64,000 bases of DNA from assembly GCA_023250675.1 (NCBI GenBank), contig JAHFAE010000001.1:31635-95634 (forward strand). The letters are read 5' to 3'. Below, one piece after another: positions 1 through 64,000 of this stretch. The stretch comes from Oligoflexia bacterium. GTDB lineage: Bacteria > Bdellovibrionota > Bdellovibrionia > JABDDW01. Made by a program: the position numbers and the translations under genes. A model generated the notes under the pieces. The model had not been told where the DNA came from. It was given only the letters and a program-made list of their open reading frames with translations, and did no database searches. Numbering within the stretch: the first letter of the stretch is position 1; each line of letters begins with the position of its first letter.

Positions 1-2
1 AT

Positions 3-911
3 TTGTCCAAAGGATTTAGAGACGAAATCGAAGGCCTTTTAGAATTTAACCTACCTCGGGTTCAGCAGCAGCTTGACAGTTTAGATGGCACTCGAAAATT
101 TTTGATGGAAGTTGAAAGTGAGAAAACCGTTGAATCTGTCCTCATACCAAATGGAGATAGGCTGACCCTTTGTGTATCCAGCGAAGTAGGTTGTGCAATG
201 GGTTGTCGATTTTGTTTCACTGCAAAAATGGGCCTCATGCGAAGACTTCATGCCTACGAAATTGTAGGTCAATTCATAAATGCTGCAAAATCTCTTGATG
301 ATGGTCGGCGCATAACGAATATTGTTTTTATGGGGATGGGTGAACCTCTCGACAATGTCGAAAATGTAACAAGGGCCATTGAAATTCTTCACGACCAGCG
401 GGGAATTGCCTTTGCCTTAAGAAAAATTACCGTATCTACGAGCGGTATAGTTCCCCAAATTCATCGAGTCGCCCAAGCTGGTGTGCGATTAGCTGTGAGT
501 TTAAATGCTACGACCGACGAAATCAGAGATAACGTAATGTCTATCAATCGCAAATATCCTCTCAATGAACTCTTAGATGCGTGTAAGGAATACGCCAAAG
601 AAACTGGAGAAATGATTACGTTTGAATACGTATTATTAAAAGGAGTTAACGACTCTCTAGATGATGCTCGTCGGATTGTTAAATTGACAAAAGGTATTCC
701 AAGCAAAATCAATCTCATTCCTTTTAACGAACATCCAGGGTCAGGTTTTGTACGACCAGCGAGTCAAGAGGTCGCTGAATTTCAGAGTTTATTAATGAAA
801 TTAGGAAAGCATGTTCTCGTTCGTCGCACAATGGGGAGGGATATTTATGCGGCGTGTGGACAACTTCGGTCTGAAATGGAAAAACATCCAGAAAAAATGG
901 CAATTCATTAG
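3..911 (+). CDS. rlmN: 23S rRNA (adenine2503-C2)-methyltransferase RlmN, radical SAM family. N-terminus is cut by the window edge.
   Basis: CxxxCxxC radical-SAM cluster 'CAMGCRFCFTAKMG' and the conserved RlmN/Cfr core 'GMGEPL', 'VSTSG', 'NLIPFN'. The ORF runs into the 5' edge of the window. Confidence 0.9.
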   Translation: MSKGFRDEIEGLLEFNLPRVQQQLDSLDGTRKFLMEVESEKTVESVLIPNGDRLTLCVSSEVGCAMGCRFCFTAKMGLMRRLHAYEIVGQFINAAKSLDDGRRITNIVFMGMGEPLDNVENVTRAIEILHDQRGIAFALRKITVSTSGIVPQIHRVAQAGVRLAVSLNATTDEIRDNVMSINRKYPLNELLDACKEYAKETGEMITFEYVLLKGVNDSLDDARRIVKLTKGIPSKINLIPFNEHPGSGFVRPASQEVAEFQSLLMKLGKHVLVRRTMGRDIYAACGQLRSEMEKHPEKMAIH

Positions 912-964
912 ACCCTCACGTCTCGATCAGTTATAAAAGGATCCTAAAATCGGAGATCATAAAA

Positions 965-1876
965 ATGGGCAAAATTCTAGTAGTAGGTAGCCTTGCTTAT
1001 GACAGTTTGACAACTCCTGCAGGTAAAGTTCAGCGAGTTCTTGGGGGCAGTGCGAATTATTTTGCAATGAGCGCTTCATTGTTTGCACCAGTGCAAGTAG
1101 TTGGAGTTGTAGGCGACGATTATCAATCAGAGCACAAACAAATGCTTGTTAATCGGGGAGTTGATGTCAAAGGAATCGAGCACGTTCGCGGAAAAACCTT
1201 TCATTGGGAAGGAGCTTACGGAAATGACTTAAACGAAGCAAAATCACTTAAAACAGAGCTAAATGTATTTGAGTATTTTCATCCCAAACTACCCAGTGGA
1301 TTTGATTCGTCGGAATATGTATTTTTAGCGAATATTGACCCCATTCTCCAGGCGGAGGTTTTAGCACAAATTTCTAAACCTAAGCTCATTGTGGCAGATA
1401 CGATGAATTTTTGGATTCAAACCAAAATATTGGATTTGAGTGCTATGTTAAAACGAATTCACATTCTGCTCATCAATGAAGGTGAAGCAAAACAATTAAC
1501 TCAAACGAGTAACGCGGTAGCAGCTGCTGAAAAAATCGTTGAAATGGGTCCAAAGAGTGTTGTTATAAAAAGAGGCGAGTACGGATTCTTGCTTTATTCT
1601 ATGGGGAAGTGTTTTGCTCTTCCCGCGTATCCGCTGAAAACGGTTATTGATCCGACTGGGGCAGGAGATACATTTGCGGGTGGATTCATGGGATATCTTG
1701 CAAAATTTGATCTTGCCGGAAACTTAGGTGCATTGAAAATGGCATCAGTTTATGGAACTCTCATGGCCAGTTTTACGGTTCAAGATTTCGGCTTGAGAGC
1801 CTTAGAATCCTTGACCATGAACCAGTTTGAAAGAAGACATTTAGAATTTCGAGAGATTGTCTCGGTGAACGTCTAG
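965..1876 (+). CDS. PfkB/ribokinase-family carbohydrate or nucleoside kinase
   Basis: N-terminal 'ILVVGSLAYD' and C-terminal 'DPTGAGDTFAGGFMG' PfkB signature motifs; 303 aa. Confidence 0.8.
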   Translation: MGKILVVGSLAYDSLTTPAGKVQRVLGGSANYFAMSASLFAPVQVVGVVGDDYQSEHKQMLVNRGVDVKGIEHVRGKTFHWEGAYGNDLNEAKSLKTELNVFEYFHPKLPSGFDSSEYVFLANIDPILQAEVLAQISKPKLIVADTMNFWIQTKILDLSAMLKRIHILLINEGEAKQLTQTSNAVAAAEKIVEMGPKSVVIKRGEYGFLLYSMGKCFALPAYPLKTVIDPTGAGDTFAGGFMGYLAKFDLAGNLGALKMASVYGTLMASFTVQDFGLRALESLTMNQFERRHLEFREIVSVNV

Positions 1877-1964
1877 GGACATTGGTCGAAATATAAATTT
1901 GTAATAAGCTAAAAACATCAATCTTCTAAAACCCTTAGTCACGATTCCCGATAAGAAATTTGAC

Positions 1965-3005
1965 ATGAAATCACCAAAGAAACGCGATCTTGCAAAAGAT
2001 CTTGTGGACTTCCTGCTCACTGAAGAAGATCAAGGCAAGGCCGTGCCAAAAAAAGACGCATCTGAAGATTCCTCAGAAATGCCGACAGCGCAAATCTCAT
2101 TAGAGCCTCCTGAGTTTGATTTGAATTTAGGCGATGAAAAAGTGCCAGAAGTCAACTTTGTCAATCCAACATCGAAAGCGCAAGAGTTGACGAAACCTTT
2201 GCCTGCAAAAAACTTTAAACTTAAACCCGCGAAGCCCGAACCAGCCAAACAGGAGCCTTCAGAAGAACCAACTTACGATGTCTCAAAGGAATCTGCCAGA
2301 GACCGTAATCAAACTGTAAAAATAGAATCAAGCGTAGAAAAGGTTGTGCCATTTAAAAATGGACCGCAAGCCATACCAACTTCAGGAAGGGGTAAACAAA
2401 TTCTCAATGAAGTAAATGCTTTAGCGGGAAGTGTGGAAGCCATAAGGGTAGCACAGGGGCGAATCGTCGCGGTCGAAAAAGAAAAGGATTACTTTAGAAA
2501 CGAGTCAGAAAAGCTTCTTGTGGCTTCAGAAAAATACCAACATCATGTTTTTGAATTAAAAGCCAAACTTGAAACTCTAGAGAGAAAGCACAAGGAAAAA
2601 GTAGAAATTTTAGAAGAAGAAAAATTGGTTCTTAAAACACGGCTCGCGGTTCGAGAGACAGAATTGGGGCAACTCAAAAGTGATCATGTTGACTTTCAAT
2701 CTCGTTTTCAAAACGAGGTACGTAAAGTCAGGGTGAGAGAACGGGAACTTGAAAATCGTTATGAATTATTAAAGGCCGAAGAATCGGCACTCTTACAAAC
2801 TAAAGATGAAACCATATTGCAATTGAAGCGTCAGCTCGAACAGCTCCATTTTGAAATTGAAAATTTTAGAGTTAAATCAGCAGATTTAAATACTAAGATA
2901 AACGATTTTCACGATCGTAATCACAAAACGGTAAAAGCATTAAGACTGGCACTTAACATTTTAGAAATAGGAGACGGCGATGATCCTAAAAAGGCAACAG
3001 GATGA
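1965..3005 (+). CDS. Hypothetical protein. The N-terminal half is Pro/Glu/Lys-rich low complexity and the C-terminal half is a long coiled coil.
   Basis: 346-aa ORF with no TM segment and a heptad-rich C-terminus ('LKAKLETLERKHKEKVEILEEEKLVLKTRL...'). Its stop overlaps the start of the next gene (ATGA at 3002). Confidence 0.6.
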   Translation: MKSPKKRDLAKDLVDFLLTEEDQGKAVPKKDASEDSSEMPTAQISLEPPEFDLNLGDEKVPEVNFVNPTSKAQELTKPLPAKNFKLKPAKPEPAKQEPSEEPTYDVSKESARDRNQTVKIESSVEKVVPFKNGPQAIPTSGRGKQILNEVNALAGSVEAIRVAQGRIVAVEKEKDYFRNESEKLLVASEKYQHHVFELKAKLETLERKHKEKVEILEEEKLVLKTRLAVRETELGQLKSDHVDFQSRFQNEVRKVRVRERELENRYELLKAEESALLQTKDETILQLKRQLEQLHFEIENFRVKSADLNTKINDFHDRNHKTVKALRLALNILEIGDGDDPKKATG

Positions 3006-4411
3006 GAGAAAACCGAATCATTTTTCTTGATGATGATCCTAAAACAGGTCAACGTCTAAAGCGAAGTCTGGAAGAGAAGGGGTTTAAGATTGTTGAACCC
3101 CAAGACATGAACGAGGCTAGCCTCGAAGTCATTCATAATGGCGCAGAGCTTTTCATTCACGTTGCCCATAAATCTAAAACTTACTGGAGTCTATGTGAGG
3201 ACTTTTTCAAGCATTTTCCGCAATTTTCAAGCATTCATTTTGCCAGTGGCCCTGAGTCCGAAGAATATTTAAAGAAAATGAAAGGACCGTTTCATCATCG
3301 AATGCGTCACCTTATGCCTGAAAAGGAATTTCTAAAAAAAGTTAGAAAACTCATATTCTTTAACAGAATTCGTCGTGAAAATCTCCTTTTGAAGAAAACT
3401 TTGGAGCTCAATCAGCAATCTGAAAAATTATTTTCCACCTTAGATCTCGAAACTTTAAAGAAAGAGTTTGTAGAATTTTTTAAGACTCAATCTAAAGGTG
3501 AGAATGCCTTCTTTCTGGTTCCTGGTTATTACGGTTATCTTATTAAAGAGGGCTGGAATGTCACCCCCATTCAAGCTCATGGGGACAAAATTAAGAAGCA
3601 AAAATATAGTGTTGTGTCGGCTGTTCCGTGTGACGAGCAAGAATTAGCTGATATTTTTCAAACTGCTACAGATTTTTTACCTACGGGTTGGGAATTGCAT
3701 AAGAATAAATTATTTATTAAACGTCAAGGGCAAATGAAATGTTCTGCATGGATTCTTCCCATTATAGGGCATGAATCGGGTCGAATATTTGGGCATATTC
3801 TCATCACTAACCCCATTTTTGATAAAGAATCAGTTATGATGAATGCCCTCCCCCATATGATGAAAGTGCTTGGGAGACATTTTGAACACGTCAATAGCTT
3901 TTCTGATGCGAAGAGTCTCAGTTACATCGATGATCTCACTGATCTTTACAATCAAAGATATTTGCGACTAATTTTGGACAAAGAAATAGATCGATGCCAA
4001 CGAACAAATTCATGCTTTTCAGTTTTATTTATGGACATTGATCATTTCAAAAGAGTTAATGATAGCCGGGGGCATCTTGTAGGAAGTAAACTTCTCGTGG
4101 CGCTTTCAAAAATATTGCATGCCAATATCAGAACTTCTGACTATGGATTTAGATACGGGGGAGATGAGTTCCTCCTTGTTCTCGTAGGCACTGGTAGCGA
4201 AACGGCATTGACTGTTGCAGAAAGAATTAGAAAACGGGTTGAAGAGGCTACATTTGATATAGAAGGCGTAAAAATTAAAATGACATTAAGTGTAGGAATC
4301 GCCACCTATCCAGATCACGCGTCTTCGAGGGATCAAATTATAGAGATTGCCGATAAAGCGATGTACAGCGGCAAGAGTAAGTCTCGCAATATTGTCTACG
4401 TAGCAAGTTGA
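3002..4411 (+). CDS. GGDEF-domain nucleotidyl cyclase of the Hypr (Ser-for-Asp) type, DgcA/Bd0367-like, with an N-terminal receiver-like domain
   Basis: Active site 'RYGGDEF'. I-site 'RTSD' sits 5 residues upstream. The base-selectivity position reads 'NDSRGHLVGSKLL' (GS instead of canonical GD). The N-terminus 'IIFLDDDP...' resembles a degenerate REC domain. Confidence 0.85.
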   Translation: MRENRIIFLDDDPKTGQRLKRSLEEKGFKIVEPQDMNEASLEVIHNGAELFIHVAHKSKTYWSLCEDFFKHFPQFSSIHFASGPESEEYLKKMKGPFHHRMRHLMPEKEFLKKVRKLIFFNRIRRENLLLKKTLELNQQSEKLFSTLDLETLKKEFVEFFKTQSKGENAFFLVPGYYGYLIKEGWNVTPIQAHGDKIKKQKYSVVSAVPCDEQELADIFQTATDFLPTGWELHKNKLFIKRQGQMKCSAWILPIIGHESGRIFGHILITNPIFDKESVMMNALPHMMKVLGRHFEHVNSFSDAKSLSYIDDLTDLYNQRYLRLILDKEIDRCQRTNSCFSVLFMDIDHFKRVNDSRGHLVGSKLLVALSKILHANIRTSDYGFRYGGDEFLLVLVGTGSETALTVAERIRKRVEEATFDIEGVKIKMTLSVGIATYPDHASSRDQIIEIADKAMYSGKSKSRNIVYVAS

Positions 4412-4414
4412 AAA

Positions 4415-5494
4415 ATGAGAAAAATAAAGCTTGTTGTCAGTGATTTTCATCTGGGAAAAGGACAAGTCCTACGTGATGGTTCACTCAATATTTTTGAAGA
4501 ATTCTATTATGACGACAAGTTTACTGAATTTTTAGACTATTACTCAACGGGCGAATTTGAAAATGCCGAAGTTGAACTCGTTATTAACGGCGATTTCTTT
4601 AACCTTCTGCAGACTGACTATAAGGGGCATTTTACTACGGTTTTGACCGAACCTATGGATCTCCACAAAGTAAAATCTATTATAGATGGACATCGTATTA
4701 TATTTGAAGCCCTAAGACGGTTTGCCTCTAGAGCCAATAAGCGGATCACCTATATTGTTGGTAATCATGATCAAGGGATGCTTTGGCAAAAGACTCGAGA
4801 ATATCTCGATGAGTTCTGTGGCACACGAATCAATTACAAGAACATAGTCTATTTTTTTGATGGGGTACATATTGAGCATGGCCACCAGCACGAAGCGGCA
4901 AATCGTATTGACCCGAAGAAATTTTTCCTAAAACAGAATTTACCCGAGCCGATTTTAAATCTACCTTGGGCTTCTCACTTTTTTGTCAATTTTGTATTGA
5001 AAATAAAAGAACAAATGCCCTATGTAGATAAAGTAAGGCCATTTCACTCATTTATTCGTTGGGGACTTATTAACCAATTTGGTTTTTCTATAAAAACCAT
5101 TTTTCGACTATTATGGAATCTCATTGTCAATGGCTTGGGTCGAGATTATCGTCGGCAGCGTTTTTCGTTAAGAACAAATCTACAAATTATAAAGGAAAGT
5201 GCTATTTTTCCTGATCTAGAGAATTCTGCACGTAAAATTCTAGCCGATGACAGGGTGCACACCGTAGTTTTTGGTCACACACACGTTTACCTCTATCGAC
5301 AATGGGGTAATAACAAAGAGTATATCAATACAGGAACGTGGACAGAGATAACAAGTCTTGATATTGCAAACTTAGGAAAAATAACAAAGCTGACCTATGT
5401 TCTTATTGAATATCCCAATGAGGGTGGTCGGCCCAGAGCCAGACTCAAAGAGTGGCGTGGGCATTATCGAGTTGAGTTTGACGTTGCAATTTAA
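4415..5494 (+). CDS. Calcineurin-like metallophosphoesterase, LpxH-like
   Basis: Motifs 'SDFHLGKG', 'INGDFFN', 'VGNHDQG', 'IEHGHQHE', 'VVFGHTHVY' align with the LpxH/MPE motif set. It starts 3 nt after the GGDEF gene. Confidence 0.75.
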   Translation: MRKIKLVVSDFHLGKGQVLRDGSLNIFEEFYYDDKFTEFLDYYSTGEFENAEVELVINGDFFNLLQTDYKGHFTTVLTEPMDLHKVKSIIDGHRIIFEALRRFASRANKRITYIVGNHDQGMLWQKTREYLDEFCGTRINYKNIVYFFDGVHIEHGHQHEAANRIDPKKFFLKQNLPEPILNLPWASHFFVNFVLKIKEQMPYVDKVRPFHSFIRWGLINQFGFSIKTIFRLLWNLIVNGLGRDYRRQRFSLRTNLQIIKESAIFPDLENSARKILADDRVHTVVFGHTHVYLYRQWGNNKEYINTGTWTEITSLDIANLGKITKLTYVLIEYPNEGGRPRARLKEWRGHYRVEFDVAI

Positions 5495-5518
5495 CATCAG
5501 CATAAAAATGGAGATCAG

Positions 5519-6670
5519 ATGATTTTCAGCCAAGAACAAGAAATGTTAGCAAAAACCGTCCGCGATTTCGCCGAGAAAGAGTTAGCACCTGGTGCAGCCA
5601 CAAGAGACGAAAAAGAATCATTTGATCGAGAGCTTTTTGTAAAACTCGGTGAATTGGGATTATTGGGGATAACAGTTCCAGAACAATATGGTGGGTCTGG
5701 ATTAAATGCCACCGCTGCCACAATTGTCATGGAAGAACTCGGTGCTGTTTGCGCTTCTACTGCCTTGTCCTATCTCGCCCATTCTATGCTGGCGGTGCAC
5801 AATTTAAGTGTAAATGGGAGTGAAGACCAAAAAAAGAAATATCTTCCTAAATTATGTAGCGGAGAATGGATCGGTGGCATGGGAATGACCGAACCTGGAG
5901 CGGGAAGTGACTTGCTGGGAATGAAAACCAAAGCCGAAAAAAAAGGAAATGTCTATTTACTCAACGGGACAAAGACTTTCATTACTAATGGGTCGGTTGG
6001 AGATTTTTTTCTGTGTTATGCACGAATTGGTTCAGAGAAAAAAGCGATTGGAACCTTTTTAGTAGAGAAAAGTTTTAAGGGCTTTAGTGTAGGCAAAAAA
6101 CTTCACAAGCTTGGCATGCGGGCTAGTCCGACGAGCGAGCTAGTTTTTGAAAACTGTGAAGTGCCAAAAGAAAACTTAGTGGGCCGCGAAGGTGAAAGTG
6201 TGGGCCACATGATGCGAAACCTCAATATTGAAAGGGTAACCATTGCTGGAATTAGTAATGGAATCGCTCGCGCGGCTTTGGATTTTTCAAACAAGTATTC
6301 TACACAGAGGCGGCAATTTGAAAGACCCATTGGCCACTTTCAGATGGTACAAAAGATGATCGCAGACAACTTTTCTCATTACATGGCAAGTCGTGCCTTG
6401 ACGTTTCATTGTGCAAAACTTGTGGATGATCAAAAAGGTTCAAACCTGATGGCTGCCGCTTGCAAAGTATTCGCTGCTGAAATGGCCACGAAGGTAGCTC
6501 TTAACGCTATACAAATTTTAGGTGGCTACGGTTATACCAAAGAGTATCCAGTAGAACGCTTTATGAGAGATGCAAAACTTATGGAGATCGGCGCTGGAAC
6601 TAGCGAAGTCATGCGCCTGATTATAGCCCGCGATCTATTAAAAGAAATCGATTCTAGCTATGACTGGTGA
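5519..6670 (+). CDS. Acyl-CoA dehydrogenase (isovaleryl/short-chain type)
   Basis: 383 aa with 'GMTEPGAGSD', 'YGGYGYTKEYPVERFMRDAK' and other ACAD motifs. Confidence 0.9.
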   Translation: MIFSQEQEMLAKTVRDFAEKELAPGAATRDEKESFDRELFVKLGELGLLGITVPEQYGGSGLNATAATIVMEELGAVCASTALSYLAHSMLAVHNLSVNGSEDQKKKYLPKLCSGEWIGGMGMTEPGAGSDLLGMKTKAEKKGNVYLLNGTKTFITNGSVGDFFLCYARIGSEKKAIGTFLVEKSFKGFSVGKKLHKLGMRASPTSELVFENCEVPKENLVGREGESVGHMMRNLNIERVTIAGISNGIARAALDFSNKYSTQRRQFERPIGHFQMVQKMIADNFSHYMASRALTFHCAKLVDDQKGSNLMAAACKVFAAEMATKVALNAIQILGGYGYTKEYPVERFMRDAKLMEIGAGTSEVMRLIIARDLLKEIDSSYDW

Positions 6671-7898
6671 TTTATTAAATTTTGATCCTGGTAATGTGAA
6701 ATCTGAAGCTGAAGATAAAATTCTTCAAGCATTAGAGTCCATCAGAAATGCTGGAGAGGCCCAGAAGCCCGATATGGGTTGGGTCGGACTCCCATTTGAA
6801 ATCAAATATATTAAAATGGTTCAAAATTGGAAGAAAACAGTCAGCAAAAAACAATTAACACTATGTGTATTAGGCATAGGCGGTAGTAGTCTCGGCGCAA
6901 AAGCAGTTTATGATTTTTTGATGCCAGATTCGAAAGTTCTGTTTTTTGACAATATTGACGGAGATTGGTTTCAGAAAAGACTAAAATCAATTGATTTTGA
7001 AGACTGCCATTTTCTGGCCATTTCGAAAAGTGGTGAGACATGTGAGACTTTGTTTCAGCTCGAACACGTTTGCCAAGAATTGAAGGCGAAAAAATTAGCA
7101 TTTGGAAATCACATTACGGTGATAACAGAGGATAAATCGAGCCGTTTAAAAAGCTTTTGTGAAGAGTTTAGTTTGAGATTTCTCCCAGTTCCCAATGATG
7201 TGGGGGGACGTTTTTCTGTCTTTTCGAATGTGGGATTGGCGCCTCTGGTTTGGGCCGGTGTTCCAGCCCGCAAATTATTTGAAGGCGCCCTTTGGGCTTC
7301 AAAACAAAAGAAACTGGTAGCTCAAATTGCCAGTTTTTATTTGAAATCTCTTTCTAGAGAAGAGTGGATCAACGTGCTCTGGATGTATGTTGAAAACTTG
7401 AGAACCTTTGGTCTTTGGTTTGAACAGCTTTGGGCTGAGAGTTTGGGCAAATCACTTGATCACTCAGGGAAGCCTGCGCCTCGTGTCAGTACACCTATGA
7501 CGTGCATTGGAGCCACTGACCAACATTCTTTGCTCCAACAATTTACGGAAGGGCCCAAAGACAAGAGTTTTCTTTTTATTCGAAGTCACGGCAGTGAAAC
7601 CTCAAAAGAAATTAAAAAACCTATTTCTCAAGCCTTGGAATTTACTAAAAATCACAGTGTTGGTAAATTGCTTGCCATTGAAGCCCAAGGTACTCAGAAA
7701 AATTTGGATGACTTAAATCTGCATACGGCACTACTTACAATAAATAAAAACGATGTCTATACCATTGGTGCTTTAATCTATCTCTTTGAACTAGTTGTTG
7801 CAACGTTGGGAGAAATATTAGAAATCAACGTTTATAACCAGCCAGGTGTGGAAGCCGTAAAAAAATTCACTTTGTCCGCTCTTGGCGGCTCGCGTTAG
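6660..7898 (+). CDS. pgi: Glucose-6-phosphate isomerase (short bacterial/archaeal-type PGI)
   Basis: SIS-domain motifs 'LGIGGSSLG', 'AISKSGETCET' and 'GGRFSVFSNVGL'. Overlaps the ACAD gene by 11 nt. Confidence 0.8.
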   Translation: MTGDLLNFDPGNVKSEAEDKILQALESIRNAGEAQKPDMGWVGLPFEIKYIKMVQNWKKTVSKKQLTLCVLGIGGSSLGAKAVYDFLMPDSKVLFFDNIDGDWFQKRLKSIDFEDCHFLAISKSGETCETLFQLEHVCQELKAKKLAFGNHITVITEDKSSRLKSFCEEFSLRFLPVPNDVGGRFSVFSNVGLAPLVWAGVPARKLFEGALWASKQKKLVAQIASFYLKSLSREEWINVLWMYVENLRTFGLWFEQLWAESLGKSLDHSGKPAPRVSTPMTCIGATDQHSLLQQFTEGPKDKSFLFIRSHGSETSKEIKKPISQALEFTKNHSVGKLLAIEAQGTQKNLDDLNLHTALLTINKNDVYTIGALIYLFELVVATLGEILEINVYNQPGVEAVKKFTLSALGGSR

Positions 7899-7943
7899 CT
7901 TTGTAAACTTGTTTAAAAAAGTCGCGCCTTTTATAATAACTCT

Positions 7944-8861
7944 ATGTCGGAAGAAAGTAAGTTAGATAAAACAAGCGTCGTTGACGGAGATACACTTAAA
8001 ATTAGGTTGGACGAAGTCCGTAAACGGCCTCCCGCATTGATTTTACTCATGGGCCCCACAGGCCTAATTGGTAAACAATGGCCTATTGATAAGAACGAAA
8101 TGTACATTGGCCGAGATATTAGTTGCGATGTGCAAATCGATGAAAAAAGCCTAAGTAAAAAACACGCAAAAATCGTCAAAAGCCAAGATGAAGTGTCTAT
8201 CATTGACCAAAAATCAACAAATGGCACGGAAATCTGCGGTGTAAAGCTAGAGCCCTTCGTCCCGTTATTATTAAATAATAACGATAGTATTAAACTTGGG
8301 AACATTATTTTTAAATTTGCCGAACAAGGTGCTTTAGATTCTGTTATGACAGCCATAAATTTTGATCGTGGCAATATGGATGGCTTGACTCAAGTTCTAA
8401 ATAAGGCCGCCATTCTGCGAAACCTGGATGAGAGTTTTAAAAAGGCCCTGCTCACAGAGACCAATTTGTCCCTTATCGTTTTTGATTTAGACCACTTTAA
8501 GAAAATTAACGATGCTCATGGTCATCAATGCGGCGACTACGTGTTGAGAGAAGTTTCTAATGTGGTCAAAAATCAACTTATTCGCTCAGGTGACACTTTT
8601 GGCAGGTACGGGGGCGAAGAATTTGTCATCATTTTATACGGCAGCTCACTCCAGAGAAGTTGCGATGTGGCAGAACGTATCCGTGCGACTATCGAAAAAC
8701 ACGATTTTGTTTTTGCCGCGGAAAAAATTCCAGTAACGGTTTCTCTTGGTGTTGCGTCACTGGATGGCAATATGAAAGGTCCCGAAGCTCTGTTCGCAAA
8801 AGCTGACAAAGCAACTTATGTGAGTAAGGGCGCCGGGCGCAATCGTGTCTCCACTATTTGA
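7944..8861 (+). CDS. FHA-domain diguanylate cyclase (FHA-GGDEF, DgcB-like)
   Basis: N-terminal FHA ('YIGRDISCDVQIDEKSLSKKHAKI...STNGT'). C-terminal GGDEF with 'RYGGEEF', I-site 'RSGD' and the canonical 'GHQCGDYVL'. Confidence 0.85.
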   Translation: MSEESKLDKTSVVDGDTLKIRLDEVRKRPPALILLMGPTGLIGKQWPIDKNEMYIGRDISCDVQIDEKSLSKKHAKIVKSQDEVSIIDQKSTNGTEICGVKLEPFVPLLLNNNDSIKLGNIIFKFAEQGALDSVMTAINFDRGNMDGLTQVLNKAAILRNLDESFKKALLTETNLSLIVFDLDHFKKINDAHGHQCGDYVLREVSNVVKNQLIRSGDTFGRYGGEEFVIILYGSSLQRSCDVAERIRATIEKHDFVFAAEKIPVTVSLGVASLDGNMKGPEALFAKADKATYVSKGAGRNRVSTI

Positions 8862-9888
8862 AGTTCCTCAAACCTTTGAACAAAATCTCGAAAGTAGACT
8901 TAATTTTTTTACCTATTCGTTAAAAGAACCGGCAAGGTTGGCTGAGGCGATTCGAAATCTTTCTAATCTTTTCATAAAGGGCAATGTAACTGAAAATTAT
9001 TGGAAAGACGCAAATCACCGAGCGTCTTACTTAAGTTATTTTTCTGTTTTAAATTTTGTCAGAGATAGTGCAGTATTTCGAGAAGCGGCGAGACTTGGTT
9101 TTCTTTCAGAAGCTAAGAAAATTGCTGATTGGGGTTGTGGGGCTGGAGCAGCCACCTGGGCCGGGTTGACAGAACTCAATGAAAGTTTTTCTGGCGAAAT
9201 TTGCGGAATAGACAAAAGCGCTGAAGCTCTTGAAGAGTATTCTCATTGGTTGACACTTTTTAGAGTAAAGCCCTCAGCCAAGAAGTTAGAATTAAAACAA
9301 CTTACCAACCATGGGGCCGATACGCTGATCTTAAGTTACGTATTAAATGAGGTGGATTCTTGGCCCGAAATACCGTTGGGTGTTCAAAGGCTCGTTATCA
9401 TGGAGCCGAGCACCAATCAAGCCGGTCGACGACTTTTGGAGTGGCGTCAAAAATTCTTAAATGAGGGTTGGTTCGCCTGGGCCCCGTGTACTCATCAATA
9501 CGGATGTCCACTTATACTCAACTCGAGCAAAGATTGGTGCCACCATCGAGTCCATTGGATCAAACCCCAATGGTTTTTGGAGCTCGAAAAATTCTTACCA
9601 ATGAAAAATGATACTTTGACCGTCAGTTATTTGTTGATTTCGAGGCAACCCCCGCCATCTAATCTAAATGGTTTGGCTCGCGTAGTAGGGGATGAGCAAG
9701 AAGAAAAGGGTAAGACCCGGCAAATGATATGCCGGGGACCTCAAAGGGAATTCTTGAGTTGGTTGCATAGAACTCAAATTTCTCTAAAAATGAAAAGGGG
9801 AGATTTGCTCCAAATCGGGAAGGTCGACCAAAGATCAAATGAACTTCGTGTTAACGACGCAAGTGAAATACAAAAGATTGAAAACTAA
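8845..9888 (+). CDS. SAM-dependent methyltransferase, Rsm22-like, with a C-terminal Cys/His-rich segment
   Basis: Motif I 'DWGCGAGAATWA'. C-terminal 'WAPCTHQYGCPL...DWCHHRVHW'. Overlaps the preceding gene by 17 nt. Confidence 0.55.
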   Translation: MSPLFEVPQTFEQNLESRLNFFTYSLKEPARLAEAIRNLSNLFIKGNVTENYWKDANHRASYLSYFSVLNFVRDSAVFREAARLGFLSEAKKIADWGCGAGAATWAGLTELNESFSGEICGIDKSAEALEEYSHWLTLFRVKPSAKKLELKQLTNHGADTLILSYVLNEVDSWPEIPLGVQRLVIMEPSTNQAGRRLLEWRQKFLNEGWFAWAPCTHQYGCPLILNSSKDWCHHRVHWIKPQWFLELEKFLPMKNDTLTVSYLLISRQPPPSNLNGLARVVGDEQEEKGKTRQMICRGPQREFLSWLHRTQISLKMKRGDLLQIGKVDQRSNELRVNDASEIQKIEN

Positions 9889-9923
9889 CAAAATAGGGAC
9901 CTGGATAAACTTATTGAGGTAAT

Positions 9924-10304
9924 ATGAAATCAATTATTTTTTTAGCAGGTGGAATTGTCTTAACGGCATTAATTTACTTCTTGTTAGGAACCGTTGAAAA
10001 AGTGGGTTACCAAAGAGTTATCCAAGAAATGGGGATGGTAATGGCTGTCTCTCTCATCATTTCTTTTGGAATAGCAAAACTGAATATTAGAGCTGGAGTT
10101 TTGGTAGGTTGTTTACTAATATTTTTCATGATTGATCTCATAACTTTTTTACCAAAACTTTCAAATATGACGGATCAAGAAAGACAATGGTTGCCTATGG
10201 CGGTGTTGATATACCCCATTTCCGTTTCGCCGGCTGTTATAGGAATTTGTATGGGTGCAATTCCACTATTTCGAAAGAAATTGGCCAAACTAAATGCTTC
10301 ATAG
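9924..10304 (+). CDS. Small integral membrane protein (about 4 TM segments)
   Basis: 126-aa ORF with hydrophobic segments only. Confidence 0.45.
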   Translation: MKSIIFLAGGIVLTALIYFLLGTVEKVGYQRVIQEMGMVMAVSLIISFGIAKLNIRAGVLVGCLLIFFMIDLITFLPKLSNMTDQERQWLPMAVLIYPISVSPAVIGICMGAIPLFRKKLAKLNAS

Positions 10305-10339
10305 GAATTCGAGGCTAAATGGTAAATAATGGCTAGGGC

Positions 10340-10690
10340 CTAAGGTTGAATTCTAATAAGTTGGGCGTGGTCGCATTTTCCAAATTCTTCAATATTTGAA
10401 AATTCGGGAAACGCTCGAAATTCAATATTGTCTCCGGTCTTTACGCCGGCAAACCCTGTGTCTTCGGCCCTGCAAACAAGTCCATCTGAGCAAACAATAG
10501 AAAACTTATTCATCTGCTGGCCGGATCCGTTAAGAACCATTCCCTTCATAAATGTTTCAACTCTTTTGACCTGGCATTTCACTTTGTAGCTAAAAATGAT
10601 GGATAATCCCTTTGGAAATTGAAAAAACATCAGTACCAAAGTCAGAGGGATGATTATTACAATGGCTGAAATCCAAAATTTCCACGACAT
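10340..10690 (-). CDS. Hypothetical membrane-anchored protein
   Basis: 116-aa ORF with an N-terminal TM helix 'ISAIVIIIPLTLVLMFF'. No recognisable motifs. Confidence 0.4.
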   Translation of the reverse strand: MSWKFWISAIVIIIPLTLVLMFFQFPKGLSIIFSYKVKCQVKRVETFMKGMVLNGSGQQMNKFSIVCSDGLVCRAEDTGFAGVKTGDNIEFRAFPEFSNIEEFGKCDHAQLIRIQP

Positions 10691-10904
10691 GGTTTCGATG
10701 TAATATCAACTATTTGAAAAAAGCCAGTTTTTAGAGAATTCAAAATATTTAACCCCCCAGAGATATAACGCAACACACTATAATCCTTGGGGTTTTTTAA
10801 CTCTTGCAAAAATTTGGTGCACCGATAGGTATGGAGTTAGGTTTTTTTATTAACCGATTAGCTGAAAGTCTGTGTCAGACGTAAGGCTAGGATAAAAACG
10901 GCCG

Positions 10905-11510
10905 ATGAAAGCAGATTTAGACCTGGTCAAAGAAGTTAAACATGGCGACAAATCCGCTTTTTCAGAGCTTGTGCGAAGGCACCAGAAAGCTCTCTACAGA
11001 TTGGCTTTGCGATTTGCCAAAGACCATGGAACAGCTGAGGATATTGTGCAAGAGAGTTTTGTTAAGGCCTATCAAAAGATAAATTCGTTTGAAGAGCGAA
11101 GCAGTTTCAAAAGCTGGCTGTTTCGGATCGCAATTAATACTAGTAAGAACAAGCTCCGTGGTCCCAGTCAATCCGAAGTCGATATCGAAGATGTGACACT
11201 GTCGGTTGATGCTAAAATTGAAAGTGATTTTGAATTTAAAGAGACTCAAAACTTTGTCTTAACCGAAGTCGAAAAATTGCCAGAAAGGCAAAGGACTGCA
11301 TTAACATTAAGAGTTTTCGAAGAAATGAGTTTTCAAGAAATTGCTACGATTATGAATTGCCCCTACGATACTGCGAAGGCCAACTATCGCCACGCTGTAT
11401 TAAAAATCAAAAAAATTCTGGCTGATCGTCAGGTGTTTGATGCTGGAGGCGCAATGTCATCAGAAAAAATTTCAAACTCGACCATTAACTCTGAACCGAA
11501 TGGAGATTGA
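10905..11510 (+). CDS. ECF-type RNA polymerase sigma-70 factor
   Basis: Sigma region 2 ('ALYRLALRFAKDHGTAEDIVQESFVKAY', 'FKSWLFRIAINT') and region 4 ('ERQRTALTLRVFEEMSFQEIATIMNCPYDTAK'). Confidence 0.9.
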   Translation: MKADLDLVKEVKHGDKSAFSELVRRHQKALYRLALRFAKDHGTAEDIVQESFVKAYQKINSFEERSSFKSWLFRIAINTSKNKLRGPSQSEVDIEDVTLSVDAKIESDFEFKETQNFVLTEVEKLPERQRTALTLRVFEEMSFQEIATIMNCPYDTAKANYRHAVLKIKKILADRQVFDAGGAMSSEKISNSTINSEPNGD

Positions 11511-11513
11511 GAA

Positions 11514-12110
11514 GTGTCAATAGAACGTATGAAAAAAAGAGATGAACATTGGCGATGCCGTGTCAGTTCTGACCTTTGGTTAGATTATGTAGAGGGAACT
11601 CTAGATCAAGAACTCTTCGAAGATCTAACCCGACACAAAAACTCTTGCGCACACTGCGAGAAGAATTTCATGGAATTTCATTTTGTTCGGCAACAACTTA
11701 AGGGACCAGTAAAAGATCTTCCCGATGATTTATTTTTTAAGAAATTAGAAAAAAACATTATGGCATCAGTGGAGAAAACCCATCCCGAAATCATAGTTCC
11801 CATGGGGCAAAGACATCTCAAAACCGTGGCTATGGCGACGGCGGCCATGCTCATTCTCATTGTCGGAATGCCCTATTTGCTACCTAAAATGGACTCGTTA
11901 TATTCGTGGAGCGGTTCAAAGAAGATTTCCCGTTTAACCAGCTCCGAAGATCAAATGATTTGGCAAAATGCCTCAGGAGATCCTGCACTTTTTGGTGGTA
12001 CAATAACAAGTCATCAGGACTCAGATGATTTCGTGCTGGATGCTGCGGCAGAGAAATTGAGCCGCATGTCTGACACAGACGCACGGACGGCGCTCGATAA
12101 AATGAAATAG
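11514..12110 (+). CDS. Membrane-anchored anti-sigma factor with a ZAS (HxxxCxxC) zinc motif
   Basis: 'RHKNSCAHCE' is HxxxCxxC. One TM helix 'AMATAAMLILIVGMPYLL'. Immediately downstream of the ECF sigma gene (4-nt gap). Confidence 0.65.
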   Translation: MSIERMKKRDEHWRCRVSSDLWLDYVEGTLDQELFEDLTRHKNSCAHCEKNFMEFHFVRQQLKGPVKDLPDDLFFKKLEKNIMASVEKTHPEIIVPMGQRHLKTVAMATAAMLILIVGMPYLLPKMDSLYSWSGSKKISRLTSSEDQMIWQNASGDPALFGGTITSHQDSDDFVLDAAAEKLSRMSDTDARTALDKMK

Positions 12111-12122
12111 GAGAACGACGAG

Positions 12123-12638
12123 ATGTTGCACCTGGGTTTTAGACACCTGCTGATTGGATCAGTCGTAGCAGTTCTCTATTCTTCAACGGGTTTAAATGCA
12201 CAAAATTCAGTAGAGAAAACCGAAAAGATGCGCCAAAGACTGGAGCAACTTTTTATCTGGCGAGTCTCTGATCGGTTACGATTGACCCCGGAACAAGAAA
12301 ATCATTTCTCCAGTCAGTTTAAAAAACTCACCGAAGATCGAGCAAAACTTTCTCAAAGTCTCGAATCACTTTTGGACCAGATTGAGAAGAAAAAAGTAAA
12401 CAAGAAGGAGTCAGCGACCCTTTTAACTGAATATAAAGCTCAGTTGAAAAAATACAATCAATTTCAAAATGAAGAGTTAGATTCCATGGGAAAAATTTTT
12501 GATTCGTCAAAGATGATAGACTACGTTCTTCTCAAGCGTGAAATGACTCTTAAATTTAAAGATGTCCTAGTCCAAGGTTCCCAGGCTAAGGCAGGGAATT
12601 CCCTGTTAAAAGAACCAGAAATAATCCAGGAAAAGTAA
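12123..12638 (+). CDS. Periplasmic LTXXQ-motif protein (Spy/CpxP-like)
   Basis: Signal peptide, 'LTPEQENHF' LTXXQ motif, helical and Lys/Glu-rich. Third gene of the ECF operon. Confidence 0.55.
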   Translation: MLHLGFRHLLIGSVVAVLYSSTGLNAQNSVEKTEKMRQRLEQLFIWRVSDRLRLTPEQENHFSSQFKKLTEDRAKLSQSLESLLDQIEKKKVNKKESATLLTEYKAQLKKYNQFQNEELDSMGKIFDSSKMIDYVLLKREMTLKFKDVLVQGSQAKAGNSLLKEPEIIQEK

Positions 12639-12686
12639 TTCAACTAACCGTTTTGTTGCCCCAGTTGTCATTATTATAGAAGACAA

Positions 12687-12941
12687 ATGCGACAAGGGGG
12701 ATCTATGAAAAAACTACCACTTCTATTAATCGCCAGCACAGCAATTCTTATTATGAGCTCAAAAGGTAAAGCCGAAGAAACTAAGGAAATCGAAGTTCGA
12801 AATCCAACGGCAACTGACCAAGTATTTACTCCCGAGTATTTAGACCAGATCAATGCAGAACGCCAAGCGGCCAATGCGCAAAGACAACAAGATAGTGAAC
12901 GCCATCAGAAGATGCTTGATTTTTACACTCGTCAACGTTGA
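12687..12941 (+). CDS. Small secreted protein
   Basis: Signal peptide 'MKKLPLLLIASTAILIMS'; 84 aa. Confidence 0.4.
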   Translation: MRQGGSMKKLPLLLIASTAILIMSSKGKAEETKEIEVRNPTATDQVFTPEYLDQINAERQAANAQRQQDSERHQKMLDFYTRQR

Positions 12942-13048
12942 ACGGGGAGGGTGTTTATGGGTGATATGTTGCAAGTTTCTCTCTGTAGTATTTTATTTGG
13001 TGTTATTGGATTCAAAATGGTCGAACTTTTTTGGGCGTGGTTTAGGAT

Positions 13049-14089
13049 TTATTGAACAAACTCTTGAAGTTCTTTTGCAGGATCGGTAGATTTTTTTATT
13101 TCTTTAAAATGACTTATGAATTTGGGCCAATCTCGCCCCAGTTTGTCGAAGGCTTTTTGAAAAAGGGTGAGATCTTGATAATACGTTTTGTAACTCAGAA
13201 AAACGGCATTGTTGAGTTTTTGTTTTGAAAAATTCTTAAATGTCGCTGATTTAAGTTTTAGACTGCAAGACTGATCAAAGTTTGATTTTATAAGGGCGAA
13301 TGTCTTATCTCGATCGTCCATGAGAGTGGCTGAGCCCTTGTTTTCTGAATAAAATTTTTCCAACTTTTTGATTTCATCACTTATAAATTGGCTGAAAATT
13401 TTGGAATCTTCTGAAATAAGATGGGCCTTGGCAATATTGGGAGAATCTCCGCCCTCTGTTTCCTCATAGAAAGACTCCATACCTTGATTGCCTACAAATG
13501 TGGCGAGTCTTTCATTAAAGTCCGCATTGTTTTTAATGTATAAAGTTGCATGAGTTGTTTCATGAATAACCGTTTCTACCAAATCATGGTCGTCAAAAGC
13601 CGTCATGCTTGACAATAGGGGGTCTGAAAACCAGCCCAGGGTTGAGTAGGCACTGACACCTCTTTCCATAACATCTAAATTTTGATTTTCAAGGGCGGCT
13701 TTCTCGTCGTCAGCATCGGTTTTTTTAAAAAAGCCTTTATAGGGAACTTTACCTACAATAGGAAAGCTCCAAGTAAAAGCTTCTAAGCGATCTTTGTAGC
13801 TGGCCGTAACTGCGTAGACTACGTATTTGTCATCGAGTAAAACAAATGTTTCGTAATTGTTTGTGTGAATCAGAGAGAGCTTTTGTTCTGCGTATTTTTT
13901 GACCACAGAGATAAGTCTAATCTTTCGTTTCGTCTCATCATCTATATTGGGATCTTTCAGAGCATCTTCAAAACTTCTTCTTTGTGAGAGAAGCTTAATT
14001 TGATAGTAACTAGATTTAACCAAGTATCCGAGTTGGCAACTTGGTAAAAAAAATATGAAAAACGAATAGATAAGAATTTTTTTCGTCAA
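13049..14089 (-). CDS. Predicted zinc aminopeptidase-like lipoprotein
   Basis: 'LPSC' lipobox-like N-terminus and an HExxH-type 'VIHETTHATLY' motif. Resembles the 'predicted aminopeptidase' COG family. Confidence 0.55.
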   Translation of the reverse strand: MTKKILIYSFFIFFLPSCQLGYLVKSSYYQIKLLSQRRSFEDALKDPNIDDETKRKIRLISVVKKYAEQKLSLIHTNNYETFVLLDDKYVVYAVTASYKDRLEAFTWSFPIVGKVPYKGFFKKTDADDEKAALENQNLDVMERGVSAYSTLGWFSDPLLSSMTAFDDHDLVETVIHETTHATLYIKNNADFNERLATFVGNQGMESFYEETEGGDSPNIAKAHLISEDSKIFSQFISDEIKKLEKFYSENKGSATLMDDRDKTFALIKSNFDQSCSLKLKSATFKNFSKQKLNNAVFLSYKTYYQDLTLFQKAFDKLGRDWPKFISHFKEIKKSTDPAKELQEFVQ

Positions 14090-14643
14090 AATAAAAAACT
14101 CACGCCCGCATTAGCTGAAAAATCGTAAGTCACCGGGTTTCGATCATCGCCGGGAAGGGGGCTCGAAGAAACATCAACGCCCGTCTTAATAGCAAATTGC
14201 TGGCCAATCATTATTTTAAACCCAATTCCTGCTGTGGGAGCAATGCCTTGGCTATTGACTGAACTTGTTCCACCTAAGACAGGATCAAAATACCTGAGAC
14301 TTTTAACAATGTATGAAGCTCCTGCCTTAAGGTAAGGTTTAATAACGCTTTCCCTATTGGCCATAGTCACTAAGAAATCAACCCCGTAGGCGGTAAAAGT
14401 TTGATAGGCGGTGTATTCAGGAGCTACTTGGTTGGCATCTCCCCTTGTAAAACTTAGCTCAAGGGCACTGAGTTCCCAGAAGTAGTAGGCCAGTCCAAAT
14501 GTGCCGCTCTCCATGGCTGTAGAGTGAGTGGAATCATAATAAGTTTTTCTATAGTTACCTGTGGCGCTTATTTCAAAGATCCCTGCTTGAGCAAATGATG
14601 ACAGTAGCAAAAGTACCGGGAGTAAAGCCAGAACTTGGCGCAT
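14086..14643 (-). CDS. Outer-membrane beta-barrel protein (OmpW/OmpA-like small barrel)
   Basis: Signal peptide, alternating amphipathic strands and a C-terminal 'AGVSFLF' aromatic terminus. Overlaps the upstream gene by 4 nt. Confidence 0.6.
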   Translation of the reverse strand: MRQVLALLPVLLLLSSFAQAGIFEISATGNYRKTYYDSTHSTAMESGTFGLAYYFWELSALELSFTRGDANQVAPEYTAYQTFTAYGVDFLVTMANRESVIKPYLKAGASYIVKSLRYFDPVLGGTSSVNSQGIAPTAGIGFKIMIGQQFAIKTGVDVSSSPLPGDDRNPVTYDFSANAGVSFLF

Positions 14644-14856
14644 ACAAATAGGTTAACAGATGCTCTTAAGCAAATCAGTGATTTTCAAAATTCGTCCAGT
14701 TTTTAGTCGAGAATTTATAATTGAACAAAAAACCAGAAAAATGATGCAAAGCATTAGTAGCTGGGGCGGTATGTAGGTTGCAGTTCAAACTGATAACAGC
14801 TCATCGGAAATATAAATTTTAGAGATCCGGGTGGGCCTTCAGGTTGGGGGATTCAA

Positions 14857-15864
14857 ATGAAAAACTTATTAAGAGCCATAGTTACATTAATTCTTGTTGT
14901 CTTTCCTTTTTTGGGATGTACAAACGCTATAGCAGGTACCTTTGGGCAACAAAGTCTTGTCATTCCAGTTGTGGAATCACCCGTTGGTAATGAAGTCTTT
15001 GCTCCTGACCCAGTGAATACTCCCGTGGGATCAGAAACTCCACCTCCCCCTACTGATAGTAATAACGGTTCTGTTGGATCAGAGATTCCGCCACCAGCTC
15101 CTTCTCCAACAAATGGCGAAGGGCCAGTCGCAACCAATCCGCCTCCTACTGAACCACCGACTACTGAACCACCACCAACTTCCGAACCGCCTCCTGCAAC
15201 TGACCCGAATCCTCCACCTTCAGACCTAACGATGTGCCCAAAGGATTTCGAAATGACGCCGATCTTCGCTGATACTATGAGTATTTCAAAAAATGCTCGG
15301 GATTTAAGGTTTCATAAATATATGGGGAATATCGATATACTCGAGGCTAAAGAAGTGGAACTTGAAAAGGTCACAGGTAATGTGAACATTCATTTTGCTG
15401 ACGAGATTGAAAAGGCCCATAAAGTAATTGGTGATATGAGCCTTATTGGTCGCAAGATTGGTCATCTTCACCAAGATAGTGGTGAAGTGGCGCTTAATTC
15501 TCAAAAGCTAAAGCACATTCATAAACTCAACGGTGATCTTGTAGTGGTTGCGCGCAAGATAGACCATATAGATAAGGTCAGAGGAACAGTTTGTGTCAGC
15601 AGCCAAAAAATTAAACACATCCACCAAGTCAAGGGTTCGCTAACCGTTATCGGCCGCGGAGAAAATGGTAAAAAAAGTAAGGTCGATCATATTCATAAAA
15701 TTCGTGGTCCGCTTTATCTGCGAGACGTAACTATTAAGCATATTCATGACGTGCAAGGACCGATAACTTTGGTAAACGTGCACGTCGAGCACATGGACAA
15801 GGTTCGGGGTACAGTGACGTTGGTGAATTCGACTATTAAGAAGAGTCACGACGTGAAACCCTAG
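14857..15864 (+). CDS. Secreted protein with a Pro/Thr/Glu-rich linker and about 11 tandem 17-residue His-rich repeats
   Basis: Signal peptide, 'PPPTEPPTTEPPPTSEPPPATDPNPPPSD', then repeats of the form 'xxKIxHIxKVxGxVxLV' (e.g. 'SQKLKHIHKLNGDLVVV', 'SQKIKHIHQVKGSLTVI'). Confidence 0.6.
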   Translation: MKNLLRAIVTLILVVFPFLGCTNAIAGTFGQQSLVIPVVESPVGNEVFAPDPVNTPVGSETPPPPTDSNNGSVGSEIPPPAPSPTNGEGPVATNPPPTEPPTTEPPPTSEPPPATDPNPPPSDLTMCPKDFEMTPIFADTMSISKNARDLRFHKYMGNIDILEAKEVELEKVTGNVNIHFADEIEKAHKVIGDMSLIGRKIGHLHQDSGEVALNSQKLKHIHKLNGDLVVVARKIDHIDKVRGTVCVSSQKIKHIHQVKGSLTVIGRGENGKKSKVDHIHKIRGPLYLRDVTIKHIHDVQGPITLVNVHVEHMDKVRGTVTLVNSTIKKSHDVKP

Positions 15865-15877
15865 GACAAGGCGCGTG

Positions 15878-16786
15878 CTAATCCGTTGATCGCCGGGCCC
15901 AATTGCGGTCATTGCCGATGATATGAGTGAAACTCCATTTGAGATGAATTTTGCCGTCTTTTTGAATGAGTCCTTGTGGGGGATTGGGAAAAAAGGCGGC
16001 CTCTTGAAAAGCTTTAATAGGAGTTTGATCAAGAGCATCCACGCTAGATGATTGCTCAATGATGGTTTTCAAATAAAGACCCTTTGCATCAGTAACTACA
16101 TCAATCACCGTCGTCCATTGGTGGCCTGCCACATGGGTCTGTTGACTCAAGTTCATTCGATTCATGGCATCGAAGAAATATTTCTCCCACAGTGGTCTAA
16201 TTCGCTCTTCAATTCGCGAAAAAAAAGAATAATAAACAAATCGTTCTGAATTCAATGCGGTTATGGGGCCGTCGGCCACATCGGGCAAGTATTCTCCGCT
16301 TGAAGAAGTGACCAACAAATTCCTAGCAATTTTAGAAAGGTTTATTTCTCCATGAGGTCCTCCTGTTCCCACGCCTTCTTGAGTTGAAACGGGTTTATTT
16401 TGACGAGGCAGCAGCTTCACTAATTCTTTATTAGAACTTACTAATTTATCAGAATTGCCATTGTGGGTCAGACCTGAAACCCGAGCTTTAGTTTGTCTTG
16501 CAACGTTCTGATCTCGTTCGCTGAGAAACTTCGCTTTTTCTTTCGACGGCGGAACCAATTTGTTTTGGGGTATCAAAGATTGCCGCACGATTTGCTGGTG
16601 CGACTTAGATCGAGACGGGTCTACGATGGTTACCTCAATAGACTTGTTCTCATTTAGAAATGGATTAGAGAGCCTGTTCAAAAGCCCAAACCATATGATG
16701 AAGTGAAGCAATAAGCTCAAAAATAAGAAGCGCCAGGCCGTCATGGACGCATTATAAGGCTTTAGAATAGGGCCGGCAAGCCTCAC
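15878..16786 (-). CDS. TonB-family energy transducer-like protein
   Basis: N-terminal TM 'WRFLFLSLLLHFIIWFGLL', Lys/Pro/Gln-rich linker, C-terminal TonB_C-like 'GHQWTTVIDVVTDAKGLYLKTIIEQSSSVDALDQTPIKAFQEAAFFPNPP'. Confidence 0.55.
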   Translation of the reverse strand: MRLAGPILKPYNASMTAWRFLFLSLLLHFIIWFGLLNRLSNPFLNENKSIEVTIVDPSRSKSHQQIVRQSLIPQNKLVPPSKEKAKFLSERDQNVARQTKARVSGLTHNGNSDKLVSSNKELVKLLPRQNKPVSTQEGVGTGGPHGEINLSKIARNLLVTSSSGEYLPDVADGPITALNSERFVYYSFFSRIEERIRPLWEKYFFDAMNRMNLSQQTHVAGHQWTTVIDVVTDAKGLYLKTIIEQSSSVDALDQTPIKAFQEAAFFPNPPQGLIQKDGKIHLKWSFTHIIGNDRNWARRSTD

Positions 16787-16822
16787 TGTGAAAAAACAAA
16801 ATCGTCTAAAGTTTCGACAGAT

Positions 16823-17431
16823 TTGTCCGATAAGGTCAATATGACTAAGAAAACGGGCAAGGTCGACACCGAACCGAAGAATAATGTCATCAATTTAACT
16901 GAAAGACTTAAGAAATCTGGCAAGACAACTTCGACCAAAATTAACGAACTTAAAGAGGTTCATGTCACCGAGCCTAAAATCATAGACATTACTGATCGCC
17001 GAAAAGAGAAAATTGCAGCAGAGAGACGATTTGTAACACGAACTGTCTTAGCGCAATTTGTGGGCGTATTTGTGGTTTTGCCCAAGATTCGCACGGTGAG
17101 CGGAACGGTGCCAGGTCTTCAGCCCGTTGCGCTCCATGACGTTTCGGAAAGTGGTCTTTCTTTTGATCTTCCCTTCGAAACCGGAGCTTTTGATATTGGC
17201 GAAAGTGTGACGATGAGAATCTACTTAAGTCACGATACATATTTTAGCTACGGCGTTAAAGTTGCTAATGTTAGGCCTGTTCCAGAAAAAGGTGTAATGC
17301 GCCATGGAACGGTTCTCACCAAAGATGACGAGTCCTATAGAACATTGTTTTATTTCATGAAGTTTTTAGAAAACGTCAGTTCAGTTGCGAAGAAAGACAA
17401 TGGTGACCGCCTCATTGGTCGCGTCGACTAG
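16823..17431 (+). CDS. PilZ-domain c-di-GMP receptor
   Basis: 'ERRFVTR' (RxxxR) followed by 'DVSESGLSF' (DxSxxG) at PilZ spacing. Confidence 0.65.
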   Translation: MSDKVNMTKKTGKVDTEPKNNVINLTERLKKSGKTTSTKINELKEVHVTEPKIIDITDRRKEKIAAERRFVTRTVLAQFVGVFVVLPKIRTVSGTVPGLQPVALHDVSESGLSFDLPFETGAFDIGESVTMRIYLSHDTYFSYGVKVANVRPVPEKGVMRHGTVLTKDDESYRTLFYFMKFLENVSSVAKKDNGDRLIGRVD

Positions 17432-17556
17432 GAATCGTAGTAGTTCGCCGCGTCTAATGTCTATTTAGTTCTTGAATACCTCCAGACCTTAAAGCTTAAT
17501 CAATATAGGATGGTTAGACTTTTGTGCAGTCTACAGGGGCCATGGGGGGCTAGACA

Positions 17557-18891
17557 TTGAGTAAGACATTACCGATCCGTAAACGTTTCATAATCGACAC
17601 CAACGTCATACTATTTGACCCACAAGCCATCTTTAAGTTTCAAAATGGTGACATAATTATTCCCATTTCTGTTATTGAAGAAATGGATCGGTTCAAAAAA
17701 GATTTAGGTGAAAATGGTCGCAACGCGAGACAATTCTCCCGTTTTGTCGACGTTCTAAGAACAAAGGGTGCTTTAAGTAAAGGGGTATTGCTAGAAAAAA
17801 GTCATAGCTATTTTTTCGTGAATCTTGATTCCCATACCGATGTTTTGCCGGAAGATTTATCACCCGGTAAAGCTGACAATCGCATTTTGGCTCTGGCCAT
17901 GAAAATGCAAAAAGAAAAGCCACCAAAACCGACGGTGCTTATCACAAAAGATACCAACCTTCGTATCAAGGCTGATGTACTGGGAATTCCTGCAGAAGAT
18001 TACGAACCCCAAAAAGTAGATATTGAAGATCTATTTAGCGGAACCACCGAGTATGAAGTCAGTGCCGATGCTATCGATAGTTTTTATGCCGACAAAAAAA
18101 TGTCTATTAGCGATCAGAATATTGCGGCCAACCAGTATATTATATTTAAAGACATTACTAACCCCAACCACAGCGCCATTGCACGGTACAACGCCGTCAC
18201 AAAGTGCGCGGTTCCACTTATAAAACCCACCGATAATGTTTGGGGTATTTACCCAAGAAATGTGGAACAAAGTTTTGCGCTAGATTGTTTATTAAACGAC
18301 GAGATCAAACTGGTTTCTCTTGTCGGAAAAGCAGGCACAGGAAAGACCTTGCTTGCCTTGGCGGCTGGCCTTTCAAAAACTCTTGATGATAGCAAATACC
18401 ATCGGCTTTTGGTGAGTAGGCCCATTTTTCCCATGGGTCGTGACATCGGTTATTTGCCTGGAGACGTTGAAGAGAAACTTAATCCTTGGATGCAACCCGT
18501 TTTCGATAACATCGAGTATCTGCTCGGGTCAGGCACCAGCCAAAAACGAGCGGCCGGGCGGTGCCAAGAATTGATCAGCCAAGGCATGCTCAATATCGAA
18601 CCACTTACCTATATTAGGGGAAGAAGTATACCCAACCAATATCTCATTGTGGACGAAGCACAGAACCTAACACCCCATGAGATCAAGACCATTATCACCC
18701 GAGCGGGCCAGGGCACAAAAGTCGTTCTGACCGGTGATTGCTATCAGATTGATAATCCCTACGTGGATTCGGCCAATAACGGTCTTACCTATGTGGTTGA
18801 GCGATTTAAACAAGAGGGCATCGCTGCCCACGTGACATTGTCTAAAGGGGAAAGGTCTGAATTAGCAGAATTGGCTGCCAACCTCCTTTAG
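17557..18891 (+). CDS. PhoH2-type protein (N-terminal PIN domain fused to a PhoH ATPase)
   Basis: PIN N-terminus ('IIDTNVIL...IPISVIEE'), Walker A 'GKAGTGKT', PhoH core 'VVLTGDCYQID'. Confidence 0.85.
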   Translation: MSKTLPIRKRFIIDTNVILFDPQAIFKFQNGDIIIPISVIEEMDRFKKDLGENGRNARQFSRFVDVLRTKGALSKGVLLEKSHSYFFVNLDSHTDVLPEDLSPGKADNRILALAMKMQKEKPPKPTVLITKDTNLRIKADVLGIPAEDYEPQKVDIEDLFSGTTEYEVSADAIDSFYADKKMSISDQNIAANQYIIFKDITNPNHSAIARYNAVTKCAVPLIKPTDNVWGIYPRNVEQSFALDCLLNDEIKLVSLVGKAGTGKTLLALAAGLSKTLDDSKYHRLLVSRPIFPMGRDIGYLPGDVEEKLNPWMQPVFDNIEYLLGSGTSQKRAAGRCQELISQGMLNIEPLTYIRGRSIPNQYLIVDEAQNLTPHEIKTIITRAGQGTKVVLTGDCYQIDNPYVDSANNGLTYVVERFKQEGIAAHVTLSKGERSELAELAANLL

Positions 18892-18935
18892 AGAACTGCT
18901 AAAGTTGTTCTATCAAGTTATCCGAGAAGTTCACT

Positions 18936-19757
18936 GTGAAGTACTATGGCTATTGGACTTTAGTCTTGGTTTTGAGTTTTGCTAGCTTAAATAGTTGGGC
19001 TGACAAGAATCATTCCTATTCAATAATAGAAATAAAAATTCTTTTGAAATCTTTGGCCAGCAAAAAAGCCCTTTGCCTACAAAAAAAATGCAAAGATCTT
19101 AAAACCTATATTGAATTTGAAAATGTTCTTAAATCCTTTGAAGATCTTAAAGAACTGACTGAAGTAAAACTTCAAGAAAACAGGTTTTTAAAAAACGAGC
19201 TGGCCATTCAATCAAAACCATTTCGTCAATTGGCGTCGCAAAACACCGCACAGTCTTGCTATAAGAAAGCACTTTTAAACGAACTCTTGCTCAATGAAGG
19301 CATAGACAAGAACGGCAGTGTCTTGTTTCCTAAAAAAGCCGTGGGTGGTGGGGGAGCCGTCTGCTGGGCTAATTCAAGAAAAAAGAAAGAAGCGACCATT
19401 ACCCTTTGTGAATTTCCGTTGGCCATAAATATTCAGACAAAAGGGGGAGGGGAGGCAAAAACTGTAACTCGAAGTCGAGAGTACCTTTTTCAAATCAACG
19501 GATGTGATCTCTTAGCCGTTCATACAACAGATGAATCTCAAACCGACAAAAAAGAAACCAGTTTGACTTACACGACGTGCATTCAAAGCTGGAACAAAAG
19601 AACAGCCGACGCCAACATGAGTGGGGCTGAAGTCCAGCTCATGGAAGACACAATCGGGTATTGTTTTCGCGAACATCTTCTTCCGCCCCTTAATGCAAAA
19701 GCAGGTCGCATCAATCCGCCAATTGTCGAAGGGCCAGGTCCAGAGGCCCATAAATAA
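18936..19757 (+). CDS. Hypothetical secreted Cys-containing protein
   Basis: Signal peptide 'WTLVLVLSFASLNSWA'; 273 aa; no recognisable motifs. Confidence 0.45.
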   Translation: MKYYGYWTLVLVLSFASLNSWADKNHSYSIIEIKILLKSLASKKALCLQKKCKDLKTYIEFENVLKSFEDLKELTEVKLQENRFLKNELAIQSKPFRQLASQNTAQSCYKKALLNELLLNEGIDKNGSVLFPKKAVGGGGAVCWANSRKKKEATITLCEFPLAINIQTKGGGEAKTVTRSREYLFQINGCDLLAVHTTDESQTDKKETSLTYTTCIQSWNKRTADANMSGAEVQLMEDTIGYCFREHLLPPLNAKAGRINPPIVEGPGPEAHK

Positions 19758-19809
19758 TAAAGCTAATCGAACACTTTGCCGATTAAGAGTCATAAGGAGG
19801 GATTATCCC

Positions 19810-20091
19810 ATGGATTTTTTTTCGGGGGATTTGGATCGTGTATTCACCGTACTTTATGAAATGGGTCGCATCGAGCCCCTTCTTAAAAAAGATTGGACCC
19901 GTCTTTATCGCAGCAATTTAAGTCGCTGGAGCGAAATCAGCGGTGCCATCAAGCATCTAAACCAAATGAGCAACTTAAAAGACATGCGGGGATTTATCGA
20001 AACCCTTCCGTCAGAAATTATTGACGCTTTGGTCGTAGAAGTCGCTCGGGAACTTGCAAGCTATCATGAAAATAAAACCAATTTGCACTAA
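19810..20091 (+). CDS. Small hypothetical cytoplasmic protein (94 aa)
   Basis: The ORF track gives 19621-20091. I trimmed it to the ATG at 19810, which is preceded by the RBS 'AAGGAGGG' at 19792-19799. The 5' part of the longer ORF overlaps the previous gene. Confidence 0.4.
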   Translation: MDFFSGDLDRVFTVLYEMGRIEPLLKKDWTRLYRSNLSRWSEISGAIKHLNQMSNLKDMRGFIETLPSEIIDALVVEVARELASYHENKTNLH

Positions 20092-20095
20092 GGAT

Positions 20096-20656
20096 ATGAT
20101 TGTGAAACGCTCGATTCAATTGATAGCCATCGCGTTTGCAATGACTTGCAATAGTATTTTAGCTCATGCCTGGGATGTGGATTTTTCACGAAGGCAAAAT
20201 AGGCCAGCAACAAAAGAACAACCCAAAGTAGAAGTGGCACCCGTTGCGGCTTTACCAGCAACGAGCCAGATTCCCAAAGACCCACCGCCAAATCCCCAGC
20301 TTGAAAGTCTTATTTCGCGGGCCGTGACCAAGTCATATGATCGCCAAGAAGTTGTAATTTTGAATACGGCCAAGGGATTTATACCCAATAACGTTCGACT
20401 TCATCGGGGCTTGCATTACCTCGTTCATATCGTCAATGTTAATGAAGGTAAAAAAAATATCAGTTTTATGTTAGATGCCTTTGATCAGCACCATGCCACT
20501 TATTATGGGCAACTTAAGAGTTTTAATTTAGACCCCGATAAAGAGGGCGTCTATCAGTATCAATGCCCTGAAACCTCGGCCCAAGGAAAGCTTGTGATAT
20601 TCGGAGCTAACCCCAAAACAGAGTCTCAGCGTACCCTATCTTCAGACCAAGATTAA
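20096..20656 (+). CDS. Hypothetical secreted protein, possibly cupredoxin/Ig-like
   Basis: Start trimmed to 'MIVKRSIQLIAIAFAMTCNSILAHA' (a signal peptide). Contains 'HYLVHIVNVNEG...YQYQCPETSAQGKLVIFG'. Confidence 0.4.
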   Translation: MIVKRSIQLIAIAFAMTCNSILAHAWDVDFSRRQNRPATKEQPKVEVAPVAALPATSQIPKDPPPNPQLESLISRAVTKSYDRQEVVILNTAKGFIPNNVRLHRGLHYLVHIVNVNEGKKNISFMLDAFDQHHATYYGQLKSFNLDPDKEGVYQYQCPETSAQGKLVIFGANPKTESQRTLSSDQD

Positions 20657-20705
20657 AACCTGCCAATACTTGTCAAATCTTTGAAAAGCGGCTAATTAAT
20701 GGCTC

Positions 20706-22217
20706 GTGATAACCACAATTCAAATCAGCTGCAAACTGACAAACTCCCTTTTGATCCATCTGGATAAAATAGGGCTTCCGTTAAATTGGGTTTTTAATTC
20801 TTTTGAAGGACCCGAGGAGTTTTTAAGAGATCCCCATTTTTGGCTCAGCCTCTCAGAAATGGAAAAAACATTTGAGCGTGTTTCACGCTTCGCTAACGAC
20901 CCGAGTTTGGGCCGAACCGTTGGTACCCTCTCTGTGGACTATCAAACTTGGGGGGCTCTGGATAGTGTCTTTAAACTCATGCCTGAGAGGGGCAGCTACT
21001 ATAATAATCTAGCCAAGTTTTTTTCATACTTTGTGACGCCTCTGGATCTTTTTAAAGAAATCGAACTGGGCCCTACATTTGTAAGACTTAATTCCCCCGT
21101 TCAACGTCAAGAGGCGCCCCATGTTTTTGATTTTTTTAGAGCGGTTTTAGAAAACCTTCCCCGCTACACAGGGCACCTTACAAGTCAGTCTGAATGGATT
21201 GAGGCTCGAAATGAATTGTTTATCAACTGGGATTCAGCACAACCGAGCCTTTTTACGGAAGAACCGGGGCATGTACTAAATCCTAAGCTCATCAAAAATC
21301 TCACCACAATGCTTGAAGAAAACGAGAAAGCACTTGAAGCAAAAAATAGAGAAGTGGTTCAACTTAAAAGTGAATTAGAAAAGGTTCGGGGACTTCTCCA
21401 AACTGAAGTTCAAGAAAAAATATATGCAGAAAAAATGTCTGGAATTGCACAGCTTGCCGCTGGCGTTGCTCACGAAATTAACAACCCACTGTCATTTATA
21501 ATGAGCAATCTAGGAAGATTTCAGGATTATTTCTTAAGACTTCAAACCTATATTCGAGATATACAATCTGTAATAAGTAAGCCTCTTTTATATGATTCAG
21601 TTCAAATAGCAGAATGGCGAAAACGACTTGATATAGATTTTATTCTCACCGAAACCCCCACCATGCTTAAAGAATCTGGAGAGGGCTTAAAAAGGGTGAA
21701 AGAAATCGTCAAAGATCTATCAAGCCTTGCGAGACCTGCAGACGATCGATCTGAACCAAAAACCGCTACCGATCTCAATGGTATTTTAGAAAGTTCCCTC
21801 AAGGTTTTTCATGGGAAAATGACTGAGCGAATTAGAGTTCAAAAAAAGTTGGGGTTAAAAACCCCCGTTCAGGTTTTTCCCGTTCGAATAAGTCAAGTTT
21901 TTATTAATCTCTTAAGTAATGCCGTTCAAGCCATACAAGGTAACGGTATTATCGAAGTCATATCAGAAGAAAGAGATGGTCAAGCCATAATAGAAATTGT
22001 GGATAATGGAATGGGAATGGACAGTTCGATTGTACCACGTATTTTTACCCCATTTTTTACAACTAAAGAGGTTGGTCAGGGGTCAGGACTTGGATTAAGT
22101 ATCGCCCAAAGTATTGTAGAAATGCACAAGGGTAGAATCGATGTGATAAGTGAAAAGGGTAGAGGAAGTCGGTTTGTCGTTACACTTCCCATTAAGGAGA
22201 TGAGAGGACAAGCATGA
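20706..22217 (+). CDS. Cytoplasmic sensor histidine kinase
   Basis: H-box '[11 protein letters not shown]', N-box 'NLLSNAVQA', G1 'VDNGMGM', G2 'GSGLGLSI'. No TM segments. Confidence 0.8.
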
Positions 22218-23491
22218 GTATGAAAATCAAGAATATTCTGGCCCGTGAAATTTTGGATTCTCGAGGTAATCCTACGGTCGAAGTCGATTTGATTTTAGAT
22301 GACGGAAGTTTAGGGCGAGCTGCAGTGCCATCGGGTGCTTCGACAGGAGCTCATGAAGCCAGAGAACTTCGCGACGATGATAAAAAAAGGTATCAAGGCA
22401 AAGGGGTGCTCGCGGCTGTTAAAAACGTCAATCTCGTGTTAGCTAATGAACTGAAGGGTAAGATAGCAGACCAAATTGAAATTGATAAAACAATTATCCA
22501 GATCGATGGTACAGAAAATAAAGACAAACTGGGGGCCAACGCCTTGTTAGGTGTGAGCCTCGCACTGGCGAAAGCTTTGGCAAAAGCTAGTAATCTTCCA
22601 CTTTATAAATCTTGTGGATTTGTAAAAGAGTATATACTTCCCGTACCTCTGATGAATATTCTCAATGGGGGAGCCCATGCCGACAACGATTTAGATATTC
22701 AAGAATTTATGATCGCGCCTGTTTGCGGAGGTTCTTTCTCAGAAGCATTGCGTGCTGGTTCCGAAATTTTTCACACCCTCAAAGCAAAACTAAAAAAACA
22801 AGGACTCATTACCTCTGTCGGCGACGAAGGGGGATTTGCTCCAAAGCTAGAGTCCAATCTTCAAGCCTTAGAACTTGTGGCCGATGCCATTGAGCTTGCA
22901 GGTTACAAACTGGGTCAAGATATTTTCTTAGCATTAGATGTGGCGGCCACCGAACTTTATGATCCCGAGTCTAAAAAATACCGCTGGGAGGGCCGAGAGA
23001 TAGACTATCACGAAATAATCAAGATCTATAATAGCTGGTCCCATAACTTTCCGTTGGTCAGCATTGAAGACGGGTTATCAGAAGACGACTGGGATGGTTG
23101 GAAGGAATTAACCACTCAAATCGGCAATCGAGTTCAACTTGTTGGGGATGACCTTTTTGTCACCAATCCCAGAAGAATTCGGCGTGGCATAAACGAAAAG
23201 TTGGCAAATGCTGTTCTTATAAAACTTAATCAAATAGGTACTCTCACGGAGACCCTTGAAGCCATAAAACTAGCTCAAGGGGCCAAATATCGAACCGTCA
23301 TTTCACATCGAAGTGGGGAGACAGAAGACGCGGCTATCGCTGATTTGGCCGTTGCGACCCAATCACAGCAGATAAAAACCGGGTCTTTATGTCGTGGTGA
23401 AAGGACAGCAAAGTACAACCAGCTCCTTAGAATAGAAGAGGAATTAGGGAACAAATCCAAGTTTTGGGGCCGGTCGGCATTTAGTTTATAA
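22214..23491 (+). CDS. eno: Enolase (phosphopyruvate hydratase)
   Basis: '[13 protein letters not shown]', 'SHRSGETED' and '[11 protein letters not shown]' enolase signatures. Overlaps the kinase gene by 4 nt. Confidence 0.95.
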
Positions 23492-23762
23492 ATTAGACAA
23501 GTTTGTAGATTTGATACTCGAAGGCGCCATTTTGCGGCGCCGAGGGCCAACGTGGCTCCTGAACCCCCGGTAAAACGGTGAAACTATGCACCCAAGGCTC
23601 ATTTGGCGCCTTGACAAACAGAGGTAACCTACATTAACTAAAAGAGTTTTTCGGATATTTCTAGTAGTTTCTGCAATGGCACATCCATTGCTTTTGGAGA
23701 TATGCGGAAGTTTCGCAAAAAAAAAGCACGTTTATGCGGTTATTCCGCGGAGGGACTAAATA

Positions 23763-24938
23763 ATGAAAAAGACGATAATCTCAGGGGTGATTTTCGGACT
23801 GGTGGCAGCAAATGCGATTGCAATAGCTGCTCCTCATAAAAAACTGGCTTCTTCGAAAGCTTTGCCGACTAAGTCGGAAAAAGTAGCAAAAGCAATTAAA
23901 GGTTTCAAAGTAGCTTCGGCGAAAACACTTTCGACCGTCGCAGTACAACCTAAAGTTGCAGTTCCTTCTTCACTCGCCCAAAAGGCGGCGCCATTGGCGG
24001 TTAATCCTTCAGCTTCTGGTAGAGCAAGTTTAAATTTAACTCGAGAGCATGAGAAATCGGCTCAAGGCACTACTGCAATGCCCATCAGTACTGCGGTAGC
24101 ATCAGCTAAAAAGAGCCCTTTTAGTATTAAATACCGAAGCTATAATGCTTTGAACCTCGTAGCTGTAACCAATTCAAGTGATTCTCCGGATCGCGAAGTT
24201 TGGGTTTGGGATCGATTGAATTTAACCTATAATTTCAATCCCGATATTTCTGTAAGCGTTATGCCTCAACTTTTTCACACATGGTTTGGAGATCGAAATC
24301 GAGTTCAAGACGATTCTTTTGGTAACCTAAGCCAGCCCTATTCAGCTTATCTTGGAAACACCGCCCTAATCTTTGCAGATTCAAAAATCGCAACCCTCCA
24401 AGGTGGAATTATTTGGGACGGTATGGCTCGATACGATGCGCCGACAAGTGAGTGGTCCCAAAAAGCGGGTTCTTTGGGTGAAACAAGACTTGCAACTGGG
24501 TTGTCTAAAAGTTTTGGCAGGTTTGATATTAAGGTTTCAGAAACTTATCGTTATTTCCTTCAACAATATACGACCAGTGAAGCCGAGCTTGCCGATAAGA
24601 AAACCCCAGGTTGGCCGTCTCAGAATGAAGAGTGGTACTTATATTCATTGTTAGATTTGGGCTACAATATTTCAAAAAAAGTTTCGATTTCGCTTGAAAC
24701 AGGTTTTATCAATAAAACTAAGTTAGCCGATGATAACCCTACTCACCAAAGAGATTCAGTGAAAGCCGATGAAATCGTTATGAATCCTGAAATTGCAGTG
24801 GCCATCAACGATAATTTCTCGTTGGCATTGGGTCTTTGGGAAGAACCTAATATGAGAAAGCTTAAAACCTCTGTTTACGAGCCTCTTAACCCTGTTAACG
24901 GCGGTGAAGCCTACCTCATGACTACGATTCAGTTCTAA
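23763..24938 (+). CDS. Outer-membrane beta-barrel protein (porin-like) with an Ala/Lys-rich N-terminal region
   Basis: Signal peptide, Ala-rich linker, amphipathic beta-strands and a terminal 'TTIQF'. RBS 'GGAGGG' upstream. Confidence 0.5.
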   Translation: MKKTIISGVIFGLVAANAIAIAAPHKKLASSKALPTKSEKVAKAIKGFKVASAKTLSTVAVQPKVAVPSSLAQKAAPLAVNPSASGRASLNLTREHEKSAQGTTAMPISTAVASAKKSPFSIKYRSYNALNLVAVTNSSDSPDREVWVWDRLNLTYNFNPDISVSVMPQLFHTWFGDRNRVQDDSFGNLSQPYSAYLGNTALIFADSKIATLQGGIIWDGMARYDAPTSEWSQKAGSLGETRLATGLSKSFGRFDIKVSETYRYFLQQYTTSEAELADKKTPGWPSQNEEWYLYSLLDLGYNISKKVSISLETGFINKTKLADDNPTHQRDSVKADEIVMNPEIAVAINDNFSLALGLWEEPNMRKLKTSVYEPLNPVNGGEAYLMTTIQF

Positions 24939-24970
24939 TTAGGTCTGAGGTTTCGAAAATAAATATTGTT

Positions 24971-24999
24971 GGGACCCTTTTTAGGGTCCCTTTTTTTTT
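24971..24999 (+). terminator. Rho-independent terminator
   Basis: GGGACCC-TTTTTA-GGGTCCC followed by T9. Confidence 0.8.
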
Positions 25000-25021
25000 A
25001 TGCTTATGGCAGAATTTAGGA

Positions 25022-25345
25022 ATGAAAGCATTCATGGAGAGAATGCACCACCTTCTAGAACACCCAGTGAAGATTGGCTTCTTAGCCTTTGCAATAGCGT
25101 TTGCTAGTCTTTTGGCTGAGGGAACTCTTATAAATCTATGGGATTTGAAACGAGAAAAATCAAAGCTTCAAAAGAATTTTAATGAGACCATTGCGTACAA
25201 TCGAGAATTGAGTAGCAAAATAGCTCAGGCCAAAAGTTCTGACGGTTTTATCGGTCGGCAAGCCCGTGACAAACTGGATTTGGCTAAGGACGATGAGTTG
25301 GTATTTGTTTTCGAAAGTGAGAACTCATTTTCTACACCTCGTTAA
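25022..25345 (+). CDS. ftsB: Septum formation initiator (FtsB/DivIC-like)
   Basis: N-terminal TM followed by a coiled coil, 'LWDLKREKSKLQKNFNETIAYNRELSSKIAQAKSSDGFIGRQARDKLDLAKDDELVF'. Confidence 0.6.
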   Translation: MKAFMERMHHLLEHPVKIGFLAFAIAFASLLAEGTLINLWDLKREKSKLQKNFNETIAYNRELSSKIAQAKSSDGFIGRQARDKLDLAKDDELVFVFESENSFSTPR

Positions 25346-25445
25346 TACTGCTTCGCGCTAGATGTCAAAAAAACATACTTGACCCCCTAGGTCAGTTCGT
25401 CTAACTTAAAAGATAGGTAAATTATTTTTAGGAGGGGTATTTTGT

Positions 25446-25661
25446 ATGGCAGCAGGGAAAGTTAAGTGGTTCAACGATAGCAAAGGTTTTGGTTTTATTG
25501 AGCGTGACGGCGGCAAGGATGTATTTGTGCATTACACCGCTATTGTTGGAGAAGGTTTTAAAACCCTTCCTGAAGGCGCTCAGGTAGAATTTGAGCTCCT
25601 TGAAACCGAAAGAGGTCCTCAGGCAGCTAATGTAGTAGTCATAAAAGGTACAACTGTCTAA
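25446..25661 (+). CDS. Cold-shock protein (CspA family)
   Basis: '[30 protein letters not shown]' RNP1/RNP2 motifs. Confidence 0.95.
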
Positions 25662-25683
25662 GGTTGACAAGATTTGAGTTTAA

Positions 25684-25715
25684 AGAGCTCCTGATAAAAG
25701 AGGAGCTTTTTTTTT
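25684..25715 (+). terminator. Rho-independent terminator after csp
   Basis: AGCTCCT-loop-AGGAGCT hairpin followed by T10. Confidence 0.8.
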
Positions 25716-25777
25716 AACTTCCAGGCCTTACGTTTGTTCTTCTTGCATTTGCCTTCATTGTACCGTGAAATGAGTAC

Positions 25778-26128
25778 GTGATCTGGGACAACGAGCGTAT
25801 CAAAGAACTTCGTCATAAACTAGATTTCACTCAAACCGAATTTGCTGAAATTTTAGGTTGTAGGCAACAAACAATAAGTGAATGGGAGCAAGGTCTTTAT
25901 TTGCCCGGAAATGCTTATGGCAAACTTCTTGATCAGCTTTCTCAAGAGGTATCCGTAGATTCGCCCCCTAAAGCTAAACTCCAAACCAGCCTACAAATTT
26001 CAAAAGAAGGAGCCGTTTCCCTCGCCCAAACGGTAGTAAGTCAATACTTAGTGCCAGAAATTCACGAATTAATCATTGATGAGAGGTTTGTAGAAGATCA
26101 AAAACCTTTTGATCCTGCCATTGATTAA
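25778..26128 (+). CDS. XRE-family helix-turn-helix transcriptional regulator
   Basis: 'LDFTQTEFAEILGCRQQTISEWEQG' HTH. Confidence 0.7.
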   Translation: MIWDNERIKELRHKLDFTQTEFAEILGCRQQTISEWEQGLYLPGNAYGKLLDQLSQEVSVDSPPKAKLQTSLQISKEGAVSLAQTVVSQYLVPEIHELIIDERFVEDQKPFDPAID

Positions 26129-26155
26129 CTCCTAGCAACGATTTAGTATGCGCTC

Positions 26156-28756
26156 ATGAAAAAGCTCTATCTCGTCGACGTAAGCTCGATATTTTTTCGA
26201 GCATTTTATGCCATCCGACAACTCAATAATAGTAAGGGCCTGCCCACCAATGCGCTCTACGGTTTTTTAGCCACCATGACAAAACTCATTAAAGAACATA
26301 GGCCCGATGGGCTGGCCCTTTGCTTTGACACGCCAGACGCAGGATTTCGAGAAGAAATTTACCCTGAATACAAAGCCAACAGAGACGATGCCCCAGAGGA
26401 TTTAGTATTGCAATTTCCTTACTTAAAAAAATTGTCCATGGCAATGTCACTGCCCAGTTTTGAAATTTCTGGTTTTGAAGCCGACGATATCATTGGCACA
26501 CTAGCCAAAAAGTGCAAACGAAACGGGCTTGAGGTCGTTATAGTCAGTGGCGACAAAGATTTTACTCAGCTGGTAGAGGCAGGAGTTTCAATTTATGACC
26601 CTGCTAAAGATTTATTTATCAATCGCGACGGTGTGTTGGCGAAAATGGGAGTGGAACCCTCTCAGGTCATTGATTATCTTGCACTTATTGGGGATGCTTC
26701 AGACAATGTACCAGGGGTCGATGGGATCGGCCCTAAAGGTGCGGTGAAACTATTATCAGAATTTAAATCCCTAGACGGAATCTACGAAAATTTAGGGATG
26801 GTCAAAAGTCCCCGTATTAACGAAATGCTTAAGACTCAAAAAAAGCAAGCTTACCTTTCGCAAAAACTTGTAACTATATTTTGTGACTGTAAGATTAACA
26901 TTAATATTGACGAGCTTAAGCTTCGTCCCGTAAATCGTGAACTTCTTTTGCCTCTCCTTGACGAATTTGAGTTTAAAGGCATTGCCCAAAAGCTTTTAGG
27001 TCCTGGAAATTTAGACGAATCTCTAGTTCCTCTGGATTCTAAGCCCCTCGTAACACCAGTGAGTGCAAGTGCGTCGGAAGATCAAACGCCCGAAACTAAA
27101 GCTTTCATTATAACTAAAATCGGAGATTTAGAAAAAGCGCTTAACCCAAATTTAGACGAAATTTGGCTCGACGTCACATCCAGAGGAATTGCCATCGGAT
27201 TTGGCGGTAAAACTTTTAGATTTGAAGGGGACGCCAGTTCCTTCAACCAATGGCTCAGCCAAACTCTTAGCTCTCGTCCGTTAAAAATTTCTGGTTATGA
27301 CGTAAAAGCTATGGCCCACGAAGTAAAATTATCCCCCCAAGCCTTTCAGGCCGTAGGAACAGACGTCTTACTGATGGCTTACTGTACGGGTGATAATCAA
27401 GAATACGATCTTGGCTATTTGAGCAAAAAATTACTCAACATAGATCTGCCCGAATTTGCGCTTCCAGAAGAGCGACTAGGTCTCATAAAAAAGATTCAAG
27501 TCTGTCTTTCAGGCCAACTAGAACCTCAAAATACAAATAAGATTTTAACGACCATTGAGCAACCTTTGGCACCAGTACTCTATTCTATGGAGAAAGTAGG
27601 CATTCTCCTTGACTCGAAAAATTTAAATGATTTTTCAGTGGAACTTCTCAAAGAATCCCAAAGTTTAGAAAAGGAAATTTGCGAAGTCGCGGGTTATGAA
27701 TTCAATATAAGCAGTCCAAAACAGTTGGGGAGAGTTCTATTTGACAAATTGGGATTACCTCCTGTCAGAAAAACAAAAACCGGTTATTCTACGGACTCCG
27801 ATGTATTAGAAAAATTAATAAAACTTCACCCTATTGCCGCAAAAATTTTGGATTGGAGAGAAGTCACAAAACTTCGATCCACATACGTGGATGCCCTTCC
27901 TCAACTAGTAAGCCCTGAGACCGGCAGAGTGCACACGACTTATCTTCAAGCTGTGGCGGCAACGGGCAGACTAAGTTCTGTGCACCCCAATTTGCAAAAC
28001 ATACCCATTAGAACACCCCGAGGACAAAGAATAAGACACTCATTTATCGCCGCCGATGGTAAACAACTAATTTCGGCCGATTACAGCCAAGTTGAACTTA
28101 GAATTTTGGCCCATATCACAGGTGATAGCGGTTTAGTGAGGGCTTTTGAATCTGACGTGGATATTCATTCGGCGACGGCCAGTGAAGTTTTTGATGTGCA
28201 ACTCTCCAAAGTCACGGCCGATCAGCGCCGTGCGGCCAAAGCAATAAATTTTGGTTTGGCCTACGGAATGAGTGAATTTGGTCTTGCTGAAAGCTTAAAA
28301 ATAGAAAGGCGAGAAGCTGCTGAATTTATCCAGAGATATTTTTTGAGGTTTTCAAAAGTACAGCAATATATGCACGATGTAGTCGAGACGACAAAACAAA
28401 CGGGGTATGCTGAAACTCTTTTTGGGAGACGGCGCTTTTATCCGGATATGAAATCATCTAATGGGCGGCTCAGACAAAATGCTGAGCGAGCAGTCATTAA
28501 TATGCCCATTCAAGGTGCAGCTGCTGATGTAATTAAGCTTGCCATGGTTGAGATCTCAAAAAAACTGCCTATGAAATTTGGGAATGAGGCAAGAATGCTC
28601 TTACAGGTGCATGACGAATTGGTGTTTGAAGTTCAAAACGAAGCTGTTCAGGAATTTTCAAAAGTCGTTGCCGAAATTATGGAAACCCAAACTCCGCTCA
28701 GAGTGCCTTTAAAAGTCTCAGTGGGATCTGGGCCAACTTGGGGAGTTGCTCATTAG
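26156..28756 (+). CDS. polA: DNA polymerase I
   Basis: 5'-3' exonuclease N-terminus, polymerase motif A 'ISADYSQVELRILAH', motif B 'RRAAKAINFGLAYG', motif C 'LQVHDELVFE'. The central 3'-5' exonuclease region lacks a clear DxE motif. Confidence 0.95.
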   Translation: MKKLYLVDVSSIFFRAFYAIRQLNNSKGLPTNALYGFLATMTKLIKEHRPDGLALCFDTPDAGFREEIYPEYKANRDDAPEDLVLQFPYLKKLSMAMSLPSFEISGFEADDIIGTLAKKCKRNGLEVVIVSGDKDFTQLVEAGVSIYDPAKDLFINRDGVLAKMGVEPSQVIDYLALIGDASDNVPGVDGIGPKGAVKLLSEFKSLDGIYENLGMVKSPRINEMLKTQKKQAYLSQKLVTIFCDCKININIDELKLRPVNRELLLPLLDEFEFKGIAQKLLGPGNLDESLVPLDSKPLVTPVSASASEDQTPETKAFIITKIGDLEKALNPNLDEIWLDVTSRGIAIGFGGKTFRFEGDASSFNQWLSQTLSSRPLKISGYDVKAMAHEVKLSPQAFQAVGTDVLLMAYCTGDNQEYDLGYLSKKLLNIDLPEFALPEERLGLIKKIQVCLSGQLEPQNTNKILTTIEQPLAPVLYSMEKVGILLDSKNLNDFSVELLKESQSLEKEICEVAGYEFNISSPKQLGRVLFDKLGLPPVRKTKTGYSTDSDVLEKLIKLHPIAAKILDWREVTKLRSTYVDALPQLVSPETGRVHTTYLQAVAATGRLSSVHPNLQNIPIRTPRGQRIRHSFIAADGKQLISADYSQVELRILAHITGDSGLVRAFESDVDIHSATASEVFDVQLSKVTADQRRAAKAINFGLAYGMSEFGLAESLKIERREAAEFIQRYFLRFSKVQQYMHDVVETTKQTGYAETLFGRRRFYPDMKSSNGRLRQNAERAVINMPIQGAAADVIKLAMVEISKKLPMKFGNEARMLLQVHDELVFEVQNEAVQEFSKVVAEIMETQTPLRVPLKVSVGSGPTWGVAH

Positions 28757-29385
28757 TATCTTTGCCAACCTACAACTTTGCCACTTTCAAAAATTACAAC
28801 TCGTTCTTCTTTTTGGTAGCCCTCAGCAGTTGAGACAAATTCAACATATTTCCAGCGCTCATTTCCGTAGAGTTGATTTCCGGCCACTTCTACGGTTATG
28901 GGTTCACCCCAACTCTCGATAACCGCATCTCGGGTCATTCCCAAAATGATGTCACTTTTTGAAACTGCATCTTTGACCGGAGGGGTATATTTGTTTGTTT
29001 TAAAATAGATACCCCGCTGCATGGCATAGCGGTCTCGAGCCTCAAAACTGGGCAACATAAGAAATGAGACTCTTTCATCGTCATTGTCTAAATATGATTT
29101 GAAATTAAAATATTGCTCTCTTTCTTTCTCAGAGGAAATACTTTTTTCTAACCTTTTGAGTTGTATTCTTTTACCAAGGGCATCGCGCTCGTCGCTAGAG
29201 AGTCGTTTTGAGGGGGAGATGCCCATCTCATCTAGGGCTTCTGTGGTCCCGCTCCGTTGTGCGGCATAGGCAGCGTAATCGTCCTCAGCAATAGAAGCGG
29301 CAGGACCATCGGTATCCCAAAGTGCACAGGCGGGCGTAAAAATTAGTGACAAGGTGACAATAGGTAATAGCGGCTTCATGCTCAC
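28753..29385 (-). CDS. Hypothetical lipoprotein
   Basis: Signal peptide ending in 'FTPAC'; 210 aa. Confidence 0.45.
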   Translation of the reverse strand: MSMKPLLPIVTLSLIFTPACALWDTDGPAASIAEDDYAAYAAQRSGTTEALDEMGISPSKRLSSDERDALGKRIQLKRLEKSISSEKEREQYFNFKSYLDNDDERVSFLMLPSFEARDRYAMQRGIYFKTNKYTPPVKDAVSKSDIILGMTRDAVIESWGEPITVEVAGNQLYGNERWKYVEFVSTAEGYQKEERVVIFESGKVVGWQRY

Positions 29386-29420
29386 TCCTCATAAATTTGT
29401 TTTCTTAACTTTTTTTCGGA

Positions 29421-30782
29421 ATGAATTGCGAAAATATGAATAAGTTTCTTACACTAATTAAGTCAAGACATCAAATTGAGGGAACTAGACCATTGTCCAA
29501 CGAGAACGAAGACGATTTAAAGGCAGAGAAAAAACTCAAAGAGCTTGAGCGCAATCTTGCCAAAGAGCTAGACCAACAGGTTCGTCTCACCGAGGCCTCT
29601 GACTCAAGACTTGATGGGTCCGTCATGCTTAATCCCAACTTAGATGTAAGTACAACCAAAGCAAAAAAAGGAGGTGCCGATCTCGCAGGTCTTGCGAAAT
29701 TAGTGGAGCCGGCTCATAAGGACGGGCACGGAGTTGCCAAGATTTCAGACGACACGGTAGTTAAGACTGGGACCCCGCCCCCTGGGGTGGTACCACCGGG
29801 AGAAAAGCATTTTGAAGAACTAAGTCTTAGTGAAATCGATGGACTTTTAAATCAGTTGGATGAGGGTTTTCAAAAAAGTCTCGAGGGACTAAAAACAGAT
29901 TTAAGTGACCTTAAGCTCCCTGAAAAGGGATTTGAGTCAATGAGCATTGGGGCTGACTACCTCCAAGGATTTGAAACAAAATCAGATGGCGAATCTAAAG
30001 CCATATTGGCTGGCGTGCGGGAATTACAAAAAGTTGTAAAGCCACGACTTTTTCCTTCTTTATTTTTATTGATGAAAAACTTTACAAATATTTTCAGTCA
30101 TATGGGCAACTCGTTACTCATAAGTATTAAGAGCTATCGAAAAAAACCAAATAAAGAGATCATGGCTCATTTTGTTTCAGAATTAAAAGAGACAAAGAAC
30201 CTGATCCCTCCTGTTATTCAATCTGGCAAAACATTCGTCACTGTCATTTTCGGCTATGATCGTGTTACCTACACAAAATTTTTGATTTCGCTCATTCTCA
30301 TTTCATTACTATATTATTTGGTCTTAGACATCAGAGAGCACCTCAAGCCAGACAGCGAGCGTGATCCATTCTTGAGAAGTTTTAATGATGTCGCAAATCT
30401 GATTCAGGTCATGCCAGAAGAAGAGGGTCAATCAGAAGATGATTTAGATGTAGAAAGTGCCATTCGCCACCCAGAATTCACTTACCTCATTCACCGCATT
30501 GTAGCCAATCTTAAACCCCCCTCTTCACGTCGAACGCCCATGGCGGCTATTGAATTATTTTTAGAAGCCACGAGCCGAGAGTGTGCCGTAGAAATTCACG
30601 ACAGAGAAAATGAAGTGAGAGATGCCATTGAGAGAACAATTGAAGAAACAACCTTTGATGAAATTGATTCTCCTCATGGCAAAATTCATTTGAAAAATAA
30701 AATTCGCACTTCACTCAATCGATTACTCAATCGAGGAAACATAAAAACCGTTTTTTTCAAGAACATTACTTTTCACCGATAA
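29421..30782 (+). CDS. Hypothetical protein: acidic coiled N-terminus, central hydrophobic segments
   Basis: 453-aa ORF with no recognisable catalytic motifs. Hydrophobic stretch 'FLISLILISLLYYLVL'. Confidence 0.4.
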   Translation: MNCENMNKFLTLIKSRHQIEGTRPLSNENEDDLKAEKKLKELERNLAKELDQQVRLTEASDSRLDGSVMLNPNLDVSTTKAKKGGADLAGLAKLVEPAHKDGHGVAKISDDTVVKTGTPPPGVVPPGEKHFEELSLSEIDGLLNQLDEGFQKSLEGLKTDLSDLKLPEKGFESMSIGADYLQGFETKSDGESKAILAGVRELQKVVKPRLFPSLFLLMKNFTNIFSHMGNSLLISIKSYRKKPNKEIMAHFVSELKETKNLIPPVIQSGKTFVTVIFGYDRVTYTKFLISLILISLLYYLVLDIREHLKPDSERDPFLRSFNDVANLIQVMPEEEGQSEDDLDVESAIRHPEFTYLIHRIVANLKPPSSRRTPMAAIELFLEATSRECAVEIHDRENEVRDAIERTIEETTFDEIDSPHGKIHLKNKIRTSLNRLLNRGNIKTVFFKNITFHR

Positions 30783-30819
30783 ATCCTGGAATTCGAAAAT
30801 CTCGCTTTCTTAGAAGCGC

Positions 30820-32199
30820 TTAGATTTGTTTGATGAGCTCTTTAACATTGATCTCGTATGCCCTGATACGATCGTGAAGAGTGCTTTTGGCAAGGCCAAG
30901 ATCTGCAGCAGTTTTTCTTTGATTACCGAGATTTGCAATGAGTCGGCACTTAATCATTTCTTTTTCAACTTCTTTCATAAGTGGAATTTGCGTTTGTTTT
31001 AAAAAAAGTGGAGTGAAAGCTGGTTTTTCGCTTATGGGAATATTGGGTTTATCTAGAATCACTCTTAAGTGTTCGGGCTCAATATAGGTTTTTGGAAACA
31101 GCGCCGAAGCTCGAGCAACAATATTTTTCAATTCTCTGATGTTTCCAGGCCAAGAGTAAGATCTGAGTTCTTCTATGGCTTGCACAGAAAACGCTACATG
31201 GGTTTGACGACAAAAGAAATAGAGTAGGTCATTGAAGTCCTCCATTCGATCTCGAAGGGCAGGAATTGGAATCTTTATGACATGCATTCTAAAAAAGAGA
31301 TCCGCTCTGAATTGGCCTTCATTGACCATCTTTTGAAGATCTTTATGCGTAGCCGTAATGATACGAACATTTGTTTCGACTATGCGGTCACATCCAACGG
31401 GTCTTATTTCTTTATTTTCAAGGGCTCTTAAAAGTTTTGGTTGAAGGGTAAGTGGCAAATCGCCAATTTCATCTAGAAAGAGTGTTCCATTTCTAGCTGC
31501 TTCAAAAGCGCCTTTGCGGTCGGATTGGGCACCCGTAAAGCTTCCCTTTAAATGCCCGAAGAGTTCAGACTCAACAAGAGATTCGGTGAGAGCGCTGCAG
31601 TTGACGCTTATAAAGGGCCATTTTTTTCTGTGACTTTGATCGTGAATGACTTTTGCGAGTACTTCTTTTCCACAACCACTTTCTCCTTGGAGGAAGACGG
31701 GGAGATCAGTTTTTGACAATTGACTTATGGTTCTTAATCTCAAAGTCCAATCTTTATTTCGTGAACTCAGGGGCAAATCTTCAAGTTGGGGCAATTCATT
31801 GTCGCACTCTGTTTGAAATAGAAATTCTGTATTGCCAATTTGTATATGGCTGCCATTTAAAAGCTGACCTTCGTGAATTTTTAAGCCATTGACTCTTACC
31901 CCGTTGAGGCTGTTGAGGTCTTTTAAAAAAAAACCATTTGGTCTGCGTTCAAACTTGCAATGGTATGCACTGACATGGGGATCACTAATGCAGTAATGGT
32001 TTCCGGGATCTCGACCCATCTCAATAATGCCTTCAATGGGAATTTTCAGGCCCCCAGCAATGGGTATGATATAGGCCCCTTTTTCAGAGTTAATGAGTTC
32101 ACCGACGTTAAGTGTTTGATTGATCATAGCAATCCCCTTTTCACAAATCGTGCCGGCCACAGCTCTGCTTTTATTTGATTTGAGGATTAGATGGCGCAA
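30820..32199 (-). CDS. Sigma-54-dependent transcriptional activator with an N-terminal FHA domain
   Basis: FHA ('GRDPGNHYCISDPHVSAYHCKFE...SLNGVRVNG'), AAA+ Walker A 'GESGCGKE', GAFTGA-like 'GSFTGA', C-terminal HTH. Confidence 0.85.
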   Translation of the reverse strand: MRHLILKSNKSRAVAGTICEKGIAMINQTLNVGELINSEKGAYIIPIAGGLKIPIEGIIEMGRDPGNHYCISDPHVSAYHCKFERRPNGFFLKDLNSLNGVRVNGLKIHEGQLLNGSHIQIGNTEFLFQTECDNELPQLEDLPLSSRNKDWTLRLRTISQLSKTDLPVFLQGESGCGKEVLAKVIHDQSHRKKWPFISVNCSALTESLVESELFGHLKGSFTGAQSDRKGAFEAARNGTLFLDEIGDLPLTLQPKLLRALENKEIRPVGCDRIVETNVRIITATHKDLQKMVNEGQFRADLFFRMHVIKIPIPALRDRMEDFNDLLYFFCRQTHVAFSVQAIEELRSYSWPGNIRELKNIVARASALFPKTYIEPEHLRVILDKPNIPISEKPAFTPLFLKQTQIPLMKEVEKEMIKCRLIANLGNQRKTAADLGLAKSTLHDRIRAYEINVKELIKQI

Positions 32200-32249
32200 A
32201 GGTTCTTGCGGTTGTCAGATATTCTTTCTCGTAGTAATGTCAGCCGGTT

Positions 32250-32845
32250 ATGCCTATTGCGAAGTTCTTAAAAAGTGCTGTGTTGCCGTCCGACTATCCG
32301 GATCCGGCCGTCCCGGAAATCGCCCTTGTGGGTCGATCAAACTCGGGAAAAAGTACACTCCTCAATGCTATTTGTGGACAGCCCGTAGCGAAAGTAAGTG
32401 GTACTCCTGGAAAAACACGATTGATAAATTTTTTTCAAGTTGGCGAACACTACAGGCTTGTAGACCTTCCGGGATATGGATATGCGGTTCGCAACGATGA
32501 TGAAAGAAAAATGTGGAGCCAGATGATTCATGATTTTTTCGCAACCAGAGAAAACTTGAAAGGGTTTCTGTTGATTTGCGATATGAGGCGAGAATGGACA
32601 GGTGATGAGCAACTTATTTTTGATCTTTCTCAAAGTAGAGGTTTGAATATTCTTTGCATATTGACCAAACTCGATAAACTTGGACAAAATGAGTCGAGAA
32701 AACTTTTTCAAAATTGGTTAAAAACTTCGAGGCTATCCCCTGATTTTTTTAGACCTGTATCTTCCATGGAAAACGACGGGATAAAAGAAATGGAAAAATT
32801 TATCTTTCAGAGTTGGATAAAACCCCTCATAGATGAAAAAGGCGC

Positions 32846-32852
<7 letters not shown>
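32250..32852 (+). CDS. engB: Ribosome biogenesis GTPase EngB/YihA
   Basis: G1 'GRSNSGKST', G3 'DLPGYG', G4 'TKLDK'. Confidence 0.9.
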
Positions 32853-35346
<2,494 letters not shown>

Positions 35347-35348
35347 TT

Positions 35349-36329
35349 GTGATGTCGTCTTTAGGTGAAGCCAAAAGAGTTTTTGAAATTGAAGCCCAGG
35401 CCATTTTAGAGCTTAAAAATAAACTTGATTCCAAATTTGATGCGGCAGTTTCTCTCATTGTCGAATGTCGTGGAAAAGTCGTTGTGACCGGGATGGGAAA
35501 ATCAGGTCAGATTGCTAGAAAAATTGCTTCTACTTTGTCATCCACTGGCACGCCAGCTGTTTTTGTTCATCCCGCCGAAACTTCACATGGTGATATGGGA
35601 GTCATATCATTCGGAGATATTTTACTTGCCCTATCATATAGGGGTGAGACAGACGAATTGCGGGCCCTTATCGAGTTTGCAAAGCGTAAAGGTGTGAAAT
35701 TAATTTCGCTCACTGGAAATTTGGCGTCCTCTTTGGGAACCGCCAGTGACGTAGCGTTAGATGTTTCAATTAGAGAAGAAGCGTGTCCTCTGGGGTTAGC
35801 ACCGACAGCAAGTACTACGGCTGCCTTGGCCATGGGGGATGCTTTGGCTGTAGCCGCTCTTACTAAACGTGGATTCAATGCCCAAGAATTTGCTGAGTAT
35901 CACCCCGGCGGAAGCCTTGGAAGGCGACTTTTAACGAGGGTCAAAGACTTAATGCATAAAGGAGAAGGGGTACCCCTTGTTCAACTTGAAACAGGAATGA
36001 AAGAAGTCATTTCTGCAATGACGGCAAAAGAAGTGAGAGGTGTTTGCGGCGTCACTGATGCAACAGGAAATCTTTTGGGTATAATCACTGATGGAGATCT
36101 TCGACGACGTTTAGAAAAGAGTAAGAACCCCTTAGATGATTCTGCAAACGACATCATGGTTCGCAATCCAAAAACAGTGGACGCTGCAGAAATGGCAGAA
36201 CGAGCCTTGTTTTTGATGGAGCAATTTGCCATACAAAGTCTTTTTGTCGTCGATCGCATGGGTGGTCAACCACAGCGCCCAGTAGGGATTCTCCATCTTC
36301 AAGACCTTTTGAAGGCTCGAATTCGCTAG
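35349..36329 (+). CDS. kdsD: Arabinose-5-phosphate isomerase (KpsF/GutQ family; SIS + CBS domains)
   Basis: 'VVVTGMGKSGQIARK', 'ISYRGET', tandem CBS C-terminus. Confidence 0.9.
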   Translation: MMSSLGEAKRVFEIEAQAILELKNKLDSKFDAAVSLIVECRGKVVVTGMGKSGQIARKIASTLSSTGTPAVFVHPAETSHGDMGVISFGDILLALSYRGETDELRALIEFAKRKGVKLISLTGNLASSLGTASDVALDVSIREEACPLGLAPTASTTAALAMGDALAVAALTKRGFNAQEFAEYHPGGSLGRRLLTRVKDLMHKGEGVPLVQLETGMKEVISAMTAKEVRGVCGVTDATGNLLGIITDGDLRRRLEKSKNPLDDSANDIMVRNPKTVDAAEMAERALFLMEQFAIQSLFVVDRMGGQPQRPVGILHLQDLLKARIR

Positions 36330-36408
36330 ACTTTACACGAGCCCGACCTTGGGCGAGAACATAATCTGACCTGGCGTTTAAGCTCGGTCTTTGCCACAAT
36401 AAAAGAGT

Positions 36409-36945
36409 ATGCGCCACCTCCACGAGCGACTTCGGAAAGTTCGCATGTTGATATGCGATGTTGACGGCGTTCTTACCGATGGCCGGCTATGGATAAGCGA
36501 TGACGGAAAGTGGCGCCGTTTTTTTCATGTCAAGGATGGCGTGGGAATGAAGCTCTTAATGGACAATGGATATGAAGTTGGAGTCATTTCGGGTGGTAAA
36601 TCCGACGATGTGGTCCAACGTATGGAGTTTCTCAACATAAAGCATTTCTACCTGGAGGCCGCCGATAAAACTCAACCTTTTGAGAAAATATTAGAGAAAA
36701 CGGGCCTTAAAACTGACGAGATCGCCTTCATTGGCGATGAGATTTTTGATATTCCCATTTTAGAACGTGTCGGATTTGCGGCAACAGTACCAGGGGCCGT
36801 TGCCAAGGTAAAAAAATCTGCTCACTACGTCACCAAAACCGACGGGGGTGCCGGTGCCGTGAGAGAAGTTGTTGATCTCATTATGGAGCATGGAGCATTG
36901 AACAAGAAATCTAAGTCCCTAAAAAAAGGTCGGAGCCACTCTTGA
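36409..36945 (+). CDS. kdsC: Kdo-8-phosphate phosphatase (HAD family)
   Basis: 'LICDVDGVLTDG', 'GDEIFDIPIL', 'GGAGAVREVVDLIM'. Confidence 0.85.
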   Translation: MRHLHERLRKVRMLICDVDGVLTDGRLWISDDGKWRRFFHVKDGVGMKLLMDNGYEVGVISGGKSDDVVQRMEFLNIKHFYLEAADKTQPFEKILEKTGLKTDEIAFIGDEIFDIPILERVGFAATVPGAVAKVKKSAHYVTKTDGGAGAVREVVDLIMEHGALNKKSKSLKKGRSHS

Positions 36946-37640
36946 AATACATCCTCACCTTCACATTTATCGTTTCTGTTGTGATGCTCTTTACATCTGC
37001 TTCTCGAGCTGAAATGGTGGAATTCCCTCAAGAAGAATTATCTCGAGAATCTGTGCTACCCATTTTTGACCAACCCGAAGCCGTAAAAAAGAGAACTGTA
37101 CCTTTTGCTGATAGATACCAGTTAGAAGGATTTGCGGGAATGGGGCTAAGTGATCCCTTTTACAACGCATACCCGGTGGGTATTGAAGCTCTTTATCATC
37201 TTAACGATATTCATGCAGCGGGATTGCGTGTTGCCTGGGTCGCCTCTAGTCAAACGAGCTATGTTCCACAAATTCAGCAATTACCAAACGCCAATAGTAT
37301 TCCTTTCGCTAGTGCCCCTTCTATGAAATATTTTGCTTTAGGTGAATATGAATTCACCCCCTATTACGGCAAAATAAGTCTCACAAAGCAAAACGTGATG
37401 AATTTAAGCATTTCAGGCACCGTTTTTGGAGGGGCTGTCGGAATGGATGCTGAAACTAGCCCTGGCTTCGGAGTGGGGCTGAACGAAAGATTTTTATTTA
37501 CAAGAAATTTAGGAATTAAAATTGATTTGCGGGCTATGTTTTACCAACAAACGGATGTGGTTGTAATTACGCCGGCAAAGAGAAACGTGGTTAATCTCTT
37601 TTTAACCGTGGGCGCCGTTTATTTTCTCCCGCAGCTTTAG
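36942..37640 (+). CDS. Outer-membrane beta-barrel protein, GltA/GltB-like
   Basis: Signal peptide, amphipathic strands, C-terminal 'GAVYFLPQL'. First gene of the gliding cluster. Confidence 0.45.
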   Translation: MKYILTFTFIVSVVMLFTSASRAEMVEFPQEELSRESVLPIFDQPEAVKKRTVPFADRYQLEGFAGMGLSDPFYNAYPVGIEALYHLNDIHAAGLRVAWVASSQTSYVPQIQQLPNANSIPFASAPSMKYFALGEYEFTPYYGKISLTKQNVMNLSISGTVFGGAVGMDAETSPGFGVGLNERFLFTRNLGIKIDLRAMFYQQTDVVVITPAKRNVVNLFLTVGAVYFLPQL

Positions 37641-37671
37641 GATGTATTGCAGTTAAAAAATTTGGGGAACG

Positions 37672-38556
37672 ATGCTTACAAAACAGTTTGCAAAAATTGT
37701 ATTTCTATCTTCGATGGCTTCAGGGCAGTTGTGTTTTGCCGAAGAAGGCATCCCTTTTGATCCCAATGTGCCTAACGGTAGCGATTCTTGGGCTCAAGCA
37801 CCTGATTCGTTAAAACCTCTACCTTCCGCTTCTCCGGCAGCGGTTGCCGAAATACCAAAAGAAAATACAGCACCAGCGGTACCTGTTCCTGTGACTAAAC
37901 AAGAGGCGACAAAAAGTGAGATTGTGAAAACAAAAATGCCGCCGCCTGCTGAACTTTCTGGACTTGGGAATTTAGCTCCTTTTAGTGACATCGCCGTCAT
38001 CAGTCGGCGGTTCTTACCCAAGACAAAAAGGTTTGAGATTTTTCCTAATTTGGGGATGGTATTAAATGACGCCTTTTTTAATGACGTAATCTACGGGGGC
38101 CGACTAGCTTATTATTTTTCAGAACACTATGCTTTCGAAGCAACAGGACTGGTTATCAGTACGTCTACCAAAGCAGTTACGGATGAACTTCAAAATATCA
38201 GAAATATCGCTACAGCGTCTTTGGCAACACCAAGATCTTATGCAGGGTTGGATTTTAAGTGGGTTCCGATCTACGGAAAAATTGGATGGATGAATAAAAG
38301 AATTGTGCCTTTCGACCTTTATCTTTCAGGCGGCGGTGGGGTAACCACAACAAATCAAAGTACAACTCCTGCGACTATTCATCTTGGAGTTGGGCAAATC
38401 TTTGCAATTTCAAAGTGGATGGCCGGTAGGTGGGATATCAGTTGGTATGCCTACAATTCAAGTACTACAGTAACGAACCGGGGGACGGGCACCTATTCTA
38501 ATCTTCACGCCACATTTGGTTTAAGCTTTTTCTTTCCCCCGGCGGAGTACAGATGA
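37672..38556 (+). CDS. Outer-membrane beta-barrel protein, GltA/GltB-like
   Basis: Signal peptide, Pro/Ala-rich linker, beta-barrel strands, 'FGLSFFF' C-terminus. Confidence 0.45.
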   Translation: MLTKQFAKIVFLSSMASGQLCFAEEGIPFDPNVPNGSDSWAQAPDSLKPLPSASPAAVAEIPKENTAPAVPVPVTKQEATKSEIVKTKMPPPAELSGLGNLAPFSDIAVISRRFLPKTKRFEIFPNLGMVLNDAFFNDVIYGGRLAYYFSEHYAFEATGLVISTSTKAVTDELQNIRNIATASLATPRSYAGLDFKWVPIYGKIGWMNKRIVPFDLYLSGGGGVTTTNQSTTPATIHLGVGQIFAISKWMAGRWDISWYAYNSSTTVTNRGTGTYSNLHATFGLSFFFPPAEYR

Positions 38557-40202
38557 ATATGAAAACACTTATTCTATTATTGGCTTTTTCATTGCAAGTC
38601 TGGGCAGCACCTGAAGCTAAAACACCTATCCAAAGATCTGCACCTCCACAGGCAGTTCGAACTGCAAAGCCCCAAGTGAAACCAAATTCACGAGCTGCCG
38701 TTGCTCCAAAAACTGTTGCACCCGCCCCTTCGATCCCTCAAAGTGAAAATGAACTTCAGTACGCCCTAAATTTGGCAAAAAAAGGCGATTACTTGGGTGC
38801 GAGTAGTCGTCTGTTTTCTATGACGCGAAATCCTAAATATGCCAGTGATAGAATGAGAATAAAATACATTTTGGGTCTTATGTTTTTTGAAATGAAGATG
38901 TATCAAGTTTCGGCTTTTCAATTTGTGGATGTGGTGAGAAATGCAGACAAAAAATATTCAAAACAATCACTCCAGAAACTATCTATAGCCGCCGATATTC
39001 TAAACGACGACACACTCATTAATTATGCAATCGGAAAAATAGAGGTCGAAGAATTTCCAAAAGAAAATCACGATATGTTAAGATATCGTATAGGCGAGTA
39101 CTACCAACGAAAAGGTGAATGGGATAAGGCCATCGCCAGTTTCTCCAAGGTTCCTTCTACGTCAGCGTATTTTCCCAAATCAAAGTACATGGAGGGAATT
39201 GCCAACGTGAAACGAAATGATCTTAATTCAGCGTTGGCATGCTATTCTTCTTTGGCCGAGAATCGCTCCCTGGCTGGCGTTACGGACACTGATCGAGTAG
39301 CAGGATTGATGGGGATGGCTCGAATATATTACCAAGCCCACAAATGGGATCAAGCCATCGATGTATATCGACAAATACCAAGAGATACAGAACTCTGGCA
39401 CGATGCTCTATTTGAATCGAGTTGGGCTCATATGCGGGCGGCTAATTTCAGGTCGGTATTGAGTAATTTTCATTCGCTCCATTCAGCATTCTATGAGGAT
39501 TTTTATCTACCTGAATCCATTTTGCTCCGAGGCATTGTTTACCTGTACATTTGTCAATATGACGAAATGGATAAAGCCCTTGGTTTATTTGAAAGAATTT
39601 ACCAACCTGTCCTTAATCGACTCGACGACTTTACCAAGACTACAACCGACCTCACTGCCTATTTTAACGAAACAGAGCGGGTGATTAAGAATTTCAATTT
39701 GTTAAAATCAGACTCAAATTCTCGTCGTGGCTATCGAGTTCCATTTTTAGTAGCTCGCGACATCATACGCGAAGGTGATTTTAAACATATTTACACTTAT
39801 ATTAATCGTGTGAGAGAAGAACTGGCCATTGTAAATGCGCAACCGGATATTTGGAGAAAATCCGTTGTAGGACAATACGCCAACAATTTGTTGAAAGGGC
39901 GATTAGATTCAAGCATCAAAAACATTTCAGGCATTGTTCGAACCCATATGTTGACCATGAAGCAAGAGCTTGCCGATATGTTTGAACAATATAATTTTGC
40001 TCGATACGAAATGCTTAACGGCAAAAAAGAAGCGCTCAAAAAGAAAATTCAAGGAAAGGGCGTTGTTACAGCCCATGTCGATGAGTCGAAAAATCGAAGT
40101 TTTTATATTCAAAACGGTTATGAGTACTGGCCCTTTCGTGGTGAGTATTGGCTCGATGAGATCGGTGACTACCACTACCTAGGGACCCAAGGTTGTGAAT
40201 AG
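38553..40202 (+). CDS. Periplasmic TPR-repeat protein, GltC-like
   Basis: Signal peptide 'MKTLILLLAFSLQVWA' and TPR-like helices. Confidence 0.45.
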   Translation: MNMKTLILLLAFSLQVWAAPEAKTPIQRSAPPQAVRTAKPQVKPNSRAAVAPKTVAPAPSIPQSENELQYALNLAKKGDYLGASSRLFSMTRNPKYASDRMRIKYILGLMFFEMKMYQVSAFQFVDVVRNADKKYSKQSLQKLSIAADILNDDTLINYAIGKIEVEEFPKENHDMLRYRIGEYYQRKGEWDKAIASFSKVPSTSAYFPKSKYMEGIANVKRNDLNSALACYSSLAENRSLAGVTDTDRVAGLMGMARIYYQAHKWDQAIDVYRQIPRDTELWHDALFESSWAHMRAANFRSVLSNFHSLHSAFYEDFYLPESILLRGIVYLYICQYDEMDKALGLFERIYQPVLNRLDDFTKTTTDLTAYFNETERVIKNFNLLKSDSNSRRGYRVPFLVARDIIREGDFKHIYTYINRVREELAIVNAQPDIWRKSVVGQYANNLLKGRLDSSIKNISGIVRTHMLTMKQELADMFEQYNFARYEMLNGKKEALKKKIQGKGVVTAHVDESKNRSFYIQNGYEYWPFRGEYWLDEIGDYHYLGTQGCE

Positions 40203-43200
40203 AACCATGAAACGAAACCTCTTCCTATTTTCGATTGTCACAATGGTGCCAGCAGTGGGCTTATCAGCCCCCACTAGTGGGGCAGCGCCCCTTGCTCGAA
40301 CATTCTCGATGAATCGTACTCCAGCCCAAAATGTGAAAGCTCGAGGACAAGTTCGAAAGAAGAAAACCGTAAGCGACATGCTAAAAGAGATAGCAGCGGC
40401 AAGATCAACCCAGATTACGATCAAAAAAAACACCACGGCATTACCCGAAGTGGCTCAGCAAAAAAGGCCCACGGTAATGCCTATGTATGAAGTCAAACCC
40501 CCACGAAGCGGCGATTTGTTTCATGATGCCGGGACCGACGAAGAAAAGTTAGAGCAAATCACTGATCAGGGAATTGAACAACTCTATAAACTTTCCCAGC
40601 AATATAATCAGAGTAAAAATAGGGGTGAACTTTGGCTCCGACTTGCCGAACTCTATGTAGAGAAATCCAAATACATCGAATATCGACTGCAACGTGACTA
40701 TGATCGAAAGCTTGAACTCTATTTTCAAAAGAAAGCACCCCAACCAAAATTGAATTTGAGCAAATCTAAAGAGTACAATTTAAAAGCCATCAAACTTTAT
40801 GAGTGGTTCTTAAGAGACTTTCGTAATGACCCCAAAACTGACCAAGCCATGTTTTTTCTCGGTTATAATTATGTCGAGTTAGAACAGGTTAAAAAGGGAA
40901 TCGGTTTCTACGAACAATTGACCAAGACCTATCCCAATTCCTCTTATGTAGGCGAAGCTCATTTCGCCCTGGGCGAATACTATTTCGATAATGACAAATG
41001 GGCAGATGCGCTAAAGTCTTACTCCGATGTTCTAAAAAATCGGCGAGCGCGCCTCTATACATTTGCGCTCTATAAAATAGCGTGGTGCCAATATCGGTTA
41101 AGCCGCGTGGGGCAGGGATTAAAAACTCTAGAAGAAGTTATCAGGTTAAGCCGTGGAGCCCAAGAAGATTCCCAACTAGCTGGCAAGAAAGTTGTGAACA
41201 AAATTCGTTTAGGTAGTGAAACTCTTAAAGACATCGTTTTATTTTTTGCAGATGTGGGGAATTACAAGAATGCAAGAGAATATTTTTTACATATTGGCGG
41301 GGATAAAGCTCAATACCCCATGCTTGAGAAGTTAGCTTTTCTTTACAGCGATCAAGGTCGACGTGAACAATCTCTTTTTATTTTTAAACAACTCTTAGAA
41401 TACAATCCTACAGCACCCAAGGCGTTCGACTATCAATACCAAATTGTAACTAATTTTGCGACGAGCAAGGACCAGCGCATTTATCGCGATGAACTCTACA
41501 CCTGGATAGACAATTACGGACCCGAAAGTGTTTGGGCCAAGGCAAATCAAGGAAATAAAAAACTGGTCGAAGACGCCTACCATCTCAGAGAATCCACTTT
41601 GAGAAATTACACTCTCTTACTTCATAAAAATGCACAGAACAGTCAGCGTAAGCCTGACATGATCGCAACCCGGCATGCGTACACTCTTTACCTTGAGAAA
41701 TTTAGCGACTCCCCAAAGAGTCCTGAGATGCATTTCTTTTATGCTGAACTCATTTACGCCATGGGCGAGTACGATGTGGCCGGTAAAGAATATCGAATCG
41801 TTGCGGAAAAAGAACCTAAGGGGAAGTACTTTGATTTATCGGTGTTAAATTCGCTACTCTCTCTAGAAAAAGCTCTTAAAAATGATGACGAAATTAAGCA
41901 AATCGTCGGGGATAGTCTAGAACCTGCACCCTTTGGTGAGGCAGAATTGGCATTTATTGCTGCTGCTCAACGATACATAACGGTCGTCCCTAAAGGTGAA
42001 AAAGTCGTGGATGTAAAATTTAAGATTGGACGTTTACACTATGTGTACAATCATTTTGAGGATGCCATTAAAATCTTCAGACAGATTATTTCTCAATATC
42101 CGAAAACTCAATTTGCAGTCTATTCGGCAAATTTGATCTTAGACATCTATAATCTCCGCAAGGACTATGACAACCTGTCAAACGAGGGACTATCTTTAAT
42201 GAAAAACAAGGCCCTTACAGAACAAGGGTTTCAGGCCGACGTAAAAGATCTTGTCGAAAAAGCAAGTTTCAAAAAGGCATTGGATCTTGAAGTTGGAAAA
42301 AACTATGAAGGAAGTGCAAAAGCATTTGCTACATTTGCTCAGAACTATCCGCGAAGTCCATTAGCTATATCTGCGGCTTTCAATGCAGGTGTGAACTATG
42401 AGCGGGCTCATAAATTTCCAGAAGCCATAGCTATGTACTCGAGAGTGGGTCATGGCGGTGTTGGCAAAGGAAATGACAAAGTTCAAAATAATAGTTTATT
42501 ACTACTTGGGAGATTGTACGAACAATCTGGCCAATATGATAAGGCAGCTGTTCAATTTGAAAAGTATGCTAAAGATAATCCCCACGACAAACTCACGCCA
42601 GATCTCTACTATAACTCAGCGATTATTTGGGAAGGGCAGAAGGAGTACTCTCGGGCCATTTCTGATTATCAAAAATATTTTGAGAGAAGTAGGCGTCACG
42701 ACAAGTCCTTGGCATTGTACTCTATTGCTCAAATTCACGAAAAAATGGGACACTCAAAAGCAGCACAAGACGGTTACAACACTTATTTAAATTCTGGCGC
42801 CAACGACTCTGAAAAAATTGTCGAGGCAAATTTTAGAATTGCCGACATTGATTCTTATCGGGGTCGTAATAGTGATGCAGAAAAAGGCTATCGAAAAACT
42901 GTTGGCTCGGCTAAGCATTTTGCGGGCAAAGGTAAACCGGCAGGAATTGTTTGGGCTGCCGAAGCTAAGTTTAAACTTACCGATGCTATCTACAATGATT
43001 TTCAAAATGTCAATATTCCCCATAATCCTAAAAAACAATCTACGGCCATCCAAAATAAATTTGGACTATTGGCAAAGCTTGGCAACAATTTGGCAGAAGT
43101 CATTAAATACGATGAGGGGAACATGGTCATCGCTTCGCTTTGCCGTTTGGGCCAAGCAAACGAGCATATGTATAAGGCTTTAGCCGGAGTTCCGCTGCCA

Positions 43201-43449
43201 ACAGACCTGAATAAAGAAGAATTAGAAAGTTACAGGAAAAAAGTGGAAGCTGAATTGCTTGGGCCCCAAAAACAAAAGGCCCTGGATAATTACGTGAGTG
43301 CAATTAACAAGAGTTATGAAATCAATTATTATAACAAGTGGACGAAGATCGCCCTTGATGCCATGTCCAAGTATCAGCCGGCAAAATACGCGGCACCTCT
43401 TGAAGTCGTAACACCACAAATTAGGTATGACGAAATGGGGATGATGTGA
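40195..43449 (+). CDS. Large TPR-repeat protein (1084 aa), GltD/AgmU-like gliding motility protein
   Basis: Signal peptide and multiple TPR units ('YPNSSYVGEAHFALGEYYFDNDKWADALKSY...'). Sits in Agl/Glt cluster context. Confidence 0.55.
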   Translation: MNRTMKRNLFLFSIVTMVPAVGLSAPTSGAAPLARTFSMNRTPAQNVKARGQVRKKKTVSDMLKEIAAARSTQITIKKNTTALPEVAQQKRPTVMPMYEVKPPRSGDLFHDAGTDEEKLEQITDQGIEQLYKLSQQYNQSKNRGELWLRLAELYVEKSKYIEYRLQRDYDRKLELYFQKKAPQPKLNLSKSKEYNLKAIKLYEWFLRDFRNDPKTDQAMFFLGYNYVELEQVKKGIGFYEQLTKTYPNSSYVGEAHFALGEYYFDNDKWADALKSYSDVLKNRRARLYTFALYKIAWCQYRLSRVGQGLKTLEEVIRLSRGAQEDSQLAGKKVVNKIRLGSETLKDIVLFFADVGNYKNAREYFLHIGGDKAQYPMLEKLAFLYSDQGRREQSLFIFKQLLEYNPTAPKAFDYQYQIVTNFATSKDQRIYRDELYTWIDNYGPESVWAKANQGNKKLVEDAYHLRESTLRNYTLLLHKNAQNSQRKPDMIATRHAYTLYLEKFSDSPKSPEMHFFYAELIYAMGEYDVAGKEYRIVAEKEPKGKYFDLSVLNSLLSLEKALKNDDEIKQIVGDSLEPAPFGEAELAFIAAAQRYITVVPKGEKVVDVKFKIGRLHYVYNHFEDAIKIFRQIISQYPKTQFAVYSANLILDIYNLRKDYDNLSNEGLSLMKNKALTEQGFQADVKDLVEKASFKKALDLEVGKNYEGSAKAFATFAQNYPRSPLAISAAFNAGVNYERAHKFPEAIAMYSRVGHGGVGKGNDKVQNNSLLLLGRLYEQSGQYDKAAVQFEKYAKDNPHDKLTPDLYYNSAIIWEGQKEYSRAISDYQKYFERSRRHDKSLALYSIAQIHEKMGHSKAAQDGYNTYLNSGANDSEKIVEANFRIADIDSYRGRNSDAEKGYRKTVGSAKHFAGKGKPAGIVWAAEAKFKLTDAIYNDFQNVNIPHNPKKQSTAIQNKFGLLAKLGNNLAEVIKYDEGNMVIASLCRLGQANEHMYKALAGVPLPTDLNKEELESYRKKVEAELLGPQKQKALDNYVSAINKSYEINYYNKWTKIALDAMSKYQPAKYAAPLEVVTPQIRYDEMGMM

Positions 43450-44372
43450 GAATAGTTATCTACTTTCTTACAGCTTGTTTTGTCCTTTCAGGTTGCGTCA
43501 CGGTCTTAGGGCCCCCTGACTCAAATACACCCACTGATGCGCCTAAAGATTTGAAAGATGCAGCGGCTCCAAATGCGTTGCCCGGTCCTGGGGCCCTCGA
43601 AGATCCTAATAAAAAAGAAATGCCCAACGTAGAGTCCCTGAAAACTGCAGAACCCACTGTTCCCGCTGATACCGAATTGGATTCCCTTTACAAGAGATTT
43701 ATTGAGGCAAAACAGGCGCGACAATTCAAAGCTGCTACGGATATTGCAGGGCAAATACTAGCGCGAAATCCAAATGATATTAAAGTTTTTAATGCTCTTG
43801 CTGTAATGTCAATCGACCATGGAAAATACGAATTAGCTCGAATGTTTTTAGATAAAATTCTGACAAAGGAACCGGGTAATTCAGCGGCTCTCAATAATTT
43901 GGGAGTTATAGAATTAAAAACTGATAATTTGCGCCTTGCTTTGGTCCAGTTCAAAAAAGCCATTGGCTCTGACTCAAGAAACAAAGCGGCCCACGCCAAT
44001 TTAGGTTCTATTTGTCTTCAGTATAGAAATTTTCAGTGCGCATCGACCGAACTTATGGCCGCTTATGACAATGGGGACCAAGGTACAGATACTTTAAATA
44101 ATCTCGGATTCGCTTTAGCTGGAGCAGGACACTATGATCAAGCGGAGAGTTATTATGACAAGGCGGGTGCGAAAAATTCGTCCAATGTGACGGTGCTTTT
44201 AAATTATGCAGTGCTTCTCATTGAACACGCCAATCGTCCCCAAGACGGAATTAAAGTTTTGAACAAATTGCGGTTTGTTGCACATGAACCTGCTATACTT
44301 GAAAAAGTAGATTACCTCGCCAAAAAGGCAGAGGGGAAAAACCCGACTCCAAAGGATGCACCAATTGACTAA
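43446..44372 (+). CDS. TPR-repeat lipoprotein, GltE/AglT-like
   Basis: Lipobox 'VLSGC' and TPR repeats ('ALNNLGVIELKTDNLRLALVQFKKAIG'). Confidence 0.5.
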   Translation: MRIVIYFLTACFVLSGCVTVLGPPDSNTPTDAPKDLKDAAAPNALPGPGALEDPNKKEMPNVESLKTAEPTVPADTELDSLYKRFIEAKQARQFKAATDIAGQILARNPNDIKVFNALAVMSIDHGKYELARMFLDKILTKEPGNSAALNNLGVIELKTDNLRLALVQFKKAIGSDSRNKAAHANLGSICLQYRNFQCASTELMAAYDNGDQGTDTLNNLGFALAGAGHYDQAESYYDKAGAKNSSNVTVLLNYAVLLIEHANRPQDGIKVLNKLRFVAHEPAILEKVDYLAKKAEGKNPTPKDAPID

Positions 44373-44619
44373 CATAGGGGTGTGGATAGTTTTTTTCTTC
44401 GCATTTTCATGGTCCATGATCTCTTTCTCTGCGGAAAAACAAACGAAAAGAACAAATGTCGACTTTGAAGATCAACTTGTAACGGGTGAAGTCAAAAAGC
44501 CAGAATTATTTTATTTATTGCAAAAGAAACAATTTAATTTTGGTAAGTTAATCAAATTGCGTGAAAATTTTGTGCCAGAAATGGTGAAAACCGCCGAGGA
44601 TATTGAAAAAGCAAAATGA
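44356..44619 (+). CDS. Small secreted protein, GltF-like by position
   Basis: 87 aa, N-terminal hydrophobic segment. Overlaps both neighbouring genes by a few nt. Confidence 0.35.
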   Translation: MHQLTNIGVWIVFFFAFSWSMISFSAEKQTKRTNVDFEDQLVTGEVKKPELFYLLQKKQFNFGKLIKLRENFVPEMVKTAEDIEKAK

Positions 44620-46586
44620 GCTCAGATACTAAACAGCCTGTATTTTTAAGATCGGTAAAAGACGGTAAGGTCTTAGATACCAAGCAATTTTCGAGTCAGC
44701 AGATCGTTATTGGGCGTGAAGGAGAAATTGATTTTGCCGTCAATGATCCTAGTGTATCACCCATTCATGCCATGGTAGAAGAACGAGAGCCGGGAAAGTA
44801 TTTTGTTTCAGATTTAGGCAGCCAAGCCGGCACCTATATCAATGGTGAAAAAATCGTTGATTCAATCTTGCAAAACGGTACAGAAATTCATGTGGGACAA
44901 GTCACTGTTGAATTTCACATTGGAGTTCCAAAACCTCGAAAGGCAGCCGAGCACGATGAAGTTAATTCTACCACAAAAGACGGCGACAGCTTAAAGGCAG
45001 ATGCGCCGGCTTCTAAAGTATCAAAATCAAAAAGTTCAGCTCCAAAGCTTCCCTCCTTTACCTCAGGAGGAGTTGAAATGGTAACAACGGGTACTCACAA
45101 ATCTTCAAAACGTCGCAAGGCTGCAAAGGGAACTTTTGCTCCGTCTACCTCTGTGAATTTTCAAAAAACATTAAGACCAGGAAAAGGAAATACAGTCGAA
45201 ATAACTTTGGCCTGGCAAGATAGAGTCTTAAATACCTATCATTTCAATAAAACTCAGACTGTTCAAATTGGGTCTCATCCTAAAAATCAAATTATATTGC
45301 CAGTATTTGGATCAGTTAGAGTGTCCCATCCTATTTTGAATCTAGATAGCGCAGCGACTATTTATTTAACCTCTGATATGACCGGTGAAATCAACAAAGA
45401 AGGGGGTAGCACCACCAAATTTGATGAGCTCAAGAAAAAGGGACTCATCTTTGCTTCAGGTTCTGGGTTTGCCTACACACTTCAACAAAACGAATTGGTT
45501 AAAATTAACTTTGGCGAAGGGGTGCTCATATTTATTCGATTTGTCGCCGCTGTTCCTGAGCCACGAATGGTTCCCTTTATTGATCTCAGTGTAAATCAAC
45601 TCACGGCCCTAGTAATAGGTTTGATGGGCACAGCTTTGTTCTTGTTTTATGTATTCTTGTATGCCCCGACTCCTCTAGAAAAGGAAGAAGAAGAGGAGCC
45701 ACCGCGCAAGGCAAAATTCTTTTATAGAAAACATGTCGAAGAGGTTAAGCCTGAGACCCAGTCTGTAAGCAAGTCGGCGCAAGAAGCGATTAAAGATCAA
45801 AAAGTCGCACCCGCACGAGGTGAAGTGGGCGCGGCTAAAGAGGCAAAACCAAATAAAAATAAAACGGCTAAGCAAATTCCAACCACAAATAAAGCGGGCA
45901 AAGACAAAGGTATCCAAAAGACTCAAGGCAAAAAAGCAAGTGCAGCGGCAAAAACTCCAGTTAAAGATGTTAAAAAATCAGGCCTACTCGGGGTGTTCGG
46001 AACAAAAGGTGTTCAAGATCAAATCAATAAAGCTTCAAGCGGAGCAGGCAATGCGTTGGGAGCCAGTAAATCGGCCACAGGTGCTGGCGCTGAGGCTGCC
46101 GGGGCTGGCATTGTACCCGGTGCCGGAATGAGAGAAACCGGTGCAGGCGGCAACGGCACGGCCACGGTTGGGATTGCAGCTCCCCAAACAAAAGGTCGGG
46201 GGGGTGGAATCAGCGGTTATGGCACGGGAAGCCTGGGTGCTAAGAAAAACGCAAGCATTGTTGCTGGCGGCGACGACGCCACATTTACAGGTAGCATTGA
46301 CAAAGAAGCCATTAGGCGTGTCGTGCAAGCAAACTTAAAACAAATTAAGGCTTGCTATGAAAAAGGATTGAATAGGGAACCCGGCCTTTATGGAAAAATT
46401 GTCATACAATGGACCATCGGAACCAATGGCCGAGTTTTGGAAGCAGGTATAAAGGGTACAACAATGAATTCAAGCGAAGTAGAAGCGTGCGCTGTGGCAA
46501 GATTGAAAACATGGAAATTTCCTGAGCCTCCGGTCAACGAGGTAGCTGTCGTTAGCTATCCGTTCGTCTTTCAGGCCCAGGAGTAA
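44616..46586 (+). CDS. FHA-domain / TM / TonB_C-like protein, GltG or GltJ (PglI/AgmX)-like
   Basis: N-terminal FHA ('VIGREGEIDFAVNDPSVSPIHAMVEE...SQAGTYINGEKI'). TM 'LTALVIGLMGTALFLFYVFLYA'. Lys/Ala/Gly-rich periplasmic linker. C-terminal 'IVIQWTIGTNGRVLEAGIKGTTM...EACAVARLKTWKFPEP'. Confidence 0.6.
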   Translation: MSSDTKQPVFLRSVKDGKVLDTKQFSSQQIVIGREGEIDFAVNDPSVSPIHAMVEEREPGKYFVSDLGSQAGTYINGEKIVDSILQNGTEIHVGQVTVEFHIGVPKPRKAAEHDEVNSTTKDGDSLKADAPASKVSKSKSSAPKLPSFTSGGVEMVTTGTHKSSKRRKAAKGTFAPSTSVNFQKTLRPGKGNTVEITLAWQDRVLNTYHFNKTQTVQIGSHPKNQIILPVFGSVRVSHPILNLDSAATIYLTSDMTGEINKEGGSTTKFDELKKKGLIFASGSGFAYTLQQNELVKINFGEGVLIFIRFVAAVPEPRMVPFIDLSVNQLTALVIGLMGTALFLFYVFLYAPTPLEKEEEEEPPRKAKFFYRKHVEEVKPETQSVSKSAQEAIKDQKVAPARGEVGAAKEAKPNKNKTAKQIPTTNKAGKDKGIQKTQGKKASAAAKTPVKDVKKSGLLGVFGTKGVQDQINKASSGAGNALGASKSATGAGAEAAGAGIVPGAGMRETGAGGNGTATVGIAAPQTKGRGGGISGYGTGSLGAKKNASIVAGGDDATFTGSIDKEAIRRVVQANLKQIKACYEKGLNREPGLYGKIVIQWTIGTNGRVLEAGIKGTTMNSSEVEACAVARLKTWKFPEPPVNEVAVVSYPFVFQAQE

Positions 46587-46623
46587 TTAAGAAAGTTTTT
46601 TAAAAACTCTAGGAGGAAGCATC

Positions 46624-47283
46624 ATGCAACCAACACCAGAATCTGGAAATTTTATCGTCATGGCATTCCAAGGCGGTGGATGGGGTATGATCCCCATTGC
46701 CATTGTCATGGTCTTTGTCATTTTCTTGATCTTCGAGCGCTTTATGGCTCTCAAGAAACTGGCCATCGATAAGGAAGATTTCAATGAAAAGCTCTTCGGG
46801 ATGGTTCTCAGAGGGGACATCAGGCAAGCTATCACTTTTTGTGACAGCAGACCGGCTCCCCTTACAAACACTTTAAAGTCCGGTCTTGTTCAAGTTTTGA
46901 ACAAACGACCAGACGAAGAAGTTCAAGTGGCCATGGACGGAGCGGTGCTAAAAGAAATGCCAAATCTAGACGGTTGGACGGGGTTTTTGGCTGTATTTGG
47001 TAACGTCGCAACGTTGCTCGGCCTATTGGGGACTATCGTTGGTTTGATCCATTCATTTAGAGCAGTTACCAATGCAGACCCGGCTCAAAAAGCGACTCTT
47101 CTTTCTGCCGGTATTGCAGAGGCCATGAACTGTACGGCATTTGGTTTGATTGTCGCTATTCCTTCCCTTATTGCCTACGGTTATTTTCAAACTAGAACGC
47201 AAAGAATAATCAACGATATCAGTGAAAGCAGCATGAATATCATGAACCTCATTGTCGCCAACCGCGATAAGATGAAGGATTAA
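46624..47283 (+). CDS. MotA/TolQ/ExbB-family proton channel (AglR-like)
   Basis: Three TM segments and 'GLLGTIVGLIHSF', 'AGIAEAMNCTAFGLIVAIPSLIAY' signatures. Confidence 0.85.
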   Translation: MQPTPESGNFIVMAFQGGGWGMIPIAIVMVFVIFLIFERFMALKKLAIDKEDFNEKLFGMVLRGDIRQAITFCDSRPAPLTNTLKSGLVQVLNKRPDEEVQVAMDGAVLKEMPNLDGWTGFLAVFGNVATLLGLLGTIVGLIHSFRAVTNADPAQKATLLSAGIAEAMNCTAFGLIVAIPSLIAYGYFQTRTQRIINDISESSMNIMNLIVANRDKMKD

Positions 47284-47298
47284 AGGGAGCTTCGAGAA

Positions 47299-47772
47299 AT
47301 GTTCACTGAAAGTAATCCAAACGGTAAAAGGGACACAGACGTAGAATTAAATCTTGTCCCCTTTATTGACCTTATGAGCACGTGTATTAGCTTTCTCCTT
47401 ATAACAGCTGTTTGGACCCAAGTGAGCATGATTCAAATCGGTAGTTCTATCTACGGTAAGAAAAATGATTCTGGACAAGTTGAAACTCCACAAAGAGAAC
47501 AAGTGAACTTAAAGGTTGATGTGGTTGATTCTGGATACATAGTCAATGCTGGCCAACAATCCACTCGTATCCCAAAGCTTGGTGGAGAATATGACCAGGC
47601 TTCGCTGACGACACGATTAAAAGATTTAAAAAATAAGTATCCCGAAAAAACCGATGGGATAATCAGTCTCCTCGACACCATTAAATATGACGAACTTATT
47701 CGCGGTATGGATGCCATGATGACGGCCGGATTCCCAGAGATCGCCATCGCGACTCAAGGGGCAGGGATGTAG
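47299..47772 (+). CDS. ExbD/TolR-family protein (AglQ/AglS-like)
   Basis: 'LNLVPFIDLMSTCISFLLI' single TM with Asp; 157 aa. Confidence 0.8.
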   Translation: MFTESNPNGKRDTDVELNLVPFIDLMSTCISFLLITAVWTQVSMIQIGSSIYGKKNDSGQVETPQREQVNLKVDVVDSGYIVNAGQQSTRIPKLGGEYDQASLTTRLKDLKNKYPEKTDGIISLLDTIKYDELIRGMDAMMTAGFPEIAIATQGAGM

Positions 47773-47781
47773 GAGAACAAA

Positions 47782-48372
47782 ATGCCAATTTACATACCGG
47801 GTAGGAGAGACAGGAGAAAAAGAAATCGCTTAATCAACGCCAAGCGAACTATTGTCGTTGGGCTAAGCCTGACCTCTATGGTCGACATGTTCACCATTCT
47901 CGTCGTATTTTTGCTTCAAAACTACAGTGCCACCGGTGAAATCATTTATATTCCTAAAGATGTGAAATTGCCAAAGGCGAGCCAAGTGAAAGAGCTTAAA
48001 CCTGCTCACATTGTGACACTTAATTTAAAAGACGTAGTTTTAGACAAAGAAGTTGTGGCTAAGCTTGATGACGTGAAAGCCCAAAAGGATTGGATGATTC
48101 CCAAATTAAGAGAGCGATTGTCAGCAATGCTTCAGCAAGATGATATTCTCGCAAAACAGGCCGTGGCTCAGAATATCAAGAAGGCCATCCCCCTGGTCCC
48201 AGGCGCTACTCCTGTGCCTGACGAGAGCCGCCGTAAAGTCACCGTGCAAGCCGATAAGGAAATGGATTTTCTCACCATAAAGAAAATCATGTTTACTGTG
48301 ACTGAAGCCGGTGCAGTAGAAATAAATTTTGCTGTTATGAAAAAAGAAGAGCCACTCACTAAAACAAACTAA
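47782..48372 (+). CDS. ExbD/TolR-family protein (AglQ/AglS-like), second copy
   Basis: 'LTSMVDMFTILVVFLLQ' TM with Asp; 196 aa. Confidence 0.75.
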   Translation: MPIYIPGRRDRRKRNRLINAKRTIVVGLSLTSMVDMFTILVVFLLQNYSATGEIIYIPKDVKLPKASQVKELKPAHIVTLNLKDVVLDKEVVAKLDDVKAQKDWMIPKLRERLSAMLQQDDILAKQAVAQNIKKAIPLVPGATPVPDESRRKVTVQADKEMDFLTIKKIMFTVTEAGAVEINFAVMKKEEPLTKTN

Positions 48373-48603
48373 TGGCCCCGCGTCAAACCCACCACGTACG
48401 CTGCCGGTTTCATTCTTTTTAAAACATTAAAAAGTCCATCATAAATGGGGAGTTTTAAAGGCTCTCTCTATCGATCGCGTCAGCTCTTTGATAAGTGTAA
48501 AATAGTTGGACAATATAATAGGAGACTTTCGGTTTTTTTGATGCTTAAACCATGCCAAGTCCGTGGTATTATTTAAAGAGGCAATAAAGGCGAAAAAGGC
48601 TTA

Positions 48604-49644
48604 ATGCAGAGTTTAAAACGGTGGGGATTTGTTGGCCTTTTAGTTTTGCTGGGAATAGAAATACTGACCTTAGCTCCGAAAAAACTGGGCCCAGGTCAAG
48701 ATGAGGCGGCAATATCAAAGTCAGTTCAAGAGGCAGAAATTCTTCCACAAACAAAACCAAGTCAATCGCCTCATTCAACGGTAACGACGATGTCCCAAGT
48801 GATGCGCGGAGTGCATCTTGTTGAAACAGGGCAGGGAAGAAAAGAATGGGAGCTTGATTCAGACTATGCCCAAGGTTTTAAAGACAAGGGAATATGGAAG
48901 CTAAAAGGGGTTCACGTGAAGTTTTTTGGTAGTTCCGAAACAACATACACTGTCACCGGAGATTCGGGATCTATAGAAACTGAAACGAAAAATATGGAAA
49001 TCGAAGGAAACGTAGTGACGACCACCACAGATGGATACTTATTCAAATCAAAGTCTCTACATTATACGAGCAATCCTAGAACTTTGGTTTCAGACGACGA
49101 CGTTTTTATTGTAGGGCCAAAAGAAATAGATGGTCAATTTGAAGTTTCAGGTAAAGGCCTCAACGCCGAATTGGATTCAAATATCATGAGTCTCAAAAAA
49201 AATGTGCACGCTGTAAAATCCATTTCCCCTGGAAAGACAATGACCATTCGATCCAACTGGGCACGCGTTAATAGCAAGAATAGCGAAGCTCATTTTGAAG
49301 ATGATGTCCAAGTAGATATTGAAAATATGAGAATGACTGGCAGTAAAGCTGATTTTGAATATGAGCAAAAAACTCATTTGTTGAGATCTCTTAATATGGT
49401 CGGGAACGTGAAAGTTACTGATCAAAATCATTGGGCTTCGTCTAAACGCGCTCAAGTATTATTTGCTTCCAATGAATTTATTCTCACTGGAGAACCTCGG
49501 GTCATACAAGATGACAACGAACTAAGGGGAACAGAAATTCGATTTATCAATGGCGGAAAAGAAGTGCGAGTGTCCAAAGCCCGCGCTCGTGTCGACAATA
49601 ACGAAGTTGAAGAGCGCAAAAACAAAAAGGCGGTAGATCAGTGA
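48604..49644 (+). CDS. LptC-like membrane-anchored protein with an additional LptA/OstA-like C-terminal half (LptC-LptA fusion-like)
   Basis: N-terminal TM '[19 protein letters not shown]'. Two successive OstA-N-like segments ('[16 protein letters not shown]...KFFGS' and '[30 protein letters not shown]...ILTGEP'). Stop overlaps the lptB start. Confidence 0.55.
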
Positions 49645-50363
49645 GCGTATTAGAAATTGAGAAAATTTCTAAGTCTTATAAAAAGCGCAAGGTTGTCGAC
49701 GAGGTGAGCTTTAATGTGAATTCAGGTCAGATCGTGGGGCTTTTGGGTCCTAACGGTGCAGGCAAGACTACGAGTTTCTATATGGTTGTTGGTTTGATCA
49801 AACCAGATTCTGGCGACATCAAGGTTGATAGTAAAAGCATAGGTCGTCAGCCCATGTACCAGAGGGCCCGAATGGGTGTCAGTTATTTGCCCCAAGAACC
49901 CAGCGTATTTCGAAAACTTACTGTAGAAGATAATATTATGGTTGCTTTAGAGGCCCATGGCCTTGAAGGCTCTGAACGGTCTGAGCGACTAGAAGAATTG
50001 CTGACCGATTTTAAGATTCATCATGTGAGTAAGAACTACGCTTATTCTCTTTCTGGTGGGGAGCGAAGACGTGTAGAAATCGCTCGGGCGTTGGCGGGTA
50101 ACCCATCATTCTTACTCTTAGATGAACCTTTTGCAGGTATTGACCCCATTGCTGTAGGGGATATTCAAAACATTGTATCGCAATTAAAATCTAGAAATAT
50201 TGGAATATTGATCACAGACCACAACGTGAGAGAAACTCTTCGTATTTGTGATCGGGGCTACATATTAAAAGAAGGAAAAATCCAGGTAACAGGAACAGCA
50301 AAAGAAATTGCCCAATCACCCATCGCTCGAAAATTTTATCTCGGTGAAAACTTTGATTTGTAA
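49641..50363 (+). CDS. lptB: LPS export ABC transporter ATPase
   Basis: Walker A 'GPNGAGKTT', signature '[15 protein letters not shown]', Walker B '[11 protein letters not shown]'. Confidence 0.9.
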
Positions 50364-50378
50364 AAGGCAGAAGATTTA

Positions 50379-51821
50379 ATGGCATTAGAATTAAAACAGG
50401 GTTTGAGACTTTCTCAGCAGCTGCGTATGACTCCGCAGCTACAGCAAGCAATTAAACTATTGCAACTTTCTCGACTTGAGCTCGAACAAACAATCACCAA
50501 GGAGATGGAAGAAAACCCCATTTTAGAAGAAGCAGTTGAAACGGCAGACGATGATGCGGCGGCTAAAGAAACTGAACAATTAGATATGGCTGAAGACGAA
50601 GCAGCCCCCCCTCCGGCAGCCGACGACAATAAAAAAGAAGAATTCGAATGGGAAAACTATGTCGAAGATAATTTTAGACAATCGGCTGGCCAATCCAACT
50701 TGCGAAACATTGAAGAAGTGCAAAATTATGAAAATATGATCACTCGCCACGAGAGCCTTCAAGAATATCTTATTTGGCAGATAAAGCTTTCAGGGTTTAG
50801 CGAAGAAGAAGAACGAATTGGCATTAAGATCATTGGCAACATTGATGATGATGGGTATATCAAGACGCCATTAGCTGAAATCTGCCCTGAAGAGAATCTT
50901 CCTGAAGAAGAAGTTCTTAGCTTTCTTGAACTCATTCAAGAATTTGACCCGCCAGGTATTGGTGCGAGGGATCTTCAAGAGTGTCTTTTGATTCAAGCCA
51001 AAGTCTTAGGCGAAGATACAAATGATATGGTTCATATCATCAAGAATCATATGAAAGATTTAGAGAAAAAGAATTTTGAAGGTATAGCCAGGGCCACGGG
51101 CAAGCCTTTGCAAGAAGTTATTGAAATCTGCAAAATGATTTTTGAGATGGAGCCAAAACCGGGCCGTAGTTTTGCCCTCAGTGAAACTCAGTATGTGACA
51201 CCTGACGTGTATGTTTATAAAGTCGGTGAAGAGTATGTGGTTTCTCTAAATGAAGATGGACTACCTCGACTCAAAATCAGCAATTTTTATAAGAATGTCT
51301 TGTCGGGTAAAGAATCCAGCAATGTAACAAAAGAATATATTCAAGAAAAATTACGATCGGCAGTTTGGTTAATCAAATCAATTCACCAAAGACAACGAAC
51401 AATTTATAAAGTTACCGAGAGTATAGTTCGATATCAGCGTGATTTTTTAGACAAGGGTTTGGAATTTCTTAAACCTATGATACTTAGAGACATTGCCAAT
51501 GACATCGGTATGCACGAGTCGACCGTGAGTCGTGTTACCACATCAAAATATGTTCATACCCCCCGCGGAATTTTTGAGCTCAAGTATTTCTTTAACAGTG
51601 GAATAAACAAAACTGACGGTGAGTCCTTAGCCAGTGAGTCGGTGAAAGAAAAAATAAAAGAACTTGTTTCGCAAGAAGACATAAAAAATCCGTATTCAGA
51701 TCAAAAGATTGTGGAATTCCTAAGAACTCAATCGGGCATAGATATAGCACGGCGCACCGTAGCTAAATACAGAGATATTCTGGGAATTTTGCCTAGCAGT
51801 AAACGAAAAAAATATTTTTAA
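50379..51821 (+). CDS. rpoN: RNA polymerase sigma-54 factor
   Basis: N-terminal Gln/Leu-rich region I, acidic region II, C-terminal HTH 'ESTVSRVT' and RpoN box 'ARRTVAKYR'. Confidence 0.95.
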   Translation: MALELKQGLRLSQQLRMTPQLQQAIKLLQLSRLELEQTITKEMEENPILEEAVETADDDAAAKETEQLDMAEDEAAPPPAADDNKKEEFEWENYVEDNFRQSAGQSNLRNIEEVQNYENMITRHESLQEYLIWQIKLSGFSEEEERIGIKIIGNIDDDGYIKTPLAEICPEENLPEEEVLSFLELIQEFDPPGIGARDLQECLLIQAKVLGEDTNDMVHIIKNHMKDLEKKNFEGIARATGKPLQEVIEICKMIFEMEPKPGRSFALSETQYVTPDVYVYKVGEEYVVSLNEDGLPRLKISNFYKNVLSGKESSNVTKEYIQEKLRSAVWLIKSIHQRQRTIYKVTESIVRYQRDFLDKGLEFLKPMILRDIANDIGMHESTVSRVTTSKYVHTPRGIFELKYFFNSGINKTDGESLASESVKEKIKELVSQEDIKNPYSDQKIVEFLRTQSGIDIARRTVAKYRDILGILPSSKRKKYF

Positions 51822-51901
51822 CTTGCCCCTTGATAAGGGGATTAGTTGCTACCAAATTGATACCGATGTTTCTTGTCCCACCGAGCTTAGAGGAGGTCCA
51901 A

Positions 51902-52264
51902 ATGCAAACCAAATTTACTTTTAAACATATGGAGCCATCAGATTCTATTATCGAACACGCCCAGGAGCGAATCATGCGGCTTGACAAGTACGCTCTTCGC
52001 AAGGAAGAAAAAGTGCATTTTATATTTAGTATTCAAAAGCACGTGCAGGTTGCAGAAATTATTATTGACGCTGGGTCAGTGCATTTTACAGCTGTGGCTA
52101 AAGATGAAAAACTTCTGGCAGCTATCGATTACGCCATTGATAAGTTAGAGAGACAATTTATTAAACATAAAGAAAAAGTCCAAAACCATAAGGACTTTGA
52201 CCAAAGCAATGAAGGTATTCTTACCCAGCAAATCGCTGATATTAACAAACGAAACGCGGGCTAA
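51902..52264 (+). CDS. hpf: Ribosome hibernation promoting factor (short form)
   Basis: 'MQTKFTFKHMEPSDSIIEHAQERIMRLDKY...'. RBS 'AGAGGAGG' upstream of the trimmed start. Confidence 0.8.
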   Translation: MQTKFTFKHMEPSDSIIEHAQERIMRLDKYALRKEEKVHFIFSIQKHVQVAEIIIDAGSVHFTAVAKDEKLLAAIDYAIDKLERQFIKHKEKVQNHKDFDQSNEGILTQQIADINKRNAG

Positions 52265-52275
52265 CGAATTTTCAT

Positions 52276-52309
52276 GCAGCGAGGCTCTTTTTTGAGGGCC
52301 CCTCGCTGC
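52276..52309 (+). terminator. GC-rich hairpin downstream of hpf (putative terminator)
   Basis: GCAGCGAGG ... CCTCGCTGC inverted repeat. No strong T tract follows. Confidence 0.4.
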
Positions 52310-52488
52310 CGATTTCTAAATTAAGAAATGCCCTTTATCTGGTGCCATTCAGCCTAAAGTAGAGCATACCCTGTCGGAACTATCTTTATTTCTATACCAA
52401 GGTAAAGAATCTGAAAATTATTTTTACACTATTCTAAAAAATTCCGAAGTGTCCCCTAGAGAGTAATCATCAAGGAGGAACTTCGAAG

Positions 52489-52968
52489 ATGGAATTTTTC
52501 AGATCGTTGCAATTCTTTATATTTTCCCTGACTTTGACAATATTGTGGAGTGGTCAGAGTTATGCATTCGACTTTGGGCTTGCTTCAGATTTTCATGCCG
52601 TAAGAACCAACGACACGGCCCTCACTGCTGCCCAGGAGTTCGGTCATATCATGCTCCAGGAGTATCTCATTATGGAGAGCCAGGGGAACTCGACAACTTA
52701 CGCCCTTGCAGCCAATTTAAAAGCTACAGTCAGTGGGGGAATACGAGACGGCTTTCACGTGGGTGGTGGTATGGGCCTAAGATCCACATCGGGACGTAGA
52801 AGCGATACCTATTTCAACGGTATCTTAGGGTTTCACTTTGAACCTGCATCCCGAGTTTCAGTACATGTGGACGGAGGCATTAGCTTTGCAAACGACAACA
52901 ATAATAGTTCAGTTCAGATTGGCGGCGATTCGGCCCTCTGGGGCGTAAGTTTACTTTATCACCTTTAA
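52489..52968 (+). CDS. Small outer-membrane beta-barrel protein
   Basis: Signal peptide, short amphipathic strands, C-terminal 'VSLLYHL'. Confidence 0.45.
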   Translation: MEFFRSLQFFIFSLTLTILWSGQSYAFDFGLASDFHAVRTNDTALTAAQEFGHIMLQEYLIMESQGNSTTYALAANLKATVSGGIRDGFHVGGGMGLRSTSGRRSDTYFNGILGFHFEPASRVSVHVDGGISFANDNNNSSVQIGGDSALWGVSLLYHL

Positions 52969-53062
52969 AAGATAGACGCTCAAACACTGCGCCGTTGCGG
53001 CTTTTCTATTGACCAAATCCTGGAAATTGCAATAGATTTTACATTTCAACACAGGAGAAATC

Positions 53063-54229
53063 ATGTCCTATAGCGGGCCAAAAGATTATTACTTTACAAG
53101 CGAGTCGGTGACCGAAGGGCATCCCGACAAAGTAGCTGACCAAATCAGCGACTCGGTTTTAGATGCCATTCTGGCAAAAGACCCTAAAGCACGGGTTGCA
53201 TGTGAAACCTTAGTAACAACGGGTGTTGCATTTATTTCTGGAGAAATCACGACCAACGCTTACGTTGACTTTCCCGAAACCGTACGCAAAGTGATTAAGG
53301 GAATTGGCTACGATAATTCTGAATTGGGTTTTGACGGAAATTCTTGCTCTGTGCTGACGAGCATTGGCCGCCAGTCTCCTGATATTGCAATGGGTGTTGA
53401 TAGCAAAGATGATAAAGAGCAAGGTGCCGGCGATCAGGGAATGATGTTTGGCTACGCCATAAATGAAACTCCCGAACTGATGCCATTGACTATTAGTCTT
53501 GCTCATAAATTGACGAGACGCCTGGCCGAAGCTAGAAAAAACGGAGAGCTTAAATATTTACGACCCGATGGTAAAAGCCAAGTCACTATTGAATATAAAG
53601 GCGGCAAAGCCGTAAGGGCTGATTCGGTGGTTGTTTCCACTCAGCATAATCCCGACGTGACGCTTAATAAAATTCGCGATGATGTAATAGAAAATGTTAT
53701 TAAAAAAGCAATTCCTCCTCAATGGCTCGACAGTAAAACAAAGATCTATGTGAATCCCACAGGCCGATTTGTTGTGGGTGGACCACAAGGTGACGCTGGG
53801 TTAACGGGTCGAAAAATCATTGTTGATACTTATGGAGGCCATGGGGGCCACGGGGGCGGAGCTTTTTCTGGTAAAGATCCATCCAAAGTTGATCGCTCAG
53901 CATGCTATGCAGCCCGACATTTGGCTAAGAATGTGGTAGCCAGCGGATTAGCGGACCGATGTCTGATTCAAGTTGCTTACGCCATTGGTGTGGCTCAGCC
54001 CATGAGTGTTTTTGTCGACACTTTTGGCACAGAAAAAGTCGCTGTTGAAAAAATAAACAAAGCAGTAAAAGAATTATGGGATTTGCGGCCGGCGGCTATT
54101 ATTAAGTATTATGATTTATTAAAACCGCGGTATTTACCCACGGCGACCTACGGACATTTTGGAAGAACAGAAGAAAGTTTCACATGGGAAAAGACCGAGC
54201 GAGCCGACGCCCTAAAAAAACTCGTGTAA
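53063..54229 (+). CDS. metK: S-adenosylmethionine synthetase
   Basis: '[13 protein letters not shown]' and '[22 protein letters not shown]' (Gly-rich loop). Confidence 0.95.
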
Positions 54230-54255
54230 GTTATAAACATAAATCGGAGAAGAAA

Positions 54256-55515
54256 ATGGTACAGGATTACAAAGTCAAAGACATTTCTCTAGCTGAAGAA
54301 GGCAGACTTGACATTCAGTGGGCCGAAAGCCGCATGCCCGTTTTGATGGAATTTCGACGTGAATTCAGTAAATCAAAACCATTGGCAGGTCAGCGCATTG
54401 CCGGTTGCTTGCATGTGACCAAAGAAACCGCCGTTCTCATTGAAACATTAGAAGCGGTAGGTGCCAAAGTGAGTTGGTCGGGTTGTAATCCTCTTTCCAC
54501 CAACGACGCTGTGGCTGCGGCTTTAGCAAAGGCCGGGATAAGCATTTATGCTTGGCATGGCATGAATCGCGATGAATTTTATTGGTGCATCGAGAAAACT
54601 TTAGAATTCAAACCGACATTAACATTAGATGACGGTGCAGATTTAATTATGTCTGTTCACACAAGACGAAAAGAATTTATGGCAGATATAATTGGTGGGA
54701 CTGAAGAAACAACCACCGGTGTTCATCGCCTACGATCCATGGCTCGTGAAAAAGCATTGAAGTACCCGGTCATTGCTATCAATGATGCTGAAACTAAGTG
54801 GGATTTTGATAATGTCTACGGTACCGGCCAATCTAGTTGGGACGGTGTTATTCGAGCAACCAGTGTTTTAATTGCTGGCAAAACATTTGTGTCGGCTGGT
54901 TATGGCCATTGCGGTAAGGGCTGTTCAGAGCGCGCCAAAGGAATGGGCGCTAATGTTATCGTCACTGAAATAAAACCAACAGCGGCTTTGAAGGCCACTT
55001 TAGATGGTCACCGCGTGATGAAGATGGATGAAGCTGCAAGACACGGTGACATTTTCATTACAGCCACCGGGATGAAAGATGTTTTAGTGAAGCGACACTT
55101 TGAGATGATGAAAGATGGCGCGATCATTTGTAATACAGGCCATTACGATTGCGAAATCAATATTCCTGACCTTGAGAATTTGTCGACGAGCAAGCGCACC
55201 ATTCGCGCCAATTGCGAAGAATACACGATGAAAAATGGTCGTCGCATATTTTTGCTAGCACAAGGCCGGCTCGTCAATCTGGCCGCTGCCGAAGGTCACC
55301 CCAGCGAAGTGATGGACATGAGCTTTGCCAACCAATTCTTAGGCATGGTGAAACTCGCTAAAGATGGTAAGTCCATGGCAGCGGGCGTTCACGATATTGA
55401 TCCCGCCCAAGATCAAATGCTTGCTCTGACAAAATTGAAAACCATGGGCATGAACATCGATAAATGGACGCCCGAGCAAGCTAAGTATGCCAATGCATAT
55501 TTAGAGGGTACTTGA
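54256..55515 (+). CDS. ahcY: Adenosylhomocysteinase
   Basis: 'DYKVKDISLAEEGR', NAD-binding 'GYGHCGKG', 'NTGHYDCEI'. Start trimmed to the ATG at 54256. Confidence 0.95.
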   Translation: MVQDYKVKDISLAEEGRLDIQWAESRMPVLMEFRREFSKSKPLAGQRIAGCLHVTKETAVLIETLEAVGAKVSWSGCNPLSTNDAVAAALAKAGISIYAWHGMNRDEFYWCIEKTLEFKPTLTLDDGADLIMSVHTRRKEFMADIIGGTEETTTGVHRLRSMAREKALKYPVIAINDAETKWDFDNVYGTGQSSWDGVIRATSVLIAGKTFVSAGYGHCGKGCSERAKGMGANVIVTEIKPTAALKATLDGHRVMKMDEAARHGDIFITATGMKDVLVKRHFEMMKDGAIICNTGHYDCEINIPDLENLSTSKRTIRANCEEYTMKNGRRIFLLAQGRLVNLAAAEGHPSEVMDMSFANQFLGMVKLAKDGKSMAAGVHDIDPAQDQMLALTKLKTMGMNIDKWTPEQAKYANAYLEGT

Positions 55516-55571
55516 GGCGAAGTACGGCCATAGTATTCTGACGTACTTCACCCAAATGTCCTTAATTTAAT

Positions 55572-56144
55572 TTAATTTAATTGTTTGAGCGTTTGTTCAA
55601 GGCGATTAGCAAATTTAGTAATATCGGCAACGGCAATATTTTCATCTGAAACAACTCTTAGTCCAATCGTTCTGGCTTCTTTAAAGCGACGAAGTGGATT
55701 CAAAAAATGAACAGACTTCATCAAGTAACCGGCGGTTAATTCAGCCACACCCATACCAGGGAATCCCCAATAAAAAAGATCTGGAATTGGATCTGATGCA
55801 ATCTTACCAAGAGAAATTCCCAACGAAGCACCACCAACAAAACCCGCATAAAAACCACCCACGAGCAATCCAACATCTATTACGAGGACTCCAGCGCCGC
55901 CGTAGTAAAGGTTATGTCGAAGTGAATTTAGTTCATAAGTTGTATAAGATCGATTACCTAAAGTTCGACAGCTGTTTTGTACCGTATCACAAAGTTCAAA
56001 AGTGACTTTTTGGTCATTCGAAGTGACCTTTAGAAATCGAGTTTCTGAAGGATTTTTTGGTTTTACGTCTGCAAAACCTACATTGTTATTGAAAGAAATA
56101 ATGAAAAATAAACTGAGAAGGACCGAAATTCGTAATAGGTTCAT
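55572..56144 (-). CDS. Hypothetical secreted protein with a glycine-zipper-like hydrophobic segment
   Basis: Signal peptide and 'GGAGVLVIDVGLLVGGFYAGFVGGASLGISLG'. Confidence 0.4.
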   Translation of the reverse strand: MNLLRISVLLSLFFIISFNNNVGFADVKPKNPSETRFLKVTSNDQKVTFELCDTVQNSCRTLGNRSYTTYELNSLRHNLYYGGAGVLVIDVGLLVGGFYAGFVGGASLGISLGKIASDPIPDLFYWGFPGMGVAELTAGYLMKSVHFLNPLRRFKEARTIGLRVVSDENIAVADITKFANRLEQTLKQLN

Positions 56145-56261
56145 AATATATTCTCCTTAAAAAAGACTATGGAGAACTTTAGCAACATCTGTACCCAAGC
56201 CCAGGAGTAAGCTTGATCTACTTAACATTTGATGGCGGAAGGAGCTTCGTTAACCAGTGAA

Positions 56262-56639
56262 TTAAAGCCGACAGGAAAGACTAACGAATTTACCCTTAAC
56301 AGGTACCGACAAACTAATCGGGGCCCCGACAACGGTGCTCGCAGCTGGCAGATAAACTATGCCAGATGGATCATCCTGGCTAGGGTCGATGATAAAGCAT
56401 TGAAACTCGTCTTCCTTTCCCGGGGTTCCTTTCGGTACAACACAAACAAACTCAATTCCAGATTCCGGTTCAATGAACTTCTTCGTTGTTTCGACTGATG
56501 TATCCATGGTAAAACGTCCAATAGTTGACATGATTATAGTTGACCCGCTAGCCACATTGACCGCTTCGCAGTCATACTTAGCTCCAAATACAGAGCCACA
56601 AAAAAGTAAAGTGCCAAAAAAGAAAGCAGTAAATCGCAT
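56262..56639 (-). CDS. Small secreted Cys-containing protein
   Basis: Signal peptide 'MRFTAFFFGTLLFCGSVFG'; 125 aa. Confidence 0.4.
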   Translation of the reverse strand: MRFTAFFFGTLLFCGSVFGAKYDCEAVNVASGSTIIMSTIGRFTMDTSVETTKKFIEPESGIEFVCVVPKGTPGKEDEFQCFIIDPSQDDPSGIVYLPAASTVVGAPISLSVPVKGKFVSLSCRL

Positions 56640-56777
56640 GGTCTACCTCCTGAGAAGAATGATTCTTAGCTGGCATGGGAATCAGAGTCAATAAACCTAA
56701 TAATTTCGAACTGGAACTCGGCATCTATGACAAGGGCAGTGGTAGCTACCACTTCTCAAACATTCCCAAGAGATTCG

Positions 56778-56836
56778 GGTTTGGGGGCGGCGGCCGTGGG
56801 ACCTTCATGGGTCCCGGCCAGCCGCCCAACAAACTT
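56778..56836. repeat. GC-rich extended palindromic repeat, copy 1
   Basis: GTTTGGGGGCGGCGGCCGTGGGACC-TTCATG-GGTCCCGGCCAGCCGCCCAACAAAC, roughly 75% GC against a roughly 41% GC background. Near-identical to the copy at 58421. Confidence 0.85.
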
Positions 56837-57203
56837 TTAGTTGGGTTTTGTGGATGTCCGAGGACTATCGGCTTTGCGGTGTATTAAATCGTAGTTAAAT
56901 CGAAACAAGGAGCTCAGTGGTTAGGATTCAGTATGATGAGTGATTTTTGAATTTAGGGAAATAATTTTCATTTTCTAAAATATATTTCTTGACCGTATCC
57001 AAAATGAAAATTCGTAATCGCCTTTGAGCTTGTAGATTTTGCTGTTTAAAGATCCTCATACTTGAGGTGAAAGGTTATTTTTAAGTTTTTGATTTTTCAG
57101 AAGCCATTTATTTTCTCGCCCAGCCGTTGTCCAATACATGCGAAAAATGCTCTCGTAAATAGTGATGTTATACTCGGCCCTGTCTTTTAAAAAAGGAGTT
57201 GGT

Positions 57204-57674
57204 ATGAAATCACCCATGAATGTAATAATCGAAAAAAATAACAAAGATTTTTCTATAAGCTACCCCCTTCATAACAAAGCCCTCGAATTGGCAAAAGATT
57301 TTAAACGTCTAGAAATTGAACTCGTTGATATTATTCAAAAGATCGATGCTGCGAAAATATTTCGCAAACTCGGCTTTGCTAGTCTCTACGAATATGTAAA
57401 CCAAGGTCTCGGGTTATCAGAATCTGTAAGTTATTCACTTATTAATGTTTCAAGAAAATCAATGGCAATCCCAGAGCTGAAATCTGCCATTCAGCAGGGT
57501 AGTTTGAGCATTTCTCAGGCCAAGCGCATCACATCAGTTATCACAAACGTTAACGCGTCGACCCTTATTGCAAAAGCCAAAGTCATGACACAAAAAGAAA
57601 TTGAAAAAGAAGTGGCAAAAATTAATCCTAAGGCAGCCGTTCCTGAGAGGGCATCGGTATATCAGCGAAGATAG
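57204..57674 (+). CDS. Hypothetical protein resembling the N-terminal (DUF222-like) region of HNH-endonuclease family proteins
   Basis: 156 aa, 'FRKLGFASLYEYVNQGLGLSESVSYSLINVSR'. RBS 'GGAG' 8 nt upstream of the trimmed ATG. Confidence 0.45.
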   Translation: MKSPMNVIIEKNNKDFSISYPLHNKALELAKDFKRLEIELVDIIQKIDAAKIFRKLGFASLYEYVNQGLGLSESVSYSLINVSRKSMAIPELKSAIQQGSLSISQAKRITSVITNVNASTLIAKAKVMTQKEIEKEVAKINPKAAVPERASVYQRR

Positions 57675-57708
57675 AGTTGAACTTCGCCTTTCACTAAAAG
57701 GAGAGATT

Positions 57709-58254
57709 ATGAAAAACCTTAGACGCATTCAGGATCTGGAATGTCAACGAACCAAAACGACTTGTGATTTAGAAAAAACCTTGGAAGTCATAATCAATGA
57801 CTATATTCAAAAGCACGACGCCGTTACAAAAAGTGAAAAAGTCTTACATAAACTATCCTTAAGAACTGTAAATTCAAACGCTAACTCCAGGGCCAATACC
57901 AAAGCCGATGACAATGACAAAGACAATAATAGCAGCCAAACTCAAATTCAAAAAACCAAAATCGCTGAGAATTCTTCTAAAACTAATAATAACCACGAAG
58001 CCTCCCATCCCAAAATTAATCAGAGAGTAGCAATTTCTTCAGAAATCAAACACCAAGTGAACCAGAGAGATCAGGGCCAGTGTTGCTTTAGAAATTCTCA
58101 AGGGACAAGATGCATAAACAGGCGTTGGCTTGACGTTCATCATCGCAAACCCATTGCTAAAGGCGGCGACAATTCGTTAGAAAATCTCGTTACCCTTTGT
58201 AAGGCCCATCATCGATTACAACATGAATTCGCACCAGGATCAGTCTCCGGATAG
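57709..58254 (+). CDS. HNH endonuclease
   Basis: 'CCFRNSQGTRC...LDVHHRKPIAKGGDNSLENLVTLCKAHH' HNH/zinc-finger motif. Strong RBS 'AAAGGAGAG' upstream of the ATG at 57709. The ORF-track start at 57601 is in a different frame from the upstream gene. Confidence 0.75.
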   Translation: MKNLRRIQDLECQRTKTTCDLEKTLEVIINDYIQKHDAVTKSEKVLHKLSLRTVNSNANSRANTKADDNDKDNNSSQTQIQKTKIAENSSKTNNNHEASHPKINQRVAISSEIKHQVNQRDQGQCCFRNSQGTRCINRRWLDVHHRKPIAKGGDNSLENLVTLCKAHHRLQHEFAPGSVSG

Positions 58255-58420
58255 TCTCAAAGATTGTTAGCGCTTACTGCTATTTATATTTAGAGATTTA
58301 TTTGCAGACTTGATCGTCGACCTTAGGAACATAAGAACATCTAACCTCTACGGTAAGATATTCTTTTCATAAAAAAACACTTGAACCCAGAAAGATCTTT
58401 AATTCATACGCCAAATCTAA

Positions 58421-58476
58421 GTTGGGGGCGGCGGCCGTGGGACCTTTCAGGGGTCCCGGCCAGCCGCCCAACCAAC
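58421..58476. repeat. GC-rich extended palindromic repeat, copy 2
   Basis: GTTGGGGGCGGCGGCCGTGGGACC-TTTCAG-GGGTCCCGGCCAGCCGCCCAACCAAC, in the same orientation as copy 1. Confidence 0.85.
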
Positions 58477-58583
58477 AATTCGCGAGGGGTTGAAAACAGT
58501 TTGTTGGGCCGCGAGCGTTTAAAATTGAATTCCAAATTAATTCCGGCTATCACTTCTTAAACAATTCCATGGAGGACCAAATA

Positions 58584-59147
58584 ATGAATAAAATTCTAGC
58601 CGCAATCGCAATCATGCTTTCCGGTGCCCTCGCCCAAGCCCACACCATTCAAGAAGTCTGCAGTTTAATTGCAAGTTACAATAGTCAAAATGGAATCGAA
58701 TGCGTCAAAGCCATTTCAACAGCAAATTATTTTGACGTTGACGCCACAGAATTTTGTTACGTGGTTTCAACCTCAAGTTCAACCAACGGTGTTGCATGCG
58801 TAAAATCAATTTCTGGCAATCGATTTCAGACAGATGCCGTGGCCGTCTGTACTTTGATAAACTCTTATAATTCAGCCAACGGTTTGGCCTGCATCGCGGT
58901 CATTGCAAATAAACAGTATCTCAATGGCACCGCAGAGCTTTGCAAAAACATCGCTGCCTCAAGTTCGACAAATGGCCTCATTTGCATGAGAGATTCAGGA
59001 GTACCAGCCGGTAAAACGTGCCCCACCCTCAAAGAAACTTCAGATTCTATTGGTGCCGCCCTTGACGAGTTCTATAATGGCAAACCAAGAACCGCCGTAA
59101 AAATGCTTCAGGGCTTACAAGATCAAATCAACACCTGCTTGCAGTAA
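58584..59147 (+). CDS. Secreted protein with four tandem Cys-containing repeats of about 31 residues
   Basis: Signal peptide 'MNKILAAIAIMLSGALAQA'. Repeats 'CSLIASYNSQNGIECVKAIS...', 'CYVVSTSSSTNGVACVKSIS...', 'CTLINSYNSANGLACIAVIA...', 'CKNIAASSSTNGLICMRD'. Confidence 0.5.
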   Translation: MNKILAAIAIMLSGALAQAHTIQEVCSLIASYNSQNGIECVKAISTANYFDVDATEFCYVVSTSSSTNGVACVKSISGNRFQTDAVAVCTLINSYNSANGLACIAVIANKQYLNGTAELCKNIAASSSTNGLICMRDSGVPAGKTCPTLKETSDSIGAALDEFYNGKPRTAVKMLQGLQDQINTCLQ

Positions 59148-59308
59148 CGAACTTTAAATTTACTGGCAACTTGGGACCTCAAAAGGGCCTAAGTTAGCCA
59201 GGGACTTAATTGTCGGCGACTTCACTCATTGATCTTTTTGAATTTGACCAAGTAGAGGCTACGAAAAAATTGATGCCGGCATAAAATTCAAGCTTTGCAT
59301 TATACATA

Positions 59309-59548
59309 TTGCAACATATTGCGACATATAGTATACGTCGACTTATGGCTAGCAAGAAGATGACTACGACGGTCTACATCACAGAAGAACAGAACCAAAT
59401 GCTAAAAGAACTCAATCGCCGAACAAAAGTACCCGTGGCTGAATTTATTCGAGAGGGAATCGATTTAGTTATCGATAAGCATCGATCAAAGTTACCAGGG
59501 CAATTGGATCTCACTCGTGACGTCTCCCACGACAATCCCAAGTCTTAA
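59309..59548 (+). CDS. Ribbon-helix-helix (CopG/Arc/MetJ-like) small DNA-binding protein
   Basis: '[37 protein letters not shown]'. Probable true start at M13 (59345). The 3' end overlaps the GTG start of lepA. Confidence 0.45.
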
Positions 59549-61337
59549 CCAAATTCGAAATTTTTCAATTATTGCCCATATTGACCACGGCAAAAGCACT
59601 TTGGCTGATCGGCTTATTGAAACCACCGGCGCTTTAAGTCAAAGGGAAATGAAAGACCAATTTCTCGACAACATGGAGCTAGAACGTGAGCGAGGAATCA
59701 CCATCAAGGCCCAGACAGTTAGGCTCCATTACAAAGCCAAATCGGGTCAAACCTATCAACTCAATCTCATCGATACTCCCGGCCACGTAGATTTTAGCTA
59801 CGAAGTTAGTCGTTCTTTAGCAGCTTGTGAAGGTGCCATTCTCGTTGTGGATGCCTCTCAAGGTGTTGAAGCGCAAACCTTAGCTAATGTCTATATGGCT
59901 ATTGATAATAATTTAGCGATTATTCCCGTTCTCAACAAAATAGACCTTCCCGCTGCAGACCCCGACGGAGTGAAACAACAAATCGAAGATACAATTGGCC
60001 TAGATGCCAGCAGCGCCATCTACGCAAGTGCGAAGGAAAAATTAGGCATAGAAGATATTTTAGAGGCGGTTGTTGCCATTGTTCCGCCCCCCAAAGGCGA
60101 TGCCAGTAAATCTGTAAAAGCTCTCATATTTGACAGCTGGTTTGACCCCTATCAAGGAGTTGTGATTTTAGTTCGCATGGTGGATGGAATAATCAAACCC
60201 CAAATGAAAATCAGGCTCATGAGTGTAGGTAAAGATTTTGAAGTCCTCAAAGTTGGCGCTTTCATGCCCTACGCTCAAGAGCTCGACGAGCTTAATCCAG
60301 GGGAAGTAGGTTTTATTATTGCGGGAATAAAAGACGTCCATGACACCAAAATCGGCGACACTGTGACCGATGCCAAAAAACCCGCCACCGAAATGCTTAA
60401 AGGATTTAAAATTGTAAAACCCATGGTGTTTAGTGGAATTTTTCCGGTAGATGGCCCCGATTACGAAAATTTGAGAGACGCTCTAGATAAACTTGCGCTC
60501 AATGACTCAAGTTTTTCCTTCGAACCTGAAACAAGTATTGCTCTTGGTTTTGGTTATCGTTGTGGATTTCTCGGACTTTTGCATATGGAAATTGTACAGG
60601 AACGTCTTGAAAGAGAATATGGCCTAAATCTCATTACAACAGCTCCAAGTGTTGTGTATCGTGTGACAAAAACCAATGGGGAAGTCAGTGAACTTGAAAA
60701 TCCAGCTCTTCTTCCCCCTCCCACTCATATTGCAAAATTAGAAGAACCCATTATTACTTGTACGATTCACGCTCCCACTGATTTTATCGGGACTATTTTA
60801 AAACTCTGTGAAGAAAAACGGGGAGTACAGAAAAAACTCGAATACGTCACTGCAACTAAAGCCATTATCGTCTACGAATTGCCCCTTAACGAGGTAGTTT
60901 TAGATTTTTATGACAAACTTAAAAGCCTTTCAAAGGGCTATGCATCTCTCGACTATGAGTTTTTAGAATTTAGAGAAAGTAAGCTCGTCAAACTTGATAT
61001 TCTTATCAATACTGAGCCTGTGGATGCGCTCTCTCTCATTGTTCACGAAAGTAAAGCTTACTCTCGAGGCAGAAAGCTCACAGAAAAACTTAAAGAGCTT
61101 CTTACCCGGCAACAATTTCAAGTGGCAATTCAAGCTGCTATTGGAGCTAAAATTATTGCTCGGGAAACACTTGGCGCTCTGCGTAAAGATGTTACAGCGA
61201 AATGTTATGGCGGAGATATCACCCGTAAGCGTAAGCTCTTAGAAAAGCAAAAAGAGGGCAAAAAACGAATGAAACAAGTGGGAAGTGTTGATATTCCACA
61301 AGAAGCGTTTTTGGCCATTTTGAAAGTGGAGGACTAA
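59517..61337 (+). CDS. lepA: Elongation factor 4 (LepA)
   Basis: '[21 protein letters not shown]', 'DTPGHVDF', 'NKIDLP', LepA-specific C-terminal domain. GTG start. Confidence 0.95.
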
Positions 61338-62065
61338 TGACGAACGACAAACGTGGCACCTGGCTAAACAGTATGGGATCACTGGCTCTTGCAGTCGGTG
61401 TGGCGTTAGCGATCCGATGGTGCCTGATCGAAGCGTATGTCATTCCTTCGGGCAGTATGCTTCCATCACTTTTGATACAAGATCACATTTTCGTAAACAA
61501 ACTTGTCTATGGAATACGCGTCCCCTTTTCAAAAGAGTGGCTTATCAAATTTGGATCACCAGCTAAAGGCGAAGTAATAGTTTTTAAATATCCCGAAGAT
61601 GAATCGACTTTTTTCATTAAACGAGTCATTGGGACTCCTGGTGACAAACTCAGTTGGGATGGGCGAAAGCTGACGGTGAATGGTACAGACGTGCCCACTG
61701 GAGATAATACTCAAAAAGACTATTTTATGTCTATATTGAGCGATCGGGACATGTCTGGTTCAAAAATATCATATGACGTATTAGATGAAAATCTCAATGG
61801 CCATCCTCACCCAACTCTCATAAAAAAAGATGCTGTTCATGCTTTGGTGCAAAACCAGATTATTCCCGAGAATCAACTTTTTGTCATGGGGGATAACCGG
61901 GACAACTCCAATGACAGCCGTTACTGGGGATTCGTTCCGATGGAAAATATTTTAGGAAGGGCTATGTTTGTTTGGCTCAGCTGTGATGAAACTTTACCGG
62001 GAATAAGCTTCATCTGTAACCCTTTGACTATTAGGGTGAAGCGTTTCTTCCACTATGTCAGATAA
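61337..62065 (+). CDS. lepB: Signal peptidase I
   Basis: Catalytic 'PSGSMLPSL', 'KRVIGTPGD', 'GDNRDNSNDSRYWGFV'. Confidence 0.9.
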   Translation: MTNDKRGTWLNSMGSLALAVGVALAIRWCLIEAYVIPSGSMLPSLLIQDHIFVNKLVYGIRVPFSKEWLIKFGSPAKGEVIVFKYPEDESTFFIKRVIGTPGDKLSWDGRKLTVNGTDVPTGDNTQKDYFMSILSDRDMSGSKISYDVLDENLNGHPHPTLIKKDAVHALVQNQIIPENQLFVMGDNRDNSNDSRYWGFVPMENILGRAMFVWLSCDETLPGISFICNPLTIRVKRFFHYVR

Positions 62066-62780
62066 GCCCAAACGTCGTAAAGATGATCGAAACCTCACTC
62101 GAGAGTATATCGAGAGTCTCGTCGTTGCTGTAGTCATTGCCCTTGTCTTGAGAACTTTCGTAATTGCGGCATATAAAATACCGACTGGAAGCATGATCCC
62201 CACTTTAAAAATTGGGGATTGTATTTTTGCCTGGAAGCTACCTTACGGAATTAGAATTCCATTTACAGATTTGCGTTTAACGAAACCTCGAATGCCCGGC
62301 CGAGGGGACGTGGTTGTATTTAGAGCGCCAGAAGATCCGTCAATATCTTACGTAAAACGAGTTGTTGGACTACCAGGGGATAAGATCGAGATCCGCCAAA
62401 AACGGCTCATTATAAATGACCGTATTGTTCCTTATCAAACTATCTCAAGTGAGGTCATGGGAGATGTTCCCCTAAAAGAACTCTATATTCTTCAATTTGA
62501 AAAATTTGAGGATAAATCCCACTACGTGACCTTTAGACGTGGGGAAGATGAAGATTCCTATGGCCCTGCTGTTGTACCTGAGGATAAGTTTTTTGTACTA
62601 GGGGACAATCGAGATTCCTCTGATGATAGTCGATTTTGGGGTGCTAAGGCCATGGTTCCCGTGGAAAATCTTGAGGGTAGAGCGGTGGTCATTTGGTGCT
62701 CTTTTAACTGGGATAAGAAGCAGGGCACATTTGGAATTCCAGCCCTCAGATCTGAACGTATTTTCTCTCTGATTCGTTGA
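62055..62780 (+). CDS. lepB: Signal peptidase I (second tandem paralogue)
   Basis: Catalytic 'PTGSMIPTL', 'KRVVGLPGD', 'GDNRDSSDDSRFWG'. Confidence 0.9.
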   Translation: MSDKPKRRKDDRNLTREYIESLVVAVVIALVLRTFVIAAYKIPTGSMIPTLKIGDCIFAWKLPYGIRIPFTDLRLTKPRMPGRGDVVVFRAPEDPSISYVKRVVGLPGDKIEIRQKRLIINDRIVPYQTISSEVMGDVPLKELYILQFEKFEDKSHYVTFRRGEDEDSYGPAVVPEDKFFVLGDNRDSSDDSRFWGAKAMVPVENLEGRAVVIWCSFNWDKKQGTFGIPALRSERIFSLIR

Positions 62781-62805
62781 CATTGATAAGCCATTTCATT
62801 AAGCT

Positions 62806-63729
62806 TTGCTTTTGATGAATCTCCAAGGTCGATCCCTCCTAGATATTTCGGATTTAAGTCGTGAGGAGATAATATTTCTAATCGACCAGGCCAAAATTCT
62901 AAAATCTAAACAAAAAGACGATTCCCCCATTTTCATGGGTAAATCTGTGGCGTTGCTCTTTTTTGAACCTTCCACCAGAACCCGAACGAGTTTCGAAATG
63001 GCCGCCATGCGGACTGGTGTAAGAGCATTAAATTTGGACTTTAACCAGAGCAGTGCCCAAAAAGGTGAAACCATCTTTGACACAGCAAAAAATATTGAAG
63101 CATTAAAACCAAATGCCATGGTCATTCGCCATTACGGAAGCGGAATACCCCTTTTGATTTCAAAGCAAATAAAAATTCCAGTGATCAACGCGGGTGACGG
63201 ATTTCACGCGCACCCCACCCAAGCTCTTTTAGATGCATTTACAATGATTGAAGCTTTAGGGGATTTGAAAAATCGTCAGGTACTCATTGTTGGTGATATC
63301 GCTCATAGCCGCGTGGCCAGAAGTAATATTCAATGTTTACGATTGTTGGGTGCTAAGGTCACAGTCTGTGGGCCACCGACACTCATTCCGCCTCTGGCCA
63401 CAGAATTAGGTGTAAAAGTGAGCCATAATCTTGACAGGAGTATCCCCGAGGCAGACGTCGTCATGGCATTACGAATGCAAACCGAAAGGCAGAACTCTTT
63501 TCAGGTACCGTCGCTAAAAGAGTATTCCACACGATTTGGAATTACTTCAGAGAGAGCAAAGGCAATTAAAGATACCGCCATTTTAATGCATCCTGGCCCC
63601 ATAAACCGAGGAGTTGAAATGACCTCAAGCGTATTGAGAGATCCTCGAAGCCTCGTCATGGGCCAAGTCGAAAATGGAGTTATAATGAGAACTGTGCTTT
63701 TGAGAGAAATATTGGGATTAGGAAAATGA
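62806..63729 (+). CDS. pyrB: Aspartate carbamoyltransferase catalytic subunit
   Basis: 'FFEPSTRTRTSFE', 'HPTQALLD', 'HPGP'. Confidence 0.9.
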   Translation: MLLMNLQGRSLLDISDLSREEIIFLIDQAKILKSKQKDDSPIFMGKSVALLFFEPSTRTRTSFEMAAMRTGVRALNLDFNQSSAQKGETIFDTAKNIEALKPNAMVIRHYGSGIPLLISKQIKIPVINAGDGFHAHPTQALLDAFTMIEALGDLKNRQVLIVGDIAHSRVARSNIQCLRLLGAKVTVCGPPTLIPPLATELGVKVSHNLDRSIPEADVVMALRMQTERQNSFQVPSLKEYSTRFGITSERAKAIKDTAILMHPGPINRGVEMTSSVLRDPRSLVMGQVENGVIMRTVLLREILGLGK

Positions 63730-64000
63730 CCACAAGTTTCATTAATGCCAGATTATTTGATCCGAGCCAAAGAATCGACGAAAAAGGGAGCATCGTCGCT
63801 GAAGGCGGTAAGATCTTAGATATTTTAAAAGACAAAAAGGCAGACGTGGGAAAAATCTTTGATCTTAAGGGCCAAACTCTCGTGCCAGGATTCATTGATC
63901 TTCATGTGCATTTTCGTGAACCAGGTCATGAGCATAAAGAAACCATTGCAACGGGTACACGCTCAGCGGCAGCCGGTGGATTCTCGACAGTTTGTTGCAT
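63726..64000 (+). CDS. pyrC: Dihydroorotase. C-terminus is cut by the window edge.
   Basis: 'GFIDLHVHFREPG' metal-binding HxH motif. ATGA overlap with the pyrB stop. Confidence 0.8.
   Translation, partial: MTTSFINARLFDPSQRIDEKGSIVAEGGKILDILKDKKADVGKIFDLKGQTLVPGFIDLHVHFREPGHEHKETIATGTRSAAAGGFSTVCC

What the first reader, a model, noticed from the sequence alone, without database searches (positions are those of the whole stretch)
1965..5494. Translationally coupled trio: coiled-coil protein, Hypr-type (Ser-for-Asp) GGDEF cyclase, LpxH-like metallophosphoesterase
The GGDEF protein at 3002-4411 has an intact active site (RYGGDEF) and I-site (RTSD).

At the position that reads the Watson-Crick edge of the substrate base it has Gly-Ser ('NDSRGHLVGSKLL'). 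The other GGDEF protein in this window (7944-8861) has the canonical Gly-Asp ('NDAHGHQCGDYVL'). Ser at this position is the published hallmark of hybrid-promiscuous (Hypr) GGDEF enzymes such as Geobacter GacA and Bdellovibrio Bd0367/DgcA, which make 3',3'-cGAMP rather than c-di-GMP.

The gene is bracketed, with ATGA and 3-nt junctions, by two partners:
(a) A 346-aa protein that is half low-complexity (Pro/Glu/Lys) and half long coiled coil.
(b) A 359-aa calcineurin-type metallophosphoesterase with every metal-ligand motif intact. It is most reminiscent of LpxH (a pyrophosphatase) and of the cyclic-dinucleotide phosphodiesterase class of MPEs.

The three ORFs look like one operon. A synthase/hydrolase/scaffold arrangement for a cGAMP signal is a plausible role. 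I am not aware that any role for the two partner genes has been described.
Basis: partly seen in the sequence, partly recalled or inferred. Interest (0 to 1): 0.72.

Follow-up and report, generated by a model that had tools for sequence, protein, structure and literature searches.

The report
Hypr GGDEF inside Bdellovibrio polar operon
A predicted cGAMP-making enzyme is encoded between a probable cell-pole scaffold protein and an LpxH-shaped phosphoesterase in a gene cluster shared by many relatives of the predator Bdellovibrio; this ties a rare signal to the prey-invading pole, but the two partner genes persist without the enzyme.

Summary
Three same-strand ORFs (1965-3005, 3002-4411, 4415-5494) are joined by an ATGA overlap and a 3-nt gap.

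The middle protein has every sequence hallmark of a Hypr GGDEF: Ser362, Gln318, GGDEF rather than GGEEF, and an RxxD I-site. Its best solved relative is Geobacter GacA.

- The flanking genes are orthologues of B. bacteriovorus Bd0739 and Bd0740. Bd0739 is a RomR-binding protein of the invasive pole needed for prey attachment. Bd0740 is a calcineurin-like gene in the dgcB operon. So roles have been described.
- The block pfkB-CC-[GGDEF]-MPE-[pgi]-dgcB is conserved in 80 Bdellovibrionota genomes. The Hypr gene is present in 22 of 76 informative loci, all on deep branches, and has co-diverged with the phosphoesterase. It looks ancestral and was lost at least three times, including in cultured Bdellovibrio.
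- An HD-GYP cGAMP phosphodiesterase (Bd2325) is already known.

Nothing here shows cGAMP hydrolysis.

The parts
1965..3005 (+). Coiled-coil (CC) protein, 346 aa; orthologue of the B. bacteriovorus gene directly upstream of the MPE (Bd0739 by gene order)
   Evidence: ORF. 39% identity (E 4e-38) over the C-terminal 190 aa to L001:4692-5999. A CC homologue lies upstream of the MPE in 75 of 76 informative loci. The family is 'hypothetical protein' throughout Bdellovibrio.
1965..2414 (+). N-terminal low-complexity K/P/E/S-rich half of the CC protein (residues 1-150); poorly conserved
   Evidence: Composition K13 P11 E11 S8 %. tblastn matches in other genomes mostly begin after residue ~100-150.
2430..2969 (+). 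Conserved helical, coiled-coil-like C-terminal half (residues ~156-335)
   Evidence: Composition E14 L13 K11 R8 %, with 2 Pro/Gly in 176 residues. Weak hits to IFT57, Filament, CENP-F and SMC families. This is the conserved block.
3002..4411 (+). Hypr-type GGDEF cyclase, 469 aa; its start overlaps the CC stop (ATGA)
   Evidence: Orthologues sit at the same position in 22 loci and in L097.
3002..3361 (+). Pseudo-receiver domain (residues ~1-120): LDDDP acidic pocket kept, but His53 (3158-3160) sits where the phospho-acceptor Asp should be
   Evidence: A profile of the N-terminal 300 residues hits receiver domains in the PDB (PhoP 1mvo E 3.3e-8). There 'LivlDvml' aligns with 'Lvlhgahk'. 4 of 34 orthologues give weak Pfam Response_reg hits. 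Alignment.
3389..3901 (+). Middle domain of unknown fold (residues ~130-300); fast-evolving; retained in short orthologues that lack the pseudo-receiver
   Evidence: No PDB or Pfam match. Short 313-362 aa forms start in this domain.
3923..4390 (+). GGDEF catalytic domain (residues 308-463). Gln318 at 3953-3955, Asn353 at 4058-4060, Ser362 at 4085-4087, I-site RTSD at 4130-4141, GGDEF at 4157-4171
   Evidence: Pfam E 4.4e-45. Best PDB hit is 6d9m, the GacA Hypr domain, at E 2.4e-44 versus 4.7e-34 for the next. Codons checked. Invariant columns.
4415..5494 (+). LpxH-fold metallophosphoesterase (MPE), 359 aa; orthologue of B. bacteriovorus Bd0740
4886..5260 (+). Helical cap insertion (residues ~158-282, six helices) between the HGH and GHTH metal motifs, at the same topological site as the LpxH helical insertion domain but about twice as long
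   Evidence: DSSP helices 185-200, 210-220, 222-241, 244-248, 252-262, 269-276. The LpxH insertion domain is residues 119-173 (PMC5016852). Cap motifs PILNLPWGS and RPY.DKV.PF are conserved in 85 family representatives.
7944..8861 (+). Context: DgcB (Bd0742) orthologue, an FHA-GGDEF cyclase with canonical Asp and GGEEF; downstream end of the conserved block
   Evidence: PDB 6HBZ (B. bacteriovorus DgcB) at E 4.7e-82 (PMC6733907). An FHA-GGDEF gene lies downstream of the MPE in 60 of 64 loci, directly adjacent in 12.

Best explanation
The trio is the upstream part of a conserved Bdellovibrionota gene cluster for signalling at the prey-invading cell pole: pfkB - CC - [Hypr GGDEF] - MPE - [acyl-CoA dehydrogenase] - [pgi] - dgcB.

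Shown here:
- The CC protein and the MPE are the orthologues of the B. bacteriovorus genes directly upstream of pgi (Bd0741) and dgcB (Bd0742), that is Bd0739 and Bd0740.
- The cyclase between them carries all sequence determinants of a Hypr GGDEF.
- It has co-diverged with the MPE. It is present on all deep branches of the MPE tree and missing from three derived clades. So the three-gene state is probably ancestral, and the cyclase was lost or replaced in Bdellovibrio proper.
- The cyclase has a non-phosphorylatable pseudo-receiver plus an unknown middle domain.
- The MPE has an LpxH-like fold with a large helical cap, but a His where LpxH has its hallmark Arg.

Inferred:
1. The cyclase makes mainly 3',3'-cGAMP, with some c-di-GMP. 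It is feedback-inhibited through its RxxD I-site. It is switched by protein or ligand contacts of its pseudo-receiver and middle domains, not by Asp phosphorylation.
2. The CC protein, like Bd0739, binds the RomR hub. It places the co-translated cyclase, and perhaps the MPE, at the invasive pole, giving a local signal next to the DgcB/CdgA c-di-GMP circuit.
3. The MPE hydrolyses an amphipathic (lipid- or nucleotide-linked) phosphate or pyrophosphate ester held under its cap, using LpxH-like chemistry on another substrate. It is not the dedicated cGAMP phosphodiesterase. Its partnership is with the CC protein, which it keeps when the cyclase is absent.
For: Orthology and synteny:
- B. bacteriovorus order is CC(435 aa)-MPE-PGI-FHA-GGDEF.
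- CC homology.
- the FHA-GGDEF there is PDB 6HBZ (DgcB).
- 80 loci. CC lies upstream in 75 of 76, the cyclase is present in 22 of 76, and dgcB lies downstream in 60 of 64.

Ancestry of the cyclase:
- in the MPE tree all basal lineages carry the cyclase.
- Mantel r = 0.65 between MPE and GGDEF distances, matched by 0 of 2000 permutations.
- a further trio (L097) with a short cyclase.

Hypr features:
-, read against PMC6456294. That paper reports that Ser348 goes with GGDE[F/Y] exclusively, and that Gln, Tyr, Ser or Ala at the cross-dimer site gives mainly cGAMP.

Pseudo-receiver.

MPE:
- (fold).
- (no LpxH-level sequence match).
- (H118 at least 90% conserved).
- PMC5016852 (Arg80 universal in LpxH).
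- distant homologues sit beside a PgsA-like gene, LptD and FadL.

Polar role of Bd0739: bioRxiv 10.1101/2023.11.29.569176 and PMC6561027.
Against: - No biochemical data exist for any of the three window proteins.
- Bd0739 = CC rests on gene order and numbering, not on a labelled sequence (one search returned only 'hypothetical protein').
- The Bd0739 transposon phenotype could be polar on dgcB (my inference).
- The whole block also contains plainly unrelated housekeeping genes (pfkB, pgi, an acyl-CoA dehydrogenase). Synteny within this order is therefore weak evidence of functional coupling.
- The lipid-type substrate is inferred only from fold and from a handful of heterogeneous neighbourhoods.
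- The tree is neighbour-joining with midpoint rooting, built on MAG-derived sequences.
- The 80 loci are only the closest of 353 relatives found.
Confidence: 0.5

Rival explanations
1. First reader's model. The trio is a self-contained cGAMP module: the Hypr GGDEF makes cGAMP, the MPE degrades it (or its linear product pApG), and the CC protein scaffolds the two.
For: - The junctions are tight: ATGA and a 3-nt gap.
- The trio is conserved and probably ancestral.
- The MPE sits between two GGDEF cyclases (Hypr and DgcB) in the ancestral arrangement.
- All MPE catalytic residues are intact, including the classic phosphodiesterase His118.
- B. bacteriovorus, which keeps CC+MPE, still has a Hypr enzyme elsewhere, Bd0367 (PMC9140294).
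Against: - CC and MPE are adjacent without the cyclase in 54 of 76 loci.
- Homologues at 26-45% identity keep the cap motifs but lie beside lipid, envelope or unrelated genes, never beside GGDEF genes.
- cGAMP-selective degradation in Bdellovibrio is already assigned to the HD-GYP enzyme Bd2325 (10.1101/600031).
Confidence: 0.15
2. The MPE is a protein phosphatase that resets the phospho-Thr tail that activates DgcB, as proposed for Bd0740. The Hypr cyclase and the CC protein are simply further members of the same dgcB operon.
For: - The hypothesis is published for Bd0740 (PMC6733907).
- An FHA-GGDEF dgcB orthologue lies downstream in 60 of 64 loci and directly next to the MPE in 12.
- The MPE belongs to the calcineurin-like superfamily.
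Against: - It lacks the PPP signatures GDxHG and GDxVDRG; its motifs are SDFHLG and NGDFFN.
- A 125-residue helical cap over the active site, as in LpxH, fits a small amphipathic substrate better than a protein tail (inference).
- Family members occur in other phyla without an adjacent FHA-GGDEF gene.
Confidence: 0.12
3. There is no functional link. The three genes are neighbours only because this chromosomal block is syntenic across Bdellovibrionales. The MPE is a housekeeping lipid or nucleotide-sugar enzyme (at the extreme, the true LpxH), and the Hypr cyclase acts elsewhere.
For: - The conserved block also holds pfkB, pgi and, in the window's subclade, an inserted acyl-CoA dehydrogenase.
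- The cyclase is dispensable at this locus.
- The MPE is highly conserved: 60-80% identity across the order, and about 1,295 representative clusters at E<=1e-10.
- It has an LpxH-like fold, and JGI labels homologues 'LpxH'.
Against: - Start/stop overlap and a 3-nt gap suggest coupled translation.
- The CC-MPE pairing survives where everything around it varies.
- Authentic LpxH is excluded by His118 in place of the Arg (PMC5016852), by the absence of any LpxH model among the hits, and by a separate gene annotated lpxH in B. bacteriovorus (PMC12448681).
Confidence: 0.2

Closest known systems
Geobacter GacA (Gmet_1914/GSU1658), the founding Hypr GGDEF (PDB 5VS9/6D9M)
   Same: - Best solved relative of the window cyclase: E 2.4e-44 over 162 residues.
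- The GHLVGS motif is identical, with Ser at position 348.
- Shares Asn339, the GGDEF motif with central Asp, and the RxxD I-site.
   Different: - GacA has Tyr at the cross-dimer position 304; the window protein has Gln318.
- GacA is driven by a receiver domain. The window protein has a pseudo-receiver (His53 in place of the acceptor Asp) plus an extra ~170-residue middle domain.
- The genomic context differs, and no cGAMP riboswitch is detectable in the window.
Bdellovibrio bacteriovorus Bd0367 (DgcA), a Hypr GGDEF controlling gliding exit from prey
   Same: - Same phylum and same Ser-for-Asp signature (Ser214 in Bd0367).
- Makes cGAMP and c-di-GMP in vivo (PMC9140294).
   Different: - Bd0367 has a canonical receiver with phospho-site D74 and is about 135 residues shorter upstream of the Ser (PMC9140294). 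The window protein cannot be Asp-phosphorylated at the equivalent site.
- Judging by its locus number, Bd0367 lies elsewhere on the chromosome. No GGDEF gene lies between the CC and MPE genes in cultured Bdellovibrio.
- None of the best 120 homologues is labelled B. bacteriovorus, and the shorter ones show no receiver domain at the N terminus. All contexts examined are at the CC/MPE locus.
LpxH (UDP-2,3-diacylglucosamine pyrophosphatase) and its paralogue LpxH2 of unknown substrate
   Same: - Dinuclear MPE core with a helical insertion domain at the same site.
- Like LpxH2, the window MPE keeps His in the third motif (PMC3087551).
   Different: - His118 replaces the universal LpxH Arg80 that binds the lipid X phosphate (PMC5016852).
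- 359 aa versus ~240 aa, with a cap about twice as long.
- No LpxH model hit. PDB LpxH sequences reach only E 0.07-1.5 with an 85-sequence profile.
- Membership of LpxH2 could not be tested because no LpxH2 sequence or model was at hand.
B. bacteriovorus Bd0739 / Bd0740 (upstream genes of the dgcB operon)
   Same: - Orthologous by sequence and position.
- Bd0739 is a RomR partner at the invasive pole, and its transposon mutant is attachment-defective (10.1101/2023.11.29.569176; PMC6561027).
- Bd0740 is a calcineurin-like putative phosphatase (PMC6733907).
   Different: - In B. bacteriovorus the two genes abut each other (5999/6001 in L001). In the window a Hypr GGDEF gene lies between them, and an acyl-CoA dehydrogenase gene follows the MPE.
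- None of the published work mentions a cyclase at this position.
HD-GYP cGAMP phosphodiesterases (V-cGAPs, PmxA, Bd2325)
   Different: The fold and chemistry are unrelated (HD-GYP versus calcineurin-like MPE). No HD-GYP gene is part of the trio.

Membership tests
Hypr GGDEF (GMP-AMP cyclase subclass of GGDEF) | Ser/Thr instead of Asp at the base-reading position (GacA Ser348) | tested here: met
   Ser362 (AGT, 4085-4087) aligns with Ser348 of 6d9m. It is invariant in 22 syntenic and 33 database orthologues.
Hypr GGDEF (GMP-AMP cyclase subclass of GGDEF) | GGDE[F/Y] with central Asp (the Ser/GGEEF combination is inactive; 'Goldilocks' rule) | tested here: met
   RYGGDEF at 4157-4171. All orthologues have GGDEF or GGDEY and none has GGEEF. 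The rule comes from PMC6456294.
Hypr GGDEF (GMP-AMP cyclase subclass of GGDEF) | Cross-dimer residue (GacA Tyr304) is not the canonical residue. Tyr, Ser, Ala or Gln goes with mainly cGAMP; Arg goes with more c-di-GMP. | tested here: met
   Gln318 (CAA, 3953-3955) aligns with Tyr304. The NQ[RK] motif is conserved in all orthologues. The residue-product rule is from PMC6456294.
Hypr GGDEF (GMP-AMP cyclase subclass of GGDEF) | Intact GGDEF catalytic machinery (metal Asp residues, Asn339 equivalent, general-base Glu, phosphate-binding Lys/Arg) | tested here: met
   D345, D347, N353, D388, E389, K458 and R462 are invariant columns in the 34-sequence alignment.
Hypr GGDEF (GMP-AMP cyclase subclass of GGDEF) | Produces 3',3'-cGAMP from ATP + GTP | not testable with these tools
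   Needs LC-MS or a biosensor assay on purified or expressed enzyme.
LpxH (UDP-2,3-diacylglucosamine pyrophosphatase) | Calcineurin-like dinuclear metal site (DxH, GD, GN, H, GHxH) | tested here: met
   D10/H12, D60, N117, H155, H288/H290. They are invariant or near-invariant in 85 representatives.
LpxH (UDP-2,3-diacylglucosamine pyrophosphatase) | [quoted passage not shown] | tested here: met
LpxH (UDP-2,3-diacylglucosamine pyrophosphatase) | Arg replaces the His of the GNH(D/E) motif in all LpxH (Arg80 binds the lipid X phosphate) | tested here: not met
   GNHD with His118 (4760-4771), at least 90% conserved in the family. E. coli LpxH reads GNRD. The rule is from PMC5016852.
LpxH (UDP-2,3-diacylglucosamine pyrophosphatase) | Recognised by curated LpxH sequence models or close to solved LpxH sequences | tested here: not met
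   NCBIfam gives only weak PdeM, YfcE and TIGR04168 hits and no LpxH model at E<=0.1. PDB LpxH chains score E 0.07-1.5 with the 85-sequence profile. hhalign probability is 12%.
LpxH (UDP-2,3-diacylglucosamine pyrophosphatase) | UDP-2,3-diacylglucosamine hydrolysis / complementation of lpxH | not testable with these tools
   Note that B. bacteriovorus carries another gene annotated lpxH in the ftsA-ftsZ operon (PMC12448681).
MPE-type cyclic-dinucleotide phosphodiesterases (CdnP / CpdB / SntA) | MPE domain fused to a 5'-nucleotidase C-terminal substrate-binding domain; exported enzyme | tested here: not met
PPP-family Ser/Thr protein phosphatases (the role proposed for Bd0740) | GDxHG, GDxVDRG and GNHE signature motifs and the PPP fold | tested here: not met
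Bd0739-family polar coiled-coil proteins | Sequence homology to, and the same position as, the B. bacteriovorus gene upstream of Bd0740 | tested here: met
   39% identity, E 4e-38. A CC homologue lies upstream of the MPE, or of the inserted cyclase, in 75 of 76 loci. The Bd number was assigned by gene order relative to DgcB = 6HBZ.
Bd0739-family polar coiled-coil proteins | Binds RomR and localises to the invasive pole | not testable with these tools
   Shown only for B. bacteriovorus Bd0739 (10.1101/2023.11.29.569176).

The most novel reading that the evidence does not exclude
The trio is the ancestral cGAMP module of Bdellovibrionota.
- A RomR-binding polar adaptor recruits a pseudo-receiver Hypr cyclase.
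- The LpxH-fold phosphoesterase is either a new, non-HD-GYP class of cGAMP or pApG hydrolase, or a cGAMP-controlled lipid-phosphate enzyme that remodels the envelope at the prey-contact pole.
- Cultured Bdellovibrio would then be a derived state in which this cyclase was replaced by the receiver-regulated Bd0367.
Probability: 0.12. Interest if true: 0.8.

Novelty: new variant of a known kind. Interest (0 to 1): 0.5.

Why it matters
Hypr GGDEF enzymes are rare, and only a few (GacA, GacB, Bd0367) have been studied. In Bdellovibrio, cGAMP controls gliding exit from prey.

This finding defines a second, large and strictly conserved Hypr lineage in Bdellovibrionota. It has a different input: a pseudo-receiver plus an unknown domain. 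It also has a fixed genomic address, between the orthologue of a RomR-binding invasive-pole protein needed for prey attachment and an uncharacterised LpxH-fold enzyme, just upstream of dgcB, the cyclase that licenses prey invasion.

This gives three testable links:
- between cGAMP signalling and the polar predation hub;
- an evolutionary scenario in which model Bdellovibrio strains lost this cyclase;
- a handle on two 'hypothetical' genes (Bd0739 and Bd0740) already implicated in predation.

It also corrects an automated 'LpxH' label that is spread over hundreds of database entries.

Tried and rejected
- **First AF2 model of the MPE.** Built from a shallow 20-sequence alignment, it had pLDDT 60. 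Its weak Foldseek hits were discarded in favour of the 85-sequence model.
- **Sequence-level link to LpxH.** phmmer and hmmsearch against PDB sequences and hhalign against E. coli LpxH gave only superfamily-level signals.
- **Wider neighbourhood survey.** I fell back on eight single look-ups, which is a small and heterogeneous sample.
- **Locating Bd0367.** It was not recognisable among the best 120 homologues of the window cyclase, so the comparison with Bd0367 rests on the published description.
- **Labelled HD100 Bd0739 sequence.** The search returned only 'hypothetical protein' names.
- **Heptad periodicity of the CC protein.** The whole-segment Fourier test was not significant.
- **Defence-system reading.** PADLOC gave no hits for any of the three proteins.
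- **cGAMP or c-di-GMP riboswitch and other RNAs.** There were no Rfam hits and no tRNAs in the window.
- **Operon boundaries.** The promoter and terminator scan was no better than shuffled sequence.
- **Middle domain of the cyclase.** It has no Pfam or PDB match.

Full report
**1. Observation**

The junctions read caggATGAgag and TGAaaaATG.

Pfam finds a GGDEF domain at residues 308-463 (E 4.4e-45). It finds only a weak Metallophos match for the third protein (30 bits). For the first protein it finds nothing but sub-threshold coiled-coil families. All quoted motifs are present.

Tight spacing continues downstream:
- an acyl-CoA dehydrogenase gene, 24 nt after the MPE;
- pgi, overlapping the previous gene;
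- an FHA-GGDEF gene;
- an overlapping Rsm22-like methyltransferase gene.

The consensus promoter/terminator scan is no better than shuffled sequence. The trio is therefore probably part of a longer transcription unit.

**2. The cyclase**

Its best solved relative is 6d9m, the Geobacter metallireducens GacA Hypr domain, at E 2.4e-44. The next hit scores 4.7e-34.

That alignment has a constant offset of 14 residues. It puts window residues on GacA residues as follows:
- Ser362 on Ser348;
- Asn353 on Asn339;
- Asp388 on Asp374;
- Gln318 on the cross-dimer residue Tyr304.

The GacA structure paper (PMC6456294) gives three rules:
- Ser348 is the signature difference from canonical GGDEFs.
- Natural Ser/Thr348 enzymes carry GGDE[F/Y] exclusively, because Ser/GGEEF is inactive.
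- Hypr enzymes with Tyr, Ser, Ala or Gln at the cross-dimer site make mainly cGAMP, whereas Arg shifts the product towards c-di-GMP.

The window protein satisfies all three and keeps an RxxD I-site. The same Ser/Gln/GGDE[F/Y]/RxxD set is invariant in 22 syntenic orthologues and in 33 database orthologues that are only 30-57% identical overall. All but three of the best 120 hits show Ser and GGDE[F/Y]. This is strong purifying selection on the Hypr determinants.

The N-terminal 300 residues evolve much faster. A profile of them matches receiver domains (PhoP 1mvo, E 3.3e-8), but the phospho-acceptor Asp aligns with His53, so this is a pseudo-receiver. Residues ~130-300 match nothing. Bd0367, the characterised Bdellovibrio Hypr enzyme, instead has a canonical receiver (D74) and Ser214 (PMC9140294).

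**3. Neighbourhood**

The MPE is 60-80% identical across Bdellovibrionota. I fetched the 80 closest loci from species-representative genomes and mapped the window's proteins onto them.

The block pfkB - CC - [GGDEF] - MPE - [pgi] - FHA-GGDEF is conserved:
- A CC homologue lies upstream in 75 of 76 informative loci.
- An FHA-GGDEF gene lies downstream in 60 of 64, directly adjacent to the MPE in 12.
- The Hypr gene sits between CC and MPE in only 22 of 76.
- In all cultured Bdellovibrio the CC and MPE genes abut each other (for example 5999/6001 in L001).

On a neighbour-joining tree of the MPE, the cyclase-bearing loci occupy every deep branch. Three nested clades lack it. MPE and GGDEF-domain distances are correlated (Mantel r = 0.65, matched by 0 of 2000 permutations). 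The simplest reading is an ancestral three-gene state with at least three losses.

Shorter (313-362 aa) Hypr proteins that lack the pseudo-receiver occupy the same slot in other genomes. One such locus, with an MPE below the 80-locus identity cut-off, shows the full trio (L097).

**4. Identity of the partners**

In B. bacteriovorus the FHA-GGDEF gene of this block is DgcB/Bd0742. The L001 protein matches PDB 6HBZ at E 7.7e-177 and the window protein at 4.7e-82. Bd0741 is pgi. [quoted passage not shown] The CC gene directly upstream is therefore Bd0739; this is an inference from gene order.

Published findings on Bd0739:
- It was one of the two top hits of RomR proximity labelling.
- It was scored as a RomR partner in the POLAR assay.
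- It co-localises with RomR at the invasive pole of released attack-phase cells (10.1101/2023.11.29.569176).
[quoted passage not shown] Polarity on dgcB cannot be excluded.

**5. The phosphoesterase**

Sequence searches find no solved relative beyond generic MPE matches, and no LpxH model appears among the NCBIfam hits. JGI's 'LpxH' labels are not backed by any LpxH model match here.

An AlphaFold model built on 85 diverse family members is confident (pLDDT 94.2, pTM 0.93). Its matches are:
- Foldseek: the top 12 PDB hits are all LpxH (E 1e-8 to 3.5e-7).

The model has a six-helix cap (residues ~158-282) inserted between the HGH and GHTH motifs. This is the same site as the LpxH helical insertion domain that buries lipid X (PMC5016852).

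However, the hallmark of LpxH is Arg80 replacing the catalytic His of GNH(D/E) 'in all species of known sequence'. That feature is absent: the family keeps GNHD, with His118 at least 90% conserved. In this it resembles LpxH2, whose substrate is unknown (PMC3087551). B. bacteriovorus also has a separate gene annotated lpxH (PMC12448681). So the MPE is LpxH-like in architecture but is not an LpxH.

**6. Wider family and substrate clues**

An exhaustive profile search finds 149 representative clusters at E<=1e-30 and 1,295 at E<=1e-10. Eight look-ups of members 26-45% identical to the window protein gave seven contigs with flanking genes. They show neither a CC homologue nor a GGDEF gene next door. 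The neighbours found were:
- a PgsA-like CDP-alcohol phosphatidyltransferase and LipB, both overlapping the MPE gene (L091);
- LptD (in Candidatus Alcyoniella);
- a FadL-type porin;
- an AI-2E-family transporter;
- alpha/beta hydrolases.

The cap motifs are conserved across these members. This leans towards a common amphipathic or lipid-linked substrate, but the sample is small and heterogeneous.

For cGAMP degradation, the literature already supplies HD-GYP enzymes, including Bd2325 (10.1101/600031; PMC9140294).

**7. Synthesis**

- The Hypr assignment is as strong as sequence can make it.
- The trio is real, conserved and probably ancestral. Its constant core is CC+MPE, not the cyclase.
- The most economical explanation is a polar-signalling operon. 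A Bd0739-type RomR adaptor is co-expressed with a pseudo-receiver Hypr cyclase, an LpxH-fold hydrolase of unknown (probably amphipathic) substrate, and DgcB.
- The cGAMP synthase/hydrolase/scaffold model remains possible but has no positive evidence. The DgcB-phosphatase model and 'mere synteny' are the other live rivals.

I rate it a new variant of a known kind. It is a distinct, previously undescribed Hypr lineage with a new input architecture and a fixed link to the invasive-pole gene cluster. It is of moderate interest.

**8. Caveats**

- Most loci come from MAGs.
- The tree is neighbour-joining with midpoint rooting.
- The 80 loci are the closest of 353 relatives detected.
- The Bd0739 assignment is positional.
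- No activity, interaction or localisation has been tested for the window proteins.

Noticed in passing
window 7944-8861 (+): The FHA-GGDEF protein is the orthologue of B. bacteriovorus DgcB (Bd0742), the cyclase required for prey invasion. It matches PDB 6HBZ at E 4.7e-82 over residues 29-303. It has the canonical Gly-Asp and a GGEEF motif.
   Followed up: partly
window 5519-6670 (+): An acyl-CoA dehydrogenase gene lies between the MPE and pgi only in the window's own subclade (window, L005, L006, L007). This shows the block tolerates insertions of unrelated genes.
   Followed up: partly
L097 6001-6975; also L037, L052, L056: Short Hypr GGDEF proteins (313-362 aa) that lack the pseudo-receiver but keep the middle domain occupy the same slot between the CC and MPE genes. 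The receiver-like module is therefore dispensable in some lineages.
   Followed up: partly
L091 4354-6835: In an unidentified lineage, an MPE homologue (~42% identity) overlaps an upstream PgsA-like CDP-alcohol phosphatidyltransferase gene and a downstream lipB gene. L092 shows the same MPE-lipB pairing. This is a possible clue to a lipid-linked substrate.
   Followed up: partly
window 16823-17431 (+): A small PilZ-domain protein (Pfam E 6.4e-6) lies about 11 kb downstream of the trio. It is a candidate cyclic-dinucleotide receptor.
   Followed up: no
window 30820-32199 (-) and 29421-30782 (+): An FHA-domain sigma-54 activator lies next to an unusually long (453 aa) protein with a C-terminal FliL domain. 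This is more FHA-based signalling in the same region.
   Followed up: no
window 10905-11510 (+), 13049-14089 (-), 17557-18891 (+): An ECF sigma factor and a putative aminopeptidase (PF10023) are syntenic with their counterparts in L097. Further downstream lies a PIN-PhoH ATPase. All look like ordinary chromosomal context.
   Followed up: no
window 4157-4175 (+): The only terminator-like hit inside the trio is the GGGGGAGATGAGTTC codon run that encodes GGDEF. It is a false positive of the consensus scan.
   Followed up: yes
database entries P0002, P0005, P0006 and many others: JGI annotation labels this MPE family 'UDP-2,3-diacylglucosamine pyrophosphatase LpxH'. The family lacks the LpxH-defining Arg and matches no LpxH model, so the label is probably wrong.
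   Followed up: yes

Follow-up and report, generated by a model that had tools for sequence, protein, structure and literature searches.

Organization of the Gene Cluster

Exactly ten open reading frames (ORFs), all on the forward strand, are located between positions 36942 and 48372 of the window, the 64,000-nucleotide stretch of DNA that was analyzed as a whole. It originates from an uncultured lineage which is separate from Bdellovibrio bacteriovorus and nearest to three MAGs labelled "Oligoflexia bacterium" (L001, L002, and L004). The sequence-only reading had described ten co-directional genes with overlapping or very short junctions, which is borne out by the ORF list: the distances from gene to gene are +31, -4, -8, -4, -17, -4, +37, +15, and +9 bp, with a 17-bp overlap and a 37-bp gap as the extremes. 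The run is probably one co-transcribed unit. The gene-by-gene domain reading proved correct in Pfam and NCBIfam searches, and the gene order is GltA-B-C-D-E-F-G-AglR-Q-S.

Outer-Membrane, Periplasmic, and Small Proteins

The first two genes encode outer-membrane beta-barrels. The GltA-like protein (36942-37640, 232 aa) starts with TTG, carries a signal peptide and matches the NCBIfam model OMP_myx_plus (TIGR04565) with 74 bits (cut-off 60). Its positional orthologue is a 241-aa ORF of B. bacteriovorus L074, corresponding to Bd0828. The GltB-like protein (37672-38556, 294 aa) has a Pro/Ala-rich N-terminal extension, reaches 112 bits against OMP_myx_plus (cut-off 60) and shares 42-44% identity with the B. 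bacteriovorus ORF corresponding to Bd0829, which has been mapped to MXAN_2539 (GltB) (Luciano et al., 2011, PMC3169522).

The GltC-like periplasmic TPR protein (38553-40202, 549 aa) contains a signal peptide and TPR matches in Pfam. Its top NCBIfam match is gliding_GltC (NF033756, E 3e-58), where residues 66-548 align to positions 119-619 of the 622 model positions, with 198 bits and thus below the equivalog cut-off of 450. It is followed by a large periplasmic TPR scaffold of 1084 aa resembling GltD/AgmU (40195-43449), which has a signal peptide and several TPR families in Pfam, but no lipobox in its sequence. Among its NCBIfam matches no family is named GltD. Over about 1000 aa, 41-42% of its residues are identical to those of a 1070-aa ORF in B. 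bacteriovorus, the counterpart of Bd0832 (AgmU), which has been mapped to MXAN_4870 (Luciano et al., 2011, PMC3169522).

The GltE/AglT-like TPR lipoprotein (43446-44372, 308 aa) shows the lipobox LSGC with Cys17. Its top NCBIfam match is gliding_GltE (NF033758, E 7e-17), with a score of 61 bits that lies below the cut-off of 225 and barely exceeds generic TPR matches. It occupies the same position as Bd0833, which has been mapped to MXAN_4869 (Luciano et al., 2011, PMC3169522). The small protein encoded next (44356-44619, 87 aa) has a single N-terminal hydrophobic segment, and its sole NCBIfam match is gliding_CglF (NF033764, E 5e-11, 42 bits, cut-off 90), with residues 27-83 aligned to positions 32-88 of the 88 model positions. 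CglF and GltF are the same protein (PMC4488436). By tblastn this GltF/CglF-like protein was found at the same position in 78 related loci, with identities of 43-87%.

The GltG-Like Transducer

The gene at 44616-46586 codes for a GltG-like transducer of the TonB/TolA type with 656 aa. Its N-terminal part consists of a cytoplasmic FHA domain (9-102; Pfam E 5.8e-17), a second beta domain (190-310) and a transmembrane helix (326-349), followed in the C-terminal part by a disordered, Gly/Ala/Lys-rich periplasmic linker (357-544) and a TonB-CTD-like domain (546-654). The same layout is found in GltG of Myxococcus xanthus, where the helix spans residues 330-348 (PMC11761067). The protein matches gliding_GltG (NF033760) over its full length (E 1.4e-84, 285 bits, below the cut-off of 650), as well as the AgmX/PglI C-terminal domain (NF033768) with 111 bits (cut-off 40). 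In the AlphaFold2 model the folded domains reach pLDDT values of 80-90, and FHA domains are the top Foldseek matches in the PDB. The best match in a database of 5.8 billion proteins is 62% identical. The sequence of the transmembrane helix contains no His, the residue of the SHLS motif which was reported to bind the motor in TonB/TolA.

The Motor Proteins and the Family Assignment

The last three genes encode the putative motor. The AglR-like proton-channel subunit of the TolQ/ExbB family (46624-47283, 219 aa) has three transmembrane helices and matches MotA_ExbB in Pfam (E 3.5e-29). It misses the NCBIfam equivalog cut-offs for both TolQ (91 bits, cut-off 221) and ExbB (61 bits, cut-off 206) and is equally distant from the E. 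coli proteins (TolQ 36% over 95 aa, ExbB 38% over 69 aa). To its Bdellovibrionales orthologues it is 57-81% identical, and T137 and T171 are invariant in all 76 sequences.

The two following genes encode subunits of the TolR/ExbD family with one transmembrane helix each. The AglQ-like subunit (47299-47772, 157 aa; ExbD Pfam E 3.6e-15) carries Asp24 in this helix, which is invariant in 76 of 76 orthologues. It reaches 28 bits for TolR (cut-off 127), and the ExbD equivalog scores 17 bits against a cut-off of 153. The AglS-like subunit (47782-48372, 196 aa; ExbD Pfam E 8.4e-11) has a basic N-terminal tail and Asp35 in the helix, invariant in 72 of 72 orthologues; the NCBIfam search gave no match for it. 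The AglQ-like protein lies at the same position as Bd0837, and the AglS-like one agrees in position and size with Bd0838 (196 aa). These have been mapped to MXAN_6861 and MXAN_6860, respectively (Luciano et al., 2011, PMC3169522).

It is conceivable that the three motor genes and the TonB_C-like protein form a canonical Tol-Pal or ExbBD-TonB system, which stabilizes the outer membrane or serves TonB-dependent uptake, next to unrelated TPR and barrel genes. The Pfam families MotA_ExbB, ExbD, and TonB_C are those of such systems, the best PDB sequence matches of the AglR-like channel are TolQ and ExbB, and relatives are annotated as ExbB/TolQ or TonB in their source records. Nevertheless, this explanation is highly improbable. 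The TolQ, ExbB, TolR, and ExbD equivalog cut-offs were each missed widely, so that the assignment to the Agl/Glt family holds, and neither a TolA, TolB, Pal, or CpoB gene nor a TonB-dependent receptor was found in the cluster by Pfam and NCBIfam. Furthermore, there are two different TolR-like genes instead of one, and the transducer combines FHA domains with a membrane helix devoid of His. The TPR, barrel, and small proteins have gliding families (GltC, GltE, CglF/GltF, and OMP_myx_plus) as their best NCBIfam matches, and the colinearity in 58 genomes extends over all ten genes. The HMM searches thus assigned the TolQ/TolR homologues to neither canonical system and the TPR and barrel proteins to no unrelated families, and together with the colinearity they largely refute this explanation.

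The Glt proteins of the window lie below all NCBIfam equivalog cut-offs for the Myxococcus gliding families (GltC, GltG, GltE, and CglF) and are therefore distant homologues rather than equivalogs. With E-values as low as 1e-84 for homology and with colinear loci in 58 other genomes, the cluster is far beyond chance. Its gene content, domain architecture, conserved proton-relay residues, and orthology are shown by these analyses, and the product predicted from them is an Agl/Glt-type, proton-driven, envelope-spanning machine. The putative GltD and AglRQS assignments are based on orthology to the Bd genes and on a published tree.

Genomic Position

The cluster was proposed to lie between kdsC and a gene for an LptC/A-like protein, and ORFs and domain searches agree with this. 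Upstream, a kdsD-type isomerase gene of the KpsF/GutQ family (35349-36329; TIGR00393, 294 bits, cut-off 204) and kdsC (36409-36945; TIGR01670, 149 bits, cut-off 107) were identified, with KdsB and PyrG encoded further upstream. Downstream follow a gene for a fused LptC and LptA-like protein (48604-49644, 346 aa; found by Pfam and as NCBIfam LptC, 87 bits, cut-off 38), lptB (49641-50363; 371 bits, cut-off 240), rpoN (50379-51821; 458 bits, cut-off 277) and hpf (51830-52264; 58 bits, cut-off 41), all scores being those of NCBIfam; the kdsD-type gene, kdsC, and the four downstream genes are likewise on the forward strand. In E. coli K-12 the genes kdsD-kdsC-lptC-lptA-lptB-rpoN-hpf are contiguous, as had been stated for enterobacteria, and kdsC and lptC are adjacent and overlapping. 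The kdsCD-lptCAB-rpoN-hpf context has been described as a conserved feature of diderms, and the locus is contiguous in most of them.

The kdsC stop and the TTG start of the gltA-like gene overlap by 4 bp (TTGA, 36942-36945, forward strand), with GGAG 7 nt upstream. This junction is tight in related loci as well (-19 to +43 bp in 26 of 28), and kdsC, kdsD, or pyrG is found upstream in 47 of 53 loci. No sigma-54 promoter was found upstream of the cluster. At the other end, the AT-rich gap of 231 bp between the aglS-like gene and the LptC/A gene (48373-48603) is the sole long junction in the gene run and contains only a weak terminator-like hairpin (48549-48567). It is the variable spot of the locus: its length varies between -42 and +3969 bp in 68 loci, and in 37 loci a GYF-GYF-PilZ gene of divergent orientation is located there. 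LptC/A-LptB-RpoN follow after AglS in 54 of 54 loci. The co-regulation with outer-membrane biogenesis which the sequence-only reading had suggested from this position is a hypothesis.

The adjacency of the flanking genes in E. coli would also fit a genomic island that was acquired recently and inserted between kdsC and lptC by chance, and horizontal transfer of the core complex between phyla has been inferred (Luciano et al., 2011, PMC3169522). Such an origin has a negligible probability, as the same insertion and gene order occur in all sampled relatives, down to a GltG identity of 32%. The GC and GC3 contents of the ten genes match those of the flanks. The longest flanking repeat, 9 bp, is not above chance (shuffle mean 9, maximum 14), the window contains no tRNA, and none of its annotated ORFs has an integrase domain. 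The uniform base composition and the missing repeats show that the arrangement is old. Any recent event is therefore refuted; the best explanation includes an insertion, but an ancient one, and the cluster has been located at kds/lpt-rpoN since at least the common ancestor of the sampled Bdellovibrionales. The only point of the analysis that is modestly new is the location of the cluster next to the genes for lipopolysaccharide export and sigma-54 in this whole order of predatory bacteria.

Orthology to Bd0828-0838 of Bdellovibrio bacteriovorus

In the synteny comparison with relatives, 58 related loci were complete, and each of them, with those of B. bacteriovorus L074 and L078 among them, proved colinear with the window. 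The L074 ORF sizes of 241/265/522/1070/285/700/158 aa match those of Bd0828-0838, which were mapped to MXAN_2539/2541/4870/4869/4867/6862/6861/6860 (Luciano et al., 2011, PMC3169522). The window cluster is thus the orthologue of Bd0828-0838, one of four "expanded core complexes" of B. bacteriovorus (Lambert et al., 2010, PMC2797640; Luciano et al., 2011, PMC3169522), and is not new, since it was already described in 2010-2011. In B. bacteriovorus, Bd0828-0838 are subject to joint regulation. The ten genes of B. bacteriovorus HD100 agree with those of the window in identity and order and nearly in size, and LptC/A-LptB-RpoN are the downstream neighbors in B. bacteriovorus as in the window, to which the identity of Bd0843 as rpoN fits. 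However, the sequence identity is only 32-65%, in the window kdsD and pyrG are located directly upstream, and the gap before lptC/A measures 231 bp compared to about 30 bp in L074. The TolQ-like protein of the window has Pro180, as well as Glu166 where Bdellovibrio proper has His.

The description of the cluster as a complete gliding set was overstated. Six components that are essential in M. xanthus (GltH, GltI, GltJ, GltK, CglB, and AglZ) were missing both from the cluster and from the window ORFs that were scanned. Bdellovibrio lacks them as well, with GltH to GltK missing from Bd0828-0838 itself, and the set corresponds to the reduced "expanded core complex" of this genus.

Proposed Mechanism and Function

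The best explanation, which we consider likely, is that the ten genes are the Bd0828-0838 orthologue in an uncultured Bdellovibrionales lineage and encode an Agl/Glt-type envelope-spanning machine. By analogy with M. xanthus, AglR, probably as a pentamer around the AglQ/AglS pair, would form an inner-membrane proton channel which turns proton-motive force into movement. This movement would be passed to GltG with its cytoplasmic FHA domains and single membrane helix, whose long disordered linker may cross the peptidoglycan and whose TonB-like end could dock on GltD, the TPR scaffold of the periplasm, together with the lipoprotein GltE. GltF and GltC may link this scaffold to the barrels GltA and GltB. 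The machine would exert force at the cell surface, which most likely serves slow surface gliding as well as the contact with prey and the entry into and exit from it.

Alternatively, the paralogue encoded here may drive an envelope process other than gliding, such as moving or organizing a surface polymer or a Tol-like task related to the outer membrane or LPS, and its place beside Kdo, Lpt, and sigma-54 genes would then be a functional link. We regard this as rather unlikely, but several observations point to it. The neighborhood is invariant downstream and tight at kdsC, even if gene order by itself does not show function and the variable, often divergently occupied aglS-lptC junction argues against obligatory co-transcription with lpt. 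Mutants of the aglS and aglR orthologues are impaired in prey attachment and predation in liquid culture: a transposon mutant of Bd0838 (aglS) fails to attach to prey, to kill it, and to round it, and predation depends on Bd0836. Because these were liquid predation assays, the aglS phenotype suggests a role in attachment instead of translocation over surfaces. Up-regulation of Bd0828-0838 occurs in host-independent growth and not at an early stage of predation. Four paralogous clusters exist in B. bacteriovorus, any of which may be responsible for gliding. Duplicated Agl/Glt sets have gained new functions, and the core complex occurs in non-gliders (Luciano et al., 2011, PMC3169522); the scanned window ORFs included neither the adhesin nor the cytoplasmic platform components known from M. 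xanthus. On the other hand, the motor genes of Bd0828-0838 are nearest to aglRQS, the true gliding motor, in the published tree (Luciano et al., 2011, PMC3169522), gliding has been demonstrated for B. bacteriovorus, and this cluster type is the best-conserved candidate. According to a 2026 review, the gliding machinery of Bdellovibrio has not been identified by experiment (PMC13104615). Gliding as function of the cluster, the protein contacts and the motility output are inferred by analogy.

Comparison With Known Systems

Homologues of AglR/Q/S and GltA-G are common to the window and the M. xanthus Agl-Glt system (aglRQS, gltA-K, cglB, aglZ). The order D-E-F-G is that of cluster G1 and R-Q-S that of M1, GltE is a TPR lipoprotein in both, and both TolR-like subunits carry the transmembrane Asp. 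In contrast, the barrel genes are arranged as A-B-C instead of K-B-A-C, GltD has no lipobox, unlike in M. xanthus, and GltF has 87 aa, whereas the residue numbering of the M. xanthus model reaches at least 147. The components lie in one locus in the window but are spread over three in M. xanthus. The sequence-only reading took this as a fusion into one unit, of which the single locus stands while the polarity is probably reversed: the single-locus arrangement was inferred to be ancestral, with the linkage lost in Myxococcus (Luciano et al., 2011, PMC3169522).

The seven-gene "core complex" (gltC, D, E, G and aglR, Q, S) of Gammaproteobacteria, Geobacter, and Fibrobacter (Luciano et al., 2011, PMC3169522) likewise unites motor, transducer, and TPR scaffold in a single locus. 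The window exceeds it by GltA, GltB, and GltF, which were found only in Myxococcales and Bdellovibrionales (Luciano et al., 2011, PMC3169522). Other Glt-like loci that were observed are ordered differently; on the P0028 contig, for instance, the motor gene is followed by two ExbD genes, after which come a small, a GltG-like, and a large gene.

In the Agl-Nfs spore-coat machinery of M. xanthus, the Agl motor and a Glt-paralogous set serve a non-motility function (Wartel et al., 2013, PMC3858216). The non-gliding explanation therefore has a precedent. Sporulation is not known in Bdellovibrionales.

Finally, Tol-Pal (TolQRA-TolB-Pal) and ExbBD-TonB share the motor principle of a TolQ/ExbB channel with TolR/ExbD plugs bearing a transmembrane Asp, and there as in the window the motor drives a single-pass transducer with a TonB-C-like domain. 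They differ from the window in its two distinct TolR-like subunits and its FHA transducer without the membrane-helix His, and in the partners, which are TolB/Pal or TonB-dependent receptors there, but TPR scaffolds and small barrels in the window.

Gene Content and Flanking Genes

The region from 36942 to 48372 is filled exactly by ten open reading frames (ORFs) on the + strand, which agrees with the run of co-directional, closely packed genes described in the sequence-only reading. The encoded proteins are 232, 294, 549, 1084, 308, 87, 656, 219, 157, and 196 amino acids long in cluster order, and the successive junctions measure +31, -4, -8, -4, -17, -4, +37, +15, and +9 bp. The gltA-like gene starts with a TTG codon, which shares 4 bp with the stop of the upstream gene and is preceded by a GGAG motif 7 nt 5′ of it, and 3′ of the aglS-like ORF lies an AT-rich gap of 231 bp (48373-48603).

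The gene-by-gene domain reading made earlier is confirmed by Pfam and NCBIfam. Genes 1 and 2 code for two GltA/GltB-like outer-membrane barrels, genes 3 to 5 for three TPR proteins, the third carrying an LSGC lipobox, and gene 6 for a small protein of 87 amino acids with one hydrophobic segment. They are followed by gene 7, coding for a protein with FHA domain, transmembrane helix and TonB_C-like domain (Pfam, NCBIfam), by gene 8 for a MotA/TolQ/ExbB protein (Pfam MotA_ExbB) and by genes 9 and 10 for two ExbD/TolR proteins (Pfam ExbD).

Upstream of the cluster, KdsB, PyrG, a KpsF/GutQ-family (KdsD-type) isomerase and KdsC are encoded. Downstream, a 346-residue protein with LptC and LptA-like domains (LptC/A) is followed by LptB, RpoN, and HPF. 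The domain searches thus confirmed the proposed flanks, kdsC and LptC/A. In the reference locus of E. coli K-12, kdsD-kdsC-lptC-lptA-lptB-rpoN-hpf is uninterrupted.

Conserved Gene Order and Chromosomal Position

Related loci were collected by a profile scan with a GltG alignment, using one genome per species, which gave 213 relatives; the best 80 loci were analyzed further. The gene order at these loci was read by tblastn with all window proteins. All loci of sufficient length showed the order GltA-B-C-D-E-F-G-AglR-Q-S. All ten genes were present in 58 of the 80 loci, each of which is colinear with the window. At least one gene had no detectable match in the other loci, many of which lie on short contigs. 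Two more distant GltG-like proteins, P0027 and P0028, belong to Glt-like loci in a different order on short contigs, which are useful only as proof that other arrangements exist.

The position is conserved, too. LptC/A, LptB, and RpoN are encoded 3′ of AglS in 54/54 loci having at least 5.5 kb of downstream sequence, and kdsC, kdsD or pyrG lies upstream of the cluster in 47 of the 53 loci with upstream sequence. The placement between kdsC and LptC/A is therefore not only borne out in the window but kept across the relatives. This constant order (58/58 complete loci), together with the constant address (54/54 downstream), is the addition made here, in the genomes sampled. A targeted full-text literature search did not find the constant address reported, though an earlier report may exist.

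Across diderms, rpoN has a conserved neighborhood that comprises lptABC, kdsCD, hpf, and yhbJ (Francke et al., 2011). Because this kds-lpt-hpf neighborhood is so widely conserved, the simplest reading is that the cluster was inserted between kdsC and lptC long ago, in the ancestor of the sampled Bdellovibrionales or earlier. A genomic island that entered recently between these two genes is extremely improbable, as the same synteny extends order-wide, by which this reading is excluded. Moreover, GC and GC3 of the cluster genes are like those of the flanks, no flanking repeats beyond chance were found around the cluster, the tRNA scan of the window returned nothing, and no integrase domain was present among the annotated window ORFs. 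An Rfam scan of the window gave no match. The locus of the most distant LptC match (P0057), L082, has the order rplQ-lptC-lptA-lptB-rpoN-hpf-rapZ; neither kdsC nor glt genes were found in this context, and it gives no date for the insertion.

The fused LptC/LptA-like protein (48604-49644, + strand) is membrane-anchored, with LptC at residues 51-203 and the LptA-like domain at 211-327. This fusion is kept in the Bdellovibrionales loci, whereas L082 encodes a separate LptC (216 amino acids) and LptA (192 amino acids). The hpf ORF (51830-52264, + strand) is listed with 144 amino acids from a TTG start, with the HPF domain from residue 25 onwards; in L081, a metagenome contig of identical sequence, the start was called later, giving 120 amino acids.

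Outer-Membrane and Periplasmic Components

The GltA-like and GltB-like barrels, which are paralogues of each other, both exceed the cut-off of 60 bits for TIGR04565 (OMP_myx_plus, NCBIfam), with 74 and 112 bits. The GltC-like TPR protein has NF033756 as its top NCBIfam match (E = 3e-58) over nearly the whole model, at 198 bits against an equivalog cut-off of 450, and on this score it is taken as a homologue of GltC, not as an equivalog. The GltD/AgmU-like TPR protein of 1084 amino acids carries a signal peptide. It is 41-42% identical over ~1000 amino acids to a B. bacteriovorus protein, which the table of Luciano et al. (2011; PMC3169522) maps to MXAN_4870, and no GltD-named family was among its NCBIfam matches.

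The GltE-like lipoprotein has a weak top NCBIfam match to NF033758 (61 bits, cut-off 225), next to 58 bits for the generic TPR family PrsT; its LSGC lipobox and its place after GltD agree with the putative assignment to GltE. The GltF-like small protein matched solely NF033764 (CglF) in NCBIfam (E = 5e-11, 42 bits, cut-off 90), and CglF and GltF are one protein (PMC4488436). Its gene sits between GltE and GltG in 78 related loci among the best 80 of 213 relatives. The proposed assignment to Glt families by HMMs stood in part: four proteins match the Myxococcus gliding families GltC, GltE, CglF or GltG best or solely, but all four score under the equivalog cut-offs and are therefore distant homologues.

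The GltG Transducer

The GltG-like protein aligned with NF033760 over residues 8-654 of 656 (E = 1.4e-84, 285 bits against an equivalog cut-off of 650), and its C-terminal domain lies above the cut-off of NF033768 (AgmX/PglI) with 111 bits against 40. Its AlphaFold2 model has three confident domains linked by disorder, and comprises an FHA domain (residues 9-102), a second beta domain (190-310), a membrane helix (326-349), a disordered Gly/Ala/Lys-rich segment (357-544) and an alpha/beta C-terminal domain (546-654). FHA domains were the best PDB matches of the model (Foldseek). The GltG of M. xanthus consists of an FHA domain (1-114), a central FHA-like domain (190-329), a helix (330-348) and a TonB-CTD (544-640) (Cambillau and Mignot, 2025; PMC11761067), and the layout found here, with FHA, FHA-like domain, helix, linker and TonB-CTD-like domain, is the same. 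The membrane segment LSVNQLTALVIGLMGTALFLFYVFLYAP contains no histidine; in the membrane helix of TonB/TolA, the conserved histidine of the SHLS motif is the reported motor-binding residue (PMC12204202).

Motor Subunits AglR, AglQ, and AglS

The motor part consists of one MotA_ExbB gene adjoining two different ExbD genes (Pfam). AglR has three hydrophobic segments and the conserved motifs GLLGT and NCTAFGL, and its Thr137 and Thr171 are invariant in 76/76 orthologues. The same holds for Asp24 of the AglQ-like protein (76/76) and Asp35 of the AglS-like protein (72/72), each located in the single transmembrane helix. A database search with the AglR-like protein gave at least 120 matches, and those listed are all close orthologues with 63-100% identity.

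A canonical Tol-Pal or ExbBD-TonB system, the other identity considered for these proteins, is very improbable. The NCBIfam equivalog cut-offs for TolQ, TolR, ExbB, and ExbD were all missed, the AglR-like protein reaching 91 bits for TolQ (cut-off 221) and 61 bits for ExbB (cut-off 206), and the AglQ-like protein 28 bits for TolR (cut-off 127) and 17 bits for ExbD (cut-off 153), while the AglS-like protein matched no NCBIfam family. AglR is equally far from TolQ and ExbB of E. coli, with identities of 36% over 95 residues and 38% over 69, respectively. Furthermore, no TolA, TolB or Pal domain was found in the cluster (Pfam, with the E. coli locus as reference), the cluster has a pair of distinct TolR-like genes, and the GltG transducer has FHA domains and no histidine in its membrane helix. 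By cut-offs, missing neighbors and transducer features, this identity is effectively excluded. The outcome named beforehand as refuting the Agl/Glt reading, with the TolQ/TolR homologues in the canonical systems and the TPR and barrel proteins in unrelated families, was not observed with NCBIfam.

Two positions of AglR vary among the 76 orthologues. Residue 166 is Glu in 40 and His in 34, with Glu166 in the window, and a TolQ-type Pro180 occurs in 12, the window included, and is otherwise replaced by Ile, Val or Leu. At both positions, the third transmembrane helix of the channel varies in a lineage-specific manner. The aglR orthologue of B. bacteriovorus strain s4 (locus L074, 12166-12817) is split over two frames, residues 4-51 and then 50-219, and its longest ORF has only 160 amino acids; aglR is intact in L078 (strain Bd5). 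The break is an apparent frameshift or assembly error.

Junctions and Putative Regulation

In 26 of 28 loci, the kdsC|gltA junction lies between -19 and +43 bp, with an overlap of 4 bp in the window. Gene spacing this tight would fit read-through from the Kdo genes. Variation in the locus is concentrated at the aglS|lptC/A junction, which ranges from -42 to +3969 bp, with 231 bp in the window and about 30 bp in L074.

At this junction, 37 of the 80 related loci carry a divergent gene, located between aglS and lptC/A, whose product combines two GYF_2 domains with a PilZ domain. Examples, both on the - strand and identified by Pfam, are found at 13755-14543 in L001 and at 16471-17169 in L009, and 35 more related loci carry one. 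The protein has 230-260 amino acids, with Pfam E-values of 2.5e-21 and 2.7e-12. Neither the gene nor a remnant gave a tblastn signal anywhere in the window, including the gap at 48373-48603, and B. bacteriovorus lacks the gene as well. The GltJ of M. xanthus has a GYF domain. The GYF-GYF-PilZ protein could act together with the machine in response to c-di-GMP. Together, the divergent gene and the variable junction argue against obligatory co-transcription with lpt-rpoN.

A sigma-54 promoter scan found none 5′ of the cluster, and the total of matches in the window is at chance level. The sole zero-mismatch sigma-54 consensus in the 64 kb, TGGCACATCCATTGCT, is located at 23677-23692 (+ strand), 13 kb upstream of the cluster and about 70 bp 5′ of an unrelated ORF of 391 amino acids (23763-24938) without Pfam or NCBIfam match. 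Simple scans for sigma-70 promoters and terminators gave the same counts as in shuffled sequence and therefore carry no information on transcription units. That the cluster is co-regulated with outer-membrane biogenesis can be put forward as a hypothesis.

Further Genes in the Window

FHA domains recur in the window, being found in GltG, in a GGDEF protein and in a sigma-54 activator. The FHA+GGDEF diguanylate cyclase (7944-8861, + strand) and a nearby ECF sigma factor of 201 amino acids (10905-11510, + strand) form a pair which presumably resembles Bd0742 (DgcB) and Bd0743 of B. bacteriovorus. Fold comparison of the GltG FHA domain also returned the DgcB FHA structure 6hc1. The sigma-54 activator, an enhancer-binding protein whose FHA domain is N-terminal (30820-32199, - strand), is encoded 5 kb before the cluster and at a distance of 18 kb from rpoN.

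Additionally, a second GGDEF protein (3002-4411, + strand), a PilZ protein of 202 amino acids (16823-17431, + strand), and a protein of 453 amino acids with only a C-terminal FliL domain (29421-30782, + strand) were identified, as well as a protein of 302 amino acids (15878-16786, - strand) that weakly matches a TonB C-terminus (24.8 bits, cut-off 27.1). The region 55500-59500 contains short ORFs on both strands without family matches and an HNH-endonuclease-domain protein of 217 amino acids (57601-58254), and the GC skew becomes negative at 56-60 kb. A small segment of variable or foreign DNA may be present here.

Proposed Mechanism and Output

A mechanism can be inferred by analogy with the M. 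xanthus model of Cambillau and Mignot and with the contact of AglR and GltG in a two-hybrid assay (Luciano et al., 2011). An AglR pentamer around AglQ/AglS would turn proton flow into movement of GltG, whose linker would span the peptidoglycan. The C-terminal domain of GltG would dock onto the GltD scaffold, together with GltE, and GltF and GltC would connect this scaffold to the GltA/GltB barrels. The most likely output, on the same analogy, would be surface-coupled force, with slow gliding and prey contact. Experiments support this output indirectly: a transposon mutant of Bd0838 (aglS) has defects in prey attachment, killing, and rounding, and predation needs Bd0836 (Duncan et al., 2019). 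Besides this phenotype, the data on the orthologues consist of expression patterns (Lambert et al., 2010). According to a 2026 review, the gliding machinery of Bdellovibrio is still unidentified (PMC13104615).

The sequence-only reading had called the cluster complete, which does not hold, as six Myxococcus components (GltH, GltI, GltJ, GltK, CglB, and AglZ) were found neither in the cluster nor among those window ORFs that were searched against Pfam and NCBIfam. GltH, GltI, GltJ, GltK, the CglB adhesin and AglZ are all required for gliding of M. xanthus. GltH, I, J, and K are also absent from B. bacteriovorus (Luciano et al., 2011).

An Agl/Glt-like paralogue with an envelope function other than gliding, perhaps tied to LPS or the outer membrane, is unlikely, although Agl-Nfs provides a precedent, and the fixed neighborhood, the attachment phenotype of the aglS orthologue mutant in liquid culture, and the fact that adhesin and platform proteins were not found among the scanned window ORFs point in its direction. 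Quite improbable is a joint reading, in which the invariant place just before lptC/A-lptB-rpoN throughout the order and the translational coupling to kdsC would reflect functional coupling: the machine would be co-made with the Kdo/LPS export apparatus and act on the outer membrane or LPS layer instead of, or besides, gliding, and the GYF-GYF-PilZ protein would put it under c-di-GMP control in many lineages. If true, the machine could, e.g., organize the surface for prey attachment. Surface-coupled force for gliding and prey contact is the reading preferred here.

Comparison with Known Clusters in Bdellovibrio and Myxococcus

In B. bacteriovorus HD100, four "tonB-like/agl operons" were listed by Lambert et al. 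(2010; PMC2797640), and the clusters were named "expanded core complexes" by Luciano et al. (2011), who regard Bd0828-0838 as the set nearest aglRQS and the best candidate gliding apparatus. Their table gives sizes of 240, 266, 529, 1066, 281, 707, 221, 158, and 196 amino acids for Bd0828-Bd0838, and maps these genes to MXAN_2539, 2541, 4870, 4869, 4867, 6862, 6861, and 6860. Two of the related loci, L074 and L078, are chromosomes of B. bacteriovorus. The ORFs of L074, with 241, 265, 522, 1070, 285, 700, 158, and about 196 amino acids, match these entries, and Bd0843 is rpoN (PMC3464611), in agreement with the downstream synteny of the cluster. The window cluster is the orthologue of the already described Bd0828-0838 cluster. 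As this cluster type has been known since 2010-2011, its presence in one more Bdellovibrionales genome is expected and unsurprising to the specialist.

The window proteins share only 32-65% identity with those of B. bacteriovorus, and the best match of the GltG-like protein in a large protein database is 62% identical. The closest genomes, among the best 80 of 213 relatives, are three MAGs named "Oligoflexia bacterium" (L001, L002, and L004), with about 80-83% identity in RpoN. The low identity and these nearest MAGs indicate a separate uncultured lineage of the order.

The components had also been described as fused in the window from loci that are split in Myxococcus. Here the polarity has to be reversed, as in the view of Luciano et al. 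(2011) the single locus came first and Myxococcus lost the linkage. Compared with Myxococcus, a cluster without GltH, I, J, K, and CglB represents a natural minimal set for finding the indispensable parts of the Myxococcus machine. The constant order and address mark the Bd0828-0838 type as the anciently fixed, vertically inherited copy among the Bdellovibrio paralogues. In the search for the machinery behind gliding as well as prey entry and exit in Bdellovibrio, it is accordingly the most sensible copy to begin with.

Follow-up and report, generated by a model that had tools for sequence, protein, structure and literature searches.

A 64-kb stretch of DNA from an uncultured predatory-type Oligoflexia (Bdellovibrionota) bacterium (the window, meaning the whole of the stretch that was analysed) carries two long GC-rich palindromes, one on either side of an HNH nuclease gene. 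The locus raises the question of what such repeats do beside such a gene, and we sought to establish whether they belong to it and whether they are best understood as the ends of a selfish cassette, as elements that act in expression alone, or as members of a repeat family that shares the same intergenic island.

Structure of the two palindromes

The two palindromes, PAL-A (positions 56779-56834) and its downstream counterpart PAL-B (58421-58476), are direct, same-orientation copies of a 56-nt imperfect palindrome and are 96% identical across 51 nt when a 1-nt gap is permitted. Their GC content is 71% and 75%, respectively, against 41.9% for the window, and the near-identity, the shared orientation and the GC-richness that had been described from the letters of the DNA in an earlier note (the sequence-only reading) are thus borne out. 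A search of the window for each 21-nt arm, with up to 3 mismatches allowed, gave exactly two occurrences, against none in 100 shuffles. Both copies fold into a bulged hairpin of 22-24 bp, with an RNA folding energy of −43 to −47 kcal/mol (z −4.2 to −5.8) and a DNA folding energy of −25 kcal/mol (z −5.5), and in a sliding 70-nt fold of the entire 64 kb they are the sole segments under −31 kcal/mol. In PAL-A the outer stem has 5 bp (GTTTG/CAAAC) and is separated by a 1x2 internal loop from an 11-bp stem in which one A is bulged; beyond a GT bulge, an apical stem of 6-7 bp (GGGACC/GGTCCC) is closed by the loop TTCAT. In PAL-B the outer stem reads GTTGG/CCAAC, a compensated change with respect to PAL-A, and the loop differs too (TTTCAGG). 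A covariance model run with filters off found two copies in the 64 kb, both at the HNH gene, scoring 91.4 bits for PAL-A and 88.4 bits for PAL-B on the plus strand versus 23.9 and 27.9 bits on the minus strand, a difference that fixes the direct orientation of both.

A partial third copy, GTTTGTTGGGCCGC, is found on the minus strand at 58499-58512, 22 nt outside PAL-B, and agrees at 13 of 14 positions with the reverse-complemented right end of PAL-A; it may be what is left of an older or a target-site palindrome. A 16-bp perfect palindrome that adjoins PAL-A is statistically ordinary, there being 4 palindromes of at least 16 bp across the 64 kb. An assembly artefact was rejected, as each of the two palindromes lies in the interior of independent ENA and Logan contigs, with identical sequence.

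The gene between the palindromes

The sequence-only reading had placed exactly two genes between the repeats, one of them DUF222-like, and neither point could be upheld. The two ORFs, 57204-57674 and 57601-58254, are the halves of a single frameshifted gene (57204-58254, plus strand), which is split by one extra T at 57654; homologues of 287-390 amino acids continue unbroken across the ORF junction. PAL-A lies 370 nt upstream and PAL-B 166 nt downstream of this gene, the sole HNH gene there. The window copy has presumably either lost its function not long ago or been mis-assembled by a single base. In three assemblies the contigs of the same organism all end inside the nuclease gene, at 57417-57931, with flanks that are 99.99-100% identical to the window, and such breaks fit a gene that is repeated or heterogeneous.

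The encoded protein consists of an N-terminal, predicted ParB/Noc-like HTH domain, a low-complexity linker and a C-terminal HNH nuclease. PF01844 (HNH) was found in 14 of 14 family members (best E 9.5e-8), the zinc and catalytic residues are intact, and the His, Asn and Cys are invariant. Profile matches to the structures of McrA, IscB and Cas8-HNH are confined to the HNH domain, and the NCBIfam match to IscB likewise covers this domain only, with 22-36 bits against a cutoff of 175. The N-terminal domain was modelled with a pLDDT above 90 and resembles ParB/Noc DNA-binding domains, which bind palindromic sites. Foldseek returned a probability of ~1.0, yet weak E-values of 0.04-0.3, with a TM-score of 0.68 against the Noc DNA-binding domain 6y93, and PF17762 (HTH_ParB) reached 23.1 bits, against a cutoff of 22.6, in a distant family member (P0025) and scored lower in closer ones. 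DUF222 (PF02720) found no support, with E = 0.12 and 12.1 bits for the window ORF, below the cutoff of 24.4, and with none of the 14 members matching at E ≤ 0.1; the N-terminal region may be a remote homologue of it. The protein thus combines an HNH catalytic core with a separate, predicted DNA-binding module, as a free-standing HNH homing endonuclease does.

The HTH + HNH family comprises 2,562 clusters (50% identity, E ≤ 1e-30), and we know of no member whose function has been demonstrated. Homologues P0001, which is intact, and P0002 are 84-87% identical and come from NCBI/ENA assemblies. A family search of viral contigs gave generic HNH-domain matches only, as did PADLOC and PHROGs, with no membership of a defence system, and tblastn against plasmids and phages gave no family match.

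Conservation of the palindrome with the gene

A second locus, L003, carries a gene copy that has diverged from the window copy, with 84% amino acid and 82% nucleotide identity between them. The L003 sequence starts inside this palindrome, which there too lies upstream of the gene, at the matching position and with its orientation kept, and homology continues over the next ~27 nt. Between the two genes dS is 0.63 (42% of synonymous sites differ) and dN/dS is 0.14, which shows that the gene family is under purifying selection. With the genes so diverged, the palindrome is identical at 39 of 40 positions; its conservation therefore far exceeds the neutral expectation, it accompanies the gene, and the linkage of repeat and gene looks real. 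The upstream palindrome of L003 is nearer in sequence to PAL-B than to PAL-A, and the L003 contig stops short of any downstream palindrome. L003 need not be a transposed copy and could be the orthologous locus in a sister species. A more distant member of the family, L004 (51% amino acid identity), has no flanking palindrome, so that such repeats do not characterise the protein family as a whole.

Alignment with L003 further divides the DNA upstream of the gene. The inner flank adjoining PAL-A (56835-56864, plus strand) is partly conserved, with ~70% identity, and contains at 56840-56846 the motif GTTGGGT, an inverted match to the palindrome-terminal CCCAAC. A variable spacer follows (56865-56958), which is unalignable with L003 although the segments on either side of it align, and then an AT-rich, non-coding leader (56959-57197), whose identity of ~87% exceeds that of the coding sequence. 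On neither strand does the leader contain a conserved ORF, and it probably serves as a promoter or operator; a candidate extended −10 element, TGTTATACT (57166-57174, plus strand), was picked out by eye, is identical in L003 and was not among the calls of a promoter scan. Structured RNA in the leader was also considered, and this reading was dropped because of the lack of excess folding energy (z −0.2 and +0.3 on the two strands) and a single compensated pair in the two sequences.

Downstream of the gene, the 3' untranslated stretch from the stop codon to PAL-B (58255-58420) is unconserved with respect to L003 and L004, and neither it, the spacer nor the outer flanks showed any other match in the window or in the compared loci. 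The cassette interior has a GC content of 37.4%, compared with 41.9 ± 1.9%, which places it among the lowest 0.2% of equal-sized windows. Neither the palindromes nor the leader gave an Rfam match, HEARO/omega-RNA types included, when the region was searched at E ≤ 10 and the window at gathering thresholds, and no tRNA genes were found in the window.

Genomic setting

The cassette lies within a lineage-specific variable island between ahcY and lepA. The gene on its left (56262-56639, minus strand; 125 amino acids) and the gene on its right (58584-59147, plus strand; 187 amino acids, a Cys-repeat protein of secreted type) both have a signal-peptide-like N-terminus by inspection and match no family. 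Both are transcribed away from the cassette, so that PAL-A lies 139 nt upstream of the start codon of the left gene and PAL-B 108 nt upstream of that of the right gene. The ORF map of the window, checked for an integrase or a cassette array, holds housekeeping genes only.

It had been proposed from the sequence to look for the segment in relatives, and it is indeed missing at the syntenic site: relatives that share the order lptC-lptB-rpoN-hpf-metK-ahcY...lepA-lepB-pyrB have neither the HNH gene nor the hairpin, and in GCA_016715815.1 lepA begins 21 nt after ahcY. The LepA proteins of the relatives without the gene in the syntenic region are 85-86% identical. The relatives differ across the whole island, and a clean empty site was consequently not seen. 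One relative, L052, carries a Y1 transposase gene.

Taking the palindromes, the gene and its setting together, the reading that we prefer, if tentatively and on comparative sequence evidence, is that the palindromes are hairpin-forming boundary repeats of a ~1.7-kb selfish cassette encoding an HTH + HNH nuclease. Of what the sequence-only reading had offered, termini of a mobile or homing module is the suggestion that fits best; it is favoured by the linked second copy, the conservation, the absence in relatives and the composition.

Alternative roles for the palindromes

It is also possible, if rather unlikely, that the palindromes are part of the cassette and act in expression alone, as U-tract-independent or factor-dependent terminators or as hairpins protecting RNA ends, which would shield the divergent neighbour promoters from the nuclease gene and make its transcript more stable, with no part in mobility. 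PAL-B, which follows the stop codon by 166 nt and precedes the next start by 108 nt, is sensibly placed for an insulator, but PAL-A comes before the leader, in the intergenic DNA between two divergent genes, where no annotated transcript could end. Similarly, both strands form very stable hairpins, whereas a U-tract is missing after both of them on both strands, the stems being followed by CAACAAACTTTTAG and CAACCAACAATTCG on the plus strand and by CCAAACCCGAAT and CAACTTAGATTT on the minus strand; a genuine terminator at 24971-24999 has a stem of 7-8 bp and then nine T, and a consensus scan for Rho-independent terminators over 52000-62000 called neither palindrome. Conserved stems with variable loops are what structural RNA or DNA elements display, although the strict same-strand orientation and the conserved bulges would be unneeded in a bidirectional terminator, and no other gene in the 64 kb has such a hairpin. 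The linkage to the gene at a second locus would be equally expected for expression elements. Ordinary intrinsic terminators are ruled out, given the missing U-tract and two flanking genes that point outward, and the strong bidirectional terminators of the sequence-only reading, set beside the short stem and T-run of real ones, lack support on the same grounds.

Another explanation, which we consider unlikely, is that the palindromes form a lineage-specific, dispersed REP/MITE-like family moved by some other factor, for example a RAYT/IS200-type Y1 transposase acting in trans, and lie beside the HNH gene merely because both gather in one variable intergenic island. Their size, GC-richness in an AT-rich genome, bulged imperfect hairpin and extragenic place resemble those of REPs, but only two full copies are present in the 64 kb and both flank a single HNH gene. 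That the L003 copy is more like PAL-B than PAL-A would be in keeping with a homogenised family of repeats; this third known copy, however, likewise precedes an HNH homologue in the same orientation and has a homologous inner flank. The partial third copy 22 nt outside PAL-B and the Y1 transposase gene of L052 also speak for such a family, whereas the window is without a Y1 transposase gene and the ~61 kb of syntenic DNA of the relatives contains no palindrome.

Searches for dispersed copies bear on the same explanation. The exact 21-mer GGTCCCGGCCAGCCGCCCAAC gave one chance match, in a non-palindromic context of an Acidobacteriota MAG, among 185,579 species genomes (the source genome not being among them), 4 matches in JGI metagenomes, all within GC-rich glycosidase-type coding sequence, and none in IMG/VR viral contigs; an 18-mer from the left arm gave 2 chance matches in GC-rich viral contigs. 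There is thus no true copy of the 21-mer, by exact match, in the genomes, metagenomes and viral contigs searched, and with both window copies at the nuclease gene the generic REP/MITE element that had been suggested from the sequence finds no backing. The six-frame palindrome peptide searched against 5.8 billion proteins gave nothing at E ≤ 10, which is a weak negative because gene callers seldom call such ORFs. Within the 64 kb of the source genome, no solo palindrome, empty site, circular junction or second copy was seen.

Highly improbable, finally, is that the direct repeats are attL/attR-type products of a recombinase encoded elsewhere (a CALIN-like cassette or a target-duplicating island), since, although 56-nt same-orientation imperfect palindromes with extrahelical bases around one gene reproduce the geometry of an integron cassette and the motifs GTTGGGY/RCCCAAC resemble the attC core GTTRRRY/RYYYAAC, their polarity is the opposite (attC 5'-RYYYAAC...GTTRRRY-3' versus 5'-GTTGGGG...GCCCAAC-3' here), the window has neither an integrase nor a cassette array, a long conserved leader stands in place of the promoterless state of integron cassettes, and the tRNA and Rfam searches were negative.

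A candidate hairpin-bounded cassette

If the palindromes are indeed boundary repeats of a selfish cassette, its order would be palindrome, variable spacer, conserved leader, one ParB-type HTH + HNH gene, 3' untranslated region and palindrome. The HTH domain would direct the HNH nuclease to palindromic, hairpin or cruciform DNA, most economically to the palindrome itself, where a site of this type would be nicked or broken and then repaired by recombination against a palindrome-flanked copy; alternatively, recombination between two palindromes could integrate or excise the segment. By either route the gene and its repeats would be copied together in a homing-like manner, and the hairpins would be kept because they are the recognition or recombination sites. 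As we know of no strand-transfer chemistry in HNH nucleases, mobility would need host recombination.

A bolder claim, to which we give little credence at this stage, is that this arrangement of palindrome, HNH gene and palindrome is the first of a new class of hairpin-bounded mobile elements, in which an HTH-guided HNH nuclease recognises its own terminal imperfect palindromes in hairpin or cruciform form and spreads by break-induced copying. Such an element would parallel REP/RAYT or IS200/IS605 in function while relying on another kind of nuclease (not HUH/Y1, DDE, serine or tyrosine), and could explain the role of the large HTH-HNH family and possibly that of REP13E12. The locus offers a testable candidate for the DNA site of the nuclease and for how such cassettes might move. 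Should the link be merely regulatory, or the repeats a local REP family, it would amount to a modest point of annotation, namely a single selfish nuclease gene, frameshifted and lying in a variable island.

Comparison with known systems

REP13E12 of Mycobacterium tuberculosis (13E12 family, DUF222 + HNH), the best-known relative among HTH/DUF222-type + HNH proteins, is, like the cassette described here, a unit of ~1.3-1.7 kb, repeated in that case, whose sole product joins an N-terminal helical domain to a C-terminal HNH; its loci are often annotated as two adjacent ORFs, and it is suspected to be mobile, with its function undefined. Gene conversion and assembly problems are concentrated at REP13E12 loci (PMC13061034, PMC10589994), and here too contigs break inside the gene. 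The two differ in that the DUF222 match is sub-threshold here, the host is an AT-rich Oligoflexia bacterium rather than an actinobacterium, and no prophage att site is evident at the window cassette. To our knowledge, GC-rich hairpin direct repeats have not been described as boundaries of REP13E12.

REPtrons (REP + RAYT) also have a single nuclease gene flanked by GC-rich imperfect extragenic palindromes in which stems and bulges are kept. Their enzyme, however, is of the HUH/Y1 type (PF01797), whereas Pfam finds only HNH and a weak HTH_ParB here; their flanking copies are inverted, unlike the direct copies of the window, and the 56-nt palindromes are longer than typical REPs and have no dispersed copies in the 64 kb. 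IS200/IS605 and PATE elements have similar imperfect end hairpins in the same orientation around genes, a likeness of geometry only, and share the strand asymmetry seen here, but the cassette lacks TnpA (Y1), TnpB/IscB and any HEARO/omega-RNA match, and its stems are about twice as long. In integrons, direct imperfect palindromes (attC) with extrahelical bases delimit a single ORF as well; the reversed core polarity, the lack of an integrase and of an array, and the conserved leader of its own set the cassette apart.

Free-standing HNH homing genes of phages and organelles are small selfish nuclease genes that sit between host genes, are patchy in relatives and are prone to inactivation, all of which recalls the present gene. 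They differ from it in that no target site, intron or intein, or phage context is evident here, the window family is missing from the phage and plasmid collections, and the N-terminal domain is ParB-HTH-like and not the usual DNA-binding module of homing endonuclease genes. Mobile, GC-rich palindromic clusters occur in AT-rich fungal mitochondrial genomes (PMC8811140), and the palindromes resemble these as GC-rich hairpins that are conspicuous in an AT-rich genome.

Two near-identical hairpins in direct orientation

A repeat search returned one outstanding direct-repeat family, the imperfect palindromes PAL-A (56779-56834) and PAL-B (58421-58476), which are 96% identical over 51 nt with a 1-nt gap allowed. 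The sequence-only reading of two near-identical GC-rich palindromes in the same orientation, at about 75% GC against about 41%, therefore holds, the copies having 71% and 75% GC and the window 41.9%. Searches for the 21-nt arms at up to 3 mismatches return exactly two occurrences of each in the 64-kb window and none in 100 shuffles. Both palindromes form a long bulged hairpin (−43 to −47 kcal/mol as RNA, z −4.2 to −5.8; −25 kcal/mol, z −5.5, as DNA), and in a sliding 70-nt fold of all 64 kb both segments reached about −44 kcal/mol while no other fell below −31. A covariance model trained on both palindromes and searched with filters off found no third copy in the 64-kb window; it scored 88-91 bits on the plus strand versus 24-28 bits on the minus strand, and the near-palindromes thus have a definable orientation, common to both. 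The outer stem is GTTTG/CAAAC in PAL-A and GTTGG/CCAAC in PAL-B, a compensated pair, and the loops differ too. A perfect 16-bp palindrome, AGTGGTAGCTACCACT, lies at 56738-56753 in the divergent promoter region, 25 nt outside PAL-A, but is statistically ordinary (four of 16 bp or longer occur in 64 kb).

The suggestion that the hairpins are strong bidirectional terminators was not supported: no T-run follows PAL-A or PAL-B on either strand, a terminator scan called neither, and there is no transcription unit that PAL-A could end. A genuine intrinsic terminator at 24971-24999, after ORF 23763-24938, has a 7-8 bp stem and T9 (GGGACCC-TTTTTA-GGGTCCC); its apical stem motif is that of the palindromes, plus a proper U-tract.

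A single HTH-HNH gene between the palindromes

Exactly two genes had been counted between the repeats, but comparison with homologues shows that they are one. ORF 57204-57674 conceptually fused to ORF 57601-58254 matches single-chain full-length homologues of 287-390 aa at 93-98% coverage, the alignment is continuous across the junction ('...VPERARYISE(D/T)RVELRLSLK...'), and deleting one T at 57654 (GCA-T-CGG) regains a frame of 349 codons. In other assemblies, contigs of the same organism stop at 57417 and 57633 and others begin at 57860 and 57931, so that the frameshift falls in a stretch without independent contig coverage; the gene may have been inactivated by a recent mutation, or the consensus may be wrong in what is a heterogeneous region. 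Variation within the population, or interference from paralogues, seems limited to the HNH gene (57417-57931). The contigs that break there belong to three assemblies made independently (ENA MEGAHIT for two samples, Logan for one run); their flanks of 2-11 kb are 99.99-100% identical to the window, and independent assemblies exclude an assembly artefact as the source of the palindromes.

A C-terminal HNH was the sole Pfam domain detected in 14 of 14 family members. The proposed DUF222-like protein was not borne out, as the N-terminal half falls short of the Pfam threshold (E 0.12; 12 bits where 24.4 are required) and no other member among the 14 run against Pfam matched DUF222 at E <= 0.1. We modelled P0001, the intact protein of a second, diverged gene copy, with AlphaFold2 (mean pLDDT 79; residues 10-130 above 90; linker 217-263 disordered). 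In Foldseek searches of the PDB its N-terminal domain resembled ParB/Noc DNA-binding domains with a probability of ~1 but E-values of only 0.04-0.3 (for example 6y93, target-normalised TM 0.68, rmsd 3.1 Å), and its C-terminus matched McrA and Cas8-HNH. Because distant family members also marginally reach the Pfam HTH_ParB cutoff, we assign the N-domain, with moderate confidence, as a predicted ParB-type HTH-like fold. This large family has 2,562 clusters at E <= 1e-30 when its profile is run against 1.84 billion representatives, the top 150 all full-length. It was not found in plasmid and phage collections, viral contigs yielded generic HNH domains only, and PADLOC and PHROGs gave no information past the HNH domain. 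The HTH-HNH linker (columns 235-345 of the family alignment A1) is low-complexity, with short peptides repeated a variable number of times (such as KTQ..LNH and ENLENL) in some homologues (P0008, P0009, P0012, P0019); its dN/dS is 0.56 versus 0.09-0.13 for the domains.

The palindrome at a second locus

The ENA contig encoding P0001, L003, carries a gene 84% identical in amino acids and 82% in nucleotides to that of the window, and begins within the same palindrome (TGGGACC TTTCAGGAG GGTCCCGGCCAGCCGCCCAACCAAC), 455 nt 5' of the start codon and in the same orientation (46.7 bits by the covariance model, 5'-truncated). After it come ~27 nt of partial homology, ~100 nt that are unalignable, and an AT-rich leader of 240 nt (window 56959-57197; L003 182-430) that is ~87% identical, versus 82% for the coding sequence, with no conserved ORF or RNA-folding signal in this comparison. 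A 15-nt leader motif, TTCTAAAAT(A/T)TATTT, also occurs upstream of a distant homologue at locus L004 (E 0.022). The two genes have dS = 0.63 and dN/dS = 0.14, indicating a protein under purifying selection, and neutral sites are ~42% diverged. Despite this, the L003 palindrome is identical to PAL-B at 39 of 40 positions, which together with the compensated outer stem indicates that strong constraint or concerted evolution acts on the palindrome and that palindrome and gene are inherited together. L003 extends 152 nt beyond the stop codon; PAL-B of the window begins 166 nt beyond it.

Elsewhere, all matches to the exact right-arm 21-mer in 185,579 species genomes and in JGI metagenomes are chance ones, and IMG/VR contains no match; the left arm had two matches in viral contigs, both by chance, and a six-frame peptide query of the palindrome returned nothing. 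The L004 homologue (P0007, 51% aa identity) lies in a region (3214-12422) with hicAB, a tyrosine integrase and two tRNA-Leu genes (7312-7398, 8476-8562), which suggests an integrative island, and it has no flanking palindromes or repeats. The palindrome is thus restricted to one narrow sub-lineage within the HTH-HNH family.

Candidate explanations and known systems

The best-supported reading, which we hold tentatively, is that palindrome, spacer, leader, HTH-HNH gene and palindrome form a selfish nuclease cassette with the hairpin repeats as functional boundary sites. The HTH domain would target the palindrome, and nicking or cutting with recombination could then copy or excise the cassette, since palindromic sites are the preferred targets of ParB-type domains, branched or nicked DNA is acted on by some enzymes of the HNH superfamily, and direct repeats of 56 bp offer a substrate for recombination. 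Both genes adjoining the cassette are transcribed away from it, which places both palindromes in the neighbours' 5' regions. Hairpins that belong to the cassette and serve only expression or insulation are a possible, if on balance unlikely, alternative. A local REP/MITE family with no relation to the nuclease, to be weighed against the co-inheritance at L003, we regard as rather improbable. Sites of att/attC type served by a recombinase in trans are very improbable, as the core polarity is reversed and the window has no integrase. At the DNA level, over 64 kb of the genome, an incomplete second locus and a single distant homologue, the linkage and constraint of the palindrome are real and unusual; what speaks for a new mobility mechanism is circumstantial evidence.

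REP13E12 repeats of M. tuberculosis are multi-copy DUF222/HNH units, often of two ORFs, and gene-conversion hotspots of undefined function (PMC13061034, PMC10589994). They are the nearest system by gene content, but the DUF222 match of the window cassette stays below threshold. To our knowledge, hairpin boundaries are no part of REP13E12. By geometry REP/RAYT and IS200/IS605 are nearest, but the enzyme is not of their class (Y1/HUH, TnpB/IscB), and the palindromes differ from integron attC in core polarity and context. We therefore file the cassette as a putative selfish HNH nuclease cassette outside all these families.

Genomic setting

The nearest named LepA homologues are annotated 'MAG: Oligoflexia bacterium' (85-86% identity), and the core genes of the window run exbBD, lptC, lptB, rpoN, hpf, metK, ahcY, then lepA, lepB, pyrB. 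GCA_016715815.1 has the same order with lepA 21 nt after ahcY, and the interval is occupied by other genes in GCA_034439615.1; neither has an HNH gene or PAL-like hairpin at that site. The locus comparison proposed by the sequence-only reading thus finds the segment absent in these two relatives, and 55516-59516, which comprises the cassette, a pair of small genes on the minus strand, a gene for a 187-aa secreted-type protein and an RHH gene, is a lineage-specific variable island. Composition also sets the cassette apart, its interior (56837-58420) having 37.4% GC, in the lowest 0.2% of equal-sized windows.

In GCA_016715815.1 an IS200-type Y1 transposase gene (PF01797; L052 2849-3397), with no strong hairpins around it, and a 480-aa ORF are inserted between exbD and lptC, where the window genome has a 230-nt gap. 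The small RHH_3 (ribbon-helix-helix) gene at 59309-59548 overlaps the lepA start; it is kept directly upstream of lepA in one relative (L053 9749-9970) and missing in another. The 187-aa protein, which matches no known family, carries three to four tandem copies of a 93-nt (31-aa) unit (58771-59050) with a conserved Cys/Asn-Gly motif.
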